A DNA stretch of 64,000 bases, taken from the NCBI RefSeq assembly GCF_006345805.1, contig NC_042997.1, forward strand, positions 53,506,001 through 53,570,000. Direction: 5' to 3'. How positions within the stretch are numbered: the stretch's first letter is position 1; the number at the start of each line of letters is the position of its first letter. Shown one piece after another: positions 1 through 64,000 of this stretch. The notes beneath the pieces were generated by a model. The model made no database searches. It was not told the origin of the DNA and saw only the letters and a list, made by a program, of their open reading frames with translations. This DNA comes from Octopus sinensis (taxonomy: Eukaryota). A program made the translations under genes and the position numbers.

Positions 1-18
1 ATAATAATAAAGGTTGTT

Positions 19-183
19 ACCGTATACATATTTACAAACCAAGGACGTTATTTAGACCTCCTTGACTCAAGTTAGAGAAGAGGTACGTATTATACACAAG
101 GTTTAGGTTTTTCAGAGGTACAGCCCCCTAAAAATCCCCTGCGTATTATACTCAAGAGCGGACTATACTCAAGGATTTACGGA
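19..183. mobile_element. Putative MITE remnant (one intact terminal repeat)
   Basis: taccgta near 19 and gcggactatactcaaggatttacgg near 158-182; internal repeats cgtattatac(a/t)caag. Left end degraded. Confidence 0.4.
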
Positions 184-402
184 ACTTACTCTGATCAATT
201 TCATTATGAGTAGACTCCACCAGCTGTTCAATGTATAGTTGAACAGTTGGTGTTAAGAAGGGTACTGGGCACCATATTTCTTTTCACAGTTGATTTGCAG
301 CATCATCCTATTCATATTAATATAAAAATAGAAGTAAACTCATATCAAAACAAAAAAGAAAAAAAAATCTAATGCTATATATCTCACTGTTATATTTTTC
401 AG

Positions 403-582
403 GCCGTCACTATGGTGCAATTAGTTGTGAAGGATGCAAAGGTTTCTTTAAAAGAAGTATTCGGAAACAGCTGGGCTATGCCTGTCGGGGTAACAAAGAT
501 TGCCCAGTCACAAAAATGCATCGTAATCGCTGTCAGTTTTGTCGTCTACAGAAGTGCCTTGCAGTTGGCATGCGTTCTGAAT
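403..582 (+). CDS. NR2C1/2: Coding exon, nuclear receptor DNA-binding domain (P-box and second zinc finger), NR2C/TR2-TR4 family
   Basis: Acceptor ttttcAG ends at 402, donor GTAAGT at 583. Translation (G)[59 protein letters not shown] has the CEGCKG P-box and closely resembles the TR2/TR4 DBD as I recall it. Phase 1 at both ends. Confidence 0.95.
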
Positions 583-1189
583 GTAAGTTTAATTTTCTTT
601 TATGTTTAAATCTCAAGTTTTTCTTTGTCTTTACTGGATAGAAGAACTGATTGAGCATGTGATCATCTCATACCAAAAAAAGAATATCTTCCAATGTAGC
701 TTGAAATGTGTTGATTAATAAAAATAGTAATTATTGAAATTTCTATACTGTACATGATTGGCGTAGATTTACCTATCCAGATTTAGGAAATATCTATGTT
801 TTGTTTATTGAAATCCTAAAACTGTCTTGATTTCTTGTTGAACAAAGAGTGGCATGCAATCTGATAGGATGGAACATTTAAATGTTTTATGCTATCCATT
901 GGTTTGGAAAATGTTAGCGTCATTCCTGGAGTCAAATTAGGAATGAAATGATCTTCACAAGAAAGTGTTAATTACAGTAAAAAATTAAAATATCTTGAAG
1001 ATACAGATAAATGAAGTAAATTACAGAGTGTGATATTAGATCTTTTTCTCTTGTTTTACTTGCAAAAAGAAAAAAATAGAAACATTCATTAAAACTTATC
1101 TAGTTGAATATGTGGGAAGGAAATGAAACCAGTTTTGGGAAGTCTTTCTATAGATGGGCTATTTTTGTTTTCTCCTCTTTTTATTTTTA

Positions 1190-2803
1190 AGACCAAGGTT
1201 CTTGTAGAAAGACCAGGGGTCTAGTAAGCAAGAAAACAGACAAGACTCTACTCACTTTAGGTAAATGGCCCTGCTCAATTTGTAGGAAAGGTGTAGGCAG
1301 GAATTCCATACAAGATATCCAGTGCAACTGTGTACACACAGGAGGTGTAGTGGAATAATAGGGAGGCTAACAGAGAAAGTAGAGATTGTGTATGTATAAG
1401 ATGCACAGGAGCCATCAAGTCTACAGATACATTAGAAATTGATTTTTTTAAACATCCCGGAAGCTCTCTAGAGGCAGTGGATAATTTCTGCTACCTAGGG
1501 CTTCTAATCAGTAGTGGAGGGGGATGTTCAGAAGGTGCTATTGCTAGAATGATAAGATGAAGAAAATTCAGAGAGCTTTTACCTCTCTTGGCAGCTAAAG
1601 GTCTCTCTCTTGAAGTGAAAAAAAAATAAAAAGATTGCATGATGTATTTGTAGAAACTGCAATGCTACACAGCAGAGGACATGCAAAGAAGTAGAGAAAA
1701 ATGAAGCTAGTATACTCTGCTGGGTGTGTAATGTCAATGTACACATGCAGCAGAGTGCTAATGTATTGAGAGAAAAGTTAGGCATATGAGGAATTAGATG
1801 CAGTGTGCTAGAGAGAAGACTGTGCTGATTTAGATATGCGATGTATACAGCTGTGGACAGTTGCATAAAGAAGTACCTTTCACTTAAAGTAGATGAAACT
1901 TGTAGAAGAGGGAAACTCAGGAAGACATGGGATGAAGTATTGAAGGCTGATCTCAAGAGGTTGAGCCTTAAGATATCTGATGCCTTGCTGTACTCTAGAA
2001 GACTTGTCCAGCACAGCAGAATTGATATCCTAAAACCACCTTAGTAATGCTTGTCCATGAGGGGCTCTATCCCACCCCCCACCTCCATCCTCTCTGACCT
2101 GACTATTTTTCTCCCCATATTTCATCCCTTAATACCCACCACTTCTCTATCACCTGAGAGCTGAGTGGGCACATTCTACATCATCTCAGTTGCCCCCCCC
2201 CACCCCCCCGTGAACCATTTCCATTTCCCATTATCTCCCCCCACAAACCTCTGCTCTACATCATTCGGTCTTTTGCTACTGTCACTGCTTCCCTACCTAC
2301 TCATCCAGTCCCAAACTTCTGTATCACCTATCTTATTCTCCCTGCCATATCCCACAAGGGCATGTCTCAACACATCTTCACCACCATCTCTCTCACTATT
2401 GCTCTCTTTATCTTACCTCTTATCCACTTTTACACTCTGACTCACCCACTCTCTTTAATTATTCCCTAACTCATTCTCCTTTCTTTTCCGACTGGACTAT
2501 CCACGTATCTACTCTGCTACAAGACATCTAACTATGTCCCTCCACACCTTTAATCTCTCAACTGGCACAAAGCCACCTCTGCCTCAATACTACTCAACCC
2601 CCACTCCCAGCCAAGGAGTTTTGTCTCGCAAGTTGCTTGATGACCCTCTTGGTGCTGGTGGCAAGTAAAAACACCCAGAACACTTGGTAAAGTGGTTAGC
2701 ATTAGGAAGGGCATCCAGCCATGGAAACCATGCCAAAACAGACAATGGTTCCTGGTGTGGTTCCTAGCATGGAAAACAGATGTTGATGATGATGATGATG
2801 ATC
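1190..2803 (+). mobile_element. 5'-truncated, decayed RTE-clade LINE with long pyrimidine-rich 3' UTR and (GAT)n tail
   Basis: Broken frames read WPCSICRKGVGRNS, LEAVDNFCYLG, RGKLRKTWDEVLKADL. Terminal module gtggttagcattaggaagggcatccagc...ctagcatggaaaacagatgtt then (GAT)n at about 2785-2803. Confidence 0.85.
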
Positions 2804-2931
2804 TCACTACTAATATCTCCAATTTCTTATTACTTTCATCATCAAAAGACCTGTTTACATAGAGTGACCATGAATAAGTAATTGGTTTTTCTTTTGTCTG
2901 AATATTAGTGGTATATTCTGATTTTGTTTGT

Positions 2932-4395
2932 AAAATATATCTACACATATGCACAGAATTTAGAGGAAACTACTTTTGATGATCAAATATTCATATATTG
3001 CTGTTTCAATGAAAATATGTTCTGCATTTTAAACATGCTGTATTATTTTAATATCTCTTGTAAACAGTACAGAAAGTTTTAAAAAGAGAAAAAAACCCAA
3101 AAAGGAAACGAATTCATAGATTTTATTTCAAAATTGGTTTTTGTTGCTTTAATTTCAGAAAACTTAATTTATTTTTGCTGATTATTGTTTCTGCTGTTAT
3201 AGTGATTTTTAATATCAGTAACATTTTCTGCGGTTAAACTCCGTGTGACTTGTTTACTTGTAGTAGGTATTTTACTTATATTAATTTTTCAAATGATTCA
3301 CTCTCTTCATACGTTGAGTTCAGTTCAGATTCTGCCAGGATGGAATTTTCCTGTCATAGCTCAAGGAGTGAAAAAAATAAATATCAACCGTGTATTCTAG
3401 TTAATTCAATCATCTCTACACTACTTCACTTATAAATGGGTATTTTGTGTTCTAATGTGGGATATCAATATTTCAGAGAACTTAGATGGTGATCTGGTAG
3501 AAGGTTAGCACACTGGGCAAAATATTTAGTTGCATTTTGTTCATCTTAACATTCTGAGTTTAAATTCTGTTGAGGTCAACTTTGCCTTTCAGCCATTCAA
3601 GGTTGATAAAATAAGTACCAGTTGAATACTGGGGTTGATGTAACTGACCCTTTCCCTAAAAATTTCTGGCCCTGTACCAAATTTTCAGAGAACTGTTTCC
3701 TTGTTGACCATCAGCTATATGGATCTCACAAGTCTGGAAGGATCTGCCAAAACCATGCTTTCTGCTCCTCCTCTTCTGACTAACTTACTTTTAAAAATGC
3801 ATCATTGCTTACAAAGAAGTTACCCTGCTTTGGTTTTGATGTGTATTATCATTATAAAGCTATTAATATTAATTCAGTGTAACTTATATTTCAAAATTTC
3901 CTAAACAATATTGCAAATTTTATTGTTTGTCACTCTATTTCTTGGCTTAATTCTCTGTCATTCTCTTCTGTTTGATTATTGTTTTCTTTTGCGGACAGTG
4001 ACTTATAAATATATTAATATCATGACATTTGATCAATGTTGCTCTAATTTTTAATAGTTTGTGCAAAAATTTTATGGTGTGCAAATTTTTTTCTGTAATG
4101 AAACAGTATGTACAGAATAAGTTTAATTATTGATAACTTCATTATTTTAATACTACATGTATTTACTTCTTGTGTGCACATTAATTTCTTTTGCGCTTTG
4201 GTTATAAAATGTATCTACACATATGCACAGAATTTAGAGGAAACTACTTTTGATGATCAAATATTCATATATATTGCTGTTTCAATGAAAATATGTTCTG
4301 CATTTTATACATGCTGTATTATTTTAATATCTCTCATAAACAGTATACAACTTTTTAGAAAGAGAAAAAAAAAGCCCAAAAAGGAAATAGAAATC
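2932..4395. repeat. Pair of ~185-bp direct repeats (2932-3117 and 4207-4395)
   Basis: Both read atctacacatatgcacagaatttagaggaaactacttttgatgatcaaatattcatat...; near-identical over the first ~110 nt, more divergent at the 3' end. Confidence 0.9.
3485..3690 (+). mobile_element. tRNA-headed SINE with Meta-domain-like body
   Basis: gagtttaaattctgttgaggtcaactttgcctttcagccattcaaggttgataaaataagtaccagttg; same family as 46829-48257, opposite orientation. Confidence 0.75.
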
Positions 4396-4624
4396 AGTTA
4401 CAAAATCGATATGTTAATTTTTTAATAGTTGATGTTTGGTCAAACATTATTTGTGGGAATCACTTTTCCTCTAAATCTGATGAGTGTTGTCTAAGTTATT
4501 TCATGTTATTTAGTTGTTCTAGTTTTTCCAGTATGTTTTTGTGTTTTGATACTTTCTCTTTTGAAGAAACCCTTAATGTAACTGCTGTTGTTGTTGTTGT
4601 TGCCATTATCATCATCACCATTGT

Positions 4625-5060
4625 TAAGAAGAGCAGAGAGTAACAGAATTGGTAGAGAACTAGATTAAATGTTTTATGCTACTTTACTGTTTTGAACTCA
4701 AATTATGCTGGTGTTGACTTCACTTTTCAACCTTCCTGGAACCGTAGAATAGATAGTTGTCAAGTACTGTGGTTAATTCAATTGACTATTTTTTTTCTCC
4801 TGTGACCTTGTTAGAAATCATTATTATTATTAGTTGTAGTGGTAATATTAGTATTATCATAAATATTATAGAGGCAGTAGATTAGCAGAATTGATAATGT
4901 ACTGGTCAAAATGTTCTATGGTATTTAATTACATCTCTTTATGTTCTGAGTACAAATTTTATCAAATCTGATTTTTGTTTTTCATCTTTCTGGGGTTGAT
5001 AAAGTAAACACTGATCAAGCACTGAGGTTAATGTAATTGATCTATACTCCACTTTCATAA
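4625..5060 (+). mobile_element. Two decayed tandem copies of the Meta-like SINE separated by (ATT)n
   Basis: Degenerate matches to the same head and body at about 4625-4830 and 4868-5060. Confidence 0.55.
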
Positions 5061-6217
5061 TATAAAGTCCTGTACCACCTAACTATAATAAATTATCTCC
5101 AAACCTTGCCTTTTGCTCCACACATCTACTTATCCTGGTCACCTGGTAAATAATCTCTTAACTGTCTTTTGTTACCTGCCTATAAGCACACAGCATCAAT
5201 GAGCAAATTAAGAAAATTCTTCCATAAACTTTAATAAACCAAAAGTCTGTCCTCAGAATTAAGTAACACTACAACCACAAATACTGTAGGACATCATCAT
5301 TGATCTTCATCATCACTTAACATCCATATTCCATGCTGGCATGGATTGGGTGGTTTGACAAGATCCAACAGATCAGAGAACTGTATTGAACTCCTGCTTG
5401 TTTTGTGATGATCTCTACAGATGGATACCCTCCCTAACATCAGTCACCTTACAGAGTATAGTGGGTGCTTTTTTGTATCATTGGCATTCATGTGGTTGCC
5501 AAGTAGTACACAAGACAAAACCTGCTGATCTTGAGGATGCCAAGTAGTACACAAGACAAGACTTGTTGATTGAGTGGGGTGTGGTCACCCTCTTGTATCT
5601 TAAAGGTATGTTCTAACACCTCTTCACCTCCATCTTCTCTTCTTTTCTAGCTGGGTAGATATGTATGTCCTCTACTGTAACACACCTGTTCCTACCCATC
5701 TATAATACCATTGCTTCTTAACACCTGGCATAAACTAGCTACATACAGTAAAAACAAAATATTACTGAGAATCAGCTTGTAAATACAACTCTAACTACTC
5801 AACTGAATTAGCTAACTTAATAAAAATTGGGCAGTATATCAAACACATTGTAGTGACTCTACACACAACAGGAATAAAACTCAGAAATCAAACAAAAACA
5901 GAAAACTTGCGAATATTTGTCTTGGGCATAAACCAGAAAGCGAGCAGTAAAATACTATATAAAACCACTAGCAGCATTAACAACTTCAACAGCAGCCATA
6001 GAGCATTTTCAAATACAGAGTGTACTGGGTGCTTTTACACAGTACTGGCACAGGTGCTTTTATCTGGCACCGGCATGGCTGCTTTTTATGTGGCACTAGC
6101 ACCTACAAAACTGTGAGATTAGAATCACCCAGCTGAAGAGGGATGTAGGGGACATGCCTATATGCAAAGGCAACCTCTTTTTAATTTATATCTACAATGG
6201 AAATTGTAGTTAAGATA

Positions 6218-6525
6218 CCCGTGCCGGTGACATGTTAAAAGCACCGTCCGAACGTGGCTGATGCCAACGTCGCCTGACTGGCATCCATGTCGGTGACACA
6301 TAAAAGCACCAACCGATCATGGCTGTTTGCCAGCCTCATCTGGTGCCGGTGGCACGTAAAAAGCACCCACTACACTCACGGAGTGGTTGGCATTAGGAAG
6401 GGCATCCAGCTATAGAAACACTGCCTGATCAGACTGGTGCCTGGTGCAGCCTCTTGGCTTCCCAGACCCTGGTCGAACTGTCCAACCCATGCTAGCATGG
6501 AAAACAGACGTTAAATGATGATGGT
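6218..6525 (+). mobile_element. RTE 3'-terminal module with internal tandem subunits and (GAT)n tail
   Basis: Repeated gtgccggtggcacgtaaaaagcacc units, then ggcattaggaagggcatccagc...catgctagcatggaaaacagacgttaaatgatgatg. Confidence 0.8.
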
Positions 6526-6749
6526 GGTGACAACCTTTCTATGCCTTCATGAAACATGCACACAGTCTTTTATACAGATGGCATCAGAGTTGCTTTCTGC
6601 TGTATTCTTCAGCTATGGCCTTGCAACAACATCACTAAGATTCCAGACAAACAGGCTAAAAGCAGCTCTTAACAAATCCACCATTACACCCAACAACATA
6701 AACATCATGCACACACAGAATCAACCATAAATCACCTTCTGCAGCTCTT

Positions 6750-7465
6750 TTATTGGCTTGTTCCTCCTCTATTTATTTCTGTCTCTCGCAACATCACCCA
6801 GGGCTTTCTCGCCCTGCACATTCATTCTCTTCCTCATCCAGTCAAACATCTTCATTCTCTGCCTTCCTCTCGCTCTCTTTCCAATTAGTTCAGTTTCTGC
6901 CATGTAACGTTCCATTCCATGTATCCATCAACTGTCTCTTTACTTTCATCTTCCTCAACACTTCCACATTCGTCACCCTCTGTACCCATGAGATTCTAAG
7001 CATTTTTCTATAAAACCACATTTCTGCAGCTTTGACTCTCTTCTCTATGACTTCGTTTATCGTCCAAGACTCACACCCATATGTTAACACCGACCAGATG
7101 TAGCACTTCAATAGTTTTTTCTTGACTTCCATTCCAATTCTCTTTGCACAAAATATGCTCCTCATATCCATAAAAGTCTTCTTTGCTAATCCAATTCTGC
7201 ACTTGCTGTCCTTATCTGACCTTCCATCTGATGTTATCCAACTTCCCAGATATATGGAACTGTCCTTCTACTCTATCCCAGTTCCATTCACTGCCAAGTG
7301 ACATGCGGGTACCTGTGCTTTTTTGTTACAGACCGTTGAGAAGGTTTTCTGGCAGTTAATCGTCAATCCAAGCTTTCCACTCTCCTCAGTCACGATATTA
7401 ATCAATCCTTGAAGCTTCTTTTCTGTGTCATTCATTAAGGCTTCAATGTACTTTGCGAACCTTCT
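6750..7465 (-). mobile_element. RTE (BovB-like) LINE reverse-transcriptase C-terminal remnant
   Basis: Minus strand reads ESGKLGLTINCQKT, YLGSWITSDGRSDKD, KLLKCYIWSVLTYGCESWT, AAEMWFYRKMLRISW. Confidence 0.9.
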
Positions 7466-7769
7466 ACAACATTCACAAAATACATAAAAGCCTTAATAAG
7501 GGTTTTTAGCTGGCATATATGCATGCACATGCACACATATGTGCACATACAGACAGGTAGACAGAGTTTTGATTCATTCATTGCCTCAAAAATATAATTA
7601 TATTCTTAGCACAACCTTATTATAATAAAATGTTATTGAGCTGAAATTCATCTTTTCAAAACCCTTTTATATAAAGCAGATCTTAAAGCTAAGCTTTTCA
7701 TATCTAACTTATTAACTTCATCAAAAAGTTTGAGCTTAGAGCAGATCAATTGAAAGTGTACCCTGTAGT

Positions 7770-8700
7770 TGTTTGTCTCTGCAGAAACACAACTATAGGA
7801 GCATCAAATTGATGGACAAGGTCATGAAAGTTATTGAAAGGGTCATAGCACGAGTGATTAAGAAAAGAATTAACCTAAACAAGATGGTTTAGGTTTATGT
7901 CATGACAGGTATCCTTTATGCCCTTTTCCTATAAGAGATAAGAGAAATATTTACTTAGCTTTTGTTGAAGTGAAGAAGGCTTTTGACAGGGTCCCATGCT
8001 CTGTAGTCAGGTGGTTATTTAGAAAACTATAAACACATTTTGAAACCTGTTGTCTTTAGGAACTTCTGTGTGTTGATAATTTAGCTCTTAAAGCTGAATT
8101 GGTCAAAGGTTTAGAAAGGAGATTCCAAAATTGGAAGCAGAATTAGAGGCCTGAGTAACTTAGCAAAGATTCAAATTTTAGTAAGTAGGAAAGAAGAGAG
8201 TACAGTACTGCTTTTGAAAATGGCTGCGCTTGACATGCAGAAAAAGAGTAGGTAGGAATTTCGTACAATGTACTCAGTGTAAGCTAAGGATGTACAAAGA
8301 GTGTACTGTTATTGGAAGCAGGCTGCCAGGGAATATAGATTTCATGTGTGATAAATACACAAGGGTTGTTAGAAGTTCAAGTGTGTGTGAGATAAATTTC
8401 TTCAGATATTTGGAAGGCTCTCTAGCTGTAATTAATAGCTTTTGCTATCTAGGTGACTAAATTAACAGCAGAAGTAGGTGTTCCAAAAGCATAATTGCTA
8501 GAGTGAGAACAGGGTGGAAAAGGCTTAGAATGCTACCGTGTCTGCTAACAATATGGGGTTTCTCTCAGAGTTTGTACAATGCTTATGTACAAAGTGCAAA
8601 GCTGCATGGTAGCAAGATGTAGGTCTTTAATGTGAAGATTGTGTGAAGGTTGGAAAGAAATGAGGACAGCACACTCTGCTGAATGTGTAGTATTAATATA
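7770..8700 (+). mobile_element. Decayed RTE LINE RT region
   Basis: IKLMDKVMKVIERVIARVIKKRINL, AFVEVKKAFDRVPCSVVRWL and NSFCYLGD motifs with stops and frameshifts. Confidence 0.85.
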
Positions 8701-9639
8701 TCTATATTATAATGGAGAAAGCTGCTTATTAATTAGGTATGTAACAGTTACTAAAATAAAGCAATTTTTTCATAAATTCATGTAATTTCGATTTCTGAAG
8801 TTTATCTAATATTTGAACTTCAAGTTCTTCACAAATTTAAATATTCGTAGCATTCACTGCAGAATAGATTTAATAAATAATATTAATTTGTTGAAGGTGA
8901 AATTTTCTGTTTTCATTTGCAACAGTTTCTCATTTTTGCCTGCCTTTTGTTTTCATTAATGATAATTTGATATATATTCATTTCAATATTTTCATTTCAA
9001 GTTTTAATTCGCTATTTCCCCAAACCCACAGATTATTCTATATACGTAATGTAAAAAAATTATTTATTGAATGAATGACCACCCATGTTAGCATGGAAGG
9101 TTGACCTTAAACGACAATGATGATGATGATGGACGAATGCTATTAGACAAAATAGCTGTATAACTTTGAGACTTATTTTTGATAAGATGAAAATTTTTGA
9201 ATATACTGGTATTATTAAAAAAAAAAAAAAATTAAGATGTGATTTTGTTGGTATGGCTGTTTGGAACACTATAAGCCTTACAAGAATAACTATGTGATTG
9301 CTGCTATTTCTAGCACACTAAATGTATAAATAACTGAAAGAAATATTTACTAAGCAAGTGAGATTTTTTATAAATCGAAGTTTTCAGGAAAATTTACTTT
9401 CTGAACTTCCTTTTATTATTGAATATTTCAAGTTCACAAATTTAAATATTCGGTACCAGATAGTTTTAAAAGAACTTTTATTTATACATTTTTTTTTTCA
9501 TTTCATGTCTATTTCATTCATTCTCTCTAATATTAACACACAAACTGTCTCTCTAATATAAACACACACACACTCCAGGTTTGACTAGCAGAAAACCACC
9601 TGGAGGGCGGTCTTTCTACTAGTTGGTATAATGGAAGGA

Positions 9640-11280
9640 GCACAAAGGAGTTAGGTAAAAAGCCGGATATATGAGGAATCAAGACAATGATGATGCAGGC
9701 AAGTGATATATATGGAGGACACCAATTGTGTAAATAAGTGTTTAGTACTCCAAGTGAGTAGAACCAATGGTAGAGGAATGTCAAAGAAAATGTGGAGCAA
9801 AGTGAAGACATCTTCAAGAGGCTGAAACTCATAAAGAAGATGACAAAGGACTGTGACTTGTTATAAAACACTGCTAGAGAGAGCTCATACAGTTTATGCA
9901 AGCATGGTAAAAATGGATGTAAAAATGTTGCTGAGGTGATGATGAAGATTAATCCATTTGGATCTTTCCTGGTCATCATGTTCTTATTAAGTCTCCATTT
10001 ACTACCCCCTTTTCTTCAATACTCTTTCTTTACTCTCTTTTACTCTTTTCAGTCATTTGACTGCGGCTATGCTGGAGCACCGCCTTTAGTCGAGCAAATC
10101 GACCCCGGGACTTATTCTTTGTAAGCCCAGTACTTTTTCTATCGGTCTCTTTTGCCGAACCGCTAAGTGATGGGGACGTAAACACATCAGCATCGGTTGT
10201 CAAGCAATGCTAGGGGGACAAACACAGACACACAAACACATACACACACATACATATATATATATACATATATACGACAGGCTTCTTTCAGTTTCCGTCT
10301 ACCAAATCCACTCACAAGGCATTGGTCGGCCCGGGGCTATAGCAGAAGACACTTGCCCAAGATGCCACGCAGTGGGACTGAACCCGGAACCATGTGGTTG
10401 GTTAGCAAGCTACTTACCACACAGCCACTCCTGCGTCTTACTCTTCTCTTTTTCTATAAATATATTTCTTATCACCCTATTTCTCTCACCTCCTGCTGCC
10501 TTTGTACCAAAGAATGGCATTGCATTTGATTTGTTTATATTTTATTCCTCTTTACAATCACTCTTTCTTATTAGACATCACTCTCTCTCTCTCTCCCATT
10601 GCTTACTCTCTTAACATTCATTGTTGATACCTATCATTCCCACTCTTTTACAAGCACCCTCTTCATCATTCTCTCATATTACTCCCTGTTATTCATTGTT
10701 GACCACCACTCTCACTTTCTCATCCCACTCTCCCCATTACACTTTCACTTTTAGTACTCCTTCTTTCCTTCTTTCTCCCTGTCAATCTCTTTTCCTTCAT
10801 CATTTTGTTCATGCTATTTCTATCCAATCTCCTTATCAACAGTCTTTGGGCAGCCATCCATCAGTCATTCTTTTTGTTTTCCTTTACCCTCTCCTCTTTT
10901 ACCCTCATGATATTATCACTCTTATCTTCTATTACTCTCTCTCTCTCTCTCTCTCTCACTTGCTCTCTTCTATCATTTCCCCATCTATCTGTAAGGAATG
11001 AGACAATCCTCTGGTGTTGGTGATTGAACAAATGAAGAAAATATTGAGTAGAGAGACGGATTCACGCTGATGAAACAACTTCTCTACTGATAGTGACTCA
11101 ATAAAGTACACCCAATGCACACTGTAAAGTGGGTGATTGTTGGGCATTTAGCTAAGAAACATGCCAAAAATGGATCCCCCAATCTAAGAGGGAATTAGTT
11201 TGAATAAGAACTGTCTCAGTCCATTTCAACCATCCACCCCATACCAGTATAAAAAAAAGTAGACATGAATTAATGACAAA
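9640..11280 (+). mobile_element. Decayed RTE LINE 3' end plus long pyrimidine-rich 3' UTR, interrupted by a SINE
   Basis: TNGRGMSKKMWSK-type C-terminal motif near 9765-9800; CT-rich UTR like 2060-2560; degenerate terminal module at about 11125-11275. Confidence 0.6.
10035..10438 (-). mobile_element. Well-preserved tRNA-derived SINE (family A)
   Basis: Minus strand begins AGACGCAGGAGTGGCTGTGTGGTAAGTAGC (A box TGGCTGTGTGG) and has GGGTTCAGTCCC (B box), a central (AT)/(GT) microsatellite and a conserved 3' part ending ...cagtcaaatgactgaaaagagtaaaag. Confidence 0.92.
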
Positions 11281-14229
11281 ACTGATAATTTTTTTTGCTG
11301 GTTATAAATATCATAATCAAAGCATTACTAAGACAAATGAATTTATTATCTTCATTCTGTATGAGAACTCTGTCTAATGTCTAACGTTTTCTGCTTTTGT
11401 ATAGTTCTTTCTTTATTTTTTAGTAGACTATACTGATCACTATTTTTTGACATTCCAATGAAACCACCCTTATAATCAGCTGTGAAAAGTATATGGATCT
11501 GTTACTCTGAAAATGCCTGAGTAAAATGACCATTTTTAATTTGAACACTGACAAAACCAAGATAATGATTGTAGGTTTTGGTGAGCATCCAGTGATTCAA
11601 ATTTATGAATAGAGGATCAAATGCCCTCCTGTTGACATTTGCAGTGATTAACAACAAGGATTATCTGCTAGTTGAGTTTGGGCTGCTCAATGATGTGCGA
11701 CCTACCTAAGATCACAATGTATCCTGCAATACAAAGGTGTTGATCTTGAGCTCATTGGTCATGTCAGTTGATTTGTGCAAAGTGAAAGCTTTAAGTTGTG
11801 GAGTTGGCTTGTTAAACACTATATGTAAGTGGATACTAATGTACTTTGGCCACATTTGTTGCTAGCCATTTGAGTGTGTTGAGTGAACTGCCATGCTTGG
11901 TACTATACCAGGCAAGCATTTGCACTGGGATGATGATGTAAAACAGGAGCCTAGGCAACCATCCTTAGCACATCTACTGAGAATGGCTAACTAATCACAA
12001 TGGTGAGTGCTTGTTGATGGAATTCACCAAGGTTTCTTAATTAACCTGATAATGCTATAACAAACAATGATTCATCTGATTTCATCATAGTGTGTAGTTA
12101 AAAAGTTTATTTGGTGATACTAGGTCTGATTCCAATCTTTGGTACCTTAGGTAAGGGTAAGCATCTTCTGTCATTGCTTCAGGTCTATAAAAGCCTTGTG
12201 AGTGATATTTTGAAAACAAAAACCTTGTGGAAGCCTGTTGGAGGGTTAATTTTGTTCCTGGGTTGTAGATTTAATCTGCTGTCTTATTTAATACCACCAT
12301 TTGTCTTTTAGGCATCTTAAACAAAGTCAACATTTGAGCCAGATCTCTAGTCTGAGGATAACTTCCTTTCTTCTTCCTCATTTGGGATGCTCTGAAAATC
12401 ATGGGTATAGCTCTCCTTCTTCTGATTTAATCCTTAAAAGGAATAATCTGTTTTGAAACTGTGTTAGCTTTCTATCTTAGTTATGAATTCTATTTGCTTT
12501 TTCTTTTCATTCTTGAGATACTTTTTCTTTTCATTTCAGTTGTAAAGATTTATTTATGTAACTGAAAAACTTTCAGCTATTGATTTTGAGAAAACTCTTT
12601 ACATTTCTTGCTGTATTGAGATGAAAAATAACTGAACTATTATTTTGTTCATCATTGCATTTTGCTAGATTATTGTAGCCTTTTCACTGTGTAATGACAA
12701 ACTAAATCTAAATCTGATTCAAGAGGTAGAGATATTTTATTCTGTTTCTAGACTCATCTGCAATATATCTTGAAGTTCATTGTCTGAGTCTCAACTCTGA
12801 CCCTTGAGACAATTTCAGAACACACTATTAAATCACTGCTAGTAATGAATGTTAGATTACTTCACTGTGGCAAGGCTAAAAAATCTAATGATTAGCCATG
12901 TGCATGTGCTCTAGAGTATTTCCACATACCATTAGAAGTTGCCTAAAAATATTCCACAAAAAGACTAACATAAAAAAAAAAGGCCTAAGAAACATCTGAA
13001 AAGCTTAACCAAACATATTGCTGAGAATAGGCTCAGAATGAATCCAAAGGAACAGTTTACAGCAATGTAAATTATTAATTGTAGAAACCAGTTAATGTTA
13101 ATGTTAGAAATCACTTTAGGTCTTGTTAAAAATCAATATTATTAAGCCATTTGAATGGAAGTTTTGATCTAGGCACCTTCAAGTTTCTTTTGGTTCTCAT
13201 TACTAAATCTGTATGAGATTGCTAGGAGTTTGACAAGAAAATTTAATGGTGAACATGGCTGATATTAATATAATTCATAATAAGGATCCACTCAGCTCAT
13301 AGTAACAAAGTAATGATCATGGTTAGTAAATTGTGAGGAAACTGGTTAGATCACAATTTTATGTTTAGTATTAATCAATGAAAGCTTGATTAGTAACATG
13401 TTGGCATAGTTACTCTTATACTTTCTCTCTCTCTTTTTCTCTGATCCCTGTTCCTTCTATTTCTCTCTTTATGTCTATCTCTTTTTTAAAATATTTCTTA
13501 TTACCCTCTAGTAAATTTTTTGGTTAATTTGGTTAATTATTCTGATTGCATTACTTATTTCAGTCTGAGACATATTTTATTGATCTATACTTATTGAAGT
13601 GCTAAGTTACATTTTTAACATAAAGGGATGTAACTTGACCTACCAGACATTATATGTAAAAACATATAATGTCTGTTTTCCATGCTAGTATTGTTTGTAC
13701 AGTTTGACAGAATCTTATGAGATGCATCAGACATATGTATATATATGGTGGAAGTCAACTTGTGTCCAAATGCAACCAGTTCTTGGAAAGTTCTTGGAAA
13801 TTTCTCATATATTACCATGGATTACAAAAAAGAGCACAACTGCCAGCCATATGTTGCTGACCAGTATCAAAAAGACATTATGCAAGCTTTGTATTGACCA
13901 CTATTTCTAGGTTCTTCCTGATGAACAGGTGAGCAGTGCTATCTCTGATAAAGGCTTCTCAGTCACTTGAGATGCTGTTGGATTTCGCCTTTGCCATTGT
14001 TTGGAAAAGAAGTGAGCAGTAATCCAAGCCATCTACATGCAAGTACTTCCAGGAATCAAACTTGTGTGTTCAACTACCCCTCATTGCTGCAAGACTGTGA
14101 GAGATCCATAGTATTTTTTAAGAAGTTCCTGCATGTGAAATTAATTATAGTGAGTGAAGTATGACCAGAACTGCACTCACTTTTCAGGTAGAACATTTTT
14201 CTTTTCTGTGGCTCAGAAATTGAATGATC

Positions 14230-14520
14230 CTAGCTTTTACATCAGAGTATTGTTCTTCTAGAGAAATGTTCTGACAAGAACTAGGGATTCATCATTTTGA
14301 AGTGGTTTTACAGTGTACTTGCTCACCATCAAAAATTACTTTGTCTTAATGCATCATATTATTGGATGGCCATTGACTCTTTTGAAATTCTCTACTCTTT
14401 GACAAGTCTTGCTTTTCATCCTGCAGGATGTCCAAAATCATGCATTTCACCAAGCTTCCTTGGTAAGGTTGTCAGTTTAGTTGCTGATAACCCAAACATA
14501 CAACACATGGTACTGTGGTA
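14230..14520 (-). mobile_element. Decayed copy of the element at 61425-61930
   Basis: Shared segments ggatggccattgactct, ttttcatcc(t/c)(g/a)caggatg, ttggta(a/g)ggttg(t/c)c(a/g)gtttagt. Confidence 0.65.
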
Positions 14521-14569
14521 ACTAACATGTAACCAGTATCACTCTCAAGTGATCTTGCTCTCTCATGCA

Positions 14570-14745
14570 CACACACACACACACACGTTGAGTTTCTGCA
14601 TAGATTCCGTCTATCAAATTCCATTCGTAAGACATTGGTCAACTTGAGGCTAGAGTAAAAGATACTTACTCAAGGTGCCACTCAGTGGGATTGAACCTGA
14701 AACTACATTGTTGTGAAGTGATCTTCTTAACTACATGGCTGTTGC
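14570..14745 (-). mobile_element. SINE family A 5' half
   Basis: tctatcaaattccattcgtaagacattggtc...aaggtgccactcagtgggattgaacctg. Confidence 0.75.
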
Positions 14746-15153
14746 TATTGAAATTTCCCAAACACTAAAGATTGCAGAAGCATGCTTGCTTTTGTTCTAG
14801 TTTACATTCCAATATCAGGTGACTTTGATAAGATAGTAATAGCATTTTCGATGAAAATCTACTCCAGTTACAATATGACTGGAAGCCTTACAGACAATAG
14901 AGACAGACTGTATTGTTAGTGTAACAAGTGGGATATTGTTTTATATAAAATCTTCAGTAGGAAAAAGACTGATTGATTAGGGCTTACTTTATATACTGCA
15001 TAAATCTCAAAGTCAACTTCAGCAGGATTTTTGCTCTGAACATAAAGTGATTGACTAAATAGAGAGATTCATTCTTCATTCCTCTACTAAATCCACAGCC
15101 CTTTTAATGTCAATAATAAAGATTTCTGATGTATGCTTACAACCAAAGTTTGG

Positions 15154-15550
15154 TGGGAGGGTTCAGTGTATTCTATGTTTTGAGGGAGGGTTGAGATTAT
15201 TCTGTGTTGTGCAAAGCTCTCTGTAGTGAGTGGGTTCAGCTTATTCTATGTTTTACATGAGGGCTCAGCTAATTCAGTGTTTTGTGGCAGGGGTCAAATC
15301 ATTGTATGTTTTGTAGGAGGACACAGATTATTCTATGTGTTCTGGGAGGGCTCAGATTATTCTGTGTATTGTGGGAAGGCTCATGTTACTCTGTGTTGTG
15401 GGTGAGCTCAGTTTATTCTGTTTTGCATGAGGGTTCAGCTAATTCAGTGTTTTGTGGAAGGGTTTAGATTATTCTATATGTTGTGAAGAGGGCTCAGATT
15501 ATTCTGGACCATGGTATGGCTCAGATGATTCATTCTTCTGTGTTGTGGGT
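15154..15550. repeat. Degenerate minisatellite, ~30-bp unit gggagggctcagattattctgtgttgt, roughly 13-14 copies
   Basis: Recurring ggg(c/t)tcag(a/c/t)ttattct(a/g)tgtt(g/t)t. Confidence 0.85.
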
Positions 15551-17442
15551 TAAGATAATTTATTTAACCCCAATATTTGACTGACTGCTAAATGGATGAA
15601 AGTCAAAACTGATTCAAGTAGATTAGAGCTCAGAATGTATAAGAATGTAATAAACACAGCAAAGAATTTTATCTGATTGTACTATCCACCATTCTTTTAA
15701 TACCACTATTAAAGTAACTTTAATTATTCATTATGCAACATGTAATTATTTGATAATGTTACTTAGTAATATCCATATATTACAACTATGCCCTATAATC
15801 ATTCTCCTTTACTTAAATGTTATTATCATTTTACATTGTCTTGCATCTTAGTCATACATAGTGATCATTTGGTTTCCATTTTATATTGCAGTCAATAATT
15901 AGATTATATTTGTGCTTCTTTGGGGAATTAAAATTGAAAGTACACATTTTGGACGACATTACTTGGGAAAAATCAAGAGTGATTTATGTTTGTTTTAACT
16001 AAATGTTTCTTCCCTAGGTGATGAATAATGAAAGTTAGGATTTATAAAGTGTGTTTAGTAATGCATGGACAATAAGGCTTGGGTTAGGACCAACAGATTG
16101 TGTTATAAAATGCATTATACAAGAAAGAAGGGAGCAGCTGAATATAGTACAGAAAATGGATGGCAGGAGCTATATTAGGCTTGTGAGCAACTGAGAATTA
16201 TTGATATAATAAAGAAAATTAATAAAACCTGATTCAGTGAAGTGATTAAGACTTAAGCTATAAACAGTTGCTCATACTAATTTATTTCATTACACTTGAA
16301 TAGAAATATCTAATAATACCATTATTTCCCATGATGAAGAGGAAGAGATAATAAATAGATTTTCAGTTAACCTCATATCTAATATAACTGAATTATTTTT
16401 TACAATTACCATATTAAATATGCTGAATCATTTATTTAAAATCCTCTTTTCCTCTCTCAGTTTGTCATTATTTAGCTATTGCTCTCTGAATGTAAATTAC
16501 CTATATTATTACAATTACCATATATGGCGAAGTCTATGGTGAAGTTTTTGTCAGATTAAACTCATAGTGTTTCAAAAAACAAAGCTTATTAGTGATAAGA
16601 AATCATTAGTGAAATATTGTGCAGTATTAGGTATTCTATTATAATGCCAATTCTGATTAGGAAATTCAAGTTTTCTGGTTTAAATGAGGGTTAGTTGGAA
16701 AAGAGAAATTACTTAAAATAATCAAGAGATGAATCTTAACCAACCTATTGTACCATCAATATAAAAATGAATATTGTACCATTAAATCTTTCAACCTACA
16801 CTTGTTATCAGAAAAGAAATTACAGACTTAGTCACAATTTACATAACGTGTATGGTTGACTAAATTAATTAGCTCTCTTTTTTTTTTTTTTCTTACATTA
16901 TTAACGGCAAAGGCAGTGCCTGTGATCCTTTACATATCTTCAGAGACTGGTGGAAGGGATGGAGAAAGGTTTTCTCAAATCAGAGACCTAAGCCTAAATG
17001 TTTGCAAACAACTTATCTAAAGGCACCCAAAGTATCAGGTGGTAGTGTTAAACTAGGTGGCGAAAAATATATTCCTACAAGTAAATTCTGAAGTCCAATA
17101 ATTTAGACTTTTGGTTTCAATATTTTATATGTAGGTTGGTTGTTCCATTAAGATCAATATTAGGTGTAAAACATTATTCTAGTTGTTTGACAAGACTTTG
17201 GTTTGCAAAAATTATACTTTATCATTTACTTGAGAACCATTTTTTAAATTCAATCTAAAATTTCAGGATATAATATATATATATATATATATATGAAATT
17301 GTTCATGAGGAATCCCTAAATGGGATGAAAACGCTAAATAAATCATTTTTATCTAAATCCTGACTACCTCTTTTTTCTTTATAAATATATCTATATCTGT
17401 CTGTCTGTCTGTCTCTCAGTCTGTCTATATATATATATATAT

Positions 17443-17475
<33 letters not shown>

Positions 17476-20107
17476 TCACCAAATAGTTGTACTAGAACTA
17501 ATAAAAAATGTAGATTGGAATAGAAATTTAAGTGAATTCCATGAACATTAAATTTGTTTATATAATGACCAGTTTTGTTATATGATGCTATATGTATGAT
17601 AATGTTATTAATTCATGATAATGTTGTCATATAAGTTTACATTTCTAACATTTGTCTTTTTTAAAATATTAATATTTGTTAAATTCAAGATTACTGAAAA
17701 AAACTTAATGTTGTAAATTTCTTTTGCTTCTGTTTTGAATAACTACTCTTTGAATGAAAGAAAATAATATCTAAGTACCTATTACTTCCATAAAATAATT
17801 ATAATTTCTTTTTTATGAAAATAGATTGCACAAAATATTTATTTTTAGGAAGAGACATCAAATTTTCTCTGTTTAATTAAGCATGCTTTATTGGGTTTCA
17901 AAATTGTTTAGCCCCTGTTCAGCCCTAAATGAGAGGACTTGAAAGCACTCTAGCTGTGACAATCTTGTCTTTTCATTCATCTGTGATTACATTGACCAGT
18001 GGTCATTCTTTGTGACTTTGGAGAAAAATTTGGTCATCAATTCTAATAAGCTGAGTGACCATTCAGAAGTGCTTTCAATTTCAGTTATTTTTATAAAGTG
18101 CCTTTCTTTGTGTACACTTTTAGCAAATACTGCATGTATTCACTAAGGGATATATATAAAAAAAAAAGGTATCTCAAAATCTCTTCCATTTTGTTTCTTA
18201 CAAATTGCAAGGACCATGTAGGTGCTTTGTAATGTAGAAGTATTTTGTAGAATTGAAAGAGGAAAATTATGAATGGTCTTAAAATCGAGTCCTTTGTTAA
18301 GAGTTTACCTTCAGTAACACAGAAGCATTAATAACTTATAATAACTTATAATGTGTATATTGATTTGAAGTATGATATAATTTATTTTGTCTAAAAATAA
18401 AACATCTTATTTTGAAATTTTATAATTAAGGCTAAAATTATATATCAAGAAGTGTATTCTCTAAAATTAATTTTATTATGTGATTAACTCAAATATTGTT
18501 AAGAAGGAGGATTCATATCTAAATTTTGATTACAGCATTCATTAATTTTCTAAAATACTTCATAGATAAAATATAAATATAATTTTCTTCTTTTAAATAT
18601 TCATTTACAGGGCATTGCTACCTTTTAAGTAACATTCTACTTGACATCGAAAAGGATTTTTTAAAATTAAAAGAACTCTAAATATTACATGTTGCAGAAA
18701 ATAAAGAATAAATTCACTGTTTGTATTTCTAAATCAAATATTTTTATTTCAGAATGTCAGTATGTTATGCCTTAAAAATTCCCTACGCTAACTATTAGAT
18801 ATACAATATAGCTGTTTAATTATTTGAATAAACCAACCATATGATAGGTGAAAAGTATTTAGTCATTATTAACCCTTTTAATTACACTTTAACAATTTTG
18901 TGATCTTATCTTTAATTAAATACTCTATTAATGTGTTTTAATTAATATTTTAAAATATCATCTAGAATTTGGAGTGATTTTATAAAATAACTAAATGCTT
19001 GGAACATAACTTAAAAGTTCTTACCTAAAATTAAGTCAAAGATTTATTTTCAGTATGTTCTTTAACATGATTATGTTTCATAAAACTGTGAATTGTTTCA
19101 TGTGTGTTAGTATCAAAAGGGTTAACGGTTTATCATTCATAAATACATTCAATGCTTATTTTACTTTCTACAAATTTAGTATGGCATATAAAATACTGCT
19201 TGTTGGTTAAACTCTACTCAAGAGGCTTTGTGTCATGTGTGAGACCATGTGTCTATACTGGAAAGTCTTACTTTATTCTGTATTGGTAGAACAGCATCAG
19301 TTGTGGCTGTGGAGGGTCACATCGAAGCAACAATCACAGTGGACTGCTACTTTCCATGTTTTGACATTACAATGGAACAATACAGAAACTTCCTGTCCAG
19401 GATGCAGATCTTAACAAATTTGTATGAAAGACCAGCATTTTTCCATGCTGCAAGACTTACCACTTCATGCTGCTGATGTTGCCTAAGGCTGATACAGGTT
19501 AGCATCAGTGTTGTCACAAGTTGTTGCCAGAATGAAGTTTGACAACAGGCCACCTTAGTATCTCCAGTTCCAGTTTTGTCTTCAGGTTTTACTCTTAAAG
19601 CCTTTTCTTGAACAAATATGACTGCAAGGCAGAGGAGACTTAAAATTCAGAGTTTTGCATCTTTTAACTGATCTGTTTTCTCAGGATGCAAGTTATCTCC
19701 ACCCAAAGCCCTAGCTTCACAGTACCAGGATCTGCCTTTAACCTTTTTCCAGTTAGTAAAAACAGTTTCACTGGATTAGGCTTAAGCCACATGAGAAAGC
19801 TAAGAATTGGGCTTGTTTCAGATGCTTGCCATGAGTAGTAGTTTTTACATAGTGAGAGCTTGTCCCCAACAACACAACTTGCTTTGATAATTTGCATCAC
19901 AGAAGTAGCAGATCAAAGTTTTTGCTATTTATTTATTGCATTCATCTTATGCAGGTTACTGATGCCATAGAAATAAATAACTAAGTTTTCACAGCATTAC
20001 ATCAAAGATAGATCAGTTCTGAAATCAATTTCTACTTCACCCATTTTAAAGGTCTACCCTACCATTTTATACTACTTACTTTTTTTTAATATGTACTAAA
20101 ATTCTAG

Positions 20108-20225
20108 TCATCATCATCATCATTATTTTAATGTCTACTTTTCCATGCTTGCATAGGTCAGAGGTTATTGAGGCAGATTTTCTATAGCTGGATGTTCTTC
20201 CATGGAAAATCTTCCTCAAAAAACC
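20108..20225 (-). mobile_element. RTE-type terminal module with (GAT)n tail
   Basis: (tca)n then ttttccatgcttgcat...gaggcagattttctatagctggatg; reverse complement of the 38020-38120 module. Confidence 0.7.
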
Positions 20226-22036
20226 CTTTCTAGTGCATGCAAGAAAGGAAAAGTGATTGTTAAAATGATGATGATGATGATTAAAATTTTAGTAGTGTTT
20301 ATAATTTTCATCAATCCCTTGTTTTTGTTATTAAAACTGCGAAAGAAAGGTTGCTTTTCTGTAACATCTCTACAGATTCAAAAGGTAAATACTTACATTA
20401 ACTGCTAAAGCTGTATGGCATTTATTTCAAGAAACATCTTGAAGATCAATATATTTTACTGTAATTTTGATTGCTGAAATTATGAGAATTTTGTATGGAG
20501 ATTTTATTTATGTTATAACTTTGATATCATAGCAAAGCTACATTATTTCATCATCACTATTGTTTTGATATGCTAGCTCAGCTTGGTTAGTCTAACCACC
20601 ATCATGTTGCCACTTGCTCATATATTATATCATCGCTTCTGAATCCCAGCATTCTAAAATCCCATTTCACTTTCTCACCTCTTTTTTACACATTTTTCTC
20701 TTGTAAAGACTTGTTATATTTGGCAAAGGATGGGTTGGATTGGGTTGAATAATAACAGTTAAACAGACAATGCATGAAATGTATTAAAAACATTTCTTTG
20801 AAAACAATTATTTTTTTTAATATACCAAAATGCTTTATTTAAAAATGCTTTTGACAATATATTTTTTTTTGTATTTAATGAAACATAAATCCAATTTATT
20901 TTGCTATTTGTTTTTTCTCTTTGTAATTTTGTTTCAGCAATGACTTAAATTTATTTTCATATGTGTGTGTGTGTGTGTGTTTTGAAAATAAAGAATTTAG
21001 CACTTAGCCGAGTAAGATAGTCAACTTGAGTATTAAACATTTCATAAAATTAAAAGTGAGTTAGTTGGCTATCAAAAATTTAGAGCAACATAACCAAGAC
21101 AGTTCTGAATAAGTTAAAAACCTAAGGAAGAAAAAATAAAAAGAAAAGCAACAACAGCAAAGGAAAGAAAGTTATCAGGCAGAATATGCTTAAATAATGA
21201 TGATATTGTAAAAGAGGTAGTAAAGAAAATGATAAAAGAAAATAATACTGGATGCAGATGGCAGTCATCATCATTGTCATTGTAAATGTCATCAACCTCT
21301 TGAAGTTGTACTGGCTACCCAGTGACAAATGATGAGATCTCTCCTCTCTTCACCTGACAAAAGATTCTTAGTTTATCATCATCATCATCATAACCATCAG
21401 TGTTTTCATATATAATATGTTATTGTTTGTGCTGAACGAGCTTTTCCTGTTGCTTTTCCTTGATTAGAGTTTATCATTATGATACTGTAACTGCTGCTTC
21501 TGTTGTCAATGATAATGATGATGATGATGACGGTATCTTTTTAAGTATGATTTTTTACTGTTGTTGGGTGAACTCTTCTTAGTTGTCTCTGTTTTATGTC
21601 AAGTTTATTTAAAGATGGATTTTTGTAGTAATTCTCTTTGTAAAATAATATTGTAATTACAATATAATTATTTTGAGAAGACTGCATAATTTCCTTTACG
21701 TTATAGTCTACACTCTCGTGCAATTATATAGTTTTGTTTAATTTTTTTTGTGATTTGCAGCAGATTTTGAAGTAACTTGTTGCAACAGTAATCAGACTTG
21801 GTTTGCTTGCACTTTTTGTGTTATCATTCATCTGAAGAAATAACCTATTCTGAACTTCATTTCATCTTTCTATGACCCTTTTGTGATACTTCCTCATAAC
21901 ATACCATTGTTTGGCTTTGGACCCAAACTAAAATTTAGGCCAAATTACCTTTTATGGCACTACTGAATCACAGTGTATTCTATTAGAATATTTTGTGAAA
22001 TTTTTGTAACCATATTGAGATGTATCTTTATCTTGT

Positions 22037-22435
22037 ACTTGTTTCAGTCATTGGACTGCAGCCATGCTGGGGCAGTGCTTTGAAGGGTTTTGTTGAACAA
22101 GTAGATCCCAGTACTTAATTTTAAGTCTGGTATTTATTCTATCAGTCCCTTTTACTGAATTGCTAAGCTATGGGGATGTAAAGAAATCAAGTACCAGTTA
22201 TCAAGCAGTGGTGGGATACAAATACATACCTTCCTCACACACACATATACATTATAATACATACATATATTATAATGAGTTTCTACACAGTTTCCATCTA
22301 CCAAATTCACTCACAAGACATTGGTCAAGTTGGAACTATACTAAAAGACATCTACCCAGGGTACTACAGAATGAGACTGAACCTGAAACCAGGTGGTTGT
22401 AAAGTGAACTTCTTAATCACACAACCATGCCTGTA
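22037..22435 (-). mobile_element. SINE family A, diverged full-length copy
   Basis: cttgtttcagtcattggactgcagccatgctgg...tttccatctaccaaattcactcacaag...ttcttaatcacacaaccatgcctg. Confidence 0.85.
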
Positions 22436-23340
22436 TATGGAAGTTGGAATTTTCTTTCATTTCAGAATATTTTCTGATAGAGTAATTAATATTGACCTCT
22501 GAATACCAATGAAAATATATTTGTTCCCTTCACCATCCATTGTTTCATCTGAATTATTCTTGAAACACTTTATCTGTTGTGGTCCATAAAAATGAAACCC
22601 ATTGAATTTACTATATCACTAAAATGGGGTTTTCCCTTCAAAAGAAAAACCTTCTCAGTTAAGAAGTTTACATGTCTTTAGTTGGTTTTTTTTTTTTTTC
22701 CAGACAGATTTGGTTATTTTATCATTTAATATATACTGCTTCATTGGAATATGCAGTTTTTTCAATTTAGAATTGGGTAAACATAGTCAAATGGAGTATT
22801 CTTATGCTTTGTTTTGTCAGTAAGAAACTGTTTCACAAAGTTTCCTGTGAAAGTTAAAAATTAGATTTGATTTTGTTTCTCCAAAGTTCTTTACACTGAA
22901 ACTAATTTATCAACAGCAGTCAAATCTCCCCTCTTCAATATATTTATGTATTTCAGGAAATGTATGTAAGCAATATCTGAAATTAATTTGTTTAGTTTCA
23001 ATTTCCCTTTCTCATGTGGATTAGATGACCCTAATTATTTGATGCAAGGGATTTCAAAGCTTGATGTTGTTCCTACCACTAATCAATCAACTGTACAGTA
23101 GGATTGGAACTAGGTCATGAAACAGGCAAAATATGGCAGAAGTTACCAAGTTTTGAACCCATGACCATGCAATCAGTAGTCTATAGAATTAAAATTCTAT
23201 AATGCCTACTGGTAGTAATTCTTAATACTTCAAGCATTACTTTCAACTAAGAAAAGAAAATGGAGAAAAAACTTTTTAGCATGGATGAGCTCTAAGGATT
23301 CTCGGCATTTGAAAAACAGTTGTAGACGTTTATATTATTA

Positions 23341-23833
23341 GACTTGTAGGGACATGGTATTTTGTTATGCAACCATAATATGCTACAAAGTATTTTAAAC
23401 GTTTTTATAAGTCAATACCATGTACTACTGTGTTAGCAGTGCACTTAAATCATGTGTTAAGGTCATCTGTACAGATTTTCTATATAAATTAAAGCCAGCA
23501 TTGATTTTATTATGATACTTTGTGTCCAAGATGTCAGATGTAAGCAAAAAATGGGTGATGGGTGTATATGCCATATTTTGGAAGCTTTTGCTCCTTCATC
23601 AGCACCCATCCAACCCATTAATTATCCACAAACTTATTGCTTAAATAACCACTACATACTGCAGTGTACTGTGATTGGATATACTAATTTACATACTAAA
23701 CACATCCCTGGAAGCTGGTATGTAAATATCTATGACTTGTAGGCACACAGTATTTCGTTATGCAACCATAATATACTGCAAAGTATGTTAAACATTTTTA
23801 TAAGTCAATACCATGTACTTCTCTGTTAGCAGT
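23341..23833. repeat. Pair of ~100-bp direct repeats (23341-23440 and 23734-23833)
   Basis: gacttgtagg...gttatgcaaccataatat...tttttataagtcaataccatgtact...gttagcagt in both. Confidence 0.85.
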
Positions 23834-24487
23834 ATAATAATTTGTTGTAGAATTATTGACCTTGAATTACATGTGTGTGCATATGTATGTGCAAAAATTT
23901 AATTTGTTTTATCTCAAACGTTGTCCTTTTCCTTGAATAGGCTGAGAATGACAAATAAATATGTAAAAATCTCTTCATATTGATAATTTAGGTGTCATAG
24001 TTATCTTTGTGACCATTATACATAAATCCCCAGAATCAAAGTGCTATGTTATAAAAATATCTATAATTACATTATGATTACTTTCATAAGCTCAGAATAT
24101 ATTATTGATATTGGAAAAGTAGCACAATTTCTTTTCTTTTAATATCAGTTGAAATGAACTTGTTTATTTCTTCTTTTTCTTTTGTTCTACTGTTGAAAAA
24201 AAAACCCTTTATAACTTTACAATACATTTTGAAATTAGAAAACATATTATGATTTAAGAATTACCTTAATATTTACATCTTTTCTTATTTGACTTTTGTT
24301 CTAATCTATTAAATTACTTTTCAATTCAATATCCATTTCCAAGGAAATTATTATTACACTTCCTTTTTTTATATTTCAATTAGATTTGTTTTACCTGACA
24401 CTAAATATTAATGTATCTGGTGTTCCTGTTTTCTACAACAATCTGGTCATAACCTTTTGGCTTTATTTAATAGTGTATATATAGTGT

Positions 24488-24850
24488 ATAGGCACAGGAG
24501 TGGCTGTGTGGTAAGTAGCTTGCTTACTAACCACTGCATGACACTTTGGGCAAGTGTCTTCTACTATAGCTCTGGGCCAACCAAAGCCTTGTGAGTGGAT
24601 TCTGTAGACAGTAACTGAAAGAAGCCCACCGTATATATACATATATATGTGTGTGTGTGTGTTTGTTCCCCCCACCATCACTTGACAACTGATGCTGGTG
24701 TGTTTACGTCCCTGTAACTTAGCAGTTCAGCAAAAGGGACTGATAGAATAAGTACTAGGCTTACAAAGAATAAATCCTGAGGTCAATTTATTCGACCAAA
24801 GGCATTGCTCCAGCATGGCTGCAGTCAGATGACTGAAACCAAAAAGAAAA
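24488..24850 (+). mobile_element. SINE family A with an internal deletion removing the B box
   Basis: ggcacaggagtggctgtgtggtaagtagcttgcttactaaccac joined directly to tgcatgacactttgggcaag; intact 3' part. Confidence 0.88.
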
Positions 24851-26247
24851 AAATAAGAATATGTATATATATATATACTATTATAAGTACTTACAACAAA
24901 ACTTTTGAATTTTTTTAGTATATTTCAAATTAGTGCACCATAGTGTTTAAATCAAGAACAAAATCAAAACAGTTTTAATATATATTCAGTACATTACAAT
25001 TTATTAAATTTCCAAAAGAAGGGTGAGATTTTCTTTAAAAAACTAATATGTAATTTTTTTTCTTAGTTTAAAATTTACATTTAATTTAGATAATATTTTC
25101 CAGAATGTTTGATCACTCTAGCGCTTAAAGGTACACAAAAATATGTACTGCTTCTCTGCAATAGTCAGTATTTGATTTTAGAATAAACAGATTGACTATA
25201 GGTAGGTAGTTGTTATTAACAAGATACTGCAGGATTTTCTGTGCACAAGTTCCAGAGTTGAACTCGATTTTGTTTCACTAAATCATCATCATTAGTAATT
25301 GATTGTTTGCATGTCAGTTTTCGTTTATAATTGCTTATGTTATTCTATTCTACTTCATTGTTAATATTTATGGTTTGTTCTAATGATGACTGTGTCTTTG
25401 AGAGCTTATATTGTTTTACTGCTAGGTTAAATGTAAAATATTTGAGTCATCTGACATAATGCCAATGTTATAGTCAAAATTGTATATCACAATTTTTCGT
25501 AATCTAGTGTTTGTATCATAACAGTAGTTGCAGAATCAGCTTCAAATTTCAATCCATTTTGAGTTGAAGGTATTGAGGCCCACTACCACATTGTTATTTT
25601 CGTGTCCATTTTTCCATGATAGTATATTGTTGTTTAGACTCCAAATCAATTCCTCTCAAGGCGATCTATGATCAAAGTCATTCTAACCACGACCTTCCCC
25701 CATTTTTGTCAGACACTATGCTATCTGTTGTAATATTTTTATTATGGTAGAGTGTGATTTCAGAGTGCTATTTCTAGCAGCTAGATTAATTGCATAAAAA
25801 ACCACGTGAAATAGGTTCTCAATATAGAATCTCACTGCCTATACCAATTCAATGTTATCATGTCTATGAGGTTTAACTTTCTGATTTCTAATCTGAACTT
25901 TTAAGTATTCTTTGTCTTACTTCTCCATCATTAACTTTGGCTAATTTTTACCTATCATTAACTAATCATAGAAGATGATTCATATTGCGTCAAAATTTTG
26001 TTTTGTATGTATGTATATGTGTGTGTACATATATCTATGTATGTGTGTAAGTGTGTGTGAACACGCATATAATAAATCCTTTTAGAAGTAGATGAAGCTA
26101 TAGATAATAGCATGTTGAATACGGGTTAAAAATAATCCTTAGCTGGAAGAAGTTAAAGCCTTCAACTTTCTTCATTCAAGGTTTTTTTTTAAACCAAATA
26201 TTCTACATGCTATTATATTATTTATAGCTTTATCTACTTATGAGTTC

Positions 26248-26248
26248 C

Positions 26249-26280
<32 letters not shown>

Positions 26281-27590
26281 GTTTAATGTCCGTCTTCCAT
26301 GCTAGCATGGATTGAACGGTTCAACCGGGGCCTGGGAAGCCAGGAGGCTGCACCAGACTCCAGTCTGATCAGGCAGTGTTTCTACAGCTGGATGCCCTTC
26401 CTAATGCCAACCACTCTGTGAGTGTAGTGGGTACTTTTTATGTGCCAGGGAAGGCTGGCAATGGCCACGATTGGATGGTACTTTTTACATGCCACTGGCA
26501 TGGAAGCCAGTCAAGGTGGTGCTGGCATCGGCCACGTTCGGGTGGTGCTTTTTACGTGCCACCGGCACAGGTATCACAATTACAATTTCCATTTGATTTT
26601 TATTTTGATGTTGATGTACTTGACTCAATAGGTCTCCTCAAGCACAGCAGGTCGCCCTAGGATCCAAGGTAAGCACAGCAGGCCATCCTGTGATCCAAGA
26701 TACTTTGGGTGGACTGGGGCTGCTATGTGAAGCTAGCGCAGGAAACAGCCATGAACTCATGTTATTTGTCGGGTCTTCGCAGTCACAGCATATCTCCGGA
26801 GGTCTCGGTCTTTCGTCATTGCCTCTGTGAGGCCCAATGTTCGATGGTCATGCTTGACCACCTCATCCCATGTCTTCCTGGGTCTACCTCTACCCCAGAT
26901 TCCTTCAACTGTTTGGGAGTGGCACGTCTTCACACATCTCTCCTCATCCATCCATAGTACATGACCATACCAGCGCAAACGTCTCTCTTGCATGCCACAT
27001 CCGATGCTTTTTATGTCCAGTATTTCTCTCAGGGCATTTACACTCAGTTGTGTGTGCACACTGACAGCACACATCCAGCAGATCATGCTAGCTTCATTTC
27101 TTTCAAGCCTACGCATGTCCTCTGCAGTCACAGCCCATGTTTCACTGCTGTGAAGCATGGCAGTTTGCACATATGTGTCGTACAATCTACCTTTCACTCT
27201 GAGCGAAAGACACTTTGTTGCCATTAGGGGAAGAAGCTTTCTAAACTTTGCCCAGGCTATTCTTATTCTAGTGGTGACACTCCCTGAGCATCCGCCTCCA
27301 CTACTAACTTGGTCACCTAGGTAGAGGAAACTATCAACTACTTCTAGTTTCTTCCCCTGGAGTGTGATTGAATCTGTTTTCTGAGTACCTGTGGTATCTA
27401 TTGCCCTGTACATCTGCCACACATGAAAGCTATCTTCTCGGTTAATTTCCTTTTGATGTTGCTGCACCTCTTATGCATTCATAGCTTACACTGGGTACAT
27501 CTTATGGAGCTTCTACCTACACCTTTTCTACAGATCGAGCAGGGCTACCTACCTGAGTGGGTGTGTGATGAGTTCGCCTTCCTACTTCAA
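26248..27590 (-). mobile_element. 5'-truncated RTE LINE with a 236-codon open stretch, 3' UTR and (GAT)n tail
   Basis: ORF 26757-27467: LEVVDSFLYLGDQVSSGGGCS...MLHSSETWAVT...QERRLRWYGHVLWM...GRGRPRKTWDEVV. Upstream Cys-rich PCSICRKGVGRSSIRCTQCKLW. The UTR runs into the shared terminal module and (CAT)n on + at 26248-26280. Confidence 0.95.
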
Positions 27591-27712
27591 TTAAAAACAA
27601 TTTATTTCTTATCTCTTATCAGAAATATAAAGTAAATTGCATTCAACAATGGAACTATAAATTCTCATGACATAAACAGCATATATATAGATATATACAT
27701 ACATACATACAT

Positions 27713-27780
<68 letters not shown>

Positions 27781-27782
<2 letters not shown>

Positions 27783-28049
27783 ATATTATCAGCCACATAT
27801 ACATAACGTACATGGATCGTGCATTAGCCAGTAGGCTGCGATTTGGTGGTTGCTTTTTCAAAGTGCCAGGTGTCAAAGCACCTGAAAGTCATGGACTGTA
27901 TATTTATATATATATATATATATATCAATATTATCAGCCACATATACATAACGTACATGGATCGTGCATTAGCCAGTAGGCTGCGATTTGGTGGTTGCTT
28001 TTTCAAAGTGCCAGGTGTCAAAGCACCTGAAAGTCATGGACTGTATATT

Positions 28050-28075
<26 letters not shown>
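27781..28075. repeat. Perfect tandem duplication (period 145 bp) of a unique ~123-bp segment embedded in (TA)n
   Basis: caatattatcagccac...gaaagtcatggactgtatattta starts at 27781 and at 27926; no differences seen. Confidence 0.95.
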
Positions 28076-28085
<10 letters not shown>

Positions 28086-28091
28086 TATATT

Positions 28092-29356
28092 CAGGGTTTA
28101 GACAAAATAATGGAAACACCTTAAAATTTCAAACAAATTTATTTTGATATGGGGTAGGACTGCCTTTGGCAGTAATTACAGCTTGAATTCTATATGAGGT
28201 ATAGACTCATACAAAGTTTGAATTGTTTCCAAAGGAATTTTTATCCATTCTTCTGCTAAAACAGTCTCCAGTTCTTGTAGTGATGATGGTTGAGGATATC
28301 GACTCCTTACTTGTTTTTCTAAAATACACCATAAATGTTCAATATTATTTTTGAGTTCTGGGGACTGTGGTGGCCAGATAAGATGTTCAACTCGACCAGA
28401 ATGTCCCTCGTGTCATTCAGTTACAACTTTAGCTGTGTGAATTGGTGCATTATCATCCTGAAAGACTATGTTTCCCTCCGGAAACAGTTCCGCAACCATA
28501 GGATAAATTTGATCAGATAAAATGCTTAAACAGTTTTGACTATTAATTCTGCCATGATGGGAAACCATTGGACCGGCTGATTTCCAAGATATAGTCCCCC
28601 AGATCATCACAGATCCTCCTCCATGTTTATCAACTGGAAGAAGGCAGTCTAGGTCAAATGCTTGTTTTGGCTGTCTCCACACGTATACTTGGCAGGTGGT
28701 TGGAAATAGGATAAAGGATGAGCTGTCTGAGAAAATATCATTATTCCACTGCTCTAGAAACCAATTCTGTAGGTTTTTACTCCACTCTAAATGCTTTGCA
28801 ATGTTTGTTTTTAAGAGTAGTGGTTTTCTGATTGCAGCCCTACTGTGAAATCCAGTTTTGTGCAGCTCCCAGCGAGCAGTTTTTTGTGGAAACTGGGCTC
28901 ACAAAGTGGTCATTAAGCTCTGCAATAATTTTGGGAGCTGTACTTTTGTGATCCTTTCTAACAATTTGTATAAGAGTCCGATAGTTCCTCCCTGAAAGTT
29001 TTGGTTTTCTTCCAGAGTTTTATTTCGATGAGGAGGTTTTTCCCTGTTTCTCAAACGCTGTCATTACTTTCGAGTACTTCTTGATTTACCAAACATTTTA
29101 GCTGTTTTCATTACCCTAGCACCTGTCATACGAGCACCAACAATTTGACCTCTTTAAAAGTCTGATAGAGCTGTCATTTTACTGAGTTTTAATTACCTTT
29201 TTCTGATGATATCTGAAAAGAAACAGCAATTTTAGCTAAACATATTAAGCAACACTAATAATAAATAAAAAAAAACAAGCTTTTGATGGTTTTATAGATA
29301 TTTCAAAATGATGATGCTATGATGCTAGGTGTTTCCATTATTTTGTCCAACCCCTG
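28092..29356 (-). mobile_element. Full-length, mutated Tc1-family (DD34E-type) DNA transposon
   Basis: 30-bp TIRs cagggtttagacaaaataatggaaacacct (28092-28121) and its near reverse complement (29327-29356, 2 mismatches), followed by TA. Transposase starts at ATG 29177 (MTALSDF*RGQIVGAR) and includes KHGGGSVMIWG, FQDDNAPIHTAK, WPPQSPEL..IEHLW. Confidence 0.96.
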
Positions 29357-30679
29357 TATATATATATATGAATAAAATATTGATGTTGGCAGAATAAACT
29401 ACATTCAGCTCAGCAGACTCTTAAGGCAGGAAGTTTAGAGTAAACCAAGCATGAAGTTTCAATTTCTCACTGAAGCCATTTCACTTCTAACAGAACCATT
29501 TACTAATTACTTTTCAAAAATATATGAGTGTCATAACTTGCCATTTCTTTTCAAATAAAAGTCAAGGGCTTTGTGCTTGTGTAAGAAACCATTATAAGGC
29601 TGTAGCATTTTAAATGATATACGGTGGTTATTTTTTCTGTTTTCCCTTTCCTGCTTGTTTTAGATTTATACTTTATACTTTGGATATCCTGCATTAATGA
29701 CTGTTTGAACATGGACTGTCACCTGAATTTTATAAAAATGGTTTTATGTAGCTGAATTGTTTATTACTATAGCTCGAAGTTTATTCATGACTAGCTTATT
29801 GATATTTAAGCAATCAAAACTGATTTTCTTCTCTTATTACTTATGTCTTTCAGAAATATCTTGTATACACCTGAAATTTTCCTTATAAATACCTAATACA
29901 TCTAAATTATTGCAATTATAGACAATTATTTTATGGAAATATTTTATCAGTGCATTTTCTAAAATATAATTTTGAAATTGGGAAGGCTAGCATTAATTGC
30001 TTACTTCTAGAAAAGAAGACAAGACAATGTGTACGGTGTTGTAGAAAAAACAGTTGGCTGTGACAATATTCATTACTTTGGTAAGAGCTTGTTAAAGCTG
30101 AAAAGTAAATACTCTAAGCCAACATCAATTCTGACAAATGAATTCAATTAATCCAACATTAATTGATGTTTAATTCAATATCTTTCTTTGTATTACTTTG
30201 AACGCAAATGTTTTCAAAAATACAATTGGGATTAATGTATAAATAAAAAATTTTAATTTGATTTTTCAAAAATTAGATACCTTTATTTTTGATTTATTAA
30301 TTAGAGTATTTTTGTTCAGTTTGAAAAGTATTGAAACAACATATAGAATATTCCTGATAGTGTCAGGAATATTTACTTTATTCTTAATCATTATTTCAAA
30401 TTTACACACACATTCTTAATAATATTACAAAACTATATGATACCATCTACCATTAATACATTAATATTTAGAATGAAGGATGTTTTGAGTCCGTAGAATA
30501 TTTTTATATTCAATGTTTTATATTAGATAAAACATAGATATCGGAATACATGATGACTGCCTGTCTTGCTTCTTTAGAGATTGAAACTAGGCAAAAGTCA
30601 AGCATTTATCATATTTATATATTTTCCATTTGCCTCTTTGATCCATTGCATCACCAGCTTTTTAATCTCCCATTTAAAA

Positions 30680-30715
<36 letters not shown>

Positions 30716-33342
30716 TTCTGAAGAAAATGTAAGCAGTGTTTTTTATTATTTCTCTTTTACCATTGGCTGAAGTGAATTGGATAATACAGAAATGTTCACT
30801 CCATTAAGAAAATATCACACCTTTGTTTATTCATCAAAAAGATGGCTACCTTTCTTTCAGAGCAACTTTTGAAATATGGTCTAGTTGATGAGAATGATAG
30901 GCACATCACAAGGAATTATTTTTTGACATGCAGCAAGCTTCACTTAATCACACCAAAATATTTCAAAAAGCCTTTTGGTGTCTACCTAAATCAAGCTTAT
31001 TAATGGACTTTGACAATTTGAAACAAATCCTTGCGTTTTATCTTTGGTGAAATATTTAAAAACATTTTGCTTTCATAGAAATAGAGTTTAATAAAAAGAA
31101 ATAGTTATTCATTACATTACCTTTGGTCATTCACCACAAATCTTTCTTGACTTTTACTAATACATATCTCTGTGGATGTTGAGTTGGTTTCCGTACAATT
31201 TTAGTATCCATAATTCAGCTTAAGTCAGGAGTCATCCTGTTTGTACTGCGTTATTTTAACTATTATTATCTAACTTTTTCTTTGTTCATTTAGATAATTT
31301 TCTATTTATGCAATTCTGCAGCATTCTTATTTTAACACAAAAACTTCCCTGCCTGCTAAATTTTCCTTATATATCTATATTATTCGTGGAGCTGAAAGTA
31401 AAGTTAATTTATCAAATTCTTACACCAATAAACGAAAGATGATTATCAGCAACAATTGAAAATAGTTTATAACTGTGTGATACATCATAAATAGCAGAGA
31501 AGACATGTGTATCCTCTGAGATGACTTGATTCTACCAATGAACTTAACTATTTATTGTATTTTTCAAAAACATACTTAGGTTTAGTCCTATATACTTTTC
31601 CCTTTCTACAGTTCCCTACCTCAACCAATATTCATACAATGTGTAGCTAACAGAAGATTTCTTGTTCTTCCATTTTTAGTCCCCGAATTAATCTCCCCCT
31701 TTTTCAGCTCCAATTAATTATTAACATACCTATTTACAATTGGTTAGGTCCAAGTATCACCAGTTCACCCAGTGTCTACTCCAGTTCCACCACTGATGGG
31801 GCACCCTATAATTGCTACAAAATTGATTCCCAGAGTCTAAAAAGTGCGTCCCACCCCAAAGGTAAAATTTTTTTCCAATTTCCATTGCTAAATGCATCTA
31901 CTTACTGCTGATTACTTTGAAACATTAGTTATTAATATGTTTGAAAAAGGTGGAGAGAGTGAGGATAAAAGCATGTGGTATGATGTCTCTTGTCTTCACT
32001 CCTTTAGCCCAGACTCCCACCCCACCTTGTGTCTATCTATTGAAAGAAAAATAACATTAATTGATTGCTACAGCTTTTTGACTTTGTGTCATTTATTTCC
32101 CTTTGTTCATTCTTTTCTTAATCTAGTATCACTATTAATTTGGCTTCATTAATCTGCCTTAAATTATTCAAGTAATGCATTAGATACATTAAGCTTTGAA
32201 GTATGGTGATTCTTTATATATCACTAAAAAACTAATTTGCTTTTATTCTGCTTCCCTCTGTGAGCTAATTCTTTTAATTTTGCTTTTGAAACATATTTTT
32301 AATCAGGTGTAAAAAAAAACAAAACCCAAATTTAGATTTGTGTGACTTTAAAATACACAGCAGTGTCAGAAATACTTTCAGAATTATTTTGGTTAAAATA
32401 AGACAAAATACTTATATCTATGCAAGCATAATTTATTTATTAATAGATTTATCACTGAATAACTTTATTTTACTTTTAGTTAATGTGTATTTATGAGTGT
32501 GTTTGTGAGAGAGAAAGAGAAGGAGATAGTCAAAGAGAGAAAGAAAACTAGTGTGTGTAAATATGAAGTAATTGCATATATGCTGTATGTGTATACATGA
32601 ATATACTCTATTCGCCCTACACATCTATACATCATTTTTTTTTTCTGTACTCTTTCTTCAGTTGTACCTTTGGAAAGTTGGATTTCATTAAGAATTGTTG
32701 AAAATAGTTTTGATGTTTGAGTAAACTCAATTTAAGATTATACTTCAGTTCTTGTAAGAGTCTTTATAGAAACCCCATAATTACCAAAAAGTAGTGTCCT
32801 GACATATTTCTTGTTTAGGAATGGTCTCAGTTTGGAATGGATTGTTTATTTAACTATTTTTTGTGACTGTTTTAAGAAAGGAAATTCTAAAGATTCTAAT
32901 GAACTTATATTGGTATAAAATACAACAGCATCAGCCTATACGCATAATTAGCTCAACTACATTTGTACACTTACAGATCTTCAAACAAGTACATTAATAT
33001 TACCTTATATTCTCTTTAGAAATCAAGTTAAGCCAAAATTGCTTGCAACCTTATCATTTTACTTTTTAATTACTCTATTTTTTCCTTTCTATTTTCTTTT
33101 CTTTTCTTATTTTTTCTGTTATATTCATTTGCTATAAACTATTATTTTTACTTAGGTTTCTGTAAAAATTCTCACTATATCACTTTTTCTTTTATATTTT
33201 ATTTTCTGTTATTTAATCTGTTTTATTATTTTTTATCCCCCCACCACCGCTTCTTTTGTTTTGTTAATTCTTCTCTTTCTAATTTAACATTTTTATTTAT
33301 TTGTTTTTATATTCTACTGATAAATAAATATATTTCTTGTAG

Positions 33343-33369
33343 ACGCTTGGTCCCAATTTCAAATTCCAG
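33343..33369 (+). CDS. NR2C1/2: Candidate 27-nt alternatively spliced microexon of the NR2C gene
   Basis: ttcttgtAG|ACGCTTGGTCCCAATTTCAAATTCCAG|GTAAGT. Length is a multiple of 3, open in the phase-1 frame, and no AG dinucleotide occurs from 33156 to 33340. Confidence 0.6.
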
Positions 33370-35271
33370 GTAAGTTGATGTTTCGCAATTTTCCCAGTTA
33401 GGATTTATCTTTGGAAATGTGAAGCTGTCCAGTAGCACCGACATTAATAGTATTTTTAATAAAATAGCTCAAGATTATTCAACATTTGAAAATATTTGCA
33501 TAATAATAATAAACCTTGCTCAACAAGGCTGTTGATTATTTTTATATTCAAACTGATTCTTTTACTAAAAATGTGATGTAATTAACACATGATCCACTAC
33601 ACTTCCTAAAGACTAATTGTTCTTCATAATTATTCCAGTTCTTCCTCTCTGCATCTTATAAGTGTAATGTTAAGAAATAAGATTTTCTTACTTCTCTTGC
33701 TATTTTCTGCTGCAGTTTGGCAAGATTTCTTATCATAGTTGATTGCTTGGATATATTTTACACTTCTTATTCTTAATATATTATAAAGGAGATTTTATAT
33801 TTTCCTGTGTTTAACTATATCGAATAGATTTGTGGTTGGTCTCCTCTAAACACACACACACATGCACACTCATACACACACTTTCTTTCTCCATATATGT
33901 GTGTGTGTATTCTTATTTCCTTGTGTATTTTGTGTGTTTATTCTTGCATGCATATTAGATTACATTATTTGAGAGTCTTAAGGACTCTATCTTTTACATA
34001 GTGACACATTGAAAGTTGTATTGGAAAATGTGTGTGTTTGCGTATGTATATATGTATGTGTATTTGTGTGTATTTACATGCACATACACATGTGCACACA
34101 AATTCACCCATACACACTCATGCACATGCATGTGCACACAAACCATTTGTGCTTTGCTGAACCAAATGCTGGTGTGGTCATCTGGGTTATCCAAATAGAC
34201 TTCCTCTAACACAATTTGTTATCATTAGGTTTTGAGTTATAATTAAAAGTTGCTGCGTGGAATAATTTTAACTAAACCTTAACTTTGTTGGTTTTCTTAA
34301 AGAACTGCTCTGTATTTTTGCATGCTGAACAATTTCTAAATATCTCTATTAGCGGAAGTGAAATCTAAAGAGATGTTGTCTTTGTTTTATCATGAATGTG
34401 ACATGTCTGTGAATTAAAGATGTGAAAACTTCTCAAGAAATATCAGTTATAATCATGTAACAAAAATACAGCTGTGATTAAGAGATAGTGCTTTTAGTAG
34501 TTCCTAAATCCAGACAGTGTAAGTTCAGGTTTTAGGATTATCTTTTGCTCAAAATAACTGAGAAAAGAACAGTTATCTGATATTGAATGTGTCAGTGGAG
34601 TAGAATTTTTGAAGATTATACTAATGATAGGCTCTTGAATAAGAAAGCTTTTGGAAATTTCCTAGTTGTGAAAATAGTCTATTAATACTTGAGAATATAA
34701 TGTCTCATGTTTCAAGTTATTTAGCATCAACCCTGCTCTGATTGAACTGTCTTGTGATCAAAGAGGTTCCAGCTGTGGCCAAGCTGTCTTGCGATAAAGC
34801 ATATCCAGTTCTGTTGTTATATATTGAGTTCTATTTTTTTTAAAGATGCTTGGATGTGATTTTGAGGGAGATTTGACTGCTATTTCTTGTGAGTTCAGTA
34901 ACCATACAGAAGCCATATCATTGACTTGTGTGATTGAAGGTTGTTAATCAAAGAAAGTCTACATGAGTGGCACAGAATAAGTTACAACTGATAGCTAAGT
35001 TTTTTTTCATTTTGAAAATCTTGCAAACAGCTTTACATTTAATGGACTTACTGTGATCAAAACAGCTTTACATTTGCAAGTCTTGCAGTGATCAAAACAG
35101 CCTGCCATTTGCTGCAGATATCTGAAGTTGCATAACTTATCGAATATATACTTTATGTAAAATGATATTAAATACAGTATACAGTTTTGAAGCTGTGTGT
35201 GTGTGTGTGTTTTGTGAAGTAAACAGAAAAATAGATCTCAAAAGATGAGTATATACATACATATTACATAT

Positions 35272-35356
35272 ATGGGCAAGTGTCTTCTACTATAGCCTCG
35301 GGCCGAACAAAGCCTTCTGAGTGGATTTGGTAGACGGAAACTGAAAGAAGCCCATC

Positions 35357-35422
<66 letters not shown>

Positions 35423-35630
35423 ATATGTTTGTGTGTCTGTGTTTGTCTTCCCAACATCACTTGACAACCGATGCTGGTGTGTTTACGTCCCCATAACTTA
35501 GCAGTTTGGCAAAAGAGACCGATAGTATAAGTACTAGGCTTACAAATAATAAGTCCTGGGGTCGATTTGGTCAACTAAAGGTGCTGCTCCACCATGGATG
35601 CAGTCAAATGACTGAAACAAGTAAAAGCGT
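35272..35630 (+). mobile_element. SINE family A, 5'-truncated
   Basis: tgggcaagtgtcttctactatagcctcgggcc...(TA)n...gcagtcaaatgactgaaacaagtaaaag. Confidence 0.88.
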
Positions 35631-35763
35631 AAAGAGTGTGTATGTATATATATATATATGTATATATTGTTATTAATTGGCAAAAGTTACAGAATAATTC
35701 AAGTTTGGTTCATTCCATTGCATGAAACTCTCAGCCATTGAGTCATTCTGTAACTTCTGCTGA

Positions 35764-35828
<65 letters not shown>

Positions 35829-36300
35829 ATCATCATCATCATCATCATTTAGCGTCCGTTTTCCCTGCTAGCATGGGTTGGACGGTTCAACTGGGGTCTG
35901 GGGAGCCCGAAGGCTGCACCAGGCCAGTCAGATCTGGCAGTGTTTCTACAGCTGGATGCCCTTCCTAACGCCAACCACTCCGAGAGTGTAGTGGGTGATT
36001 TGATGTGCCACCGACACAGGTGCCAGACGAGGCTGGCGAACGGCCACGCTCCGATGGTGTTTTTATGTGCCACCGACACAGGTGGCAGACGGCCACGCTC
36101 GGATGGTGTTTTTATGTGCCACCGACACAGGTGCCAGATGAGGCTGGCGGACGGCCACGATCGGATGGTGTTTGTTACGTCCCCAAAGCACGGAGGCCAG
36201 TCTATGCGGTACTGGCTACGGCCACGTTCGGATGATTTTCTTGTGTGCCACCGGCACTGGTACCACAAAGATACAAATTCCATTGATGTTCATCTATTTT
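35829..36300 (-). mobile_element. Young RTE 3' module with 4-5 tandem ~50-65-bp subunits
   Basis: (CAT)n, then ttttccctgctagcatggg...gatgcccttcctaacgccaacc, then repeated gtgccaccgacacaggtg...cggatggtgttttt; CpG-rich. Confidence 0.88.
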
Positions 36301-37052
36301 GATTTGTTTTGATTTGATTTGATTTGATTTTGATTATATATATATATATATATACAAAATAGAATAAAGTGATCAGTCAACATGTGAAATCACACTGGAT
36401 CATACCTACAAAAAAAAATTATAGAAGTTTATATAAATATTACATTTTTTTGATAGTCATGATGAGGTGACTGGTGGTGGTAATTTTATTCAATGTTGCA
36501 TGGACTTTACACAGCTTCTATAATTTTTGTATGTATGATCCAACATATTGATTAACACAGCACTTCTACTCGTTATGGAAACAATCGTAACTGATGAATA
36601 AAGATGATACTGTCACCTTTATTCCTTTGATTAGTATATCATATTTTCTGTGATGGATGCACTACTTCAATAAATTGGAACTTTTCCTGGATTTTCACAC
36701 AAACACGCACACACTCTCTTGAAATACAAACAAAGTTTAGCAGCAAGAAAAGCATCTGATTGTAAAACAATGCCTCAGTAATATGTATTCTTCCAACCCG
36801 ACTGAATATACATGCATAATACATAAATGTGTGTGTGTTCACATATATAAGATTAATAAGGGTATATTAAAAACCATACAAGATAAAGTCTTGATTTTTA
36901 AAATTTATCTTGTATATATTTCTTCTTCATATTTGTTGTACTTGCCAATGGCCACGCTTAGTTTATTTCTCTGAGCACTTTTTTGTTTCATTTAAGCAAA
37001 TACCCAGGTCATAATTGTGTTCTGTCTGCTAGAATTAAGGTAGAGTAACAGC

Positions 37053-37093
37053 TGTGCTGCTGATGCCTACTGAGGCAGAAACATATGCCCACA
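37053..37093 (+). ncRNA. Degenerate minimal type-I hammerhead ribozyme fold (probably inactive)
   Basis: TGTG-CTGCTGA-TGCC-TACTGA-GGCA-GAAA-CATATG-CC-CACA: stems I, II and III in the correct order; the core differs from CUGANGA/GAAA/NUH at two positions. Confidence 0.55.
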
Positions 37094-37317
37094 CGTTTCT
37101 TTTGTCTTCAGACAATTGAACTGTATTAGTGGTATGTCAGTTTATGAGAATTTTTGATTCATTAGGTGATGCTCCCTTCTAAATTTGAGTTAGTTCCAAT
37201 TGGCATCAAGCAAAGAAAGGTTGACTGGGAAAATAGTTTTTGGGTGTGGCAGATGCACATGGGCAATAAACACTGAAGATGTACAGAAAACAGATTCTAT
37301 TACATCGTAAAAAAGCT

Positions 37318-38125
37318 TTTGCTACCTAGGCAACCAAGTCTGTAGTGGGAGTGGTTGCTCTGAGAGTGTAGTGGCTAGAATAAAAATATCCTGGGCAATG
37401 TTCAAGGAGCTCCTACCTATGCTGGCAACTAAGGGCCTCTTACTCAGGATGAAAGGTAGACTGTATGATGCATGTGTGTGAACTGCCATGCTCCATGGCA
37501 GTGAAACATGGGCCATGACTGCTGAGGACATGTGTCGGCTTGAAAGAAATGAAGCTAGTATGATCCACTGGATGTATAATGTCAGTTTGAATATAAGACA
37601 GAGTGTAAGCACCCTGAGAGAAAAGTTGGGCATATAAAGAATCAAATGTGGTGTGCAAGAGAGACGACTGTGCTGTTGTGGTCATGTGTTACGTATGGAT
37701 GAGGACAGCTGTGTGAGGAAATGCCACTCCCTAACTGTGGAAGAGGTAGACCCAGGAAGACATGGGATGAGGTGGTGAAGCATGACCTTTGAACATTGGG
37801 CCTTACAAAGGCAATGACAGGAGAACAAGACCTTTGATGATATGCTGTGGTTGAGAAGACCTGGCAACTAAAGAGAGATCACAGCCATGCATGTCCGGCC
37901 CAGTAAATAGTACCCCTGATACGTCGGGTGATATGATATGCTTGAGAAAACCTGTTGAGTCAAGTAAAACCAATATTGTAGTATTGGGGAAACATTACCT
38001 TGCTTGGAAAAGGTAAGACTTGGCAACAGGAAGGGCATCTGGACATAGAGAATCTGCCTCAATAATTTCCATCCAACCCATGCAAGCATGGAAAAGTGAA
38101 TGTTAAAAATGATGATGATAATGAT
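37318..38125 (+). mobile_element. 5'-truncated RTE LINE 3' end with UTR and (GAT)n tail
   Basis: YLGNQVCSGSGCSESVVARIKISWAMFKELLPMLATKG...MLHGSETWAMT on +. The listed minus-strand ORFs here are its antisense frames. Confidence 0.92.
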
Positions 38126-39159
38126 ATATAATGTATATTTCTACCATTTCCTTCTCTCTTCAACCTTTGATGGTATCAATAGAGCATTTACATTTTCAAC
38201 AAGGCTTTTATAGTTGGGATAGAGTTAAAGTGTAGGAAATTTATATTTAAAGCAATGGTGTGTTTAATGATGATGATGATGTTTTCAGTTATAAATACAC
38301 GGTAGAAGGTAAATTAATACAGACGTTAATTAGATACACTGAGATGTATCTATCAAGTATATCTAACTTCAATATTTAGATAACCATGGCTATATGTCCT
38401 CTCCAATCTAATCTAGGCTCATAAACATATATCCATGTCTGTATCAGATATTTAATCCCTCTCCTGCTGAAAAAAAGAACATAAAAACCTAACTATATCT
38501 GAGATCTTTTGGATCTAAATTACTCAATAGATATATAATGTTAAATCTTAACATTTATATATCCTTTAAAAATTAATCAATTTTCTGTAAATTATGCCTA
38601 TCTCTTGAAATTCTTTAAGTGCTGATCCCAAGATACCTTGCGAAAAATAAACACTAGTTTTAGAGCTTAAAGCTTTAAACTTTCCACATTTACAGCAACC
38701 ACATATAACACTTCTACAACCACTTTCTGCCACCTGTCTCTCCAGTCGCACACTTTTTTATGGATATATTCTAGTTTAAAAAGCAATGATAATAATAATG
38801 GGACTGGGATATCTGATGAAATTTGCTCTGTTTATAAAATCAATCTGTTTTTGTATCTGTTGTCAAATATCAATTCTTTAGCATATTAAAAAATTTTTTT
38901 TTGCTATTCTTTCAGTAGGCCAAGTTATAAACCTACTTTTTGAAACCTATTTTTGATTTTTGATTGAAGCAATTTCCCATTGCTTCCCATTTGTTTTTGT
39001 GTAAACATTTAAGGTTTTGTAGTTATTTTACTTCTGAATTAAACTTTCTCTCGGTCAAATTGAACCAAATCAGTTTGCCTGCAAACTGCTGCCACTGTAG
39101 ACACCCAAAGACACCTAAATTTATATCTAAGTAATAGATAAATTTCATTTTAAGCATGA

Positions 39160-39742
39160 TAATAATAAAAATAATAGTTTCTTACATAGAAACAAAGTTA
39201 GAAAGATGAAAGTCAAAGTTGACTTTAGTGGAATTTGAACTTGGACTGTAAAGAGCCAGAACTAATGCTGCAAAGCATTTTGTCTGATGCTCTAATACTT
39301 CTGCCGACCCACTGTTCTGAAAATGACAATTTCTCAGAGAGACACAGTGCTATAAATTTTAGGATGAGGAGGAGGTTAGTCAGTTAAATTAACCACAGTA
39401 CATGTCTGGTACTTTATTTTATTGGTAGGATTTTGAATTCAGATTGTAAAGAACCAGAACAAATGCCACAAAGCATTTTGCCTGACACTCAAATGATACT
39501 GTTAACTCACCACTTTTAGTAATCATAATAATAATAATCCTTTCTAGTATTAGTCACAATTTTTGGGGAGGGGACTAGTTGATTACATCAACCCAGTGTT
39601 TCTCTGGTATTTAATTTATCAACCTGAAAGCATGAAAGGCAAAGTTGACTGTGACAGAATATGAACTCAGAAGATAAAGATTGATGAAATGCTGCTAACC
39701 ATTTTACCTGGTGTGCCAACGGTTCTGCCAGCTCACCACCTT
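39160..39742 (-). mobile_element. Three head-to-tail Meta-like SINE copies separated by (AAT)n
   Basis: Repeated aaagttgact...gaatttgaact...aagcattttg...ctgccagctcaccacct at about 39160-39318, 39325-39517 and 39520-39742. Confidence 0.75.
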
Positions 39743-39769
39743 AATACTAATAATACATACATATATATA

Positions 39770-40150
39770 CATACACATGCAACCTACTGCAATTTATCAT
39801 CAAATGAAAGGATGAGCCTATATGAACAGAAGGCTATGCATGGATATGTTATTAGAAAGCTCTGTGATGATAGTAACATCGATCATCAAAGTAGTTTATC
39901 ATGGACAAATAGCCAGAATACTACCTCCCACTTAGAAGGGTATGCATTTGCAATCCAGGTGCAGGAAATATCAACCAAGTACCTGATGCACAAAAGGGAT
40001 AGAGATGCAAGAAAAGCAGAAAAATGTGACAACCGATGCAGACTGTGGAGTTCACACTGGAGATATCACTCACATCATAAGCAGTTGTCCGAAAATGTCA
40101 TCATGGTATTATCTACTGATGAGACATGATGTAGCTAGGACACTCTTGTG
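39770..40150 (+). mobile_element. Fragment of an RLE-type (R4/Dong-like) non-LTR retrotransposon, zinc-knuckle region
   Basis: KAMHGY...SSLSW...HLEGYAFAIQVQEISTKY...CDNRCRL, then after a frameshift DITHIISSCPKMSSWYYLLMRHDVART (CRLC..HI.S.C and RHD motifs). Confidence 0.8.
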
Positions 40151-41445
40151 ACAAGAAGGACATCCAGTTGTAAAGTAATGGACTCAGTAATAAAATTGTT
40201 TAATTCTTACTAACATGGTAAAATGAACATAAAAATGAATGAGCAAAAAGAATGAAGAAATGCATACATATTATGGAGGTAGGGTAAAATCCAAGCTGTG
40301 CTCTCTTGAAGAACATCTGCTTATTCCAGTATTACAACCTATGTATGTAGATGCATTGATGCAAGGTACAGATTAAAGTTGAATATTCTGGAAATTTTAT
40401 TTGTTTCTCAGTCTGAAGAATTTCAAATAGGAAATTTCTTCCATGTTTATGTAACATTCTAAACATTGTAATTCCTGTTAGCAAATGAAATATGCGTAAT
40501 GGTAAATAAAAAATACCAAGTCAATTTTCCTACAGCTGAGGATAAGCATTATCTTATGCTTTGAAACTTTAAGTACCATGGAATTTGAATCAAACTGTTT
40601 TGATCTATACATGTAACTCCTAATAAATGTGTTGAGTACCCTTCTTTCATTTGCACATTCACTCATGTATATTTATATGTGTGTGTGTGTGTGTGTTTGT
40701 ATTATGTGCATATGTACACATTTGACAGCATGACAGAGACAAAACAAATATAAGAGAGAGAAAGAGTAACTGACATGCAGAGGATCTAGGACTGCTTGTA
40801 TTCCTTGTAAGTGCTGTGTTGTCTGTATATATATTGATTTTTGTTTAATCTGTATGTGTGTGTATGTGTGAAAGGATGCAGTGAAAGCAGACATGTGAAA
40901 TAGAGCTTGAAGACAGCTGGATGCATTTAGAGATTTGGCTCCTATTTTTAGCATGTTGAGTGTATGTGTGTGTTTTTCTTATGTATTGTTCTTGTTGTTT
41001 AGCTCCAGTCAACCATAATGTCTTGTGCAGATATTATGATGATATTTACTTTACTTGTAACCATCTCATGGTTTCCTATTTGCAAGAGACCTAGGGTCAT
41101 ATATGTGGTTGTTGTGTTGCATTATCTGTTAGTGTCAATTTACCAAGGAAATACATAAAAGCAAGTTTGTATGGATATACTATCGTGAAGACTGTAGACA
41201 TGAATATGTGGTGCATGCAAACATGCATGTGGGCCATGCATGCATACACATAGATATTCATATGACAAACTTTCTATAGTTACTAGCAGCCAATTCGCTC
41301 ACAAGACATTAGTTAGCCCAGGGTATAGAAGATATTTGCCCAGGGTACCATGCTGTGAGACTGATCCCAAAACCATGTGGTTGTGAAGCAGACTTGTGAG
41401 CTATATATCCATGTCTGCATTTAGCCATGCCTTAGTCTTATATAT

Positions 41446-41762
41446 GTGGAGGCACAATGGCCCAGTGGTTAGGGCAGCGGATTCGCAGTTGGAGGATCGC
41501 GGTTTCGATTCCCAGACCGGGCATTGTATGTGTTTATTGAGCAAAAACACCTAAAAGCTCCACGAGGCTCCAGCAGGGGGGGGGGGGGGCGTGGCGACCC
41601 CTGTTGTACTCTTTCGCCCCAACTTTCTCTCACTCTTTCTTCCTGTTTCTTGAGTAACGTTGCAATGGACTGGCATCCCGTCCAGCTGGGGGGAACACAT
41701 ACGCCCCAGAAACCGGGACCATGAACCTGGCTAGGCTTGAAAAGGACTCATAAATTAAAAAA
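41446..41762 (+). mobile_element. Young tRNA-derived SINE of a distinct family (family C) with 13-bp TSD
   Basis: Head ggaggcacaatggcccagtggttagggcagcgg...ggtttcgattccc; V-domain-like gcaatggactggcatcccgtccag; TSD tagtcttatatat at 41433-41445 and 41763-41775. Confidence 0.92.
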
Positions 41763-41864
41763 TAGTCTTATATATAGATATATCTACCATTTACAAAGCT
41801 CTCAGTTCTTGAGTCATTTTTATTAACTTATATAAGTATATGTGTGTATAGGTGCAGATGTGGT

Positions 41865-42262
41865 TATGTGGTTGAGAAGTTTGCTTCTCAACCATATAGT
41901 CTTGAGTTCAGTCCTACTTAATGGTACCTTGGGCAATGTCTTTGGTTGCCTAGAGAAAGTCCTTGAGAAAGCATTTTGTAGATGGAAACTAAAAGAAGCC
42001 TGTCATGTATGTGTGTGTGTATGAATTTATGTGTACTCTTTCTTGACATGGTTATGGACAAGCATAACTGTTATACAAGTGATGTTGTTCACTTCCAGTC
42101 TTCTGTGAAAAACATGTCTCGCCATTAGGAAATATTACCTTGCTTGGAAACAGGTAAGGATTGATGACAGGAAGTGCAACAGGTCATAGAAAATCTGCGT
42201 CAACAAATCCCTCCTGATCCATGCAAGCATGGAAAATTGAACACCAAATGATGATGATGATA
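41865..42262 (+). mobile_element. tRNA-headed SINE with RTE-derived 3' tail (family B)
   Basis: Family-A-like head (gtggttatgtggttgagaag...gagttcagtcc) joined to attaccttgcttggaaacaggt...ccatgcaagcatggaaaa...(GAT)n, as in the LINE at 37318-38125. Confidence 0.8.
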
Positions 42263-42298
42263 TATATGTATGTATGTATGTATATATATATATATATA

Positions 42299-42859
42299 TG
42301 AGGGGGAAGTCAAAAATTATCTGCACTTTTGCCATAACATATCTCTATTATTGACACATGTGTGCTTATAGTTGGTACTATTGTGGTTATGTGACCAAAG
42401 TTTGAACCTGATCACACCATTTTTCTTTCTAGTTTTACAGTGTAAGCATGGCTGCTCCACTAGCAATGTGCACCAAAGAAGAACATCTCTCAAGTTTGTT
42501 GAATCTTCCTGTCAGTGATGGAGGTTGACGGGCATCCTGTTCCCTCTTTGTGCATCATGCTTGTCTAGCTGCTTTTAAACTTCTTGATCCACTCATACAT
42601 GGTACTTTTACGCAGTAGTGCACTGTCCCCATATTGTGCTAAAAGCCTCCGATGTATTTCAGCACCTGACACATCTTTTGACCAGAGAAATCGGACCACT
42701 GCTCTTTGTTAAAGCCAGAAAGAGAAAGGGTGCAATAAGGCTCAAACTTTGATCATGCAACCACAATAATACCAACTATAAGCTCGCATGCGCAGATGGC
42801 AGTGTGACAATAATAGATATGTTATGGTGAAAATGCGGATAATTTTTGACTTACCCTTG
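42299..42859. mobile_element. Non-autonomous mariner derivative made of two inverted left ends
   Basis: TA-flanked TIRs tgagggggaagtcaaaaattatctgcac and gcggataatttttgacttacccttg. MAAPLAMCTKEE on +, and QRAVVRFLWSKDVSGAEIHRRL...YEWIKKFKS on -. Confidence 0.88.
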
Positions 42860-42890
42860 TATATATATATATATATATATATAGCCACAC

Positions 42891-42931
<41 letters not shown>

Positions 42932-43452
42932 TTTTTATATTATATAGAGGGCATTATTACACATAAATGCCACACGCTAGAAGGGACTTTCAAAGTCATT
43001 ACTACCAAAAATAAACGAATCGGACCGAATGCAGCTCTCGAAGCAAGACATTTAAAAACAGAATTTAGCTCCATATATATATATATGTATGTATGTATGT
43101 ATATAACCAATATTTCATGCACAGACAGAGATTAGAAAATCTAAGATAAATTTAGTGTAGTTATCCCACAGTTTATACAACCTTTGATGTAGAAAGGAAA
43201 TAAATGTAAGTACAGCTTGTTATTCCCTTTGCATTCAGAAAGGCACTACAAGATGTATTTACATCTCTTTATTTTCCGCAATGTGCTATAAACTTGAGAC
43301 TAACTGTATTAAATTTATCTTGTGTGTGTGTGTGTTACTGATAGTGTGATTCTATACTGAAAACAGAGTTTCCTTCCATCAATCAATCAATCATTGCTTT
43401 ACCATCCATTTTTCCATGCTTACATGTGTTGGACATAGTTTGTCAAGGAACA

Positions 43453-43697
<245 letters not shown>

Positions 43698-46351
43698 AAT
43701 AAATTGGAATGAGTCAGGACAGAAGTTAAAGAAATTTAGGATTGTTTATTTTAGTTTATTTAAAGAATTAGATAAGCTAGCTTCATGGTGAACTAACCAG
43801 ATAACAGTTAATTTAAAGTATACAGATGTTTTGGTGAGAAAATGTTTTTGTTTGGGGGAAATCATTTGCAAAGGAAGTAATATTAAATGTAGGTAACATG
43901 TTTTTAAAATATACAGCTTGTTCAACAACATTGAGTTGTGTGGAGTTCCATCAAATGATGGTGGAGTGTGAACAAAGGCAGATAATTGCAGAATATAAGT
44001 TTGGTAGAATAATTCATTTATTCAAATTAGAAAACTGTTGAACAATTAATCATCTTTCAAGTTTTGAATTTCACAATGATCTATTTCAGTGACAGCTGTC
44101 TAGTATATGGATCTATTAGTAAATGGATATATAGTCTAGTATATGAATCTATTAGTAAAAGTTCTGCCTAAGCAACTCCAGAAAAAAATTGAATATCTTT
44201 GTATTTTTGATATTTCAACTGCTTCTATATACATCACCAGTTTAGGAACCATCAGTTTTGCATCTACTATTACACCACAGTGTATATAAACCCTAAACTT
44301 CTCATACAACTCTCCTTTCAGTTTCACTGATGAAGGCATCATGTGTCCATATATTTTTATGATGTTTGTTAGGAAACACAATAGTGCCTGGGAATAATAT
44401 AGAATATATTATAATTTCTATAGAATATCTGTAGAGATACCTTTAACAAGTAATATATTATGCATTTATTCTACTATGTAGCATAATATTTCAAGTGTCT
44501 CTTTATTTTAGCTATTCTTATATTATTGTTCTGTACCTGACTTTTTCCACTTTTATTGAGTACTCTGCTAATCACTTTGAGCCCCCCCCCCCAAAAAAAA
44601 TATATTTTCATTATAAATGCAGTATATTTATACCTATAATCTCTAGGTATAAATATATATTGCAGCTTATTTAAGGTTAATTTCAGTGAATTAAGCATTG
44701 TTATAAAGTGTGTTACAAAGCAAATCAAGTGTTTTTGTGATTCATATCTTGCTGTTTCCATATATTATCATATATTATCAATTCTGCTTAATGGTGTATG
44801 TAAACAAGTCCTCATACTATTATCTTCGCAGTTCTGTTGATGATAGCATCACGTCTCTGTGGATTTCTTTGAATCTCTGACTGCTAGAAACATAGTTGTG
44901 TCCACTGGAGATATAGAATATATGTATTTATTTCTTGTAATTCCATTACGTTTGCAAGTGTTTAAACCTGCTCTAAACCTGATTTTTTTGTACCCTCTTT
45001 TCACTTTAGTTGAGTATTCTATTCATCACTTTGTACAAAAAATATTTTCATTAAAATTGCAAAAGTTCTTGTGTTTATAATTACTTTATATTTTTATGAG
45101 TGTGTGTTTGTCATTGTATCGGTTAACTATATAAGTTAGTATTTATATCTGGATATGTGTGTGAATGCCTATATTATTGCATTTATATCTAGGTGTTTGT
45201 GTATGTGTTTATCATATAGAAATATGAAGGAGAGAGCAAAAGGAAGTGAATATAAATATAATTGAAATATAAACTTGAGAAAGAGAGAAACAGAGAACTG
45301 TTGAGTTATTTGGTAATATGTTATTCCTGTTTCTTGTCCTACAGTAGAACCTATTTATATTTTTAGATACTGCCAAAGTTGTGTGAGTTGAAATATTGAA
45401 ACAATTCTTTAAGCTTCCAAATCACTGTCGTTAATCCTCAGATTAAACTTAAAGGGCAACCTTTCATTTTCATTAAAGTTTATTTCTTCCTTTTGCTCTG
45501 TTGCTTCTTGCGCAAGATCACCTAAAAGGAACTTCATAAATTCAAGGGAAACCCTTTGCTGTTTCTCATTTCTTTTTATGTTACATCACAAAGTAAGGGA
45601 TTGAACCTTGTAGAGAAGGATTTAAAGACTGTTTATTTTAAAGGTCATGGGATTAGCTAAAGGCAGTGCAGAGAGAATAAGTATTTCTCATGTTAGCATG
45701 AAGCATTGAGTTTTGAAAAGCAACATTGGAAATTATTAGGTATGTTCTTTTCCCAAGGGCATCAAGAACTTAAGGAACTGGAAGGAAAAAAAAACATCAG
45801 AAATTCTGTTCCTTGAGAGCTTTGATCTTTCAACAGAAAGTGTGTGTGTGTGTTTAATTTTTTTTCTAGATTTTTTCTGAAGATTGGCTTTTAAGAATTA
45901 CTAAAACATAAACTTTTTTCTGTCTACCTCTTTCTTTGTGTGTGTGTGTATGCGCATATGTGTGTACACACACACACGCGCACACACACACACAAATGCA
46001 TTTATGTTTGTCATACATCACACACGCATATGCATGCATCTTTGTACTAGATTTCGTAATAGAAATGCCTATAATAATTGTGAAACTTCGATAAAAACCT
46101 CCATAAAGTTAGCTAAGTTGAGTAATTCTAATGAACCAATGCCTTGACTTTATATAATTCAGGTGGGAAGTGATGTACTGGATGACATATACAAAATTTC
46201 TAAAAGGGTTAAAATTTGTCTCTTAGAGAGAGAAAACAGTAACCTAACAGCAAATGTTAGAAATTCCTAAAGAAAAGAGGAAATGATTTTAAGAAATTAA
46301 GAATTAATTTCTTAGAGAGTTGAAGTTTCATGCTTATAGTAGAAAAATCAG

Positions 46352-46372
46352 TTTTTTTTTTATCAGGTAAGG
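46352..46372 (+). promoter_or_regulatory. Candidate recursive (zero-length exon) splice site
   Basis: T10-ATCAG immediately followed by GTAAGG (AG ends 46366, GT starts 46367) within the 52-kb intron. Confidence 0.5.
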
Positions 46373-46828
46373 GGATAACTATGGACATGTTTCAGCATTA
46401 TGAAACCTCCATAGCAAAGCATAATCATTTGAAACATGATTTTTCAGATATTTTTCTCTTAAGCATGAAAATTCAGTTTTCTGAGAAATGGATTCTTGTG
46501 TTCTTAAACCCTTTTGGTGGGAAGTGGGGAGTTGCTATAAGTTTTCCACTAGCTTTTGTTTTCTATCTCTCACTCTGGAGGTAACTTTCATCCTCTACTT
46601 GAATGTGAGAAAATCTTGATTAGTTTTAAAATGCTCCGAAATAAACTCCAGGCAAAATTGCTATGAATAAATCTAGTTTTTCTTATCATTTCATACTACC
46701 TAGGTCTGGCTTTGGGTGAAGAGTATAGTCTGCAAAATAATAAGGGAGGATTATAACTGATTGAATTAATTAGCTTCAGTTCATTATTGATACTTGTCCC
46801 TTAATAAAATGTGAATCAATCCAGCATG

Positions 46829-47755
46829 ATGATAATAATGATAATCGTTTCTACTATAGGCACAAGGCCTGAAATTAGGGGGAGGGATAAGTCGATGACA
46901 TCAACCCCAGTACTCAACTGGTACTTATTTTATTAACCCTGAAAGGAGGAAAGGTGAAGTCAACCTTGGTGAAATTTGAACTGAGAACATGCAGATGGAC
47001 AAAATGCCACTCAGCATTTTGCCCAGCGTGCTAATGGTTCTGCCAGCTTGCCACTTTAATAATAATAATAATAATAATAATAGTAATAATAATAATGGTT
47101 TCAAATTTTGGTTCAAGGCCAGCAAGTTCAGGGGAGGGATTAAGTCAATTACATTGATGCCAGTGTTCAATTGGTCGTAATTTTATCAATCCCAAAAGGC
47201 ATAGTTGACCTCTGTGAAATTTGAAGTTAGAACGTAAAGATAGCTGAAATGCCACTAAGCACTTTGCCCAGCATGCTAATGATTCTGCCAGCTCACTGCC
47301 TTAACAATAATAAGCCTTTCTAGTGGAAGCACAAGGCCTCAAATTTTGGGGAAAGGATTAAGTCAATTACATCGACCCCAGTGTGTAACTGGTACTAATT
47401 TTATCGACCCTGAAAGAATGAAAGGCAAAGTTGACCTTGGCAGAATTTGAACTCAGAACATAGCAACAGACAAAATACCCCTAAGCATTTTGCCTAGCAT
47501 GCTAACAGTTCTGCCAGCTCGCCACCTTAAATGATAATAATAATAGTTTCAAATTTTTGCCACAAGGGCAGCTTGGGGAAATGGGGATGAGACGATTACA
47601 TTGACCCCAGTGTTTGGATGATACTTATTTTATCGACCCCCAAAAGGATGAAAGGCAAAGTTGATCTCAGTGGAATTTGAACTCAGAACATAGTGGCAGA
47701 CGAAATACTGCTAAGCATTTTGCCCGGTGTGCTAACGATTCTGCCAGCTCACCAC

Positions 47756-47792
<37 letters not shown>

Positions 47793-48257
47793 TAATTGTT
47801 TCTGTTTTAGGCACAAGGCCTGAAATTTGTGGGAGGGGGATAGTCGATTTTATTGACCCCAGTACTTAACTGGTACTTAGTTTATTGACCCCGAAAGGAT
47901 GACAGGCAAAGTTGACCTTGGTGGAATTTGAACTCAGAACATAGCGGCAGACGAACTATCACTAAGCATTTTGCCTGGCATGCTAACGATTCTGCGAGCT
48001 CACCGCCTTAATAATGATAATCCTTTCTACTGGTTTTAAATTTTGGGGAAGGGATTAAGTCGATTACATTGGCCCCAATGCATAACTGGTACTTATTTAA
48101 TGAACCTTGAAAGGATGAAAGGCAAAGTCGACCTCGGCAGAATTTGAACTCAGAACGTAGTGACAGGCGAACTACCACTAAGCATTCCATCCAACATACT
48201 AACGACTTTGCCAGCACACCGCCTTGATAATAATAATAACAATAATAATAATAATAA
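46829..48257 (-). mobile_element. Array of six head-to-tail Meta-like tRNA SINEs separated by (AAT)n
   Basis: Heads end on + at about 47056, 47301, 47527, 47756, 48008 and 48224. The minus strand reads AGGCGGTGAGCTGGCAGAATCGTTAGC...GAGTTCAAATTCC...GGTCAACTTTGCCTTTCATCCTTTCGGGGTCAATAAA. Confidence 0.92.
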
Positions 48258-49270
48258 TGGTGCTGATTCTGCCTGCCACTGTTGTGGCACAACCAGAGAA
48301 ACAATTGACCTCATCATCTTTGGATGTTCTACGTTAGCCTCAAATGAATATATTACCATTATAGATTTGGTCAGCATTTGCACTGGATCATATGGACTCC
48401 CATATGAAGAAGAAATGGTGGGGACATAAACCTGCTAAATTAGTTGAAAATTACAATTCTTTGGGACATATGTATCCAAGCTGGTCATGCTATACAAGCC
48501 AATAGATCAGATTTGTGGTAAAAAATTACATTGACAAAAGATGTCTGTGCATAGACTGCTTAAATCTGGAAAACAATATATTGTACTGGAAAACAATATA
48601 TTGTTTCCAATGTGTACTGATGTGTTTTTATGAGGTTCTTTTTTTTTCAAGCAACATACAATGTCTGTATTTCATGAGGATATAAATGAATGATGTATGT
48701 ATGTAGAATATCAGAAACAAGTTCAGATTGGAACCATTAGAGCAGCAGTGTCTATAAGTAGATGTTACAAGGAGTTTGTGGTGATATATACAACACAAAA
48801 GTATTAAAACATCGAATTGCAACACGTCAACTATAATAATTCATAGGCATAGGAAGTCTAGTTCAAACTATGACAGAACAAACACGAGAAAATTATGATT
48901 ATTTATGACTTGTTGTGAGGCACATGTAATATCATGCTTATATAATATCTAAAAATAAACATAGTAAACTTTTACTACAATTTTGTAACCATGATGACCC
49001 TACTCTGTCAATTCGAACAGAAATTTCATTTCTTTCCTTCCAATCCACTTATGTTTTCTCTTGATCATCGTTTTTTACTTTCATGATTTACTTGATATGA
49101 TATATAGTATACTCTGTATTATGTATTATGTTTGTTAAATGAATGTTTTAGTGCTGTGGTATGATTTATGATTAGTAAATTCTCATGAGGCCTGCTGCAA
49201 GAAAAAAGGTTACTCATCTCCGACTTAGAAAATACAAAGTATTGTATCTATTATGGTTATCTATCTGCAG

Positions 49271-49584
49271 CAGAGGTTCTCAAACTTTTTGGGCCACTGC
49301 CCCTTTCATGACCACATAATACCCTCAGCGCCCCCACACCTATTTTTATAAATAAATATTTTATATTTTACTAATTTATATATACTATGAATCATTTGAT
49401 ATTCAATATAATATTATATAATTTGTGTACAATACTATGATAATATCATAATAAATTCATAGCGTCCCCCAATTCACTGCCTTCCTCTCAATGCCTCCTT
49501 TTTCTCTACTGCCCCCTCAGGCACCAGCACCTACCTGGACCGTCTCAATGGTGGGGGTGGTACTGCTCACACCGAGAAGCTATG
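49271..49584. mobile_element. hAT-type MITE with 8-bp TSD
   Basis: TSD atctgcag at 49263-49270 and 49585-49592; imperfect TIRs cagaggttctc and gagaagctatg. Confidence 0.8.
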
Positions 49585-49879
49585 ATCTGCAGTATCATTA
49601 AAATGATAGTGAAGTAGTTTAATACTATTTTTATATGTTTAAGATTGTCCTTTTGTTTTGTCTCAGTATTGACTAGTTGTACTGTCGTGATAATGATAAC
49701 CCGCGTAACTTCATGCTAATAGTAATTTAGTTTTGTAATACTACTATGAAACACTGATACTCTGCTACAATGATAAACATATATTATTACACTTCTAGTT
49801 GTTATACTGCTACCACTATTTGGTGTTGCTAAGTGGCTATATCTTATGTTTTAACTAGTGTATTTTATTGTGGCTATAT

Positions 49880-50340
49880 ATACAGATGTAGTTGTGTAGT
49901 TAAGAAGTTCACTTCTCAACTATATGGCTTTGGGTTCAATCCCACTGCATAGTACCTTGGGCAAGTCTTCTGCTACAGCTCCAGACCAAATCAATGCCTT
50001 GTGAGGGAATTTAGTAGATGGAGCCTGAAAGAAACACATTGTCTGTATATGTGTGTGTGTGTGTGAATGTTTACAATCTGTACTGGGCTATTTTTACAAA
50101 ATTTGATATCACAATTCATAGCTGGGGTGCAACCAGTGAAGTTTGTTAATTTTTTATATCAATAAATTATCTGCTGTCTGTGCTTTTGAATTCTTCTGTC
50201 TACAAAAACCACTTGCTTGAAAAACAAGTAAAGGTTGGTGACAGGAACAACATTCAGCTGTAAAAATTCTGCTTCAAATACCCCCCCCCCCTTCCATTTA
50301 AGCCATGTTCATATGGAATAACAGACATTAAATTACTATT
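49880..50340 (+). mobile_element. Diverged family-B SINE (tRNA head plus RTE tail)
   Basis: gtagttgtgtagttaagaag...gggttcaatcccactg head; cttgcttgaaaaacaagtaaaggttggtgacaggaa tail. Confidence 0.7.
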
Positions 50341-51649
50341 AGGCTGATTGCACTCAGAGGATTGTAAAAATACATTTCTGTCCTTATTCATTTTCAGTCA
50401 CCATCTTAAGATTGTTTATGAATTCTATATGGCAGGAAATTATGTGCCCTTAAAATGTCATCTTTTACTTATACTGTCTCACAAAACATATAAAGGTAGA
50501 TACCCCTTTAATGCCACTGTTCTGTTTCTTGTCCGTATTAGTGCACTAGGAGTCTGATAACTTCCATTTGTTTGCTTGAAATCTTCTAATTTAATTTTTC
50601 TTTGTTGATATAGGTTAGATTCTTCTAGAAATTTGGTTTGCATGAATTATTAGGTCATATATTGCCTATTCTAATGTTAACTATATATCTCTAAGGAAAG
50701 ATGTGGTATCTGTTTTCAACCAGGTAGAATGCCTGCATCCCATGACTATGTCCATAAATCAACTAAATTAATTGACATATATAAATCTATTACTCAGCAA
50801 TGTTTGCCTCTGAAGAAACAACAAAAAGAAAGCAAATTCTATAAACGAAGCACATAGTTTAGAGCAGGAATTGATTTTTAGCCAGAGTTTGTTTTTAAAA
50901 TGTTTTATTTACTGTCATACAAGTGTCCATTTTTCACCAAGTGATACATAATGTTGAAGTATTTCACTTGATTATGTTTAAACATTGGAAATAGTTTTTC
51001 ATTCAAACATTTCAGGATATCCAAACTGTCTTGTTATGGATTTTAATTTTTTTTTTTTTAAATAAGAAACGAAGATGAATGACATGATTGTTTCATCATC
51101 ATTTTATATTATTAGAGATTAAGAAATTTCCATATACTTCTGCAATATTCTGTCTTTATTATGGCTGTGTTTATATAAAACGATGGTGATGTTACACTAG
51201 TTACAAAGTATTATTTCCATGACAATTTTAATTTGGTTCTTATCACAATGTAGTCAGAGTTTGTAGTGGATTATCCAATGGACTACCAGCTCCATGTGTT
51301 TCAGTTCAAGTGCACTACAAGTGTTTTGTTGTCTCTCTCTGGGCTGGGAACTCAGTTCTATATAACTCATTAATAATCTTGTTGCGGAGAATATGTTCCA
51401 GAATCTTTGTAAAAATTTTCTAGGGTATATTCTGTTGGAGGAAATCTATTTCAGGTTGAAATTAAAAATGGAAAATACAAGGCTTTATGGCTGCTTGCAC
51501 TTTTTTTAATGCATTTTTATATTATTATCTATTGTTGCTTTCTGCTGAAATATAAATATGCCAGATGCTATAATCTTTTATTATTGGTCATCTAATACCT
51601 TATCCTTCAAGACATCAAAACTTCCAAGCTAAGTTGACTGCTTATAGTG

Positions 51650-52450
51650 TACATCCTTTTCTCATTTCTGGATATGAAAATTCATGTCAAACTGAATCAT
51701 TGTACTCTAAGGTTTACTACCCCCTACTTTTTCTGTTGCACATTAAAGACCTACCTAAAAAAAACTTTTGCATTCTCTCCTATGGAGATGACATTAACCT
51801 CCGTTCCTCTTTAACCTTTGTGAACGCCAGCAACATTCATACACAACCTAAACTCCTCACACTTGACAGATATTGAACTTATGAGCATAGACCTTGAGAA
51901 CAGCCTTCAATGAGGATGACTTAAATCCTTTTCAACCGAACAAATATACAATGACTATGCTTTATCAAGGAAACAGTCTTGTACCTCATCCTTTCTGGTA
52001 ATGAACAACACACAACTATTACTTGCAAAGTCATGTCAAATGCTAGGATTCATATTCTTTGATAATCTTTCAGAGCAATTCCCACATATATAACATTGCC
52101 AAAACTGCATTACAGGGACTTGGGTTTCTCTTTTGGGCCAATAAATACTTTGGCTTCAATCAGATGCTAATATTTCATAAAGTTTAAGAGCCACACAGAA
52201 GTATTGCTTACATATAGAGAAGAGTGATGCTCTAGGACAAATACAAAAGGCTGTCAGATTGATTGCCAAAGACTAAGCCATTAATGTTCTTCATTAGCTC
52301 ACAGATGCTTTCAACTTCTTGTATTGGTAATAAAATGGTCTATACTCCTCTGAATTAGCCAACTGCATATCTTTTCACTTGTCTTTCTTCTTCCTATCAC
52401 TGTTACTGTGTTTCACTTACAAGATTTTACAATCAATACTTCACCCAAAC
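51650..52450 (+). mobile_element. Decayed L2/CR1/Jockey-group LINE RT region
   Basis: PLLFLLHIKDL...ILSYGDDINL (degenerate YADD) and later GFLFWANKYF...QML. Confidence 0.7.
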
Positions 52451-52769
52451 TTTTCTTCCTAGAATTGTCTCACTCTCTGAAATTTTTTTCCTCTTTTACA
52501 TTTCCCCCTGCTTTAATATAAAGTGCAATATATATTCAAATAATGGATTATTTTGAAATACTATTACTTAAGTACACCCAAAATAATCTTCTCCATACAC
52601 ATTTCAAAGTACATAGCAGCTCATAGAAATAGTTTTTCAATGAAAACCAGAAGGAAAAAAAGGGTGTTTTTTTATGGTCTACAAAGTTTCATCATCATCA
52701 TCATCATCGTCATCATCATCATTATTATTATCAAATCTTTTAAAAATTATTTCATTTTTCTACTTTCAG

Positions 52770-52918
52770 CTGTTCAGCAAGAAAGAAAGCCACCTGATTC
52801 TGAGAAGAAAGCTCCTACAGCTATGGCTACTTCAACTCAGAGAATCTATATTCGCAAAGATCTAAACAGTCCAGCTGCTGCAATTCCCAATTTTTCCAAT
52901 CGTGTATCTGAAATAGAG
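52770..52918 (+). CDS. NR2C1/2: Coding exon, T-box and hinge of NR2C receptor
   Basis: Acceptor tactttcAG ends at 52769, donor GTAGGG at 52919. The last T of exon 403-582 plus CT gives Ser, then VQQERKPPDSEKKAPTAMATSTQRIYIRKDLNSPAAAIPNFSNRVSEIE, matching the TR2/TR4 SVQxERKP...STEKIYIRKDLRSP motif. Confidence 0.93.
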
Positions 52919-53049
52919 GTAGGGCCATTCTGCCATATTTCTTATTTTCTTAAATGTTTTTCTCTTTATACATTAAAACTTATATTTTATGGCAAATGAT
53001 GATAGATTATGGGCATTGATTTGTTGCTTCCCTCTCTCTCTCTTTCGGA

Positions 53050-53237
53050 GAGGCACTGAGCAGCTATACGCACACATACACACACGGCAGTAACTCCCGC
53101 CCACCGAATTCAATCACAAAGCTTCGGTTGGCTCGGGGCTATAGTGGAAGACACCTACCCAAAGTGCCACGCAGTGGGACTGAACCCGAAACCATGTAGC
53201 TAGGAAGCAAGCTCCCTAACCACACAGCCATGCCTGT
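53050..53237 (-). mobile_element. SINE family A 5' half, about 130 nt downstream of the T-box exon
   Basis: ggggctatagtggaagacacctacccaaagtgccacgcagtgggactgaacccgaaaccatg...cacacagccatgcctg. Confidence 0.85.
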
Positions 53238-53509
53238 CGTAAACATTTTGACACTAATATTTTTAGGAAAGTCTTATAGGTGAAACCCTGTCAGTGTCAT
53301 GCTTATATTCCAAATGTGACAGTGCATTTATGGTAAACACTTGTGTACTGATGGTGTTGCTGTACTCCATCTCCAAATGCAGGAGTTGATTTCTCATCAG
53401 GTGGTGAAACAGCTTTGTAGGGCCCTTCACTACCACCTCCAGTGTGACACCAGAGCTGCCTGCTGACATAGGTCACAAATCTCCCACACAATTTGCACGT
53501 GAAAAAAAT

Positions 53510-53800
53510 TCAAGCGAGGTCGTTGCCAGTGCCGCTGGACTGGCTCCTGTGCAGGTGGCACATGAAAAACACCATTTGAGCATGGCTGTTGCCAGTCCCG
53601 CTTTCCGGCCCTCGTGCTGGTGGCACATAAAAGCACCCACTACACTCTCGGAGTGGTTGGCATTAGGAAGAGCATCTAGCTGTAGAAACTCTGCCAGATC
53701 ATATTGGAGCCTGGTGCAGCCATCTGGTTCGCTAGTCCTCAGTCAAATCATCCAACCCATGCTAGCATGGAAAGCAGACGTTAAATGATGATGATGAGGC
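53510..53800 (+). mobile_element. RTE 3'-terminal module with (GAT)n tail
   Basis: ggtggcacataaaagcacccactacactctcggagtggttggcattaggaag...catgctagcatggaaagcagacgttaaatgatgatg. Confidence 0.85.
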
Positions 53801-54561
53801 TGATGATGTTACAACTCTGGACCAAGTGTTTCTATCATACTCAATGTTTGATCTTGCTGCACCACTCTTCCTCCCTCGTATGCCACATGTAATGGCTTGC
53901 CTTCTCGACAGTTTCTGATAATTTTCTGGCAACATTTTTTCTGCTAGTCCAAGGCCTCGGATACCATCAAATCCTCCAATAAGAAGGGATATTACCTTCT
54001 AACCATTGTTTTTACAATGTTCAGCCAACTCACTGTATTTTCTGTCTTGCATTAGGAAATTGCTTTTGATGTTCACTAAACCAATAAGCCTGCATTGTTA
54101 TTTAAAGGATAAACAGATGTCTTTCCCAAGTGAGAGATATCTGCCTCATGATGTAGAAGTTGAAGATAATCTCTCACTCTGTGAGGCAAGAGGCAAATGT
54201 GTCTGAGAAGAGTTTAATTTAAATGGGAAAAAGTTTCAGGTTTATTAAGTTGATAGCTGAGATGCTGAAAATTTCAGATTAGGATTCACAACATCATGTC
54301 ATGTACACAGCTCACATTTCTATTTACTTTCAAACCCTTGGATGTCATGTATCTTTTCATCTAAAATTTTTGATGACAACAATTTAGTATTCTATTTGAT
54401 CCCCCCCTCCCACACATCACTGTTGTATTATTTATCTGTAGTTTCACTGAATTACTTTTGGTGTCAAAAGTTTTCTTCATATAATTTAGAAAAGTTTTTT
54501 CTAAGGTTTTTGCTAAGGTTTTAGAAATTAGAATGTAGATGATTGAAAAGCGTGCAAGCAC

Positions 54562-54602
<41 letters not shown>

Positions 54603-55219
54603 CACTTTGTTCATATCAAAGAAGTTAAAGGGTGATCTATCTCAAAACAATCATATTTATAAAAAAGTCAGTTACTCTGATTGTTTTAACATAATACACA
54701 ATGAAAGATGTAACGATGTTCCCAAGCAACTTTAAAAGTTCTAATTGCTGAGAATTGTGTCTTGGAGCATAGCACAATTTCTACTCTTAATTCCAAATTA
54801 TGCATTTAGCTGTAAAATAAGAATTCAATTATAACATCAGAAATATAAAAAGCAAACTTTTTTCCAGCATGCAAATATCTAAATTTTCAAAACTTGTGAT
54901 ACCTGTAACATTGGGAATTGACTGTAAAACACATTTTACTATCACTTTCCTGTACCATTCTTTCCTACAGTATTCTATATCTTTTCTCTACTACTCTTTC
55001 AAAGATTGATTTATTAGTCTCAGATTATTTTTTAGAGCCTTCAAGCTATCCTGTTTAAGGTTTTCTCTTGATTGACACCAAACTTTGACACAGATTAACC
55101 TAGTTTTCTTTGGTATTTATTTTCATCCTATATTTGTATATTGCTAGGCTATCAATCATCTTCCCTTCTTGGTTGGTGTTTTTTTACTCATTTCAAATAG
55201 ATGAATAATGTTTAGTTTT

Positions 55220-55460
55220 CAGAATGTGATAATTACAAGCAACATAATAACAACATTTGTCTTGGCATATGCCCCATAGGTAGAACTCTCAGAAGAACAA
55301 AAGGATCATTTCTATGAGATGCTTTTGTAGACTACCTCAGCAATGAGTGACAGCAACCTCATTATCGTAGCTGGTGACTTCAGCAAATGTGTTGGGTGAC
55401 ACATTAATGCTTCTGTGGTTTACTTGGAAGCTATGGTTATGATTCCAGAAATGCTTTTTC
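55220..55460 (+). mobile_element. RTE apurinic-endonuclease domain fragment
   Basis: FVLAYAP*VELSEEQKDHFYEML...LIIVAGDFS (YAP and GDFN-type motifs). Confidence 0.75.
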
Positions 55461-55811
55461 TAATACTGATTATCTAACATCTTAATAAAATTTACTAAAA
55501 TCCAATTATTCTAATATATCATCATCATCATCATTTAATATCCGTTGTCCAGGTTTGCCCTGAAGGTTGTAGGCTTAGTAGTCTAGCATTTTTTTAGCCA
55601 GAGGATTTTCAATTTTTCAGAGTATAAGAAATTCTATTACTTAATATTTATATTGAATTTTTCCTGTTCAATTATAAGTTAGCTTTGATTTCTCACTTTA
55701 GAGAGACAAAAAACTCAGTATATGAAGTAGAGTTCTATTTATTCATTGCTTGACACTAAAGGTTTATTTCACGAAGAATATTTGGGTAACTGAGAACAGA
55801 GATGCAAAAGA

Positions 55812-56032
55812 ATTTAAGTGCATATGTGCAACACAGACACACAAACACACACATATATATATATACATATATACGACAGGCTTCTTTCAGTTTCCATCTA
55901 CCAAATCCACTCACAAGGCATTGGTCGGCCCGGGGCTATAGCAGAAGACACTTGCCCAAGATGTCACGCAGTGGGACTGAACCCGGAACCATGTGGTTGG
56001 TTAGCAAGCTACTTACCACACAGCCACTCCTA
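55812..56032 (-). mobile_element. SINE family A 5' half, nearly identical to 10210-10432
   Basis: tacgacaggcttctttcagtttcc...ggttagcaagctacttaccacacagccactcct. Confidence 0.9.
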
Positions 56033-57044
56033 AACTATATATATATATATATTAATTGTAAATCATTTACATGATATGTTGTCAAAGGATGGATCTTGAG
56101 CCTACAATGGATCATCAAATATGTGCTGGAGTATACTCCTGTGTGACTTTATGTATACATTGTATATTTGGTTAATACTTGTGAATGTATGCATAATTGG
56201 AAGGACAAATCCGTATTTTCTGTAGTAAAGTATGTAGTGTTCATATTCACTGTTAGTGCACAGGTGCACTATCCCCAACTCTACCTTGGTGCCTTTGTTA
56301 TTTAAATATCTTGATTCCATCAGATCCTGAAAATTTTATATATGTATAAATATTGGTTAGAATTCCTAACTCTTACTAAGGTGGCACAGATTTGAATTCA
56401 TTATGTGAGCAGAACTTAGGTACAAAAGGCATGGCTGTTGTGCTTAAGAAGTTTGCCTTGAGCTAACAGTTAATTGGTTAAAGAGGTTAACTAACTGACT
56501 AATAAAGATAAAGATGTTAAATGGAACCAGTGCCTGTGTTTATTATTGACCTAATCACCCTCCTGAGATATCAACAAAATACACACACACATATATATGT
56601 ATTAATAAATTGTAATGCTTTGATGCCTCCCTTATGTCATATGTTATCAAAGAATTGATATGTTTTGTGTGTGTGTGTGTGTACAGGAATCTCCCACATT
56701 ATAGGAGGAGTAATGTGTTCTTGAGAAACTTGTAACCTGAAATTCTCCTATTGACTTTTCTATTATAAAGTGATAAATTTTTTCTGATGGATATTTTCAG
56801 TACCAAAAAGAAAAAAAAAAAAAAAAGCAACTAAAGTTACACACAGTTCAATTTGTGTACATAAAAGCATATGAAGAAAAATACATTAGGGAATAAATAA
56901 GAATCATAATACTGTAATAGGATATTTTCTTACTACAGAAGATGTTGACTTCTGTGTGAAAGATAGTGGTGGAATGAGAGCAATTGGGAGGGTAAGAAAC
57001 ATGATCTTTTAACTTATAGTTCATCATCATCATCATCATCATCG

Positions 57045-58690
57045 TTTGCTTGAGCAGTGAAGAACTTATCCAAAGTTGTTTGGTGCTAATGGCATCATCT
57101 CTTTCTACAGCTCAGTGTAGGAATGAAGTGCTTTGTAAATTCTTCATGTAATTTTTATGTTACATTCATGATTAGGATTGTTATCAGCAAAAGCTTACAG
57201 ACCATCCTCTACAAGTGCCAACCTTTTAACAACATTCTTTGCTGTCAGTTTAAGCAGAGTTGATGGAATTTCTGTATTCTCGTCTTGCTCGTGTTCTAAC
57301 AGCATCAGCTCCTTGTTAGATAAACTTCCTCTATTGGATACTAGCATCTCAGCTACTTCATCCTCTATGATTTCTTTAAGACCTTAAGACATTTGCAAGT
57401 GTCGCAATATCTATTTGCTTGTAGAAAGCTTTTTAAAGTCATGGATACATTCTGGCCATATATTTTTCTAAGCGTCTTTCAAAAGTTGAGGTGTTTCACT
57501 TCATCGCACGACTCAACTATGTTTATCCACAGTATTCATTATGTTGAACTTCTTCCAGAAGTGTCTTACTGTAGGTTCATCTTTCTTATCAATTGCTTTC
57601 ATAAATTATTTGAATGTTCTCAGATCATATGCCTTGCACTTAACTAGAACACCTTGATCAATTGGCTGAACCAAGGAATTTATATTCTTCAGGATATATT
57701 CTTCTCTCACATTATCAAAAAACCTCATTTAAGTGCATGGGGTGGCTTGATGCATTTTCTAAAAGAAGCAATATTTTGTTGGAAATATGTTTGACATTGT
57801 ACCTTTCTACAACATGATGAAAAAATATTAGTCTTTGAAAAAATTCTTAATCATCTATACCTTCTTATATGAATGCCAAATCAGAGGCAAATTGAACTTT
57901 GGGTAACCCTTGAAAGATTTTAGATTTTCAGCGTGATATTAGCAAAGTCTCTAATTTTATATCACCATCTGCATTTCCTCCCAAAAGAAGTGTCAGACAA
58001 TTTTTGGAAACTTTATATGTTGGTGTTCATATTTCTTCCTGAGAAATAAAAGTTCTTGCTGGCATGCACTTCTAAAAAAATGCTGTTTCACCAACATTGA
58101 CTACTTGCTCTGATATGTTGGTTTTCCTCATCAATCATTTTCTTCAGCTCTTCAGGATAATACCTTCTCTATCAGTACTAGTAGCTTCACCAGTCTATTC
58201 TATCTCTTTTTACTTGTTTCAGTCATTTTGACTGTGGCCATGCTGGTGCACTGCCTTTAATCAAGCAACTCGACCCCAGGACTTATTCTTTGTAAGCCCA
58301 GTACTTATTCTATCGGTCTCTTTTGCTGAACCGCTAATTGACGGGGACATAAACACACAAGCATCGGTTGTCAAGCAATGCTAGGGGGACAAACACAGAC
58401 ACACAAACATACACGCACATACATATATACGACGGGCTTCTTTCAGTTTCCGTCTACCAAATCCACTCACAAGGCTTTGGTCGGCATGAGGCTATAGTAG
58501 AAGACACTTGCCCAAGGTGCCACGCAGTGGGACTGAACCCGGAACCATGTGGTTGATAAACAAGCTACTTACCACACAGCCACTCCTGTGCCTATGTTGT
58601 GTAGATTTAAGTGCTTCATAACCCTTTTCAAACTAACCTTTACCAGTAAGAAGAGATTTTTCATTTGAAGTTTCACCTTTTTTTGCAAAT
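57045..58690 (-). mobile_element. Decayed Tigger/pogo (DDE_1) transposase, interrupted by a SINE
   Basis: Minus strand reads G*FEK..KHLNLHNI, [SINE], TGEATSTD, YPEELKKMIDE, VNVGETAFF, LTLLLGGNADGD, NSLVQPIDQGV, FWKKFNI, DNNPNHE. Confidence 0.9.
58204..58595 (-). mobile_element. Full-length SINE family A inserted in the Tigger ORF
   Basis: Complete 3' part and A/B-box head; possible ctat TSD (58200-58203 and 58592-58595). Confidence 0.92.
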
Positions 58691-58934
58691 TGTCATACAA
58701 CCTTTAGGCTTTTTTTTTATTATCATAGTGTTAGTACATTGTGTTTAGTCTAGCTTGGTAAGGAGGGTGGTTTAGTCACTGATAACCCAACAATGTGACA
58801 GATTGTACTAGGTTGCATGTTATCAGCAGCACTAAGAGTGACCCAACATACACATATGCATACATGCACAGAAATAAAAGTATACGATTTTTAGTAAAAA
58901 TATGAGAAATGAACATACCGTTTACCATTATCTT

Positions 58935-59114
58935 TTATTTTTTCAGTCTTTGTACTGTGACCATGCTGAGGCACCACCTTTGAAAGGTTTAGTTGAACAA
59001 ATTGACCCTAGTACTTGTTTTTTTTTTTAAGTCTGGTTCTTATTCTATTGGTTTCTTTTGCCAGTCTGCTAGGTTACAGGGACATAAACAAAACCAACAC
59101 CAGTTAAGTGCAGG

Positions 59115-59152
<38 letters not shown>

Positions 59153-59718
59153 CTGGCTTCTATTAGTTTTCATCTACCAAATGCACACACAATCATCATC
59201 ATCATTGTTCGACCGTGGTCGAGACAATGGAATTTACCATGCTACGCCAGACTTCACGGTCCATCATAGCATTACGGAGGTCCTGTTGCTGGATGCCTGT
59301 ATCCCTGGAGATTACATCAGGGTAGGAGAGTGTGCGCCCTCTGGTATTGCGAGTAGATGGCTTCCAGAGGAGAAGAGTAGAAATTGCCTCGTTTTCAGCT
59401 CTACAACAATGTGTAGCAAACTGGACTCTCCTACCTTTCACAAGAGATGACACAGGTGGTAGTTTCCCATATATTTGCATCTTGGTTGGATGACACTTCC
59501 ACAAGAGATTTTGAGCTCTCATAAAGAGGCGAGTGTAGGTTCCATCCAACCGCCTCTCAAGCTTCTTTGATAACGTCCAGGTTTCTGAGCCATATAGTAG
59601 AATTGGTTTTGTTCAGCTCGAGGTTATAGTAGAAAATATTTGCCTGAGATGCCTCTCAGTGGGACTGAACCTGGTACCATGTGGTTGGGAAGCAAACTTC
59701 TTACCACAGAGCTTTGCC
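58935..59718 (-). mobile_element. Diverged SINE family A split by a LINE insertion
   Basis: SINE sequence stops at ...atgcacacacaa (59192) and resumes at ggttttgttcagc (59605), collinear with the intact copy at 60415-60655. Confidence 0.8.
59193..59604 (-). mobile_element. Short 5'-truncated RTE LINE of a third subfamily with (TGA)n tail
   Basis: ILLYGSETWTLSKKLERRLDGTYTRL...GRRVQFATHCCR...RNAMMDREVWR; the stop is immediately followed by (TGA)n. Confidence 0.9.
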
Positions 59719-60414
59719 TACTGAAATCAAAGTCTATAGATCTGAAAAAAAAAACATGATTATATATGGTGAGAATCAAAACATTCATTTGCTAATGGGG
59801 CTTAATTAAACTTTTACCAATTTTGTTGGATATTTTCCATTCAGTTTCAATGTTTTTGTAGAGTAATTTGAAAAGAACTCCAGAATATATCAATTTATTA
59901 AGTTCTATTATGTTAGATGATGAAACACCCAGCTTACAGAACAGTGATGCACTCATGAAAAATATTTTGATGGAAACTTTGTCTGGAGAATAGTTCCCTA
60001 TGAAAATTTTTCATTGCTTCTATTTAGCTCATTTTATGCATATTTAAGAAGTTTTTGAAATTTCTCTTGCTATTTCCTTAACATTGTTGTTTATTTTAGT
60101 AAAGTCAATACATAAAAGACTGGCAACATAAGTTCAAAATCACTAGTGCTGGCAATATTTCCACTTATTAAAGAATATAAATGACTATTGAATTGTCGCT
60201 TTATTTCACTTGCTAATTGAAAGAAATTGAACAAAGTGTTCTACCTATTCCTAGGTATACTTTATAGTCCTTGTTTATACAGGGCTTGCCCCTAATATCC
60301 ACATTCTCTTCCTGTTGACAAAATTTTTTTTTTGTTCTTTGTCTTTGAAAATGGTGATCAGCATTTTTTAAATTGAATAATTTATGCAACATTACTTTAG
60401 TGTGGTATCTCTAA

Positions 60415-60655
60415 TTTCTTTTGCCAATCTGCTAAACTATAGGGACATAAACAAACCAACACCAGTTGTTAAGTGCAGATGACACACACACACACATACA
60501 CACACACAGTTGGCTTCTTTTAGTTTCCATCTACCAAATTCACACACAAGGCTTTGTTCAGCCCAGGGTTATAGTAGAAAATATTTGCCTAAGATGCCAC
60601 CGAGTGGGACTGAACCTGGAACCATGTGGTTGGGAAGCAAACTTCTTATCACACA
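60415..60655 (-). mobile_element. Diverged SINE family A
   Basis: ttggcttcttttagtttccatctaccaaattcacacacaaggctttgttcagcccagggttatagtagaaaatatttgcc...gagtgggactgaacctgg. Confidence 0.8.
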
Positions 60656-60719
60656 ATTATGCTGAAAATCATAAGCAAACTTCTTAGCTCATAATTATGC
60701 TGAAAATAATAAGTGTTGA

Positions 60720-61130
60720 TGACTCATGTTTTCAAGCAGCATAAACAAAGGTAGAAGATTCATCCAAAGTAGAGAAATTTCTTTTGAAGAGAAATTCCAA
60801 AATACATCATAACTCAGTTCATATGTTTCAACAATTACTTTGCTTTTTCTGGTATAAACATGAAGGCCATGGCAATATCCAGAGTCTGCATTGCAAATAT
60901 ACCAATCGTTTTTTTATTTTGCTCCATGCACTTAACTTTGTGGACACATATTGGTGGAATTTTAGCCCAAATACTTGTTTTCTTCAAGTACCTGTGTCAT
61001 TGTACCTCAGATGAAAATAATGCTTTAGGGATATACAATGATATCACCTCATCAGTAATATAAATATTGTTGTTATTTTTATCTGTACTCCTCTGAGCCA
61101 GGTAATATTTTCCCATAGCCTGATAAGTTT
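60720..61130 (-). mobile_element. piggyBac-like transposase remnant
   Basis: Minus strand reads ITDEVI, then FGLKFHQYVSTKLSAW...WYICNADSGYCHGLHVYTRK, resembling the piggyBac IDE...QYIPxKPxxWG...DxxxGY...VYTGK block. Confidence 0.6.
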
Positions 61131-61424
61131 TCACAGAATATTGGAAATAAATGATACTTTTTATATGACAGTGTCAAACATTTTACAATTATTATGAAAT
61201 GTCAAGACAAGGAGATAAACATACTCAGACACTCATACATTCTTTTAGGTACCATCTACTAAATCCACTCACAAGGCTTTGGTCAGGCTGGGGCTGTAGT
61301 AGATGACACTTGCCCTTGGTGTCTGACAGTTTAACTGAACCCGGTATCATGTAGTTGGGAAACAAACTTCTTACTACACAGCCACACCTGTACCTTTGCA
61401 GTTATATATATATACATACATATG

Positions 61425-61930
61425 GTGGCTGCCCCTTGTTATCGAGTATGGCCATTGCATGAAGCTTAATCAATGTTGTTGCAATGCTTGTGCAAGAAGA
61501 TTTTTTTTAAAGTGCGGAAAGGCTGTGCACTGAGTCAATCTCACTCACTAAGCAACAGCAGCCAAAATCCGAAAAGAAGAACAAGTCAACATCATCGGTA
61601 ACCACTGAGCTGCAGGTTTTATTTCGGAGTTATCCCAGTTACCTGAGTTACCTTCTCCTAGAAGGATGCCCTAACAAAGGCTAGGAGTCCTTCACTCCCA
61701 ATGGTTTAACTGTGCGATCGGATATTCAGTTCGATTATTTCTATGTCCCCGCGCATGATACAGCCTTAAGACATTTATTGGATGGCCATTGACTCTCAAG
61801 AGTTCCTCCACCCTTTGACGGGTTTTGTTTTTCATCCCACAGGATGACCAATAAACACCCTCCTCACCAAGCAAGTTTGGTAGGGTTGCCGGTTTAGTCG
61901 CCGACAACCCGACCATGCAACAGGTTGTAC
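61425..61930 (-). mobile_element. ~505-bp non-coding, CpG-rich retroposon-like element (RTE 5'-UTR-like) in an (ACAT)n tract
   Basis: Contains GGCATCCTTCTAGGAGAAGG on -, which I recognise as RTE 5'-UTR-like; homologous decayed copies at 14230-14520 and 58750-58815. Confidence 0.6.
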
Positions 61931-62064
61931 ATACATATACATACATACATATATCATATTATATTTTGTGAAATTTGATTTAGTATTTCTAAATTGAATT
62001 TTTCCCTGTAAGTTAGGAATAATATTCCCTCAAATAATAATAATTATTATTATATATATATAAA

Positions 62065-62235
62065 ACACAGACGTGGCTGTGTGGTTAAGAAGTTCATTTT
62101 GCAACCAGGTTGTTTTGGGTTCAGTCTCACTGTGTGACACTGCAGGCAAGTGTTTACTACAACCCTGGGTTGACCTATACCTTGTGATTGAATTTGATGG
62201 ATGAAAACTGTACAGAAGCCTGTTGTGTGTGTCTA
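62065..62235 (+). mobile_element. SINE family A/B 5' half
   Basis: gacgtggctgtgtggttaagaag...gggttcagtctcactg...ggcaagtgtt. Confidence 0.8.
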
Positions 62236-62625
62236 TACATGTTTGTGTGTTTTCCTTGTGAATATTTACATTCTGCATTTCACATGAAACAAGCACTGAG
62301 CTACAAATGGGGTTGCCTGTCAATTCCTTAACAAATCTTTTCCTAGCTCTCTGCTTTTGAATAGTTGAATGAAAAATTCTGTGTTTGAAAAACAAATTAA
62401 AGTTAATAAGAAAGGCATCCAACTCTATAACCATGCCTCTATAATATATATTTATTCAACCAGTACTACCATAGAAAAACATGTGTAAAATAAATGACTG
62501 TGTGTATGTTATATTTTTGTCTATATATAGTAACTGATAATTGTTTAAGACTCTAGAATAAGTCTCATTATGAAAAATATGCAATGATGTACTATGTTAT
62601 TATCTAGGATTTTATTATTTTTCAG

Positions 62626-62752
62626 GATGAAGAAAGTAAATCAAATGAGAATTTACTTGCTAATCTCCAGGAGAGGTTAATCCATACTGATCACGGTACT
62701 ATGGTTTTAAGTTCGGCTCTTACTCAAAATTCTCAAAAATCTAACAATACAG
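62626..62752 (+). CDS. NR2C1/2: Probable next coding exon (hinge region) of NR2C receptor
   Basis: Acceptor ttatttttcAG, donor GTGAGA at 62753. Open in phase 0 as required by the preceding exon: DEESKSNENLLANLQERLIHTDHGTMVLSSALTQNSQKSNNT. No recognisable conserved motif, so support is splice signals plus frame. Confidence 0.72.
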
Positions 62753-63172
62753 GTGAGATTTCATTAGGGTTTCATAATTCATTTGTTTTTTTGTCTTATA
62801 CTTGTTGCATGAATTTGTGTAATGTGTAGCCTATATATGTAATCTTAATTTGATGGTCCATATAACATTGGTACAATGGAACTGTCTTGGGGAAAATACT
62901 CAGGATGGGCTACTGCATGAAATATAAACAGTGAACTGGATTTTTATACTTAATGTAGTAACCCAATAAATTCTAATTACTATTGCACACATGGGGAGGG
63001 CAAAAGTTATTATCTTGATTAATTAATCTTATCTTAATGGTTAATAAAAAATGATAGGACAAGCAATCAAGAAGTTTAAATCAGTTAAAAATGAATTAAT
63101 AATAAAATGCAGAGGGAATGGATCTGATCTTTGGTAGTATGGTGACAAAAATGAGTATCTTTTGGTCTAAGA

Positions 63173-63533
63173 AAGTGGTTCTCAATCAGGATTCATATGA
63201 CCCCTAGGGTCAATGCAAGTATAGAATTGGGGATTCACAATAGTATTTAAAGGGTGCGCAAAAAAGTTTTGCTTTAGATATATTTATTACAAGAAACAGC
63301 TAGGTTTCTTTCTCTAATGTTTTACATAGTTTGTCATCTTTCTGTTCACTAAAATATATTCTCTCAGAGAGTGCGTTTGCGAACCTACACAAGTGAATGA
63401 GTGAAAAACAAAATAGGAATTTTGAAAGAACTACCTATAAAACTAGTTTTTAAACACCAAATGACTTGGAGGTCCACTAGAATAAAATACTACTTGAACG
63501 GGTCCATAGATGAAAAATGGTTCAGAACCACTG
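63173..63533. mobile_element. hAT (Charlie-like) MITE with 8-bp TSD
   Basis: TIRs aagtggttctcaa and ttcagaaccactg; TSD gtctaaga (63165-63172) and gtttaaga (63534-63541). Confidence 0.85.
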
Positions 63534-64000
63534 GTTTAAGACTTCATCAGTTAGTCTATGCTTTGTTGATGAGATCTAATAAGAATGAAACATACTGTCA
63601 CTCACTACTGCATTCTGTATTTAATTATGTCTTTGTATTTATATATACCTTTCTTGAGTAGAGTCAGCTATGTATATGATGTTTTTTATCATTACTGTAA
63701 GTGTAATTTTAATTAGTTAAATTTTCTTAACTCACTACATTAAATATGCTAGTGTCCACTTTACTAATGATTTGTGCTTATTTGATCATTTGTCAAAAAG
63801 ATATTCCAGACCATCTACCAATTACTAAGTGTTATAGGTAATTATAGATAATAAGGTATGAAACTTATAATTTTATATTTGGATAACACATGATGAAATA
63901 ACATTGGTATAATAAAGCAAGAAAGAAATCAGAAACAATGCTATTAATAAAATATCAGTTTTTTTTTTTTGTTTTAGTTAGCATTCCTTTTTTTTTTTAA

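What the first reader, a model, noticed from the sequence alone, without database searches (positions are those of the whole stretch)
33033..33375. Hidden 27-nt frame-preserving microexon that would insert 9 residues into the TR2/TR4 T-box
Seen: tatttcttgtAG|ACGCTTGGTCCCAATTTCAAATTCCAG|GTAAGT (33343-33369) has a full-consensus donor, a length divisible by 3 and no stop in the phase-1 frame. Inclusion changes GMRSE-S-VQQERKP to GMRSE-YAWSQFQIPA-VQQERKP. Upstream there is no AG for 185 nt (33156-33340) and only one AG in about 300 nt of U-rich sequence, the hallmark of an extended AG-exclusion zone. The surrounding ~1 kb lacks recognisable TEs. Known: short T-box insertion isoforms are described for invertebrate RXR (gastropods, crustaceans), and the T-box affects DNA binding and dimerisation. 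Inference: a regulated, possibly neural, NR2C isoform with altered response-element specificity; I do not know of one described for NR2C.
Basis: partly seen in the sequence, partly recalled or inferred. Interest (0 to 1): 0.85.

Follow-up and report, generated by a model that had tools for sequence, protein, structure and literature searches.

The report
Unproven 27-nt exon candidate, NR2C intron
A 27-base stretch deep inside a 52-kb intron of a mollusc TR2/TR4-type nuclear receptor gene looks like a small in-frame exon, but nothing shows it is ever used, and it is most likely a chance look-alike.

Summary
Exon A (403-582) ends GMRSE+T, exon B (52770-52918) begins CT-GTT (S-VQQERKP), and the phase-1 intron is 52.2 kb. 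At 33343-33369 lies TAG|27 nt|GTAAGT, which is open in frame. The gene is NR2C-like: its best solved relative is the human TR4 DBD-CTE.

The support for a real exon is weaker than claimed.
- The "AG-exclusion zone" follows from base composition (57% T, 4.9% G; shuffles give P about 0.12).
- The acceptor scores -0.6 bits on a rough PWM, against 9.5 and 10.8 for the two real exons.
- No UGC lies within 200 nt upstream.
- The same intron holds other in-frame, stop-free candidates with better acceptors.

The only full-consensus donor in 128 kb (both strands) sits 27 nt after the longest AG-free tract, a rare conjunction (about 1e-3 per window).

I could test neither expression nor conservation: no close relative and no cephalopod transcript was reachable. 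Every full-length or genomic relative I could see has the uninserted GMRSE-S/A-VQxERKP junction. The apparent inserts in database proteins are introns read through by gene callers.

My estimates are about 70% unused pseudoexon, 15-20% genuine cassette microexon and about 5% recursive-splice site. RNA-seq junction reads would settle it.

The parts
403..582 (+). Exon A: second half of the nuclear-receptor zinc-finger DNA-binding domain, ending GMRSE plus the first base (T) of a split codon. Its donor is AAT|GTAAGT.
   Evidence: Pfam zf-C4 E=1e-26. Best solved relative is human NR2C2/TR4 DBD-CTE 7XV6, 115.9 bits against 103.9 for RXR-alpha.
583..52769 (+). Phase-1 intron of 52,187 nt between the core DBD and the C-terminal extension (T-box).
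   Evidence: The same intron position and phase are seen in L003, where the intron is only 234 nt and contains nothing similar to the 27-mer.
33033..33340 (+). T-rich, G-poor low-complexity tract (57% T, 4.9% G, 73% pyrimidine) with a single AG. It includes a decayed (TTTTC)n repeat at 33080-33117.
   Evidence: It is the only 308-nt stretch of the window with T>=0.55.
33279..33283 (+). CTAAT, a branch-point-like motif 61 nt upstream of the candidate acceptor.
   Evidence: Motif scan. It matches the CUAAY consensus quoted in PMC8797185. Its use is not shown.
33317..33321 (+). CTGAT, a branch-point-like motif 23 nt upstream of the candidate acceptor.
   Evidence: Motif scan. Its use is not shown.
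33341..33342 (+). Candidate acceptor AG (context cttgtAG|A), weak by PWM.
   Evidence: -0.6 bits against 9.5 and 10.8 for the real exons.
33343..33369 (+). Candidate 27-nt cassette exon ACGCTTGGTCCCAATTTCAAATTCCAG. It is frame-preserving and open in phase 1, and would replace S with YAWSQFQIPA. Its GC content is 0.44, against 0.21 and 0.29 in the flanks.
   Evidence: There is no evidence of use.
33370..33375 (+). Candidate donor GTAAGT. Together with the preceding CAG it forms the only [AC]AGGT[AG]AGT 9-mer in the window on either strand.
52770..52918 (+). Exon B: CT+GTT..., encoding (S)VQQERKPPDSEKK...SEIE, the C-terminal extension (T-box) and hinge.
   Evidence: Homologous exons appear in P0121/L002 (92% aa identity) and in full-length relatives P0126, P0129 and P0154.

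Best explanation
The 27-mer is most likely a pseudoexon, a chance juxtaposition of three things. These are a consensus 5'-splice-site-like 9-mer (CAG|GTAAGT), an in-frame TAG 27 nt upstream, and a neighbouring T-rich low-complexity tract that is partly a decayed TTTTC microsatellite. All lie inside a very long AT-rich intron. On this reading the normal mRNA joins exon A (403-582) directly to exon B (52770-52918). The product carries the canonical GMRSE-S-VQQERKP junction seen in every relative examined, and the 27-mer is removed with the intron, or at most included at noise level. What is shown: the sequence anatomy, the compositional origin of the AG-free zone, the weak acceptor, the competing candidates, and the absence of the insert from all reachable proteins. 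What is inferred: that the exon is not used.
For: 1. The AG-free zone needs no selection. G is 4.9% in the tract, 3.3 AG are expected and 1 is seen, and shuffles reach the observation in 12-13% of trials. A TTTTC repeat lies inside the tract.
2. The acceptor region is poor: A-rich at -11 to -20 and -0.6 bits, against 9.5 and 10.8 for the two genuine exons.
3. The same intron holds other in-frame, stop-free candidates with good donors and better acceptors: 46340-46366, 26651-26668, 14801-14818 and 49521-49550. Nine such candidates have donors of at least 9 bits on the sense strand, and 4 on the control strand.
4. A perfect-donor, in-frame candidate appears in 8-9% of simulated introns.
5. No UGC lies within 200 nt upstream and no GCATG within 570 nt. 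UGC close to the 3' splice site is a listed feature of SRRM/eMIC-dependent microexons (PMC8797185).
6. No protein with the insert was found among about 5.8 billion clustered sequences or 1.84 billion representatives. Full-length relatives P0126, P0129, P0154, P0162 and P0004 all have the uninserted junction.
7. A relative with a 234-nt intron at this position has no such exon.
Against: The conjunction is unusual. The only full-consensus donor 9-mer in 128 kb lies 27 nt after the longest AG-free, pyrimidine-rich tract of the window. Of 48 AG-free zones of at least 100 nt, no other has a donor above 7 bits within 60 nt. Homogeneous simulations give at most 0.25% for a donor plus at least 100 nt of AG-free sequence.

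Several features fit a real microexon. A weak 3' splice site, a long AG-free zone, a long pyrimidine tract and a CUAAY branch-point motif are hallmarks of eMIC-type microexons. The 27-mer's GC content (0.44) matches the real exons (0.45, 0.41) rather than its flanks (0.21, 0.29). It sits in the largest stretch of the intron with no intra-window repeats. The homologous intron of mollusc RXR does hold a real T-box cassette exon.

The absence from protein databases carries little weight, because no cephalopod transcript of this gene is in them at all.
Confidence: 0.72

Rival explanations
1. The 27-mer would be a genuine, regulated cassette microexon, perhaps tissue-restricted or neural. A distal branch point (for example CTAAT at -61) and the long U-rich tract would recruit U2AF or PTB-type factors. 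The weak TAG acceptor would be offset by the perfect donor. Inclusion would replace Ser (human TR4 S186) with YAWSQFQIPA. That would push the C-terminal-extension residues that read the minor groove and contact the partner's second zinc module nine residues away from the core DBD. Cooperative binding to direct repeats would then change.
For: The anatomy and frame fit. The donor is the best in the window and follows the longest AG-free tract, and the conjunction is rare under the null. The architecture matches 4 of the 5 listed eMIC-microexon features. GC content is exon-like. Mollusc RXR has a cassette exon at the homologous A|V position of the T-box (PMC3774650). TR4 CTE residues 188-193 matter for DNA binding and dimerisation: R191A lowers binding about 60-fold and S189A about 12-fold (PMC9943680). 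The window's protein aligns to that structure residue for residue.
Against: There is no expression or conservation evidence of any kind. The AG-free zone is compositional. The acceptor is far weaker than the real ones. No UGC, GCATG or downstream YCAY motif is present. No relative shows an insert, and the apparent inserts in database hits are introns read through by gene callers. Extreme features such as a perfect 9-mer and a 185-nt AG-free zone are also rare among real exons, so they raise the odds only modestly (inference).
Confidence: 0.17
2. The CAG|GTAAGT at 33367-33375 would be a recursive-splice (ratchet) site that helps remove the 52-kb intron in steps. Exon A would first be joined at the CAG, which regenerates GAAT|GTAAGT, the same donor hexamer as the original. 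That regenerated donor would then be spliced to exon B, leaving no trace in the mRNA.
For: As an acceptor, the CAG|G at 33367-33369 scores 6.8 bits, far better than the TAG at 33341. The regenerated donor equals the authentic one. On the sense strand, 3 of 7 intronic AG|GTRAG sites (12149, 33368, 46365) have acceptors of at least 6.4 bits, where 0.6 are expected (binomial P=0.019). None of 4 antisense sites does. From my own knowledge, recursive sites with this consensus are known in very long Drosophila introns.
Against: A TAG lies 27 nt upstream, between any plausible branch point and the CAG, and would normally be used first. No branch-point-like motif lies inside the 27-mer. The pyrimidine tract just before the CAG is interrupted by A runs. 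The enrichment is post hoc and rests on a rough PWM typed from general knowledge. To my knowledge, recursive splicing has not been described in cephalopods.
Confidence: 0.06

Closest known systems
Pseudoexons (splice-site-flanked intronic segments that are not spliced) in long metazoan introns
   Same: It has AG and GT consensus flanks, a short length, a location deep in a very long intron, no evidence of use, and several comparable rivals in the same intron.
   Different: The donor is a perfect 9-mer, and it follows the longest pyrimidine-rich AG-free tract of the window. That is a better-than-average imitation.
[quoted passage not shown]
   Same: The location matches: the phase-1 intron after the core DBD, between KRE-A and VQEER in RXR and between GMRSE-S and VQQERKP here. 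In the scallop a 60-bp cassette exon does the job.
   Different: Those isoforms were cloned as cDNAs, and this one is only a prediction. The receptor subfamily differs (NR2B against NR2C). There is no sequence similarity between the inserts.
SRRM3/4 (eMIC)-dependent neural microexons (PMC8797185)
   Same: The length is 27 nt or less. It has a very weak 3' splice-site region, a long AG-free zone, a long pyrimidine tract, a CUAAY-type branch-point motif, and a strong donor as in mammals.
   Different: No UGC motif lies near the 3' splice site (none within 200 nt). There is little alternating UCUC (2 CTCT). The AG-free zone is explained by base composition. Neural inclusion is untested.
Zero-length recursive splice sites (ratchet points) of long Drosophila introns
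   Same: It has a juxtaposed YAG|GTAAGT, lies in an intron longer than 50 kb, and regenerates the upstream exon's donor.
   Different: An AG lies 27 nt upstream inside the would-be exclusion zone. The pyrimidine tract is imperfect. No intermediate reads are available.
Human TR4 (NR2C2) DBD-CTE on DR1 (PDB 7XV6; PMC9943680)
   Same: The window's DBD and extension align end to end, including SVQxERKP with the TR2/TR4-specific proline.
   Different: No insertion isoform at this position is reported there. Nor did my literature searches find one for NR2C.

Membership tests
NR2C (TR2/TR4/HR78) nuclear receptor gene | C4 zinc-finger DNA-binding domain | tested here: met
   Pfam zf-C4 E=1.2e-26 on the exon A ORF.
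NR2C (TR2/TR4/HR78) nuclear receptor gene | Closer to TR4/TR2 than to other NR2 members, with the SVQxERKP extension including the TR2/TR4-specific proline | tested here: met
   Best PDB match is 7XV6 NR2C2, 115.9 bits against 103.9 for RXR-alpha and 94.3 for COUP-TF1. Pro193 is conserved only in TR2/TR4 according to PMC9943680. Full-length relatives P0126 and P0129 share the hinge.
NR2C (TR2/TR4/HR78) nuclear receptor gene | NR2C-type ligand-binding domain | not testable with these tools
   No further exon of the gene was recognised in 52919-64000. The LBD exons lie outside the window.
Genuine cassette microexon | AG...GT flanks, length a multiple of 3, open in the phase of the flanking exons | tested here: met
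Genuine cassette microexon | Splice junction reads or cDNA containing the exon | not testable with these tools
   No cephalopod transcript of this gene is in the searchable protein sets. No protein contains YAWSQFQIP.
Genuine cassette microexon | Conservation of the exon and its splice sites in orthologous introns | tested here: inconclusive
   Only distant relatives were reachable. The first 10 kb of the L001 intron has no match. L003 has a 234-nt intron without it. JGI metagenome scans gave 0 hits and then 1 chance hit inside what looks like dense, bacterial-type coding sequence.
Genuine cassette microexon | Acceptor comparable to the gene's other exons | tested here: not met
   -0.6 bits against 9.5 and 10.8 on a rough PWM.
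eMIC/SRRM-dependent neural microexon architecture (PMC8797185) | Weak 3' splice-site region and long AG exclusion zone | tested here: met
   The zone is no longer than the local composition predicts.
eMIC/SRRM-dependent neural microexon architecture (PMC8797185) | UGC motif close to the 3' splice site | tested here: not met
   No TGC in 33143-33342. The nearest is at 33130, about 210 nt upstream.
eMIC/SRRM-dependent neural microexon architecture (PMC8797185) | Long pyrimidine tract rich in UCUC, and a strong CUAAY branch point | tested here: inconclusive
   The tract is 73% pyrimidine but mostly U, with 2 CTCT, 8 TCTT and 15 TTCT. CTAAT lies at -61.
Zero-length recursive splice site | Juxtaposed YAG|GTRAGT that regenerates a donor after the first step | tested here: met
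   CCAG|GTAAGT. The junction would read GAAT|GTAAGT, as at exon A.
Zero-length recursive splice site | AG-free pyrimidine tract between the branch point and the recursive AG | tested here: not met
   A TAG at 33340-33342 lies 27 nt upstream. The tract before the CAG contains A runs, and its acceptor scores 6.8 bits.
T-box insertion isoforms of NR2 receptors (as in mollusc RXR) | Insert at the intron between the core DBD and the T-box | tested here: met
   The position is E|S/A|V in both.
T-box insertion isoforms of NR2 receptors (as in mollusc RXR) | Isoform demonstrated as mRNA | not testable with these tools
   See the cassette-microexon row on junction reads.

The most novel reading that the evidence does not exclude
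The 27-mer is a real, lineage-specific (cephalopod) cassette microexon. It inserts nine residues between the core DBD and the C-terminal extension of the single TR2/TR4 orthologue. This would be the first T-box/CTE insertion isoform of an NR2C receptor. It would parallel the mollusc RXR T-box isoforms and would retune cooperative binding to direct-repeat elements in particular tissues.
Probability: 0.15. Interest if true: 0.55.

Novelty: not a real feature. Interest (0 to 1): 0.25.

Why it matters
If the exon were used, it would show that alternative splicing at the DBD/T-box boundary extends to the orphan TR2/TR4 subfamily. So far this device is documented in invertebrates only for RXR. It would also give a simple handle for asking how spacing between the core DBD and the C-terminal extension sets response-element and dimer choice, because the human TR4-DR1 structure shows those residues are critical.

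If it is a pseudoexon, as I think more likely, the case is a useful caution in three ways. In AT-rich, G-poor cephalopod introns, long AG-free zones arise from composition alone. A single perfect donor is expected about once per long intron. And inserts seen in metagenome-style protein predictions at intron positions are introns read through by the gene caller, not isoforms.

Tried and rejected
1. I searched about 5.8 billion proteins with the inclusion isoform and with a junction-plus-hinge query at E<=10. No protein carried the insert. Several hits have extra residues at the junction (P0002, P0003, P0007, P0014, P0012, P0015, P0001, P0008, P0006). These begin C-K or C-E (T|GT AAG or T|GT GAG) and end in A (G|CT), so they are short introns read through by prokaryote-style gene callers, and I rejected them as evidence for isoforms.
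2. I looked up the window's own DBD-exon ORF; it is not on record.
3. I fetched the only cephalopod-like contigs, L001 and L002. Only the exons align to the window (80% nt), so they are too distant to compare introns. The 27-mer is absent from the 10 kb of intron held, and no perfect-donor candidate occurs there.
4. I tried to walk further along the L001 contig, and to catch any ORF overlapping a conserved microexon, with one chimeric query. Nothing scored.
5. Two degenerate-pattern scans of the JGI metagenome contigs gave 0 hits, then 1 chance hit inside what looks like dense, bacterial-type coding sequence.
6. An exhaustive HMMER search of 1.84 billion representatives with exon B found full-length relatives, all uninserted.
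7. Rfam and tRNA scans of the window found nothing.
8. Literature searches for NR2C T-box isoforms or cephalopod microexons found nothing relevant.
9. I considered a transposon origin for the region. There is no intra-window repeat, but single-copy relics cannot be excluded.
10. I considered a vertebrate-style recursive exon and rejected it, because the exon's first bases (ACGCTT) would not regenerate a donor.
Full report
THE GENE AND THE JUNCTION

Exon A (403-582) encodes [59 protein letters not shown] plus one base (T), followed by GTAAGT. Exon B (52770-52918) begins CT GTT CAG CAA GAA AGA AAG CCA, giving S-VQQERKPPDSEKK...SEIE, and is followed by GTAGGG. The intron between them is 52,187 nt and phase 1.

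Exon A is a C4 zinc finger (Pfam E=1e-26). The spliced product matches the human TR4/NR2C2 DBD-CTE structure 7XV6 best, at 115.9 bits, ahead of RXR-alpha (103.9) and COUP-TF1 (94.3). It carries the SVQxERKP extension with the proline that PMC9943680 says is specific to TR2/TR4.

The same intron, at the same position and phase, occurs in a metagenome-derived relative, L003. There it is only 234 nt (GAAT|GTGAGT...TTTCAG|CTGTACAG).

THE OBSERVATION

The candidate is cttgtAG|ACGCTTGGTCCCAATTTCAAATTCCAG|GTAAGT at 33343-33369. It is 27 nt long and open in the required phase, and inclusion would give GMRSE-YAWSQFQIPA-VQQERKP. AG dinucleotides lie at 33031, 33154 and 33341 only, so 185 nt are AG-free and 308 nt hold a single AG. 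No part of 28.1-35.3 kb is repeated elsewhere in the window.

IS IT MORE THAN CHANCE?

Four points weaken the case.
- The tract 33033-33340 is 57% T and only 4.9% G. With that composition 3.3 AG are expected and 1 is seen. Shuffles reach the observation in 12-13% of trials, and GA is just as rare. Part of the tract is a decayed (TTTTC)n repeat. The "AG exclusion zone" is thus a by-product of a T-rich low-complexity tract, not evidence of selection against AG.
- The 20 nt before the AG are A-rich. On a rough PWM typed from general knowledge of metazoan splice sites, the acceptor scores -0.6 bits, against 9.5 and 10.8 for exons A and B. The donor scores 13.0 bits, against 7.4 and 10.3.
- The intron holds other in-frame, stop-free candidates with good donors and better acceptors. 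They include another 27-mer at 46340-46366 (T10 tract, ATCAG|GTAAGG), 26651-26668, 14801-14818 and 49521-49550.
- A perfect-donor, in-frame, open candidate arises in 8-9% of Markov-simulated introns of this length.

One point strengthens it. [AC]AGGT[AG]AGT occurs exactly once in the window on both strands, and it lies 27 nt after the longest AG-free tract. Of 48 AG-free zones of at least 100 nt, no other has a donor above 7 bits within 60 nt. Simulations give at most 0.25% for a donor plus at least 100 nt of AG-free sequence. I put the conjunction at about 1e-3 per window under the null.

COMPARISON WITH KNOWN MICROEXON ARCHITECTURE

PMC8797185 lists the features of eMIC/SRRM-dependent microexons in flies and mammals. 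They are an extremely weak 3' splice-site region, a long AG exclusion zone, UGC close to the 3' splice site, a long UCUC-rich pyrimidine tract and a strong CUAAY branch point.

The candidate has the weak acceptor, the long zone, a long but mostly U tract, and CTAAT at -61 (CTGAT at -23). It has no UGC within 200 nt. It also has no GCATG within 570 nt and no YCAY downstream. It therefore resembles that class in the features that composition alone can supply. It lacks the UGC motif, which from my own knowledge is the direct SRRM4 binding determinant.

EXPRESSION AND CONSERVATION

These are the decisive tests, and I could not run them.
- Two searches of the 5.8-billion-protein collection found no protein with the insert. 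They also found no cephalopod transcript of this gene at all. The only close hits are genomic ORFs from distant cephalopod-like contigs: P0006 on L001 and P0121 on L002.
- Only the exons of those contigs align to the window, at about 80% nt. The 10 kb of intron available in L001 contains nothing like the 27-mer.
- A chimeric query, meant both to walk along that contig and to catch any ORF over a conserved microexon, returned nothing.
- Degenerate DNA patterns scanned against the JGI metagenomes gave nothing but one chance hit in what looks like bacterial-type coding sequence.
- The exhaustive representative search found full-length relatives (P0126 735 aa, P0129 680 aa, P0154 708 aa). All have the plain GMRSE-S/A-VQxERKP junction.

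Many database proteins appear to carry inserts at exactly this junction. They start C-K or C-E and end in A, which is what an unspliced GTAAG/GTGAG...AG intron of 3n length translates to. They are gene-caller artefacts, not isoforms.

WHAT INCLUSION WOULD DO

This section is inference from a solved structure. Aligned to human TR4, the insertion falls between E185 and V187. Immediately downstream lie Q188 and R191, which read the minor-groove shape (R191A lowers binding about 60-fold). Next come S189, R191 and K192, which hydrogen-bond to R168 of the partner DBD (S189A lowers binding about 12-fold), and P193, which packs on the partner's second zinc module. Nine extra residues here would very probably change cooperative DR1 binding.

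The position is also homologous to the A|V site in the T-box KREAVQEER of mollusc RXR. There a 60-bp cassette exon and a 12-bp acceptor shift generate the T(+4), T(+20) and T(+24) isoforms (PMC3774650).

A THIRD READING

As an acceptor, the CAG|G at 33367-33369 scores 6.8 bits, and splicing exon A to it would regenerate GAAT|GTAAGT. On the sense strand, 3 of 7 intronic AG|GTRAG sites have acceptors of at least 6.4 bits, where 0.6 are expected (P=0.019). None of 4 antisense sites does.

This hints at recursive-splice-like sites in a 52-kb intron. However, the TAG 27 nt upstream should be used first, and the statistic is post hoc and rests on a rough PWM.

WEIGHING

This section is inference. 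Chance gives the full conjunction about 1e-3 per intron of this kind. But a real microexon would also rarely show both a perfect 9-mer donor and a 185-nt AG-free zone, perhaps 1 in 500-1000. The features therefore multiply the prior for a real in-frame microexon in such an intron only a few-fold. I take that prior as a few per cent, raised somewhat by the RXR precedent.

I put the unused pseudoexon at about 0.7, a genuine cassette microexon at 0.15-0.2, and a recursive site at about 0.05. If the exon is real, it is a new member of a known kind (T-box insertion isoforms, microexons), not a new mechanism. RNA-seq junction reads and alignment of orthologous cephalopod introns would settle the matter quickly.

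Noticed in passing
window 46340-46366 (donor at 46367): A second 27-nt, in-frame, stop-free candidate lies in the same intron: tag|TAGAAAAATCAGTTTTTTTTTTATCAG|GTAAGG. Read as a juxtaposed 3'/5' splice site (T10-ATCAG|GTAAGG), it has the best acceptor score (8.4 bits) of all AG|GTRAG sites in the intron.
   Followed up: partly
window 49461-49580: A GC-rich island sits in the AT-rich intron. It has the strongest acceptor-like site of the intron (cctcctttttctctactgccccctcag|G, 14 bits), followed by a 30-nt in-frame open segment and a weak GTGGGG donor. Its nature is unknown.
   Followed up: no
window 12149, 33368, 46365 (sense strand of the intron): Of 7 sense-strand AG|GTRAG sites, 3 have good acceptor scores (binomial P about 0.02), against 0 of 4 on the antisense strand. 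This is a faint hint of recursive-splice-like sites in the 52-kb intron.
   Followed up: partly
window 28413-28682 (- strand): An 89-aa ORF (...GGGSVMIWG...FQDDNAPIHTAKVV...) looks, from my own knowledge, like the DDE region of a Tc1/mariner transposase. Pfam gave no hit at E<=0.01. It shows that single-copy transposon relics escape the intra-window repeat test.
   Followed up: partly
window 10014-10440, 55830-56057, 58185-58596, 60415-60662 and others: A short interspersed repeat family has up to 13-14 matches within the window, often next to (TA/CA)-type microsatellites that translate as THTHTH/IYIYIY. No tRNA-like gene was detected.
   Followed up: no
window 28121-35273: This is the largest stretch of the intron (7.1 kb) with no intra-window repeat, and it contains the candidate. 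Other gaps are 4.5 kb or less.
   Followed up: no
window 52695-52735: A (CAT)n/(ATT)n microsatellite lies about 35 nt upstream of the acceptor of exon B.
   Followed up: no
protein P0009 (source 'merc', no contig): This NR2C/HR78-like fragment reads GMRSD-CKNDTKDLYKT-VQSERKP. The insert begins like a read-through donor (C-K), but it ends in T rather than the A expected from AG|CT. It could be an alternative 5' splice site or an unspliced mini-intron in an unidentified marine eukaryote.
   Followed up: no
L003 1163-1396: The orthologous phase-1 intron in a metagenome-derived relative is only 234 nt, about 220-fold shorter than in the window.
   Followed up: yes
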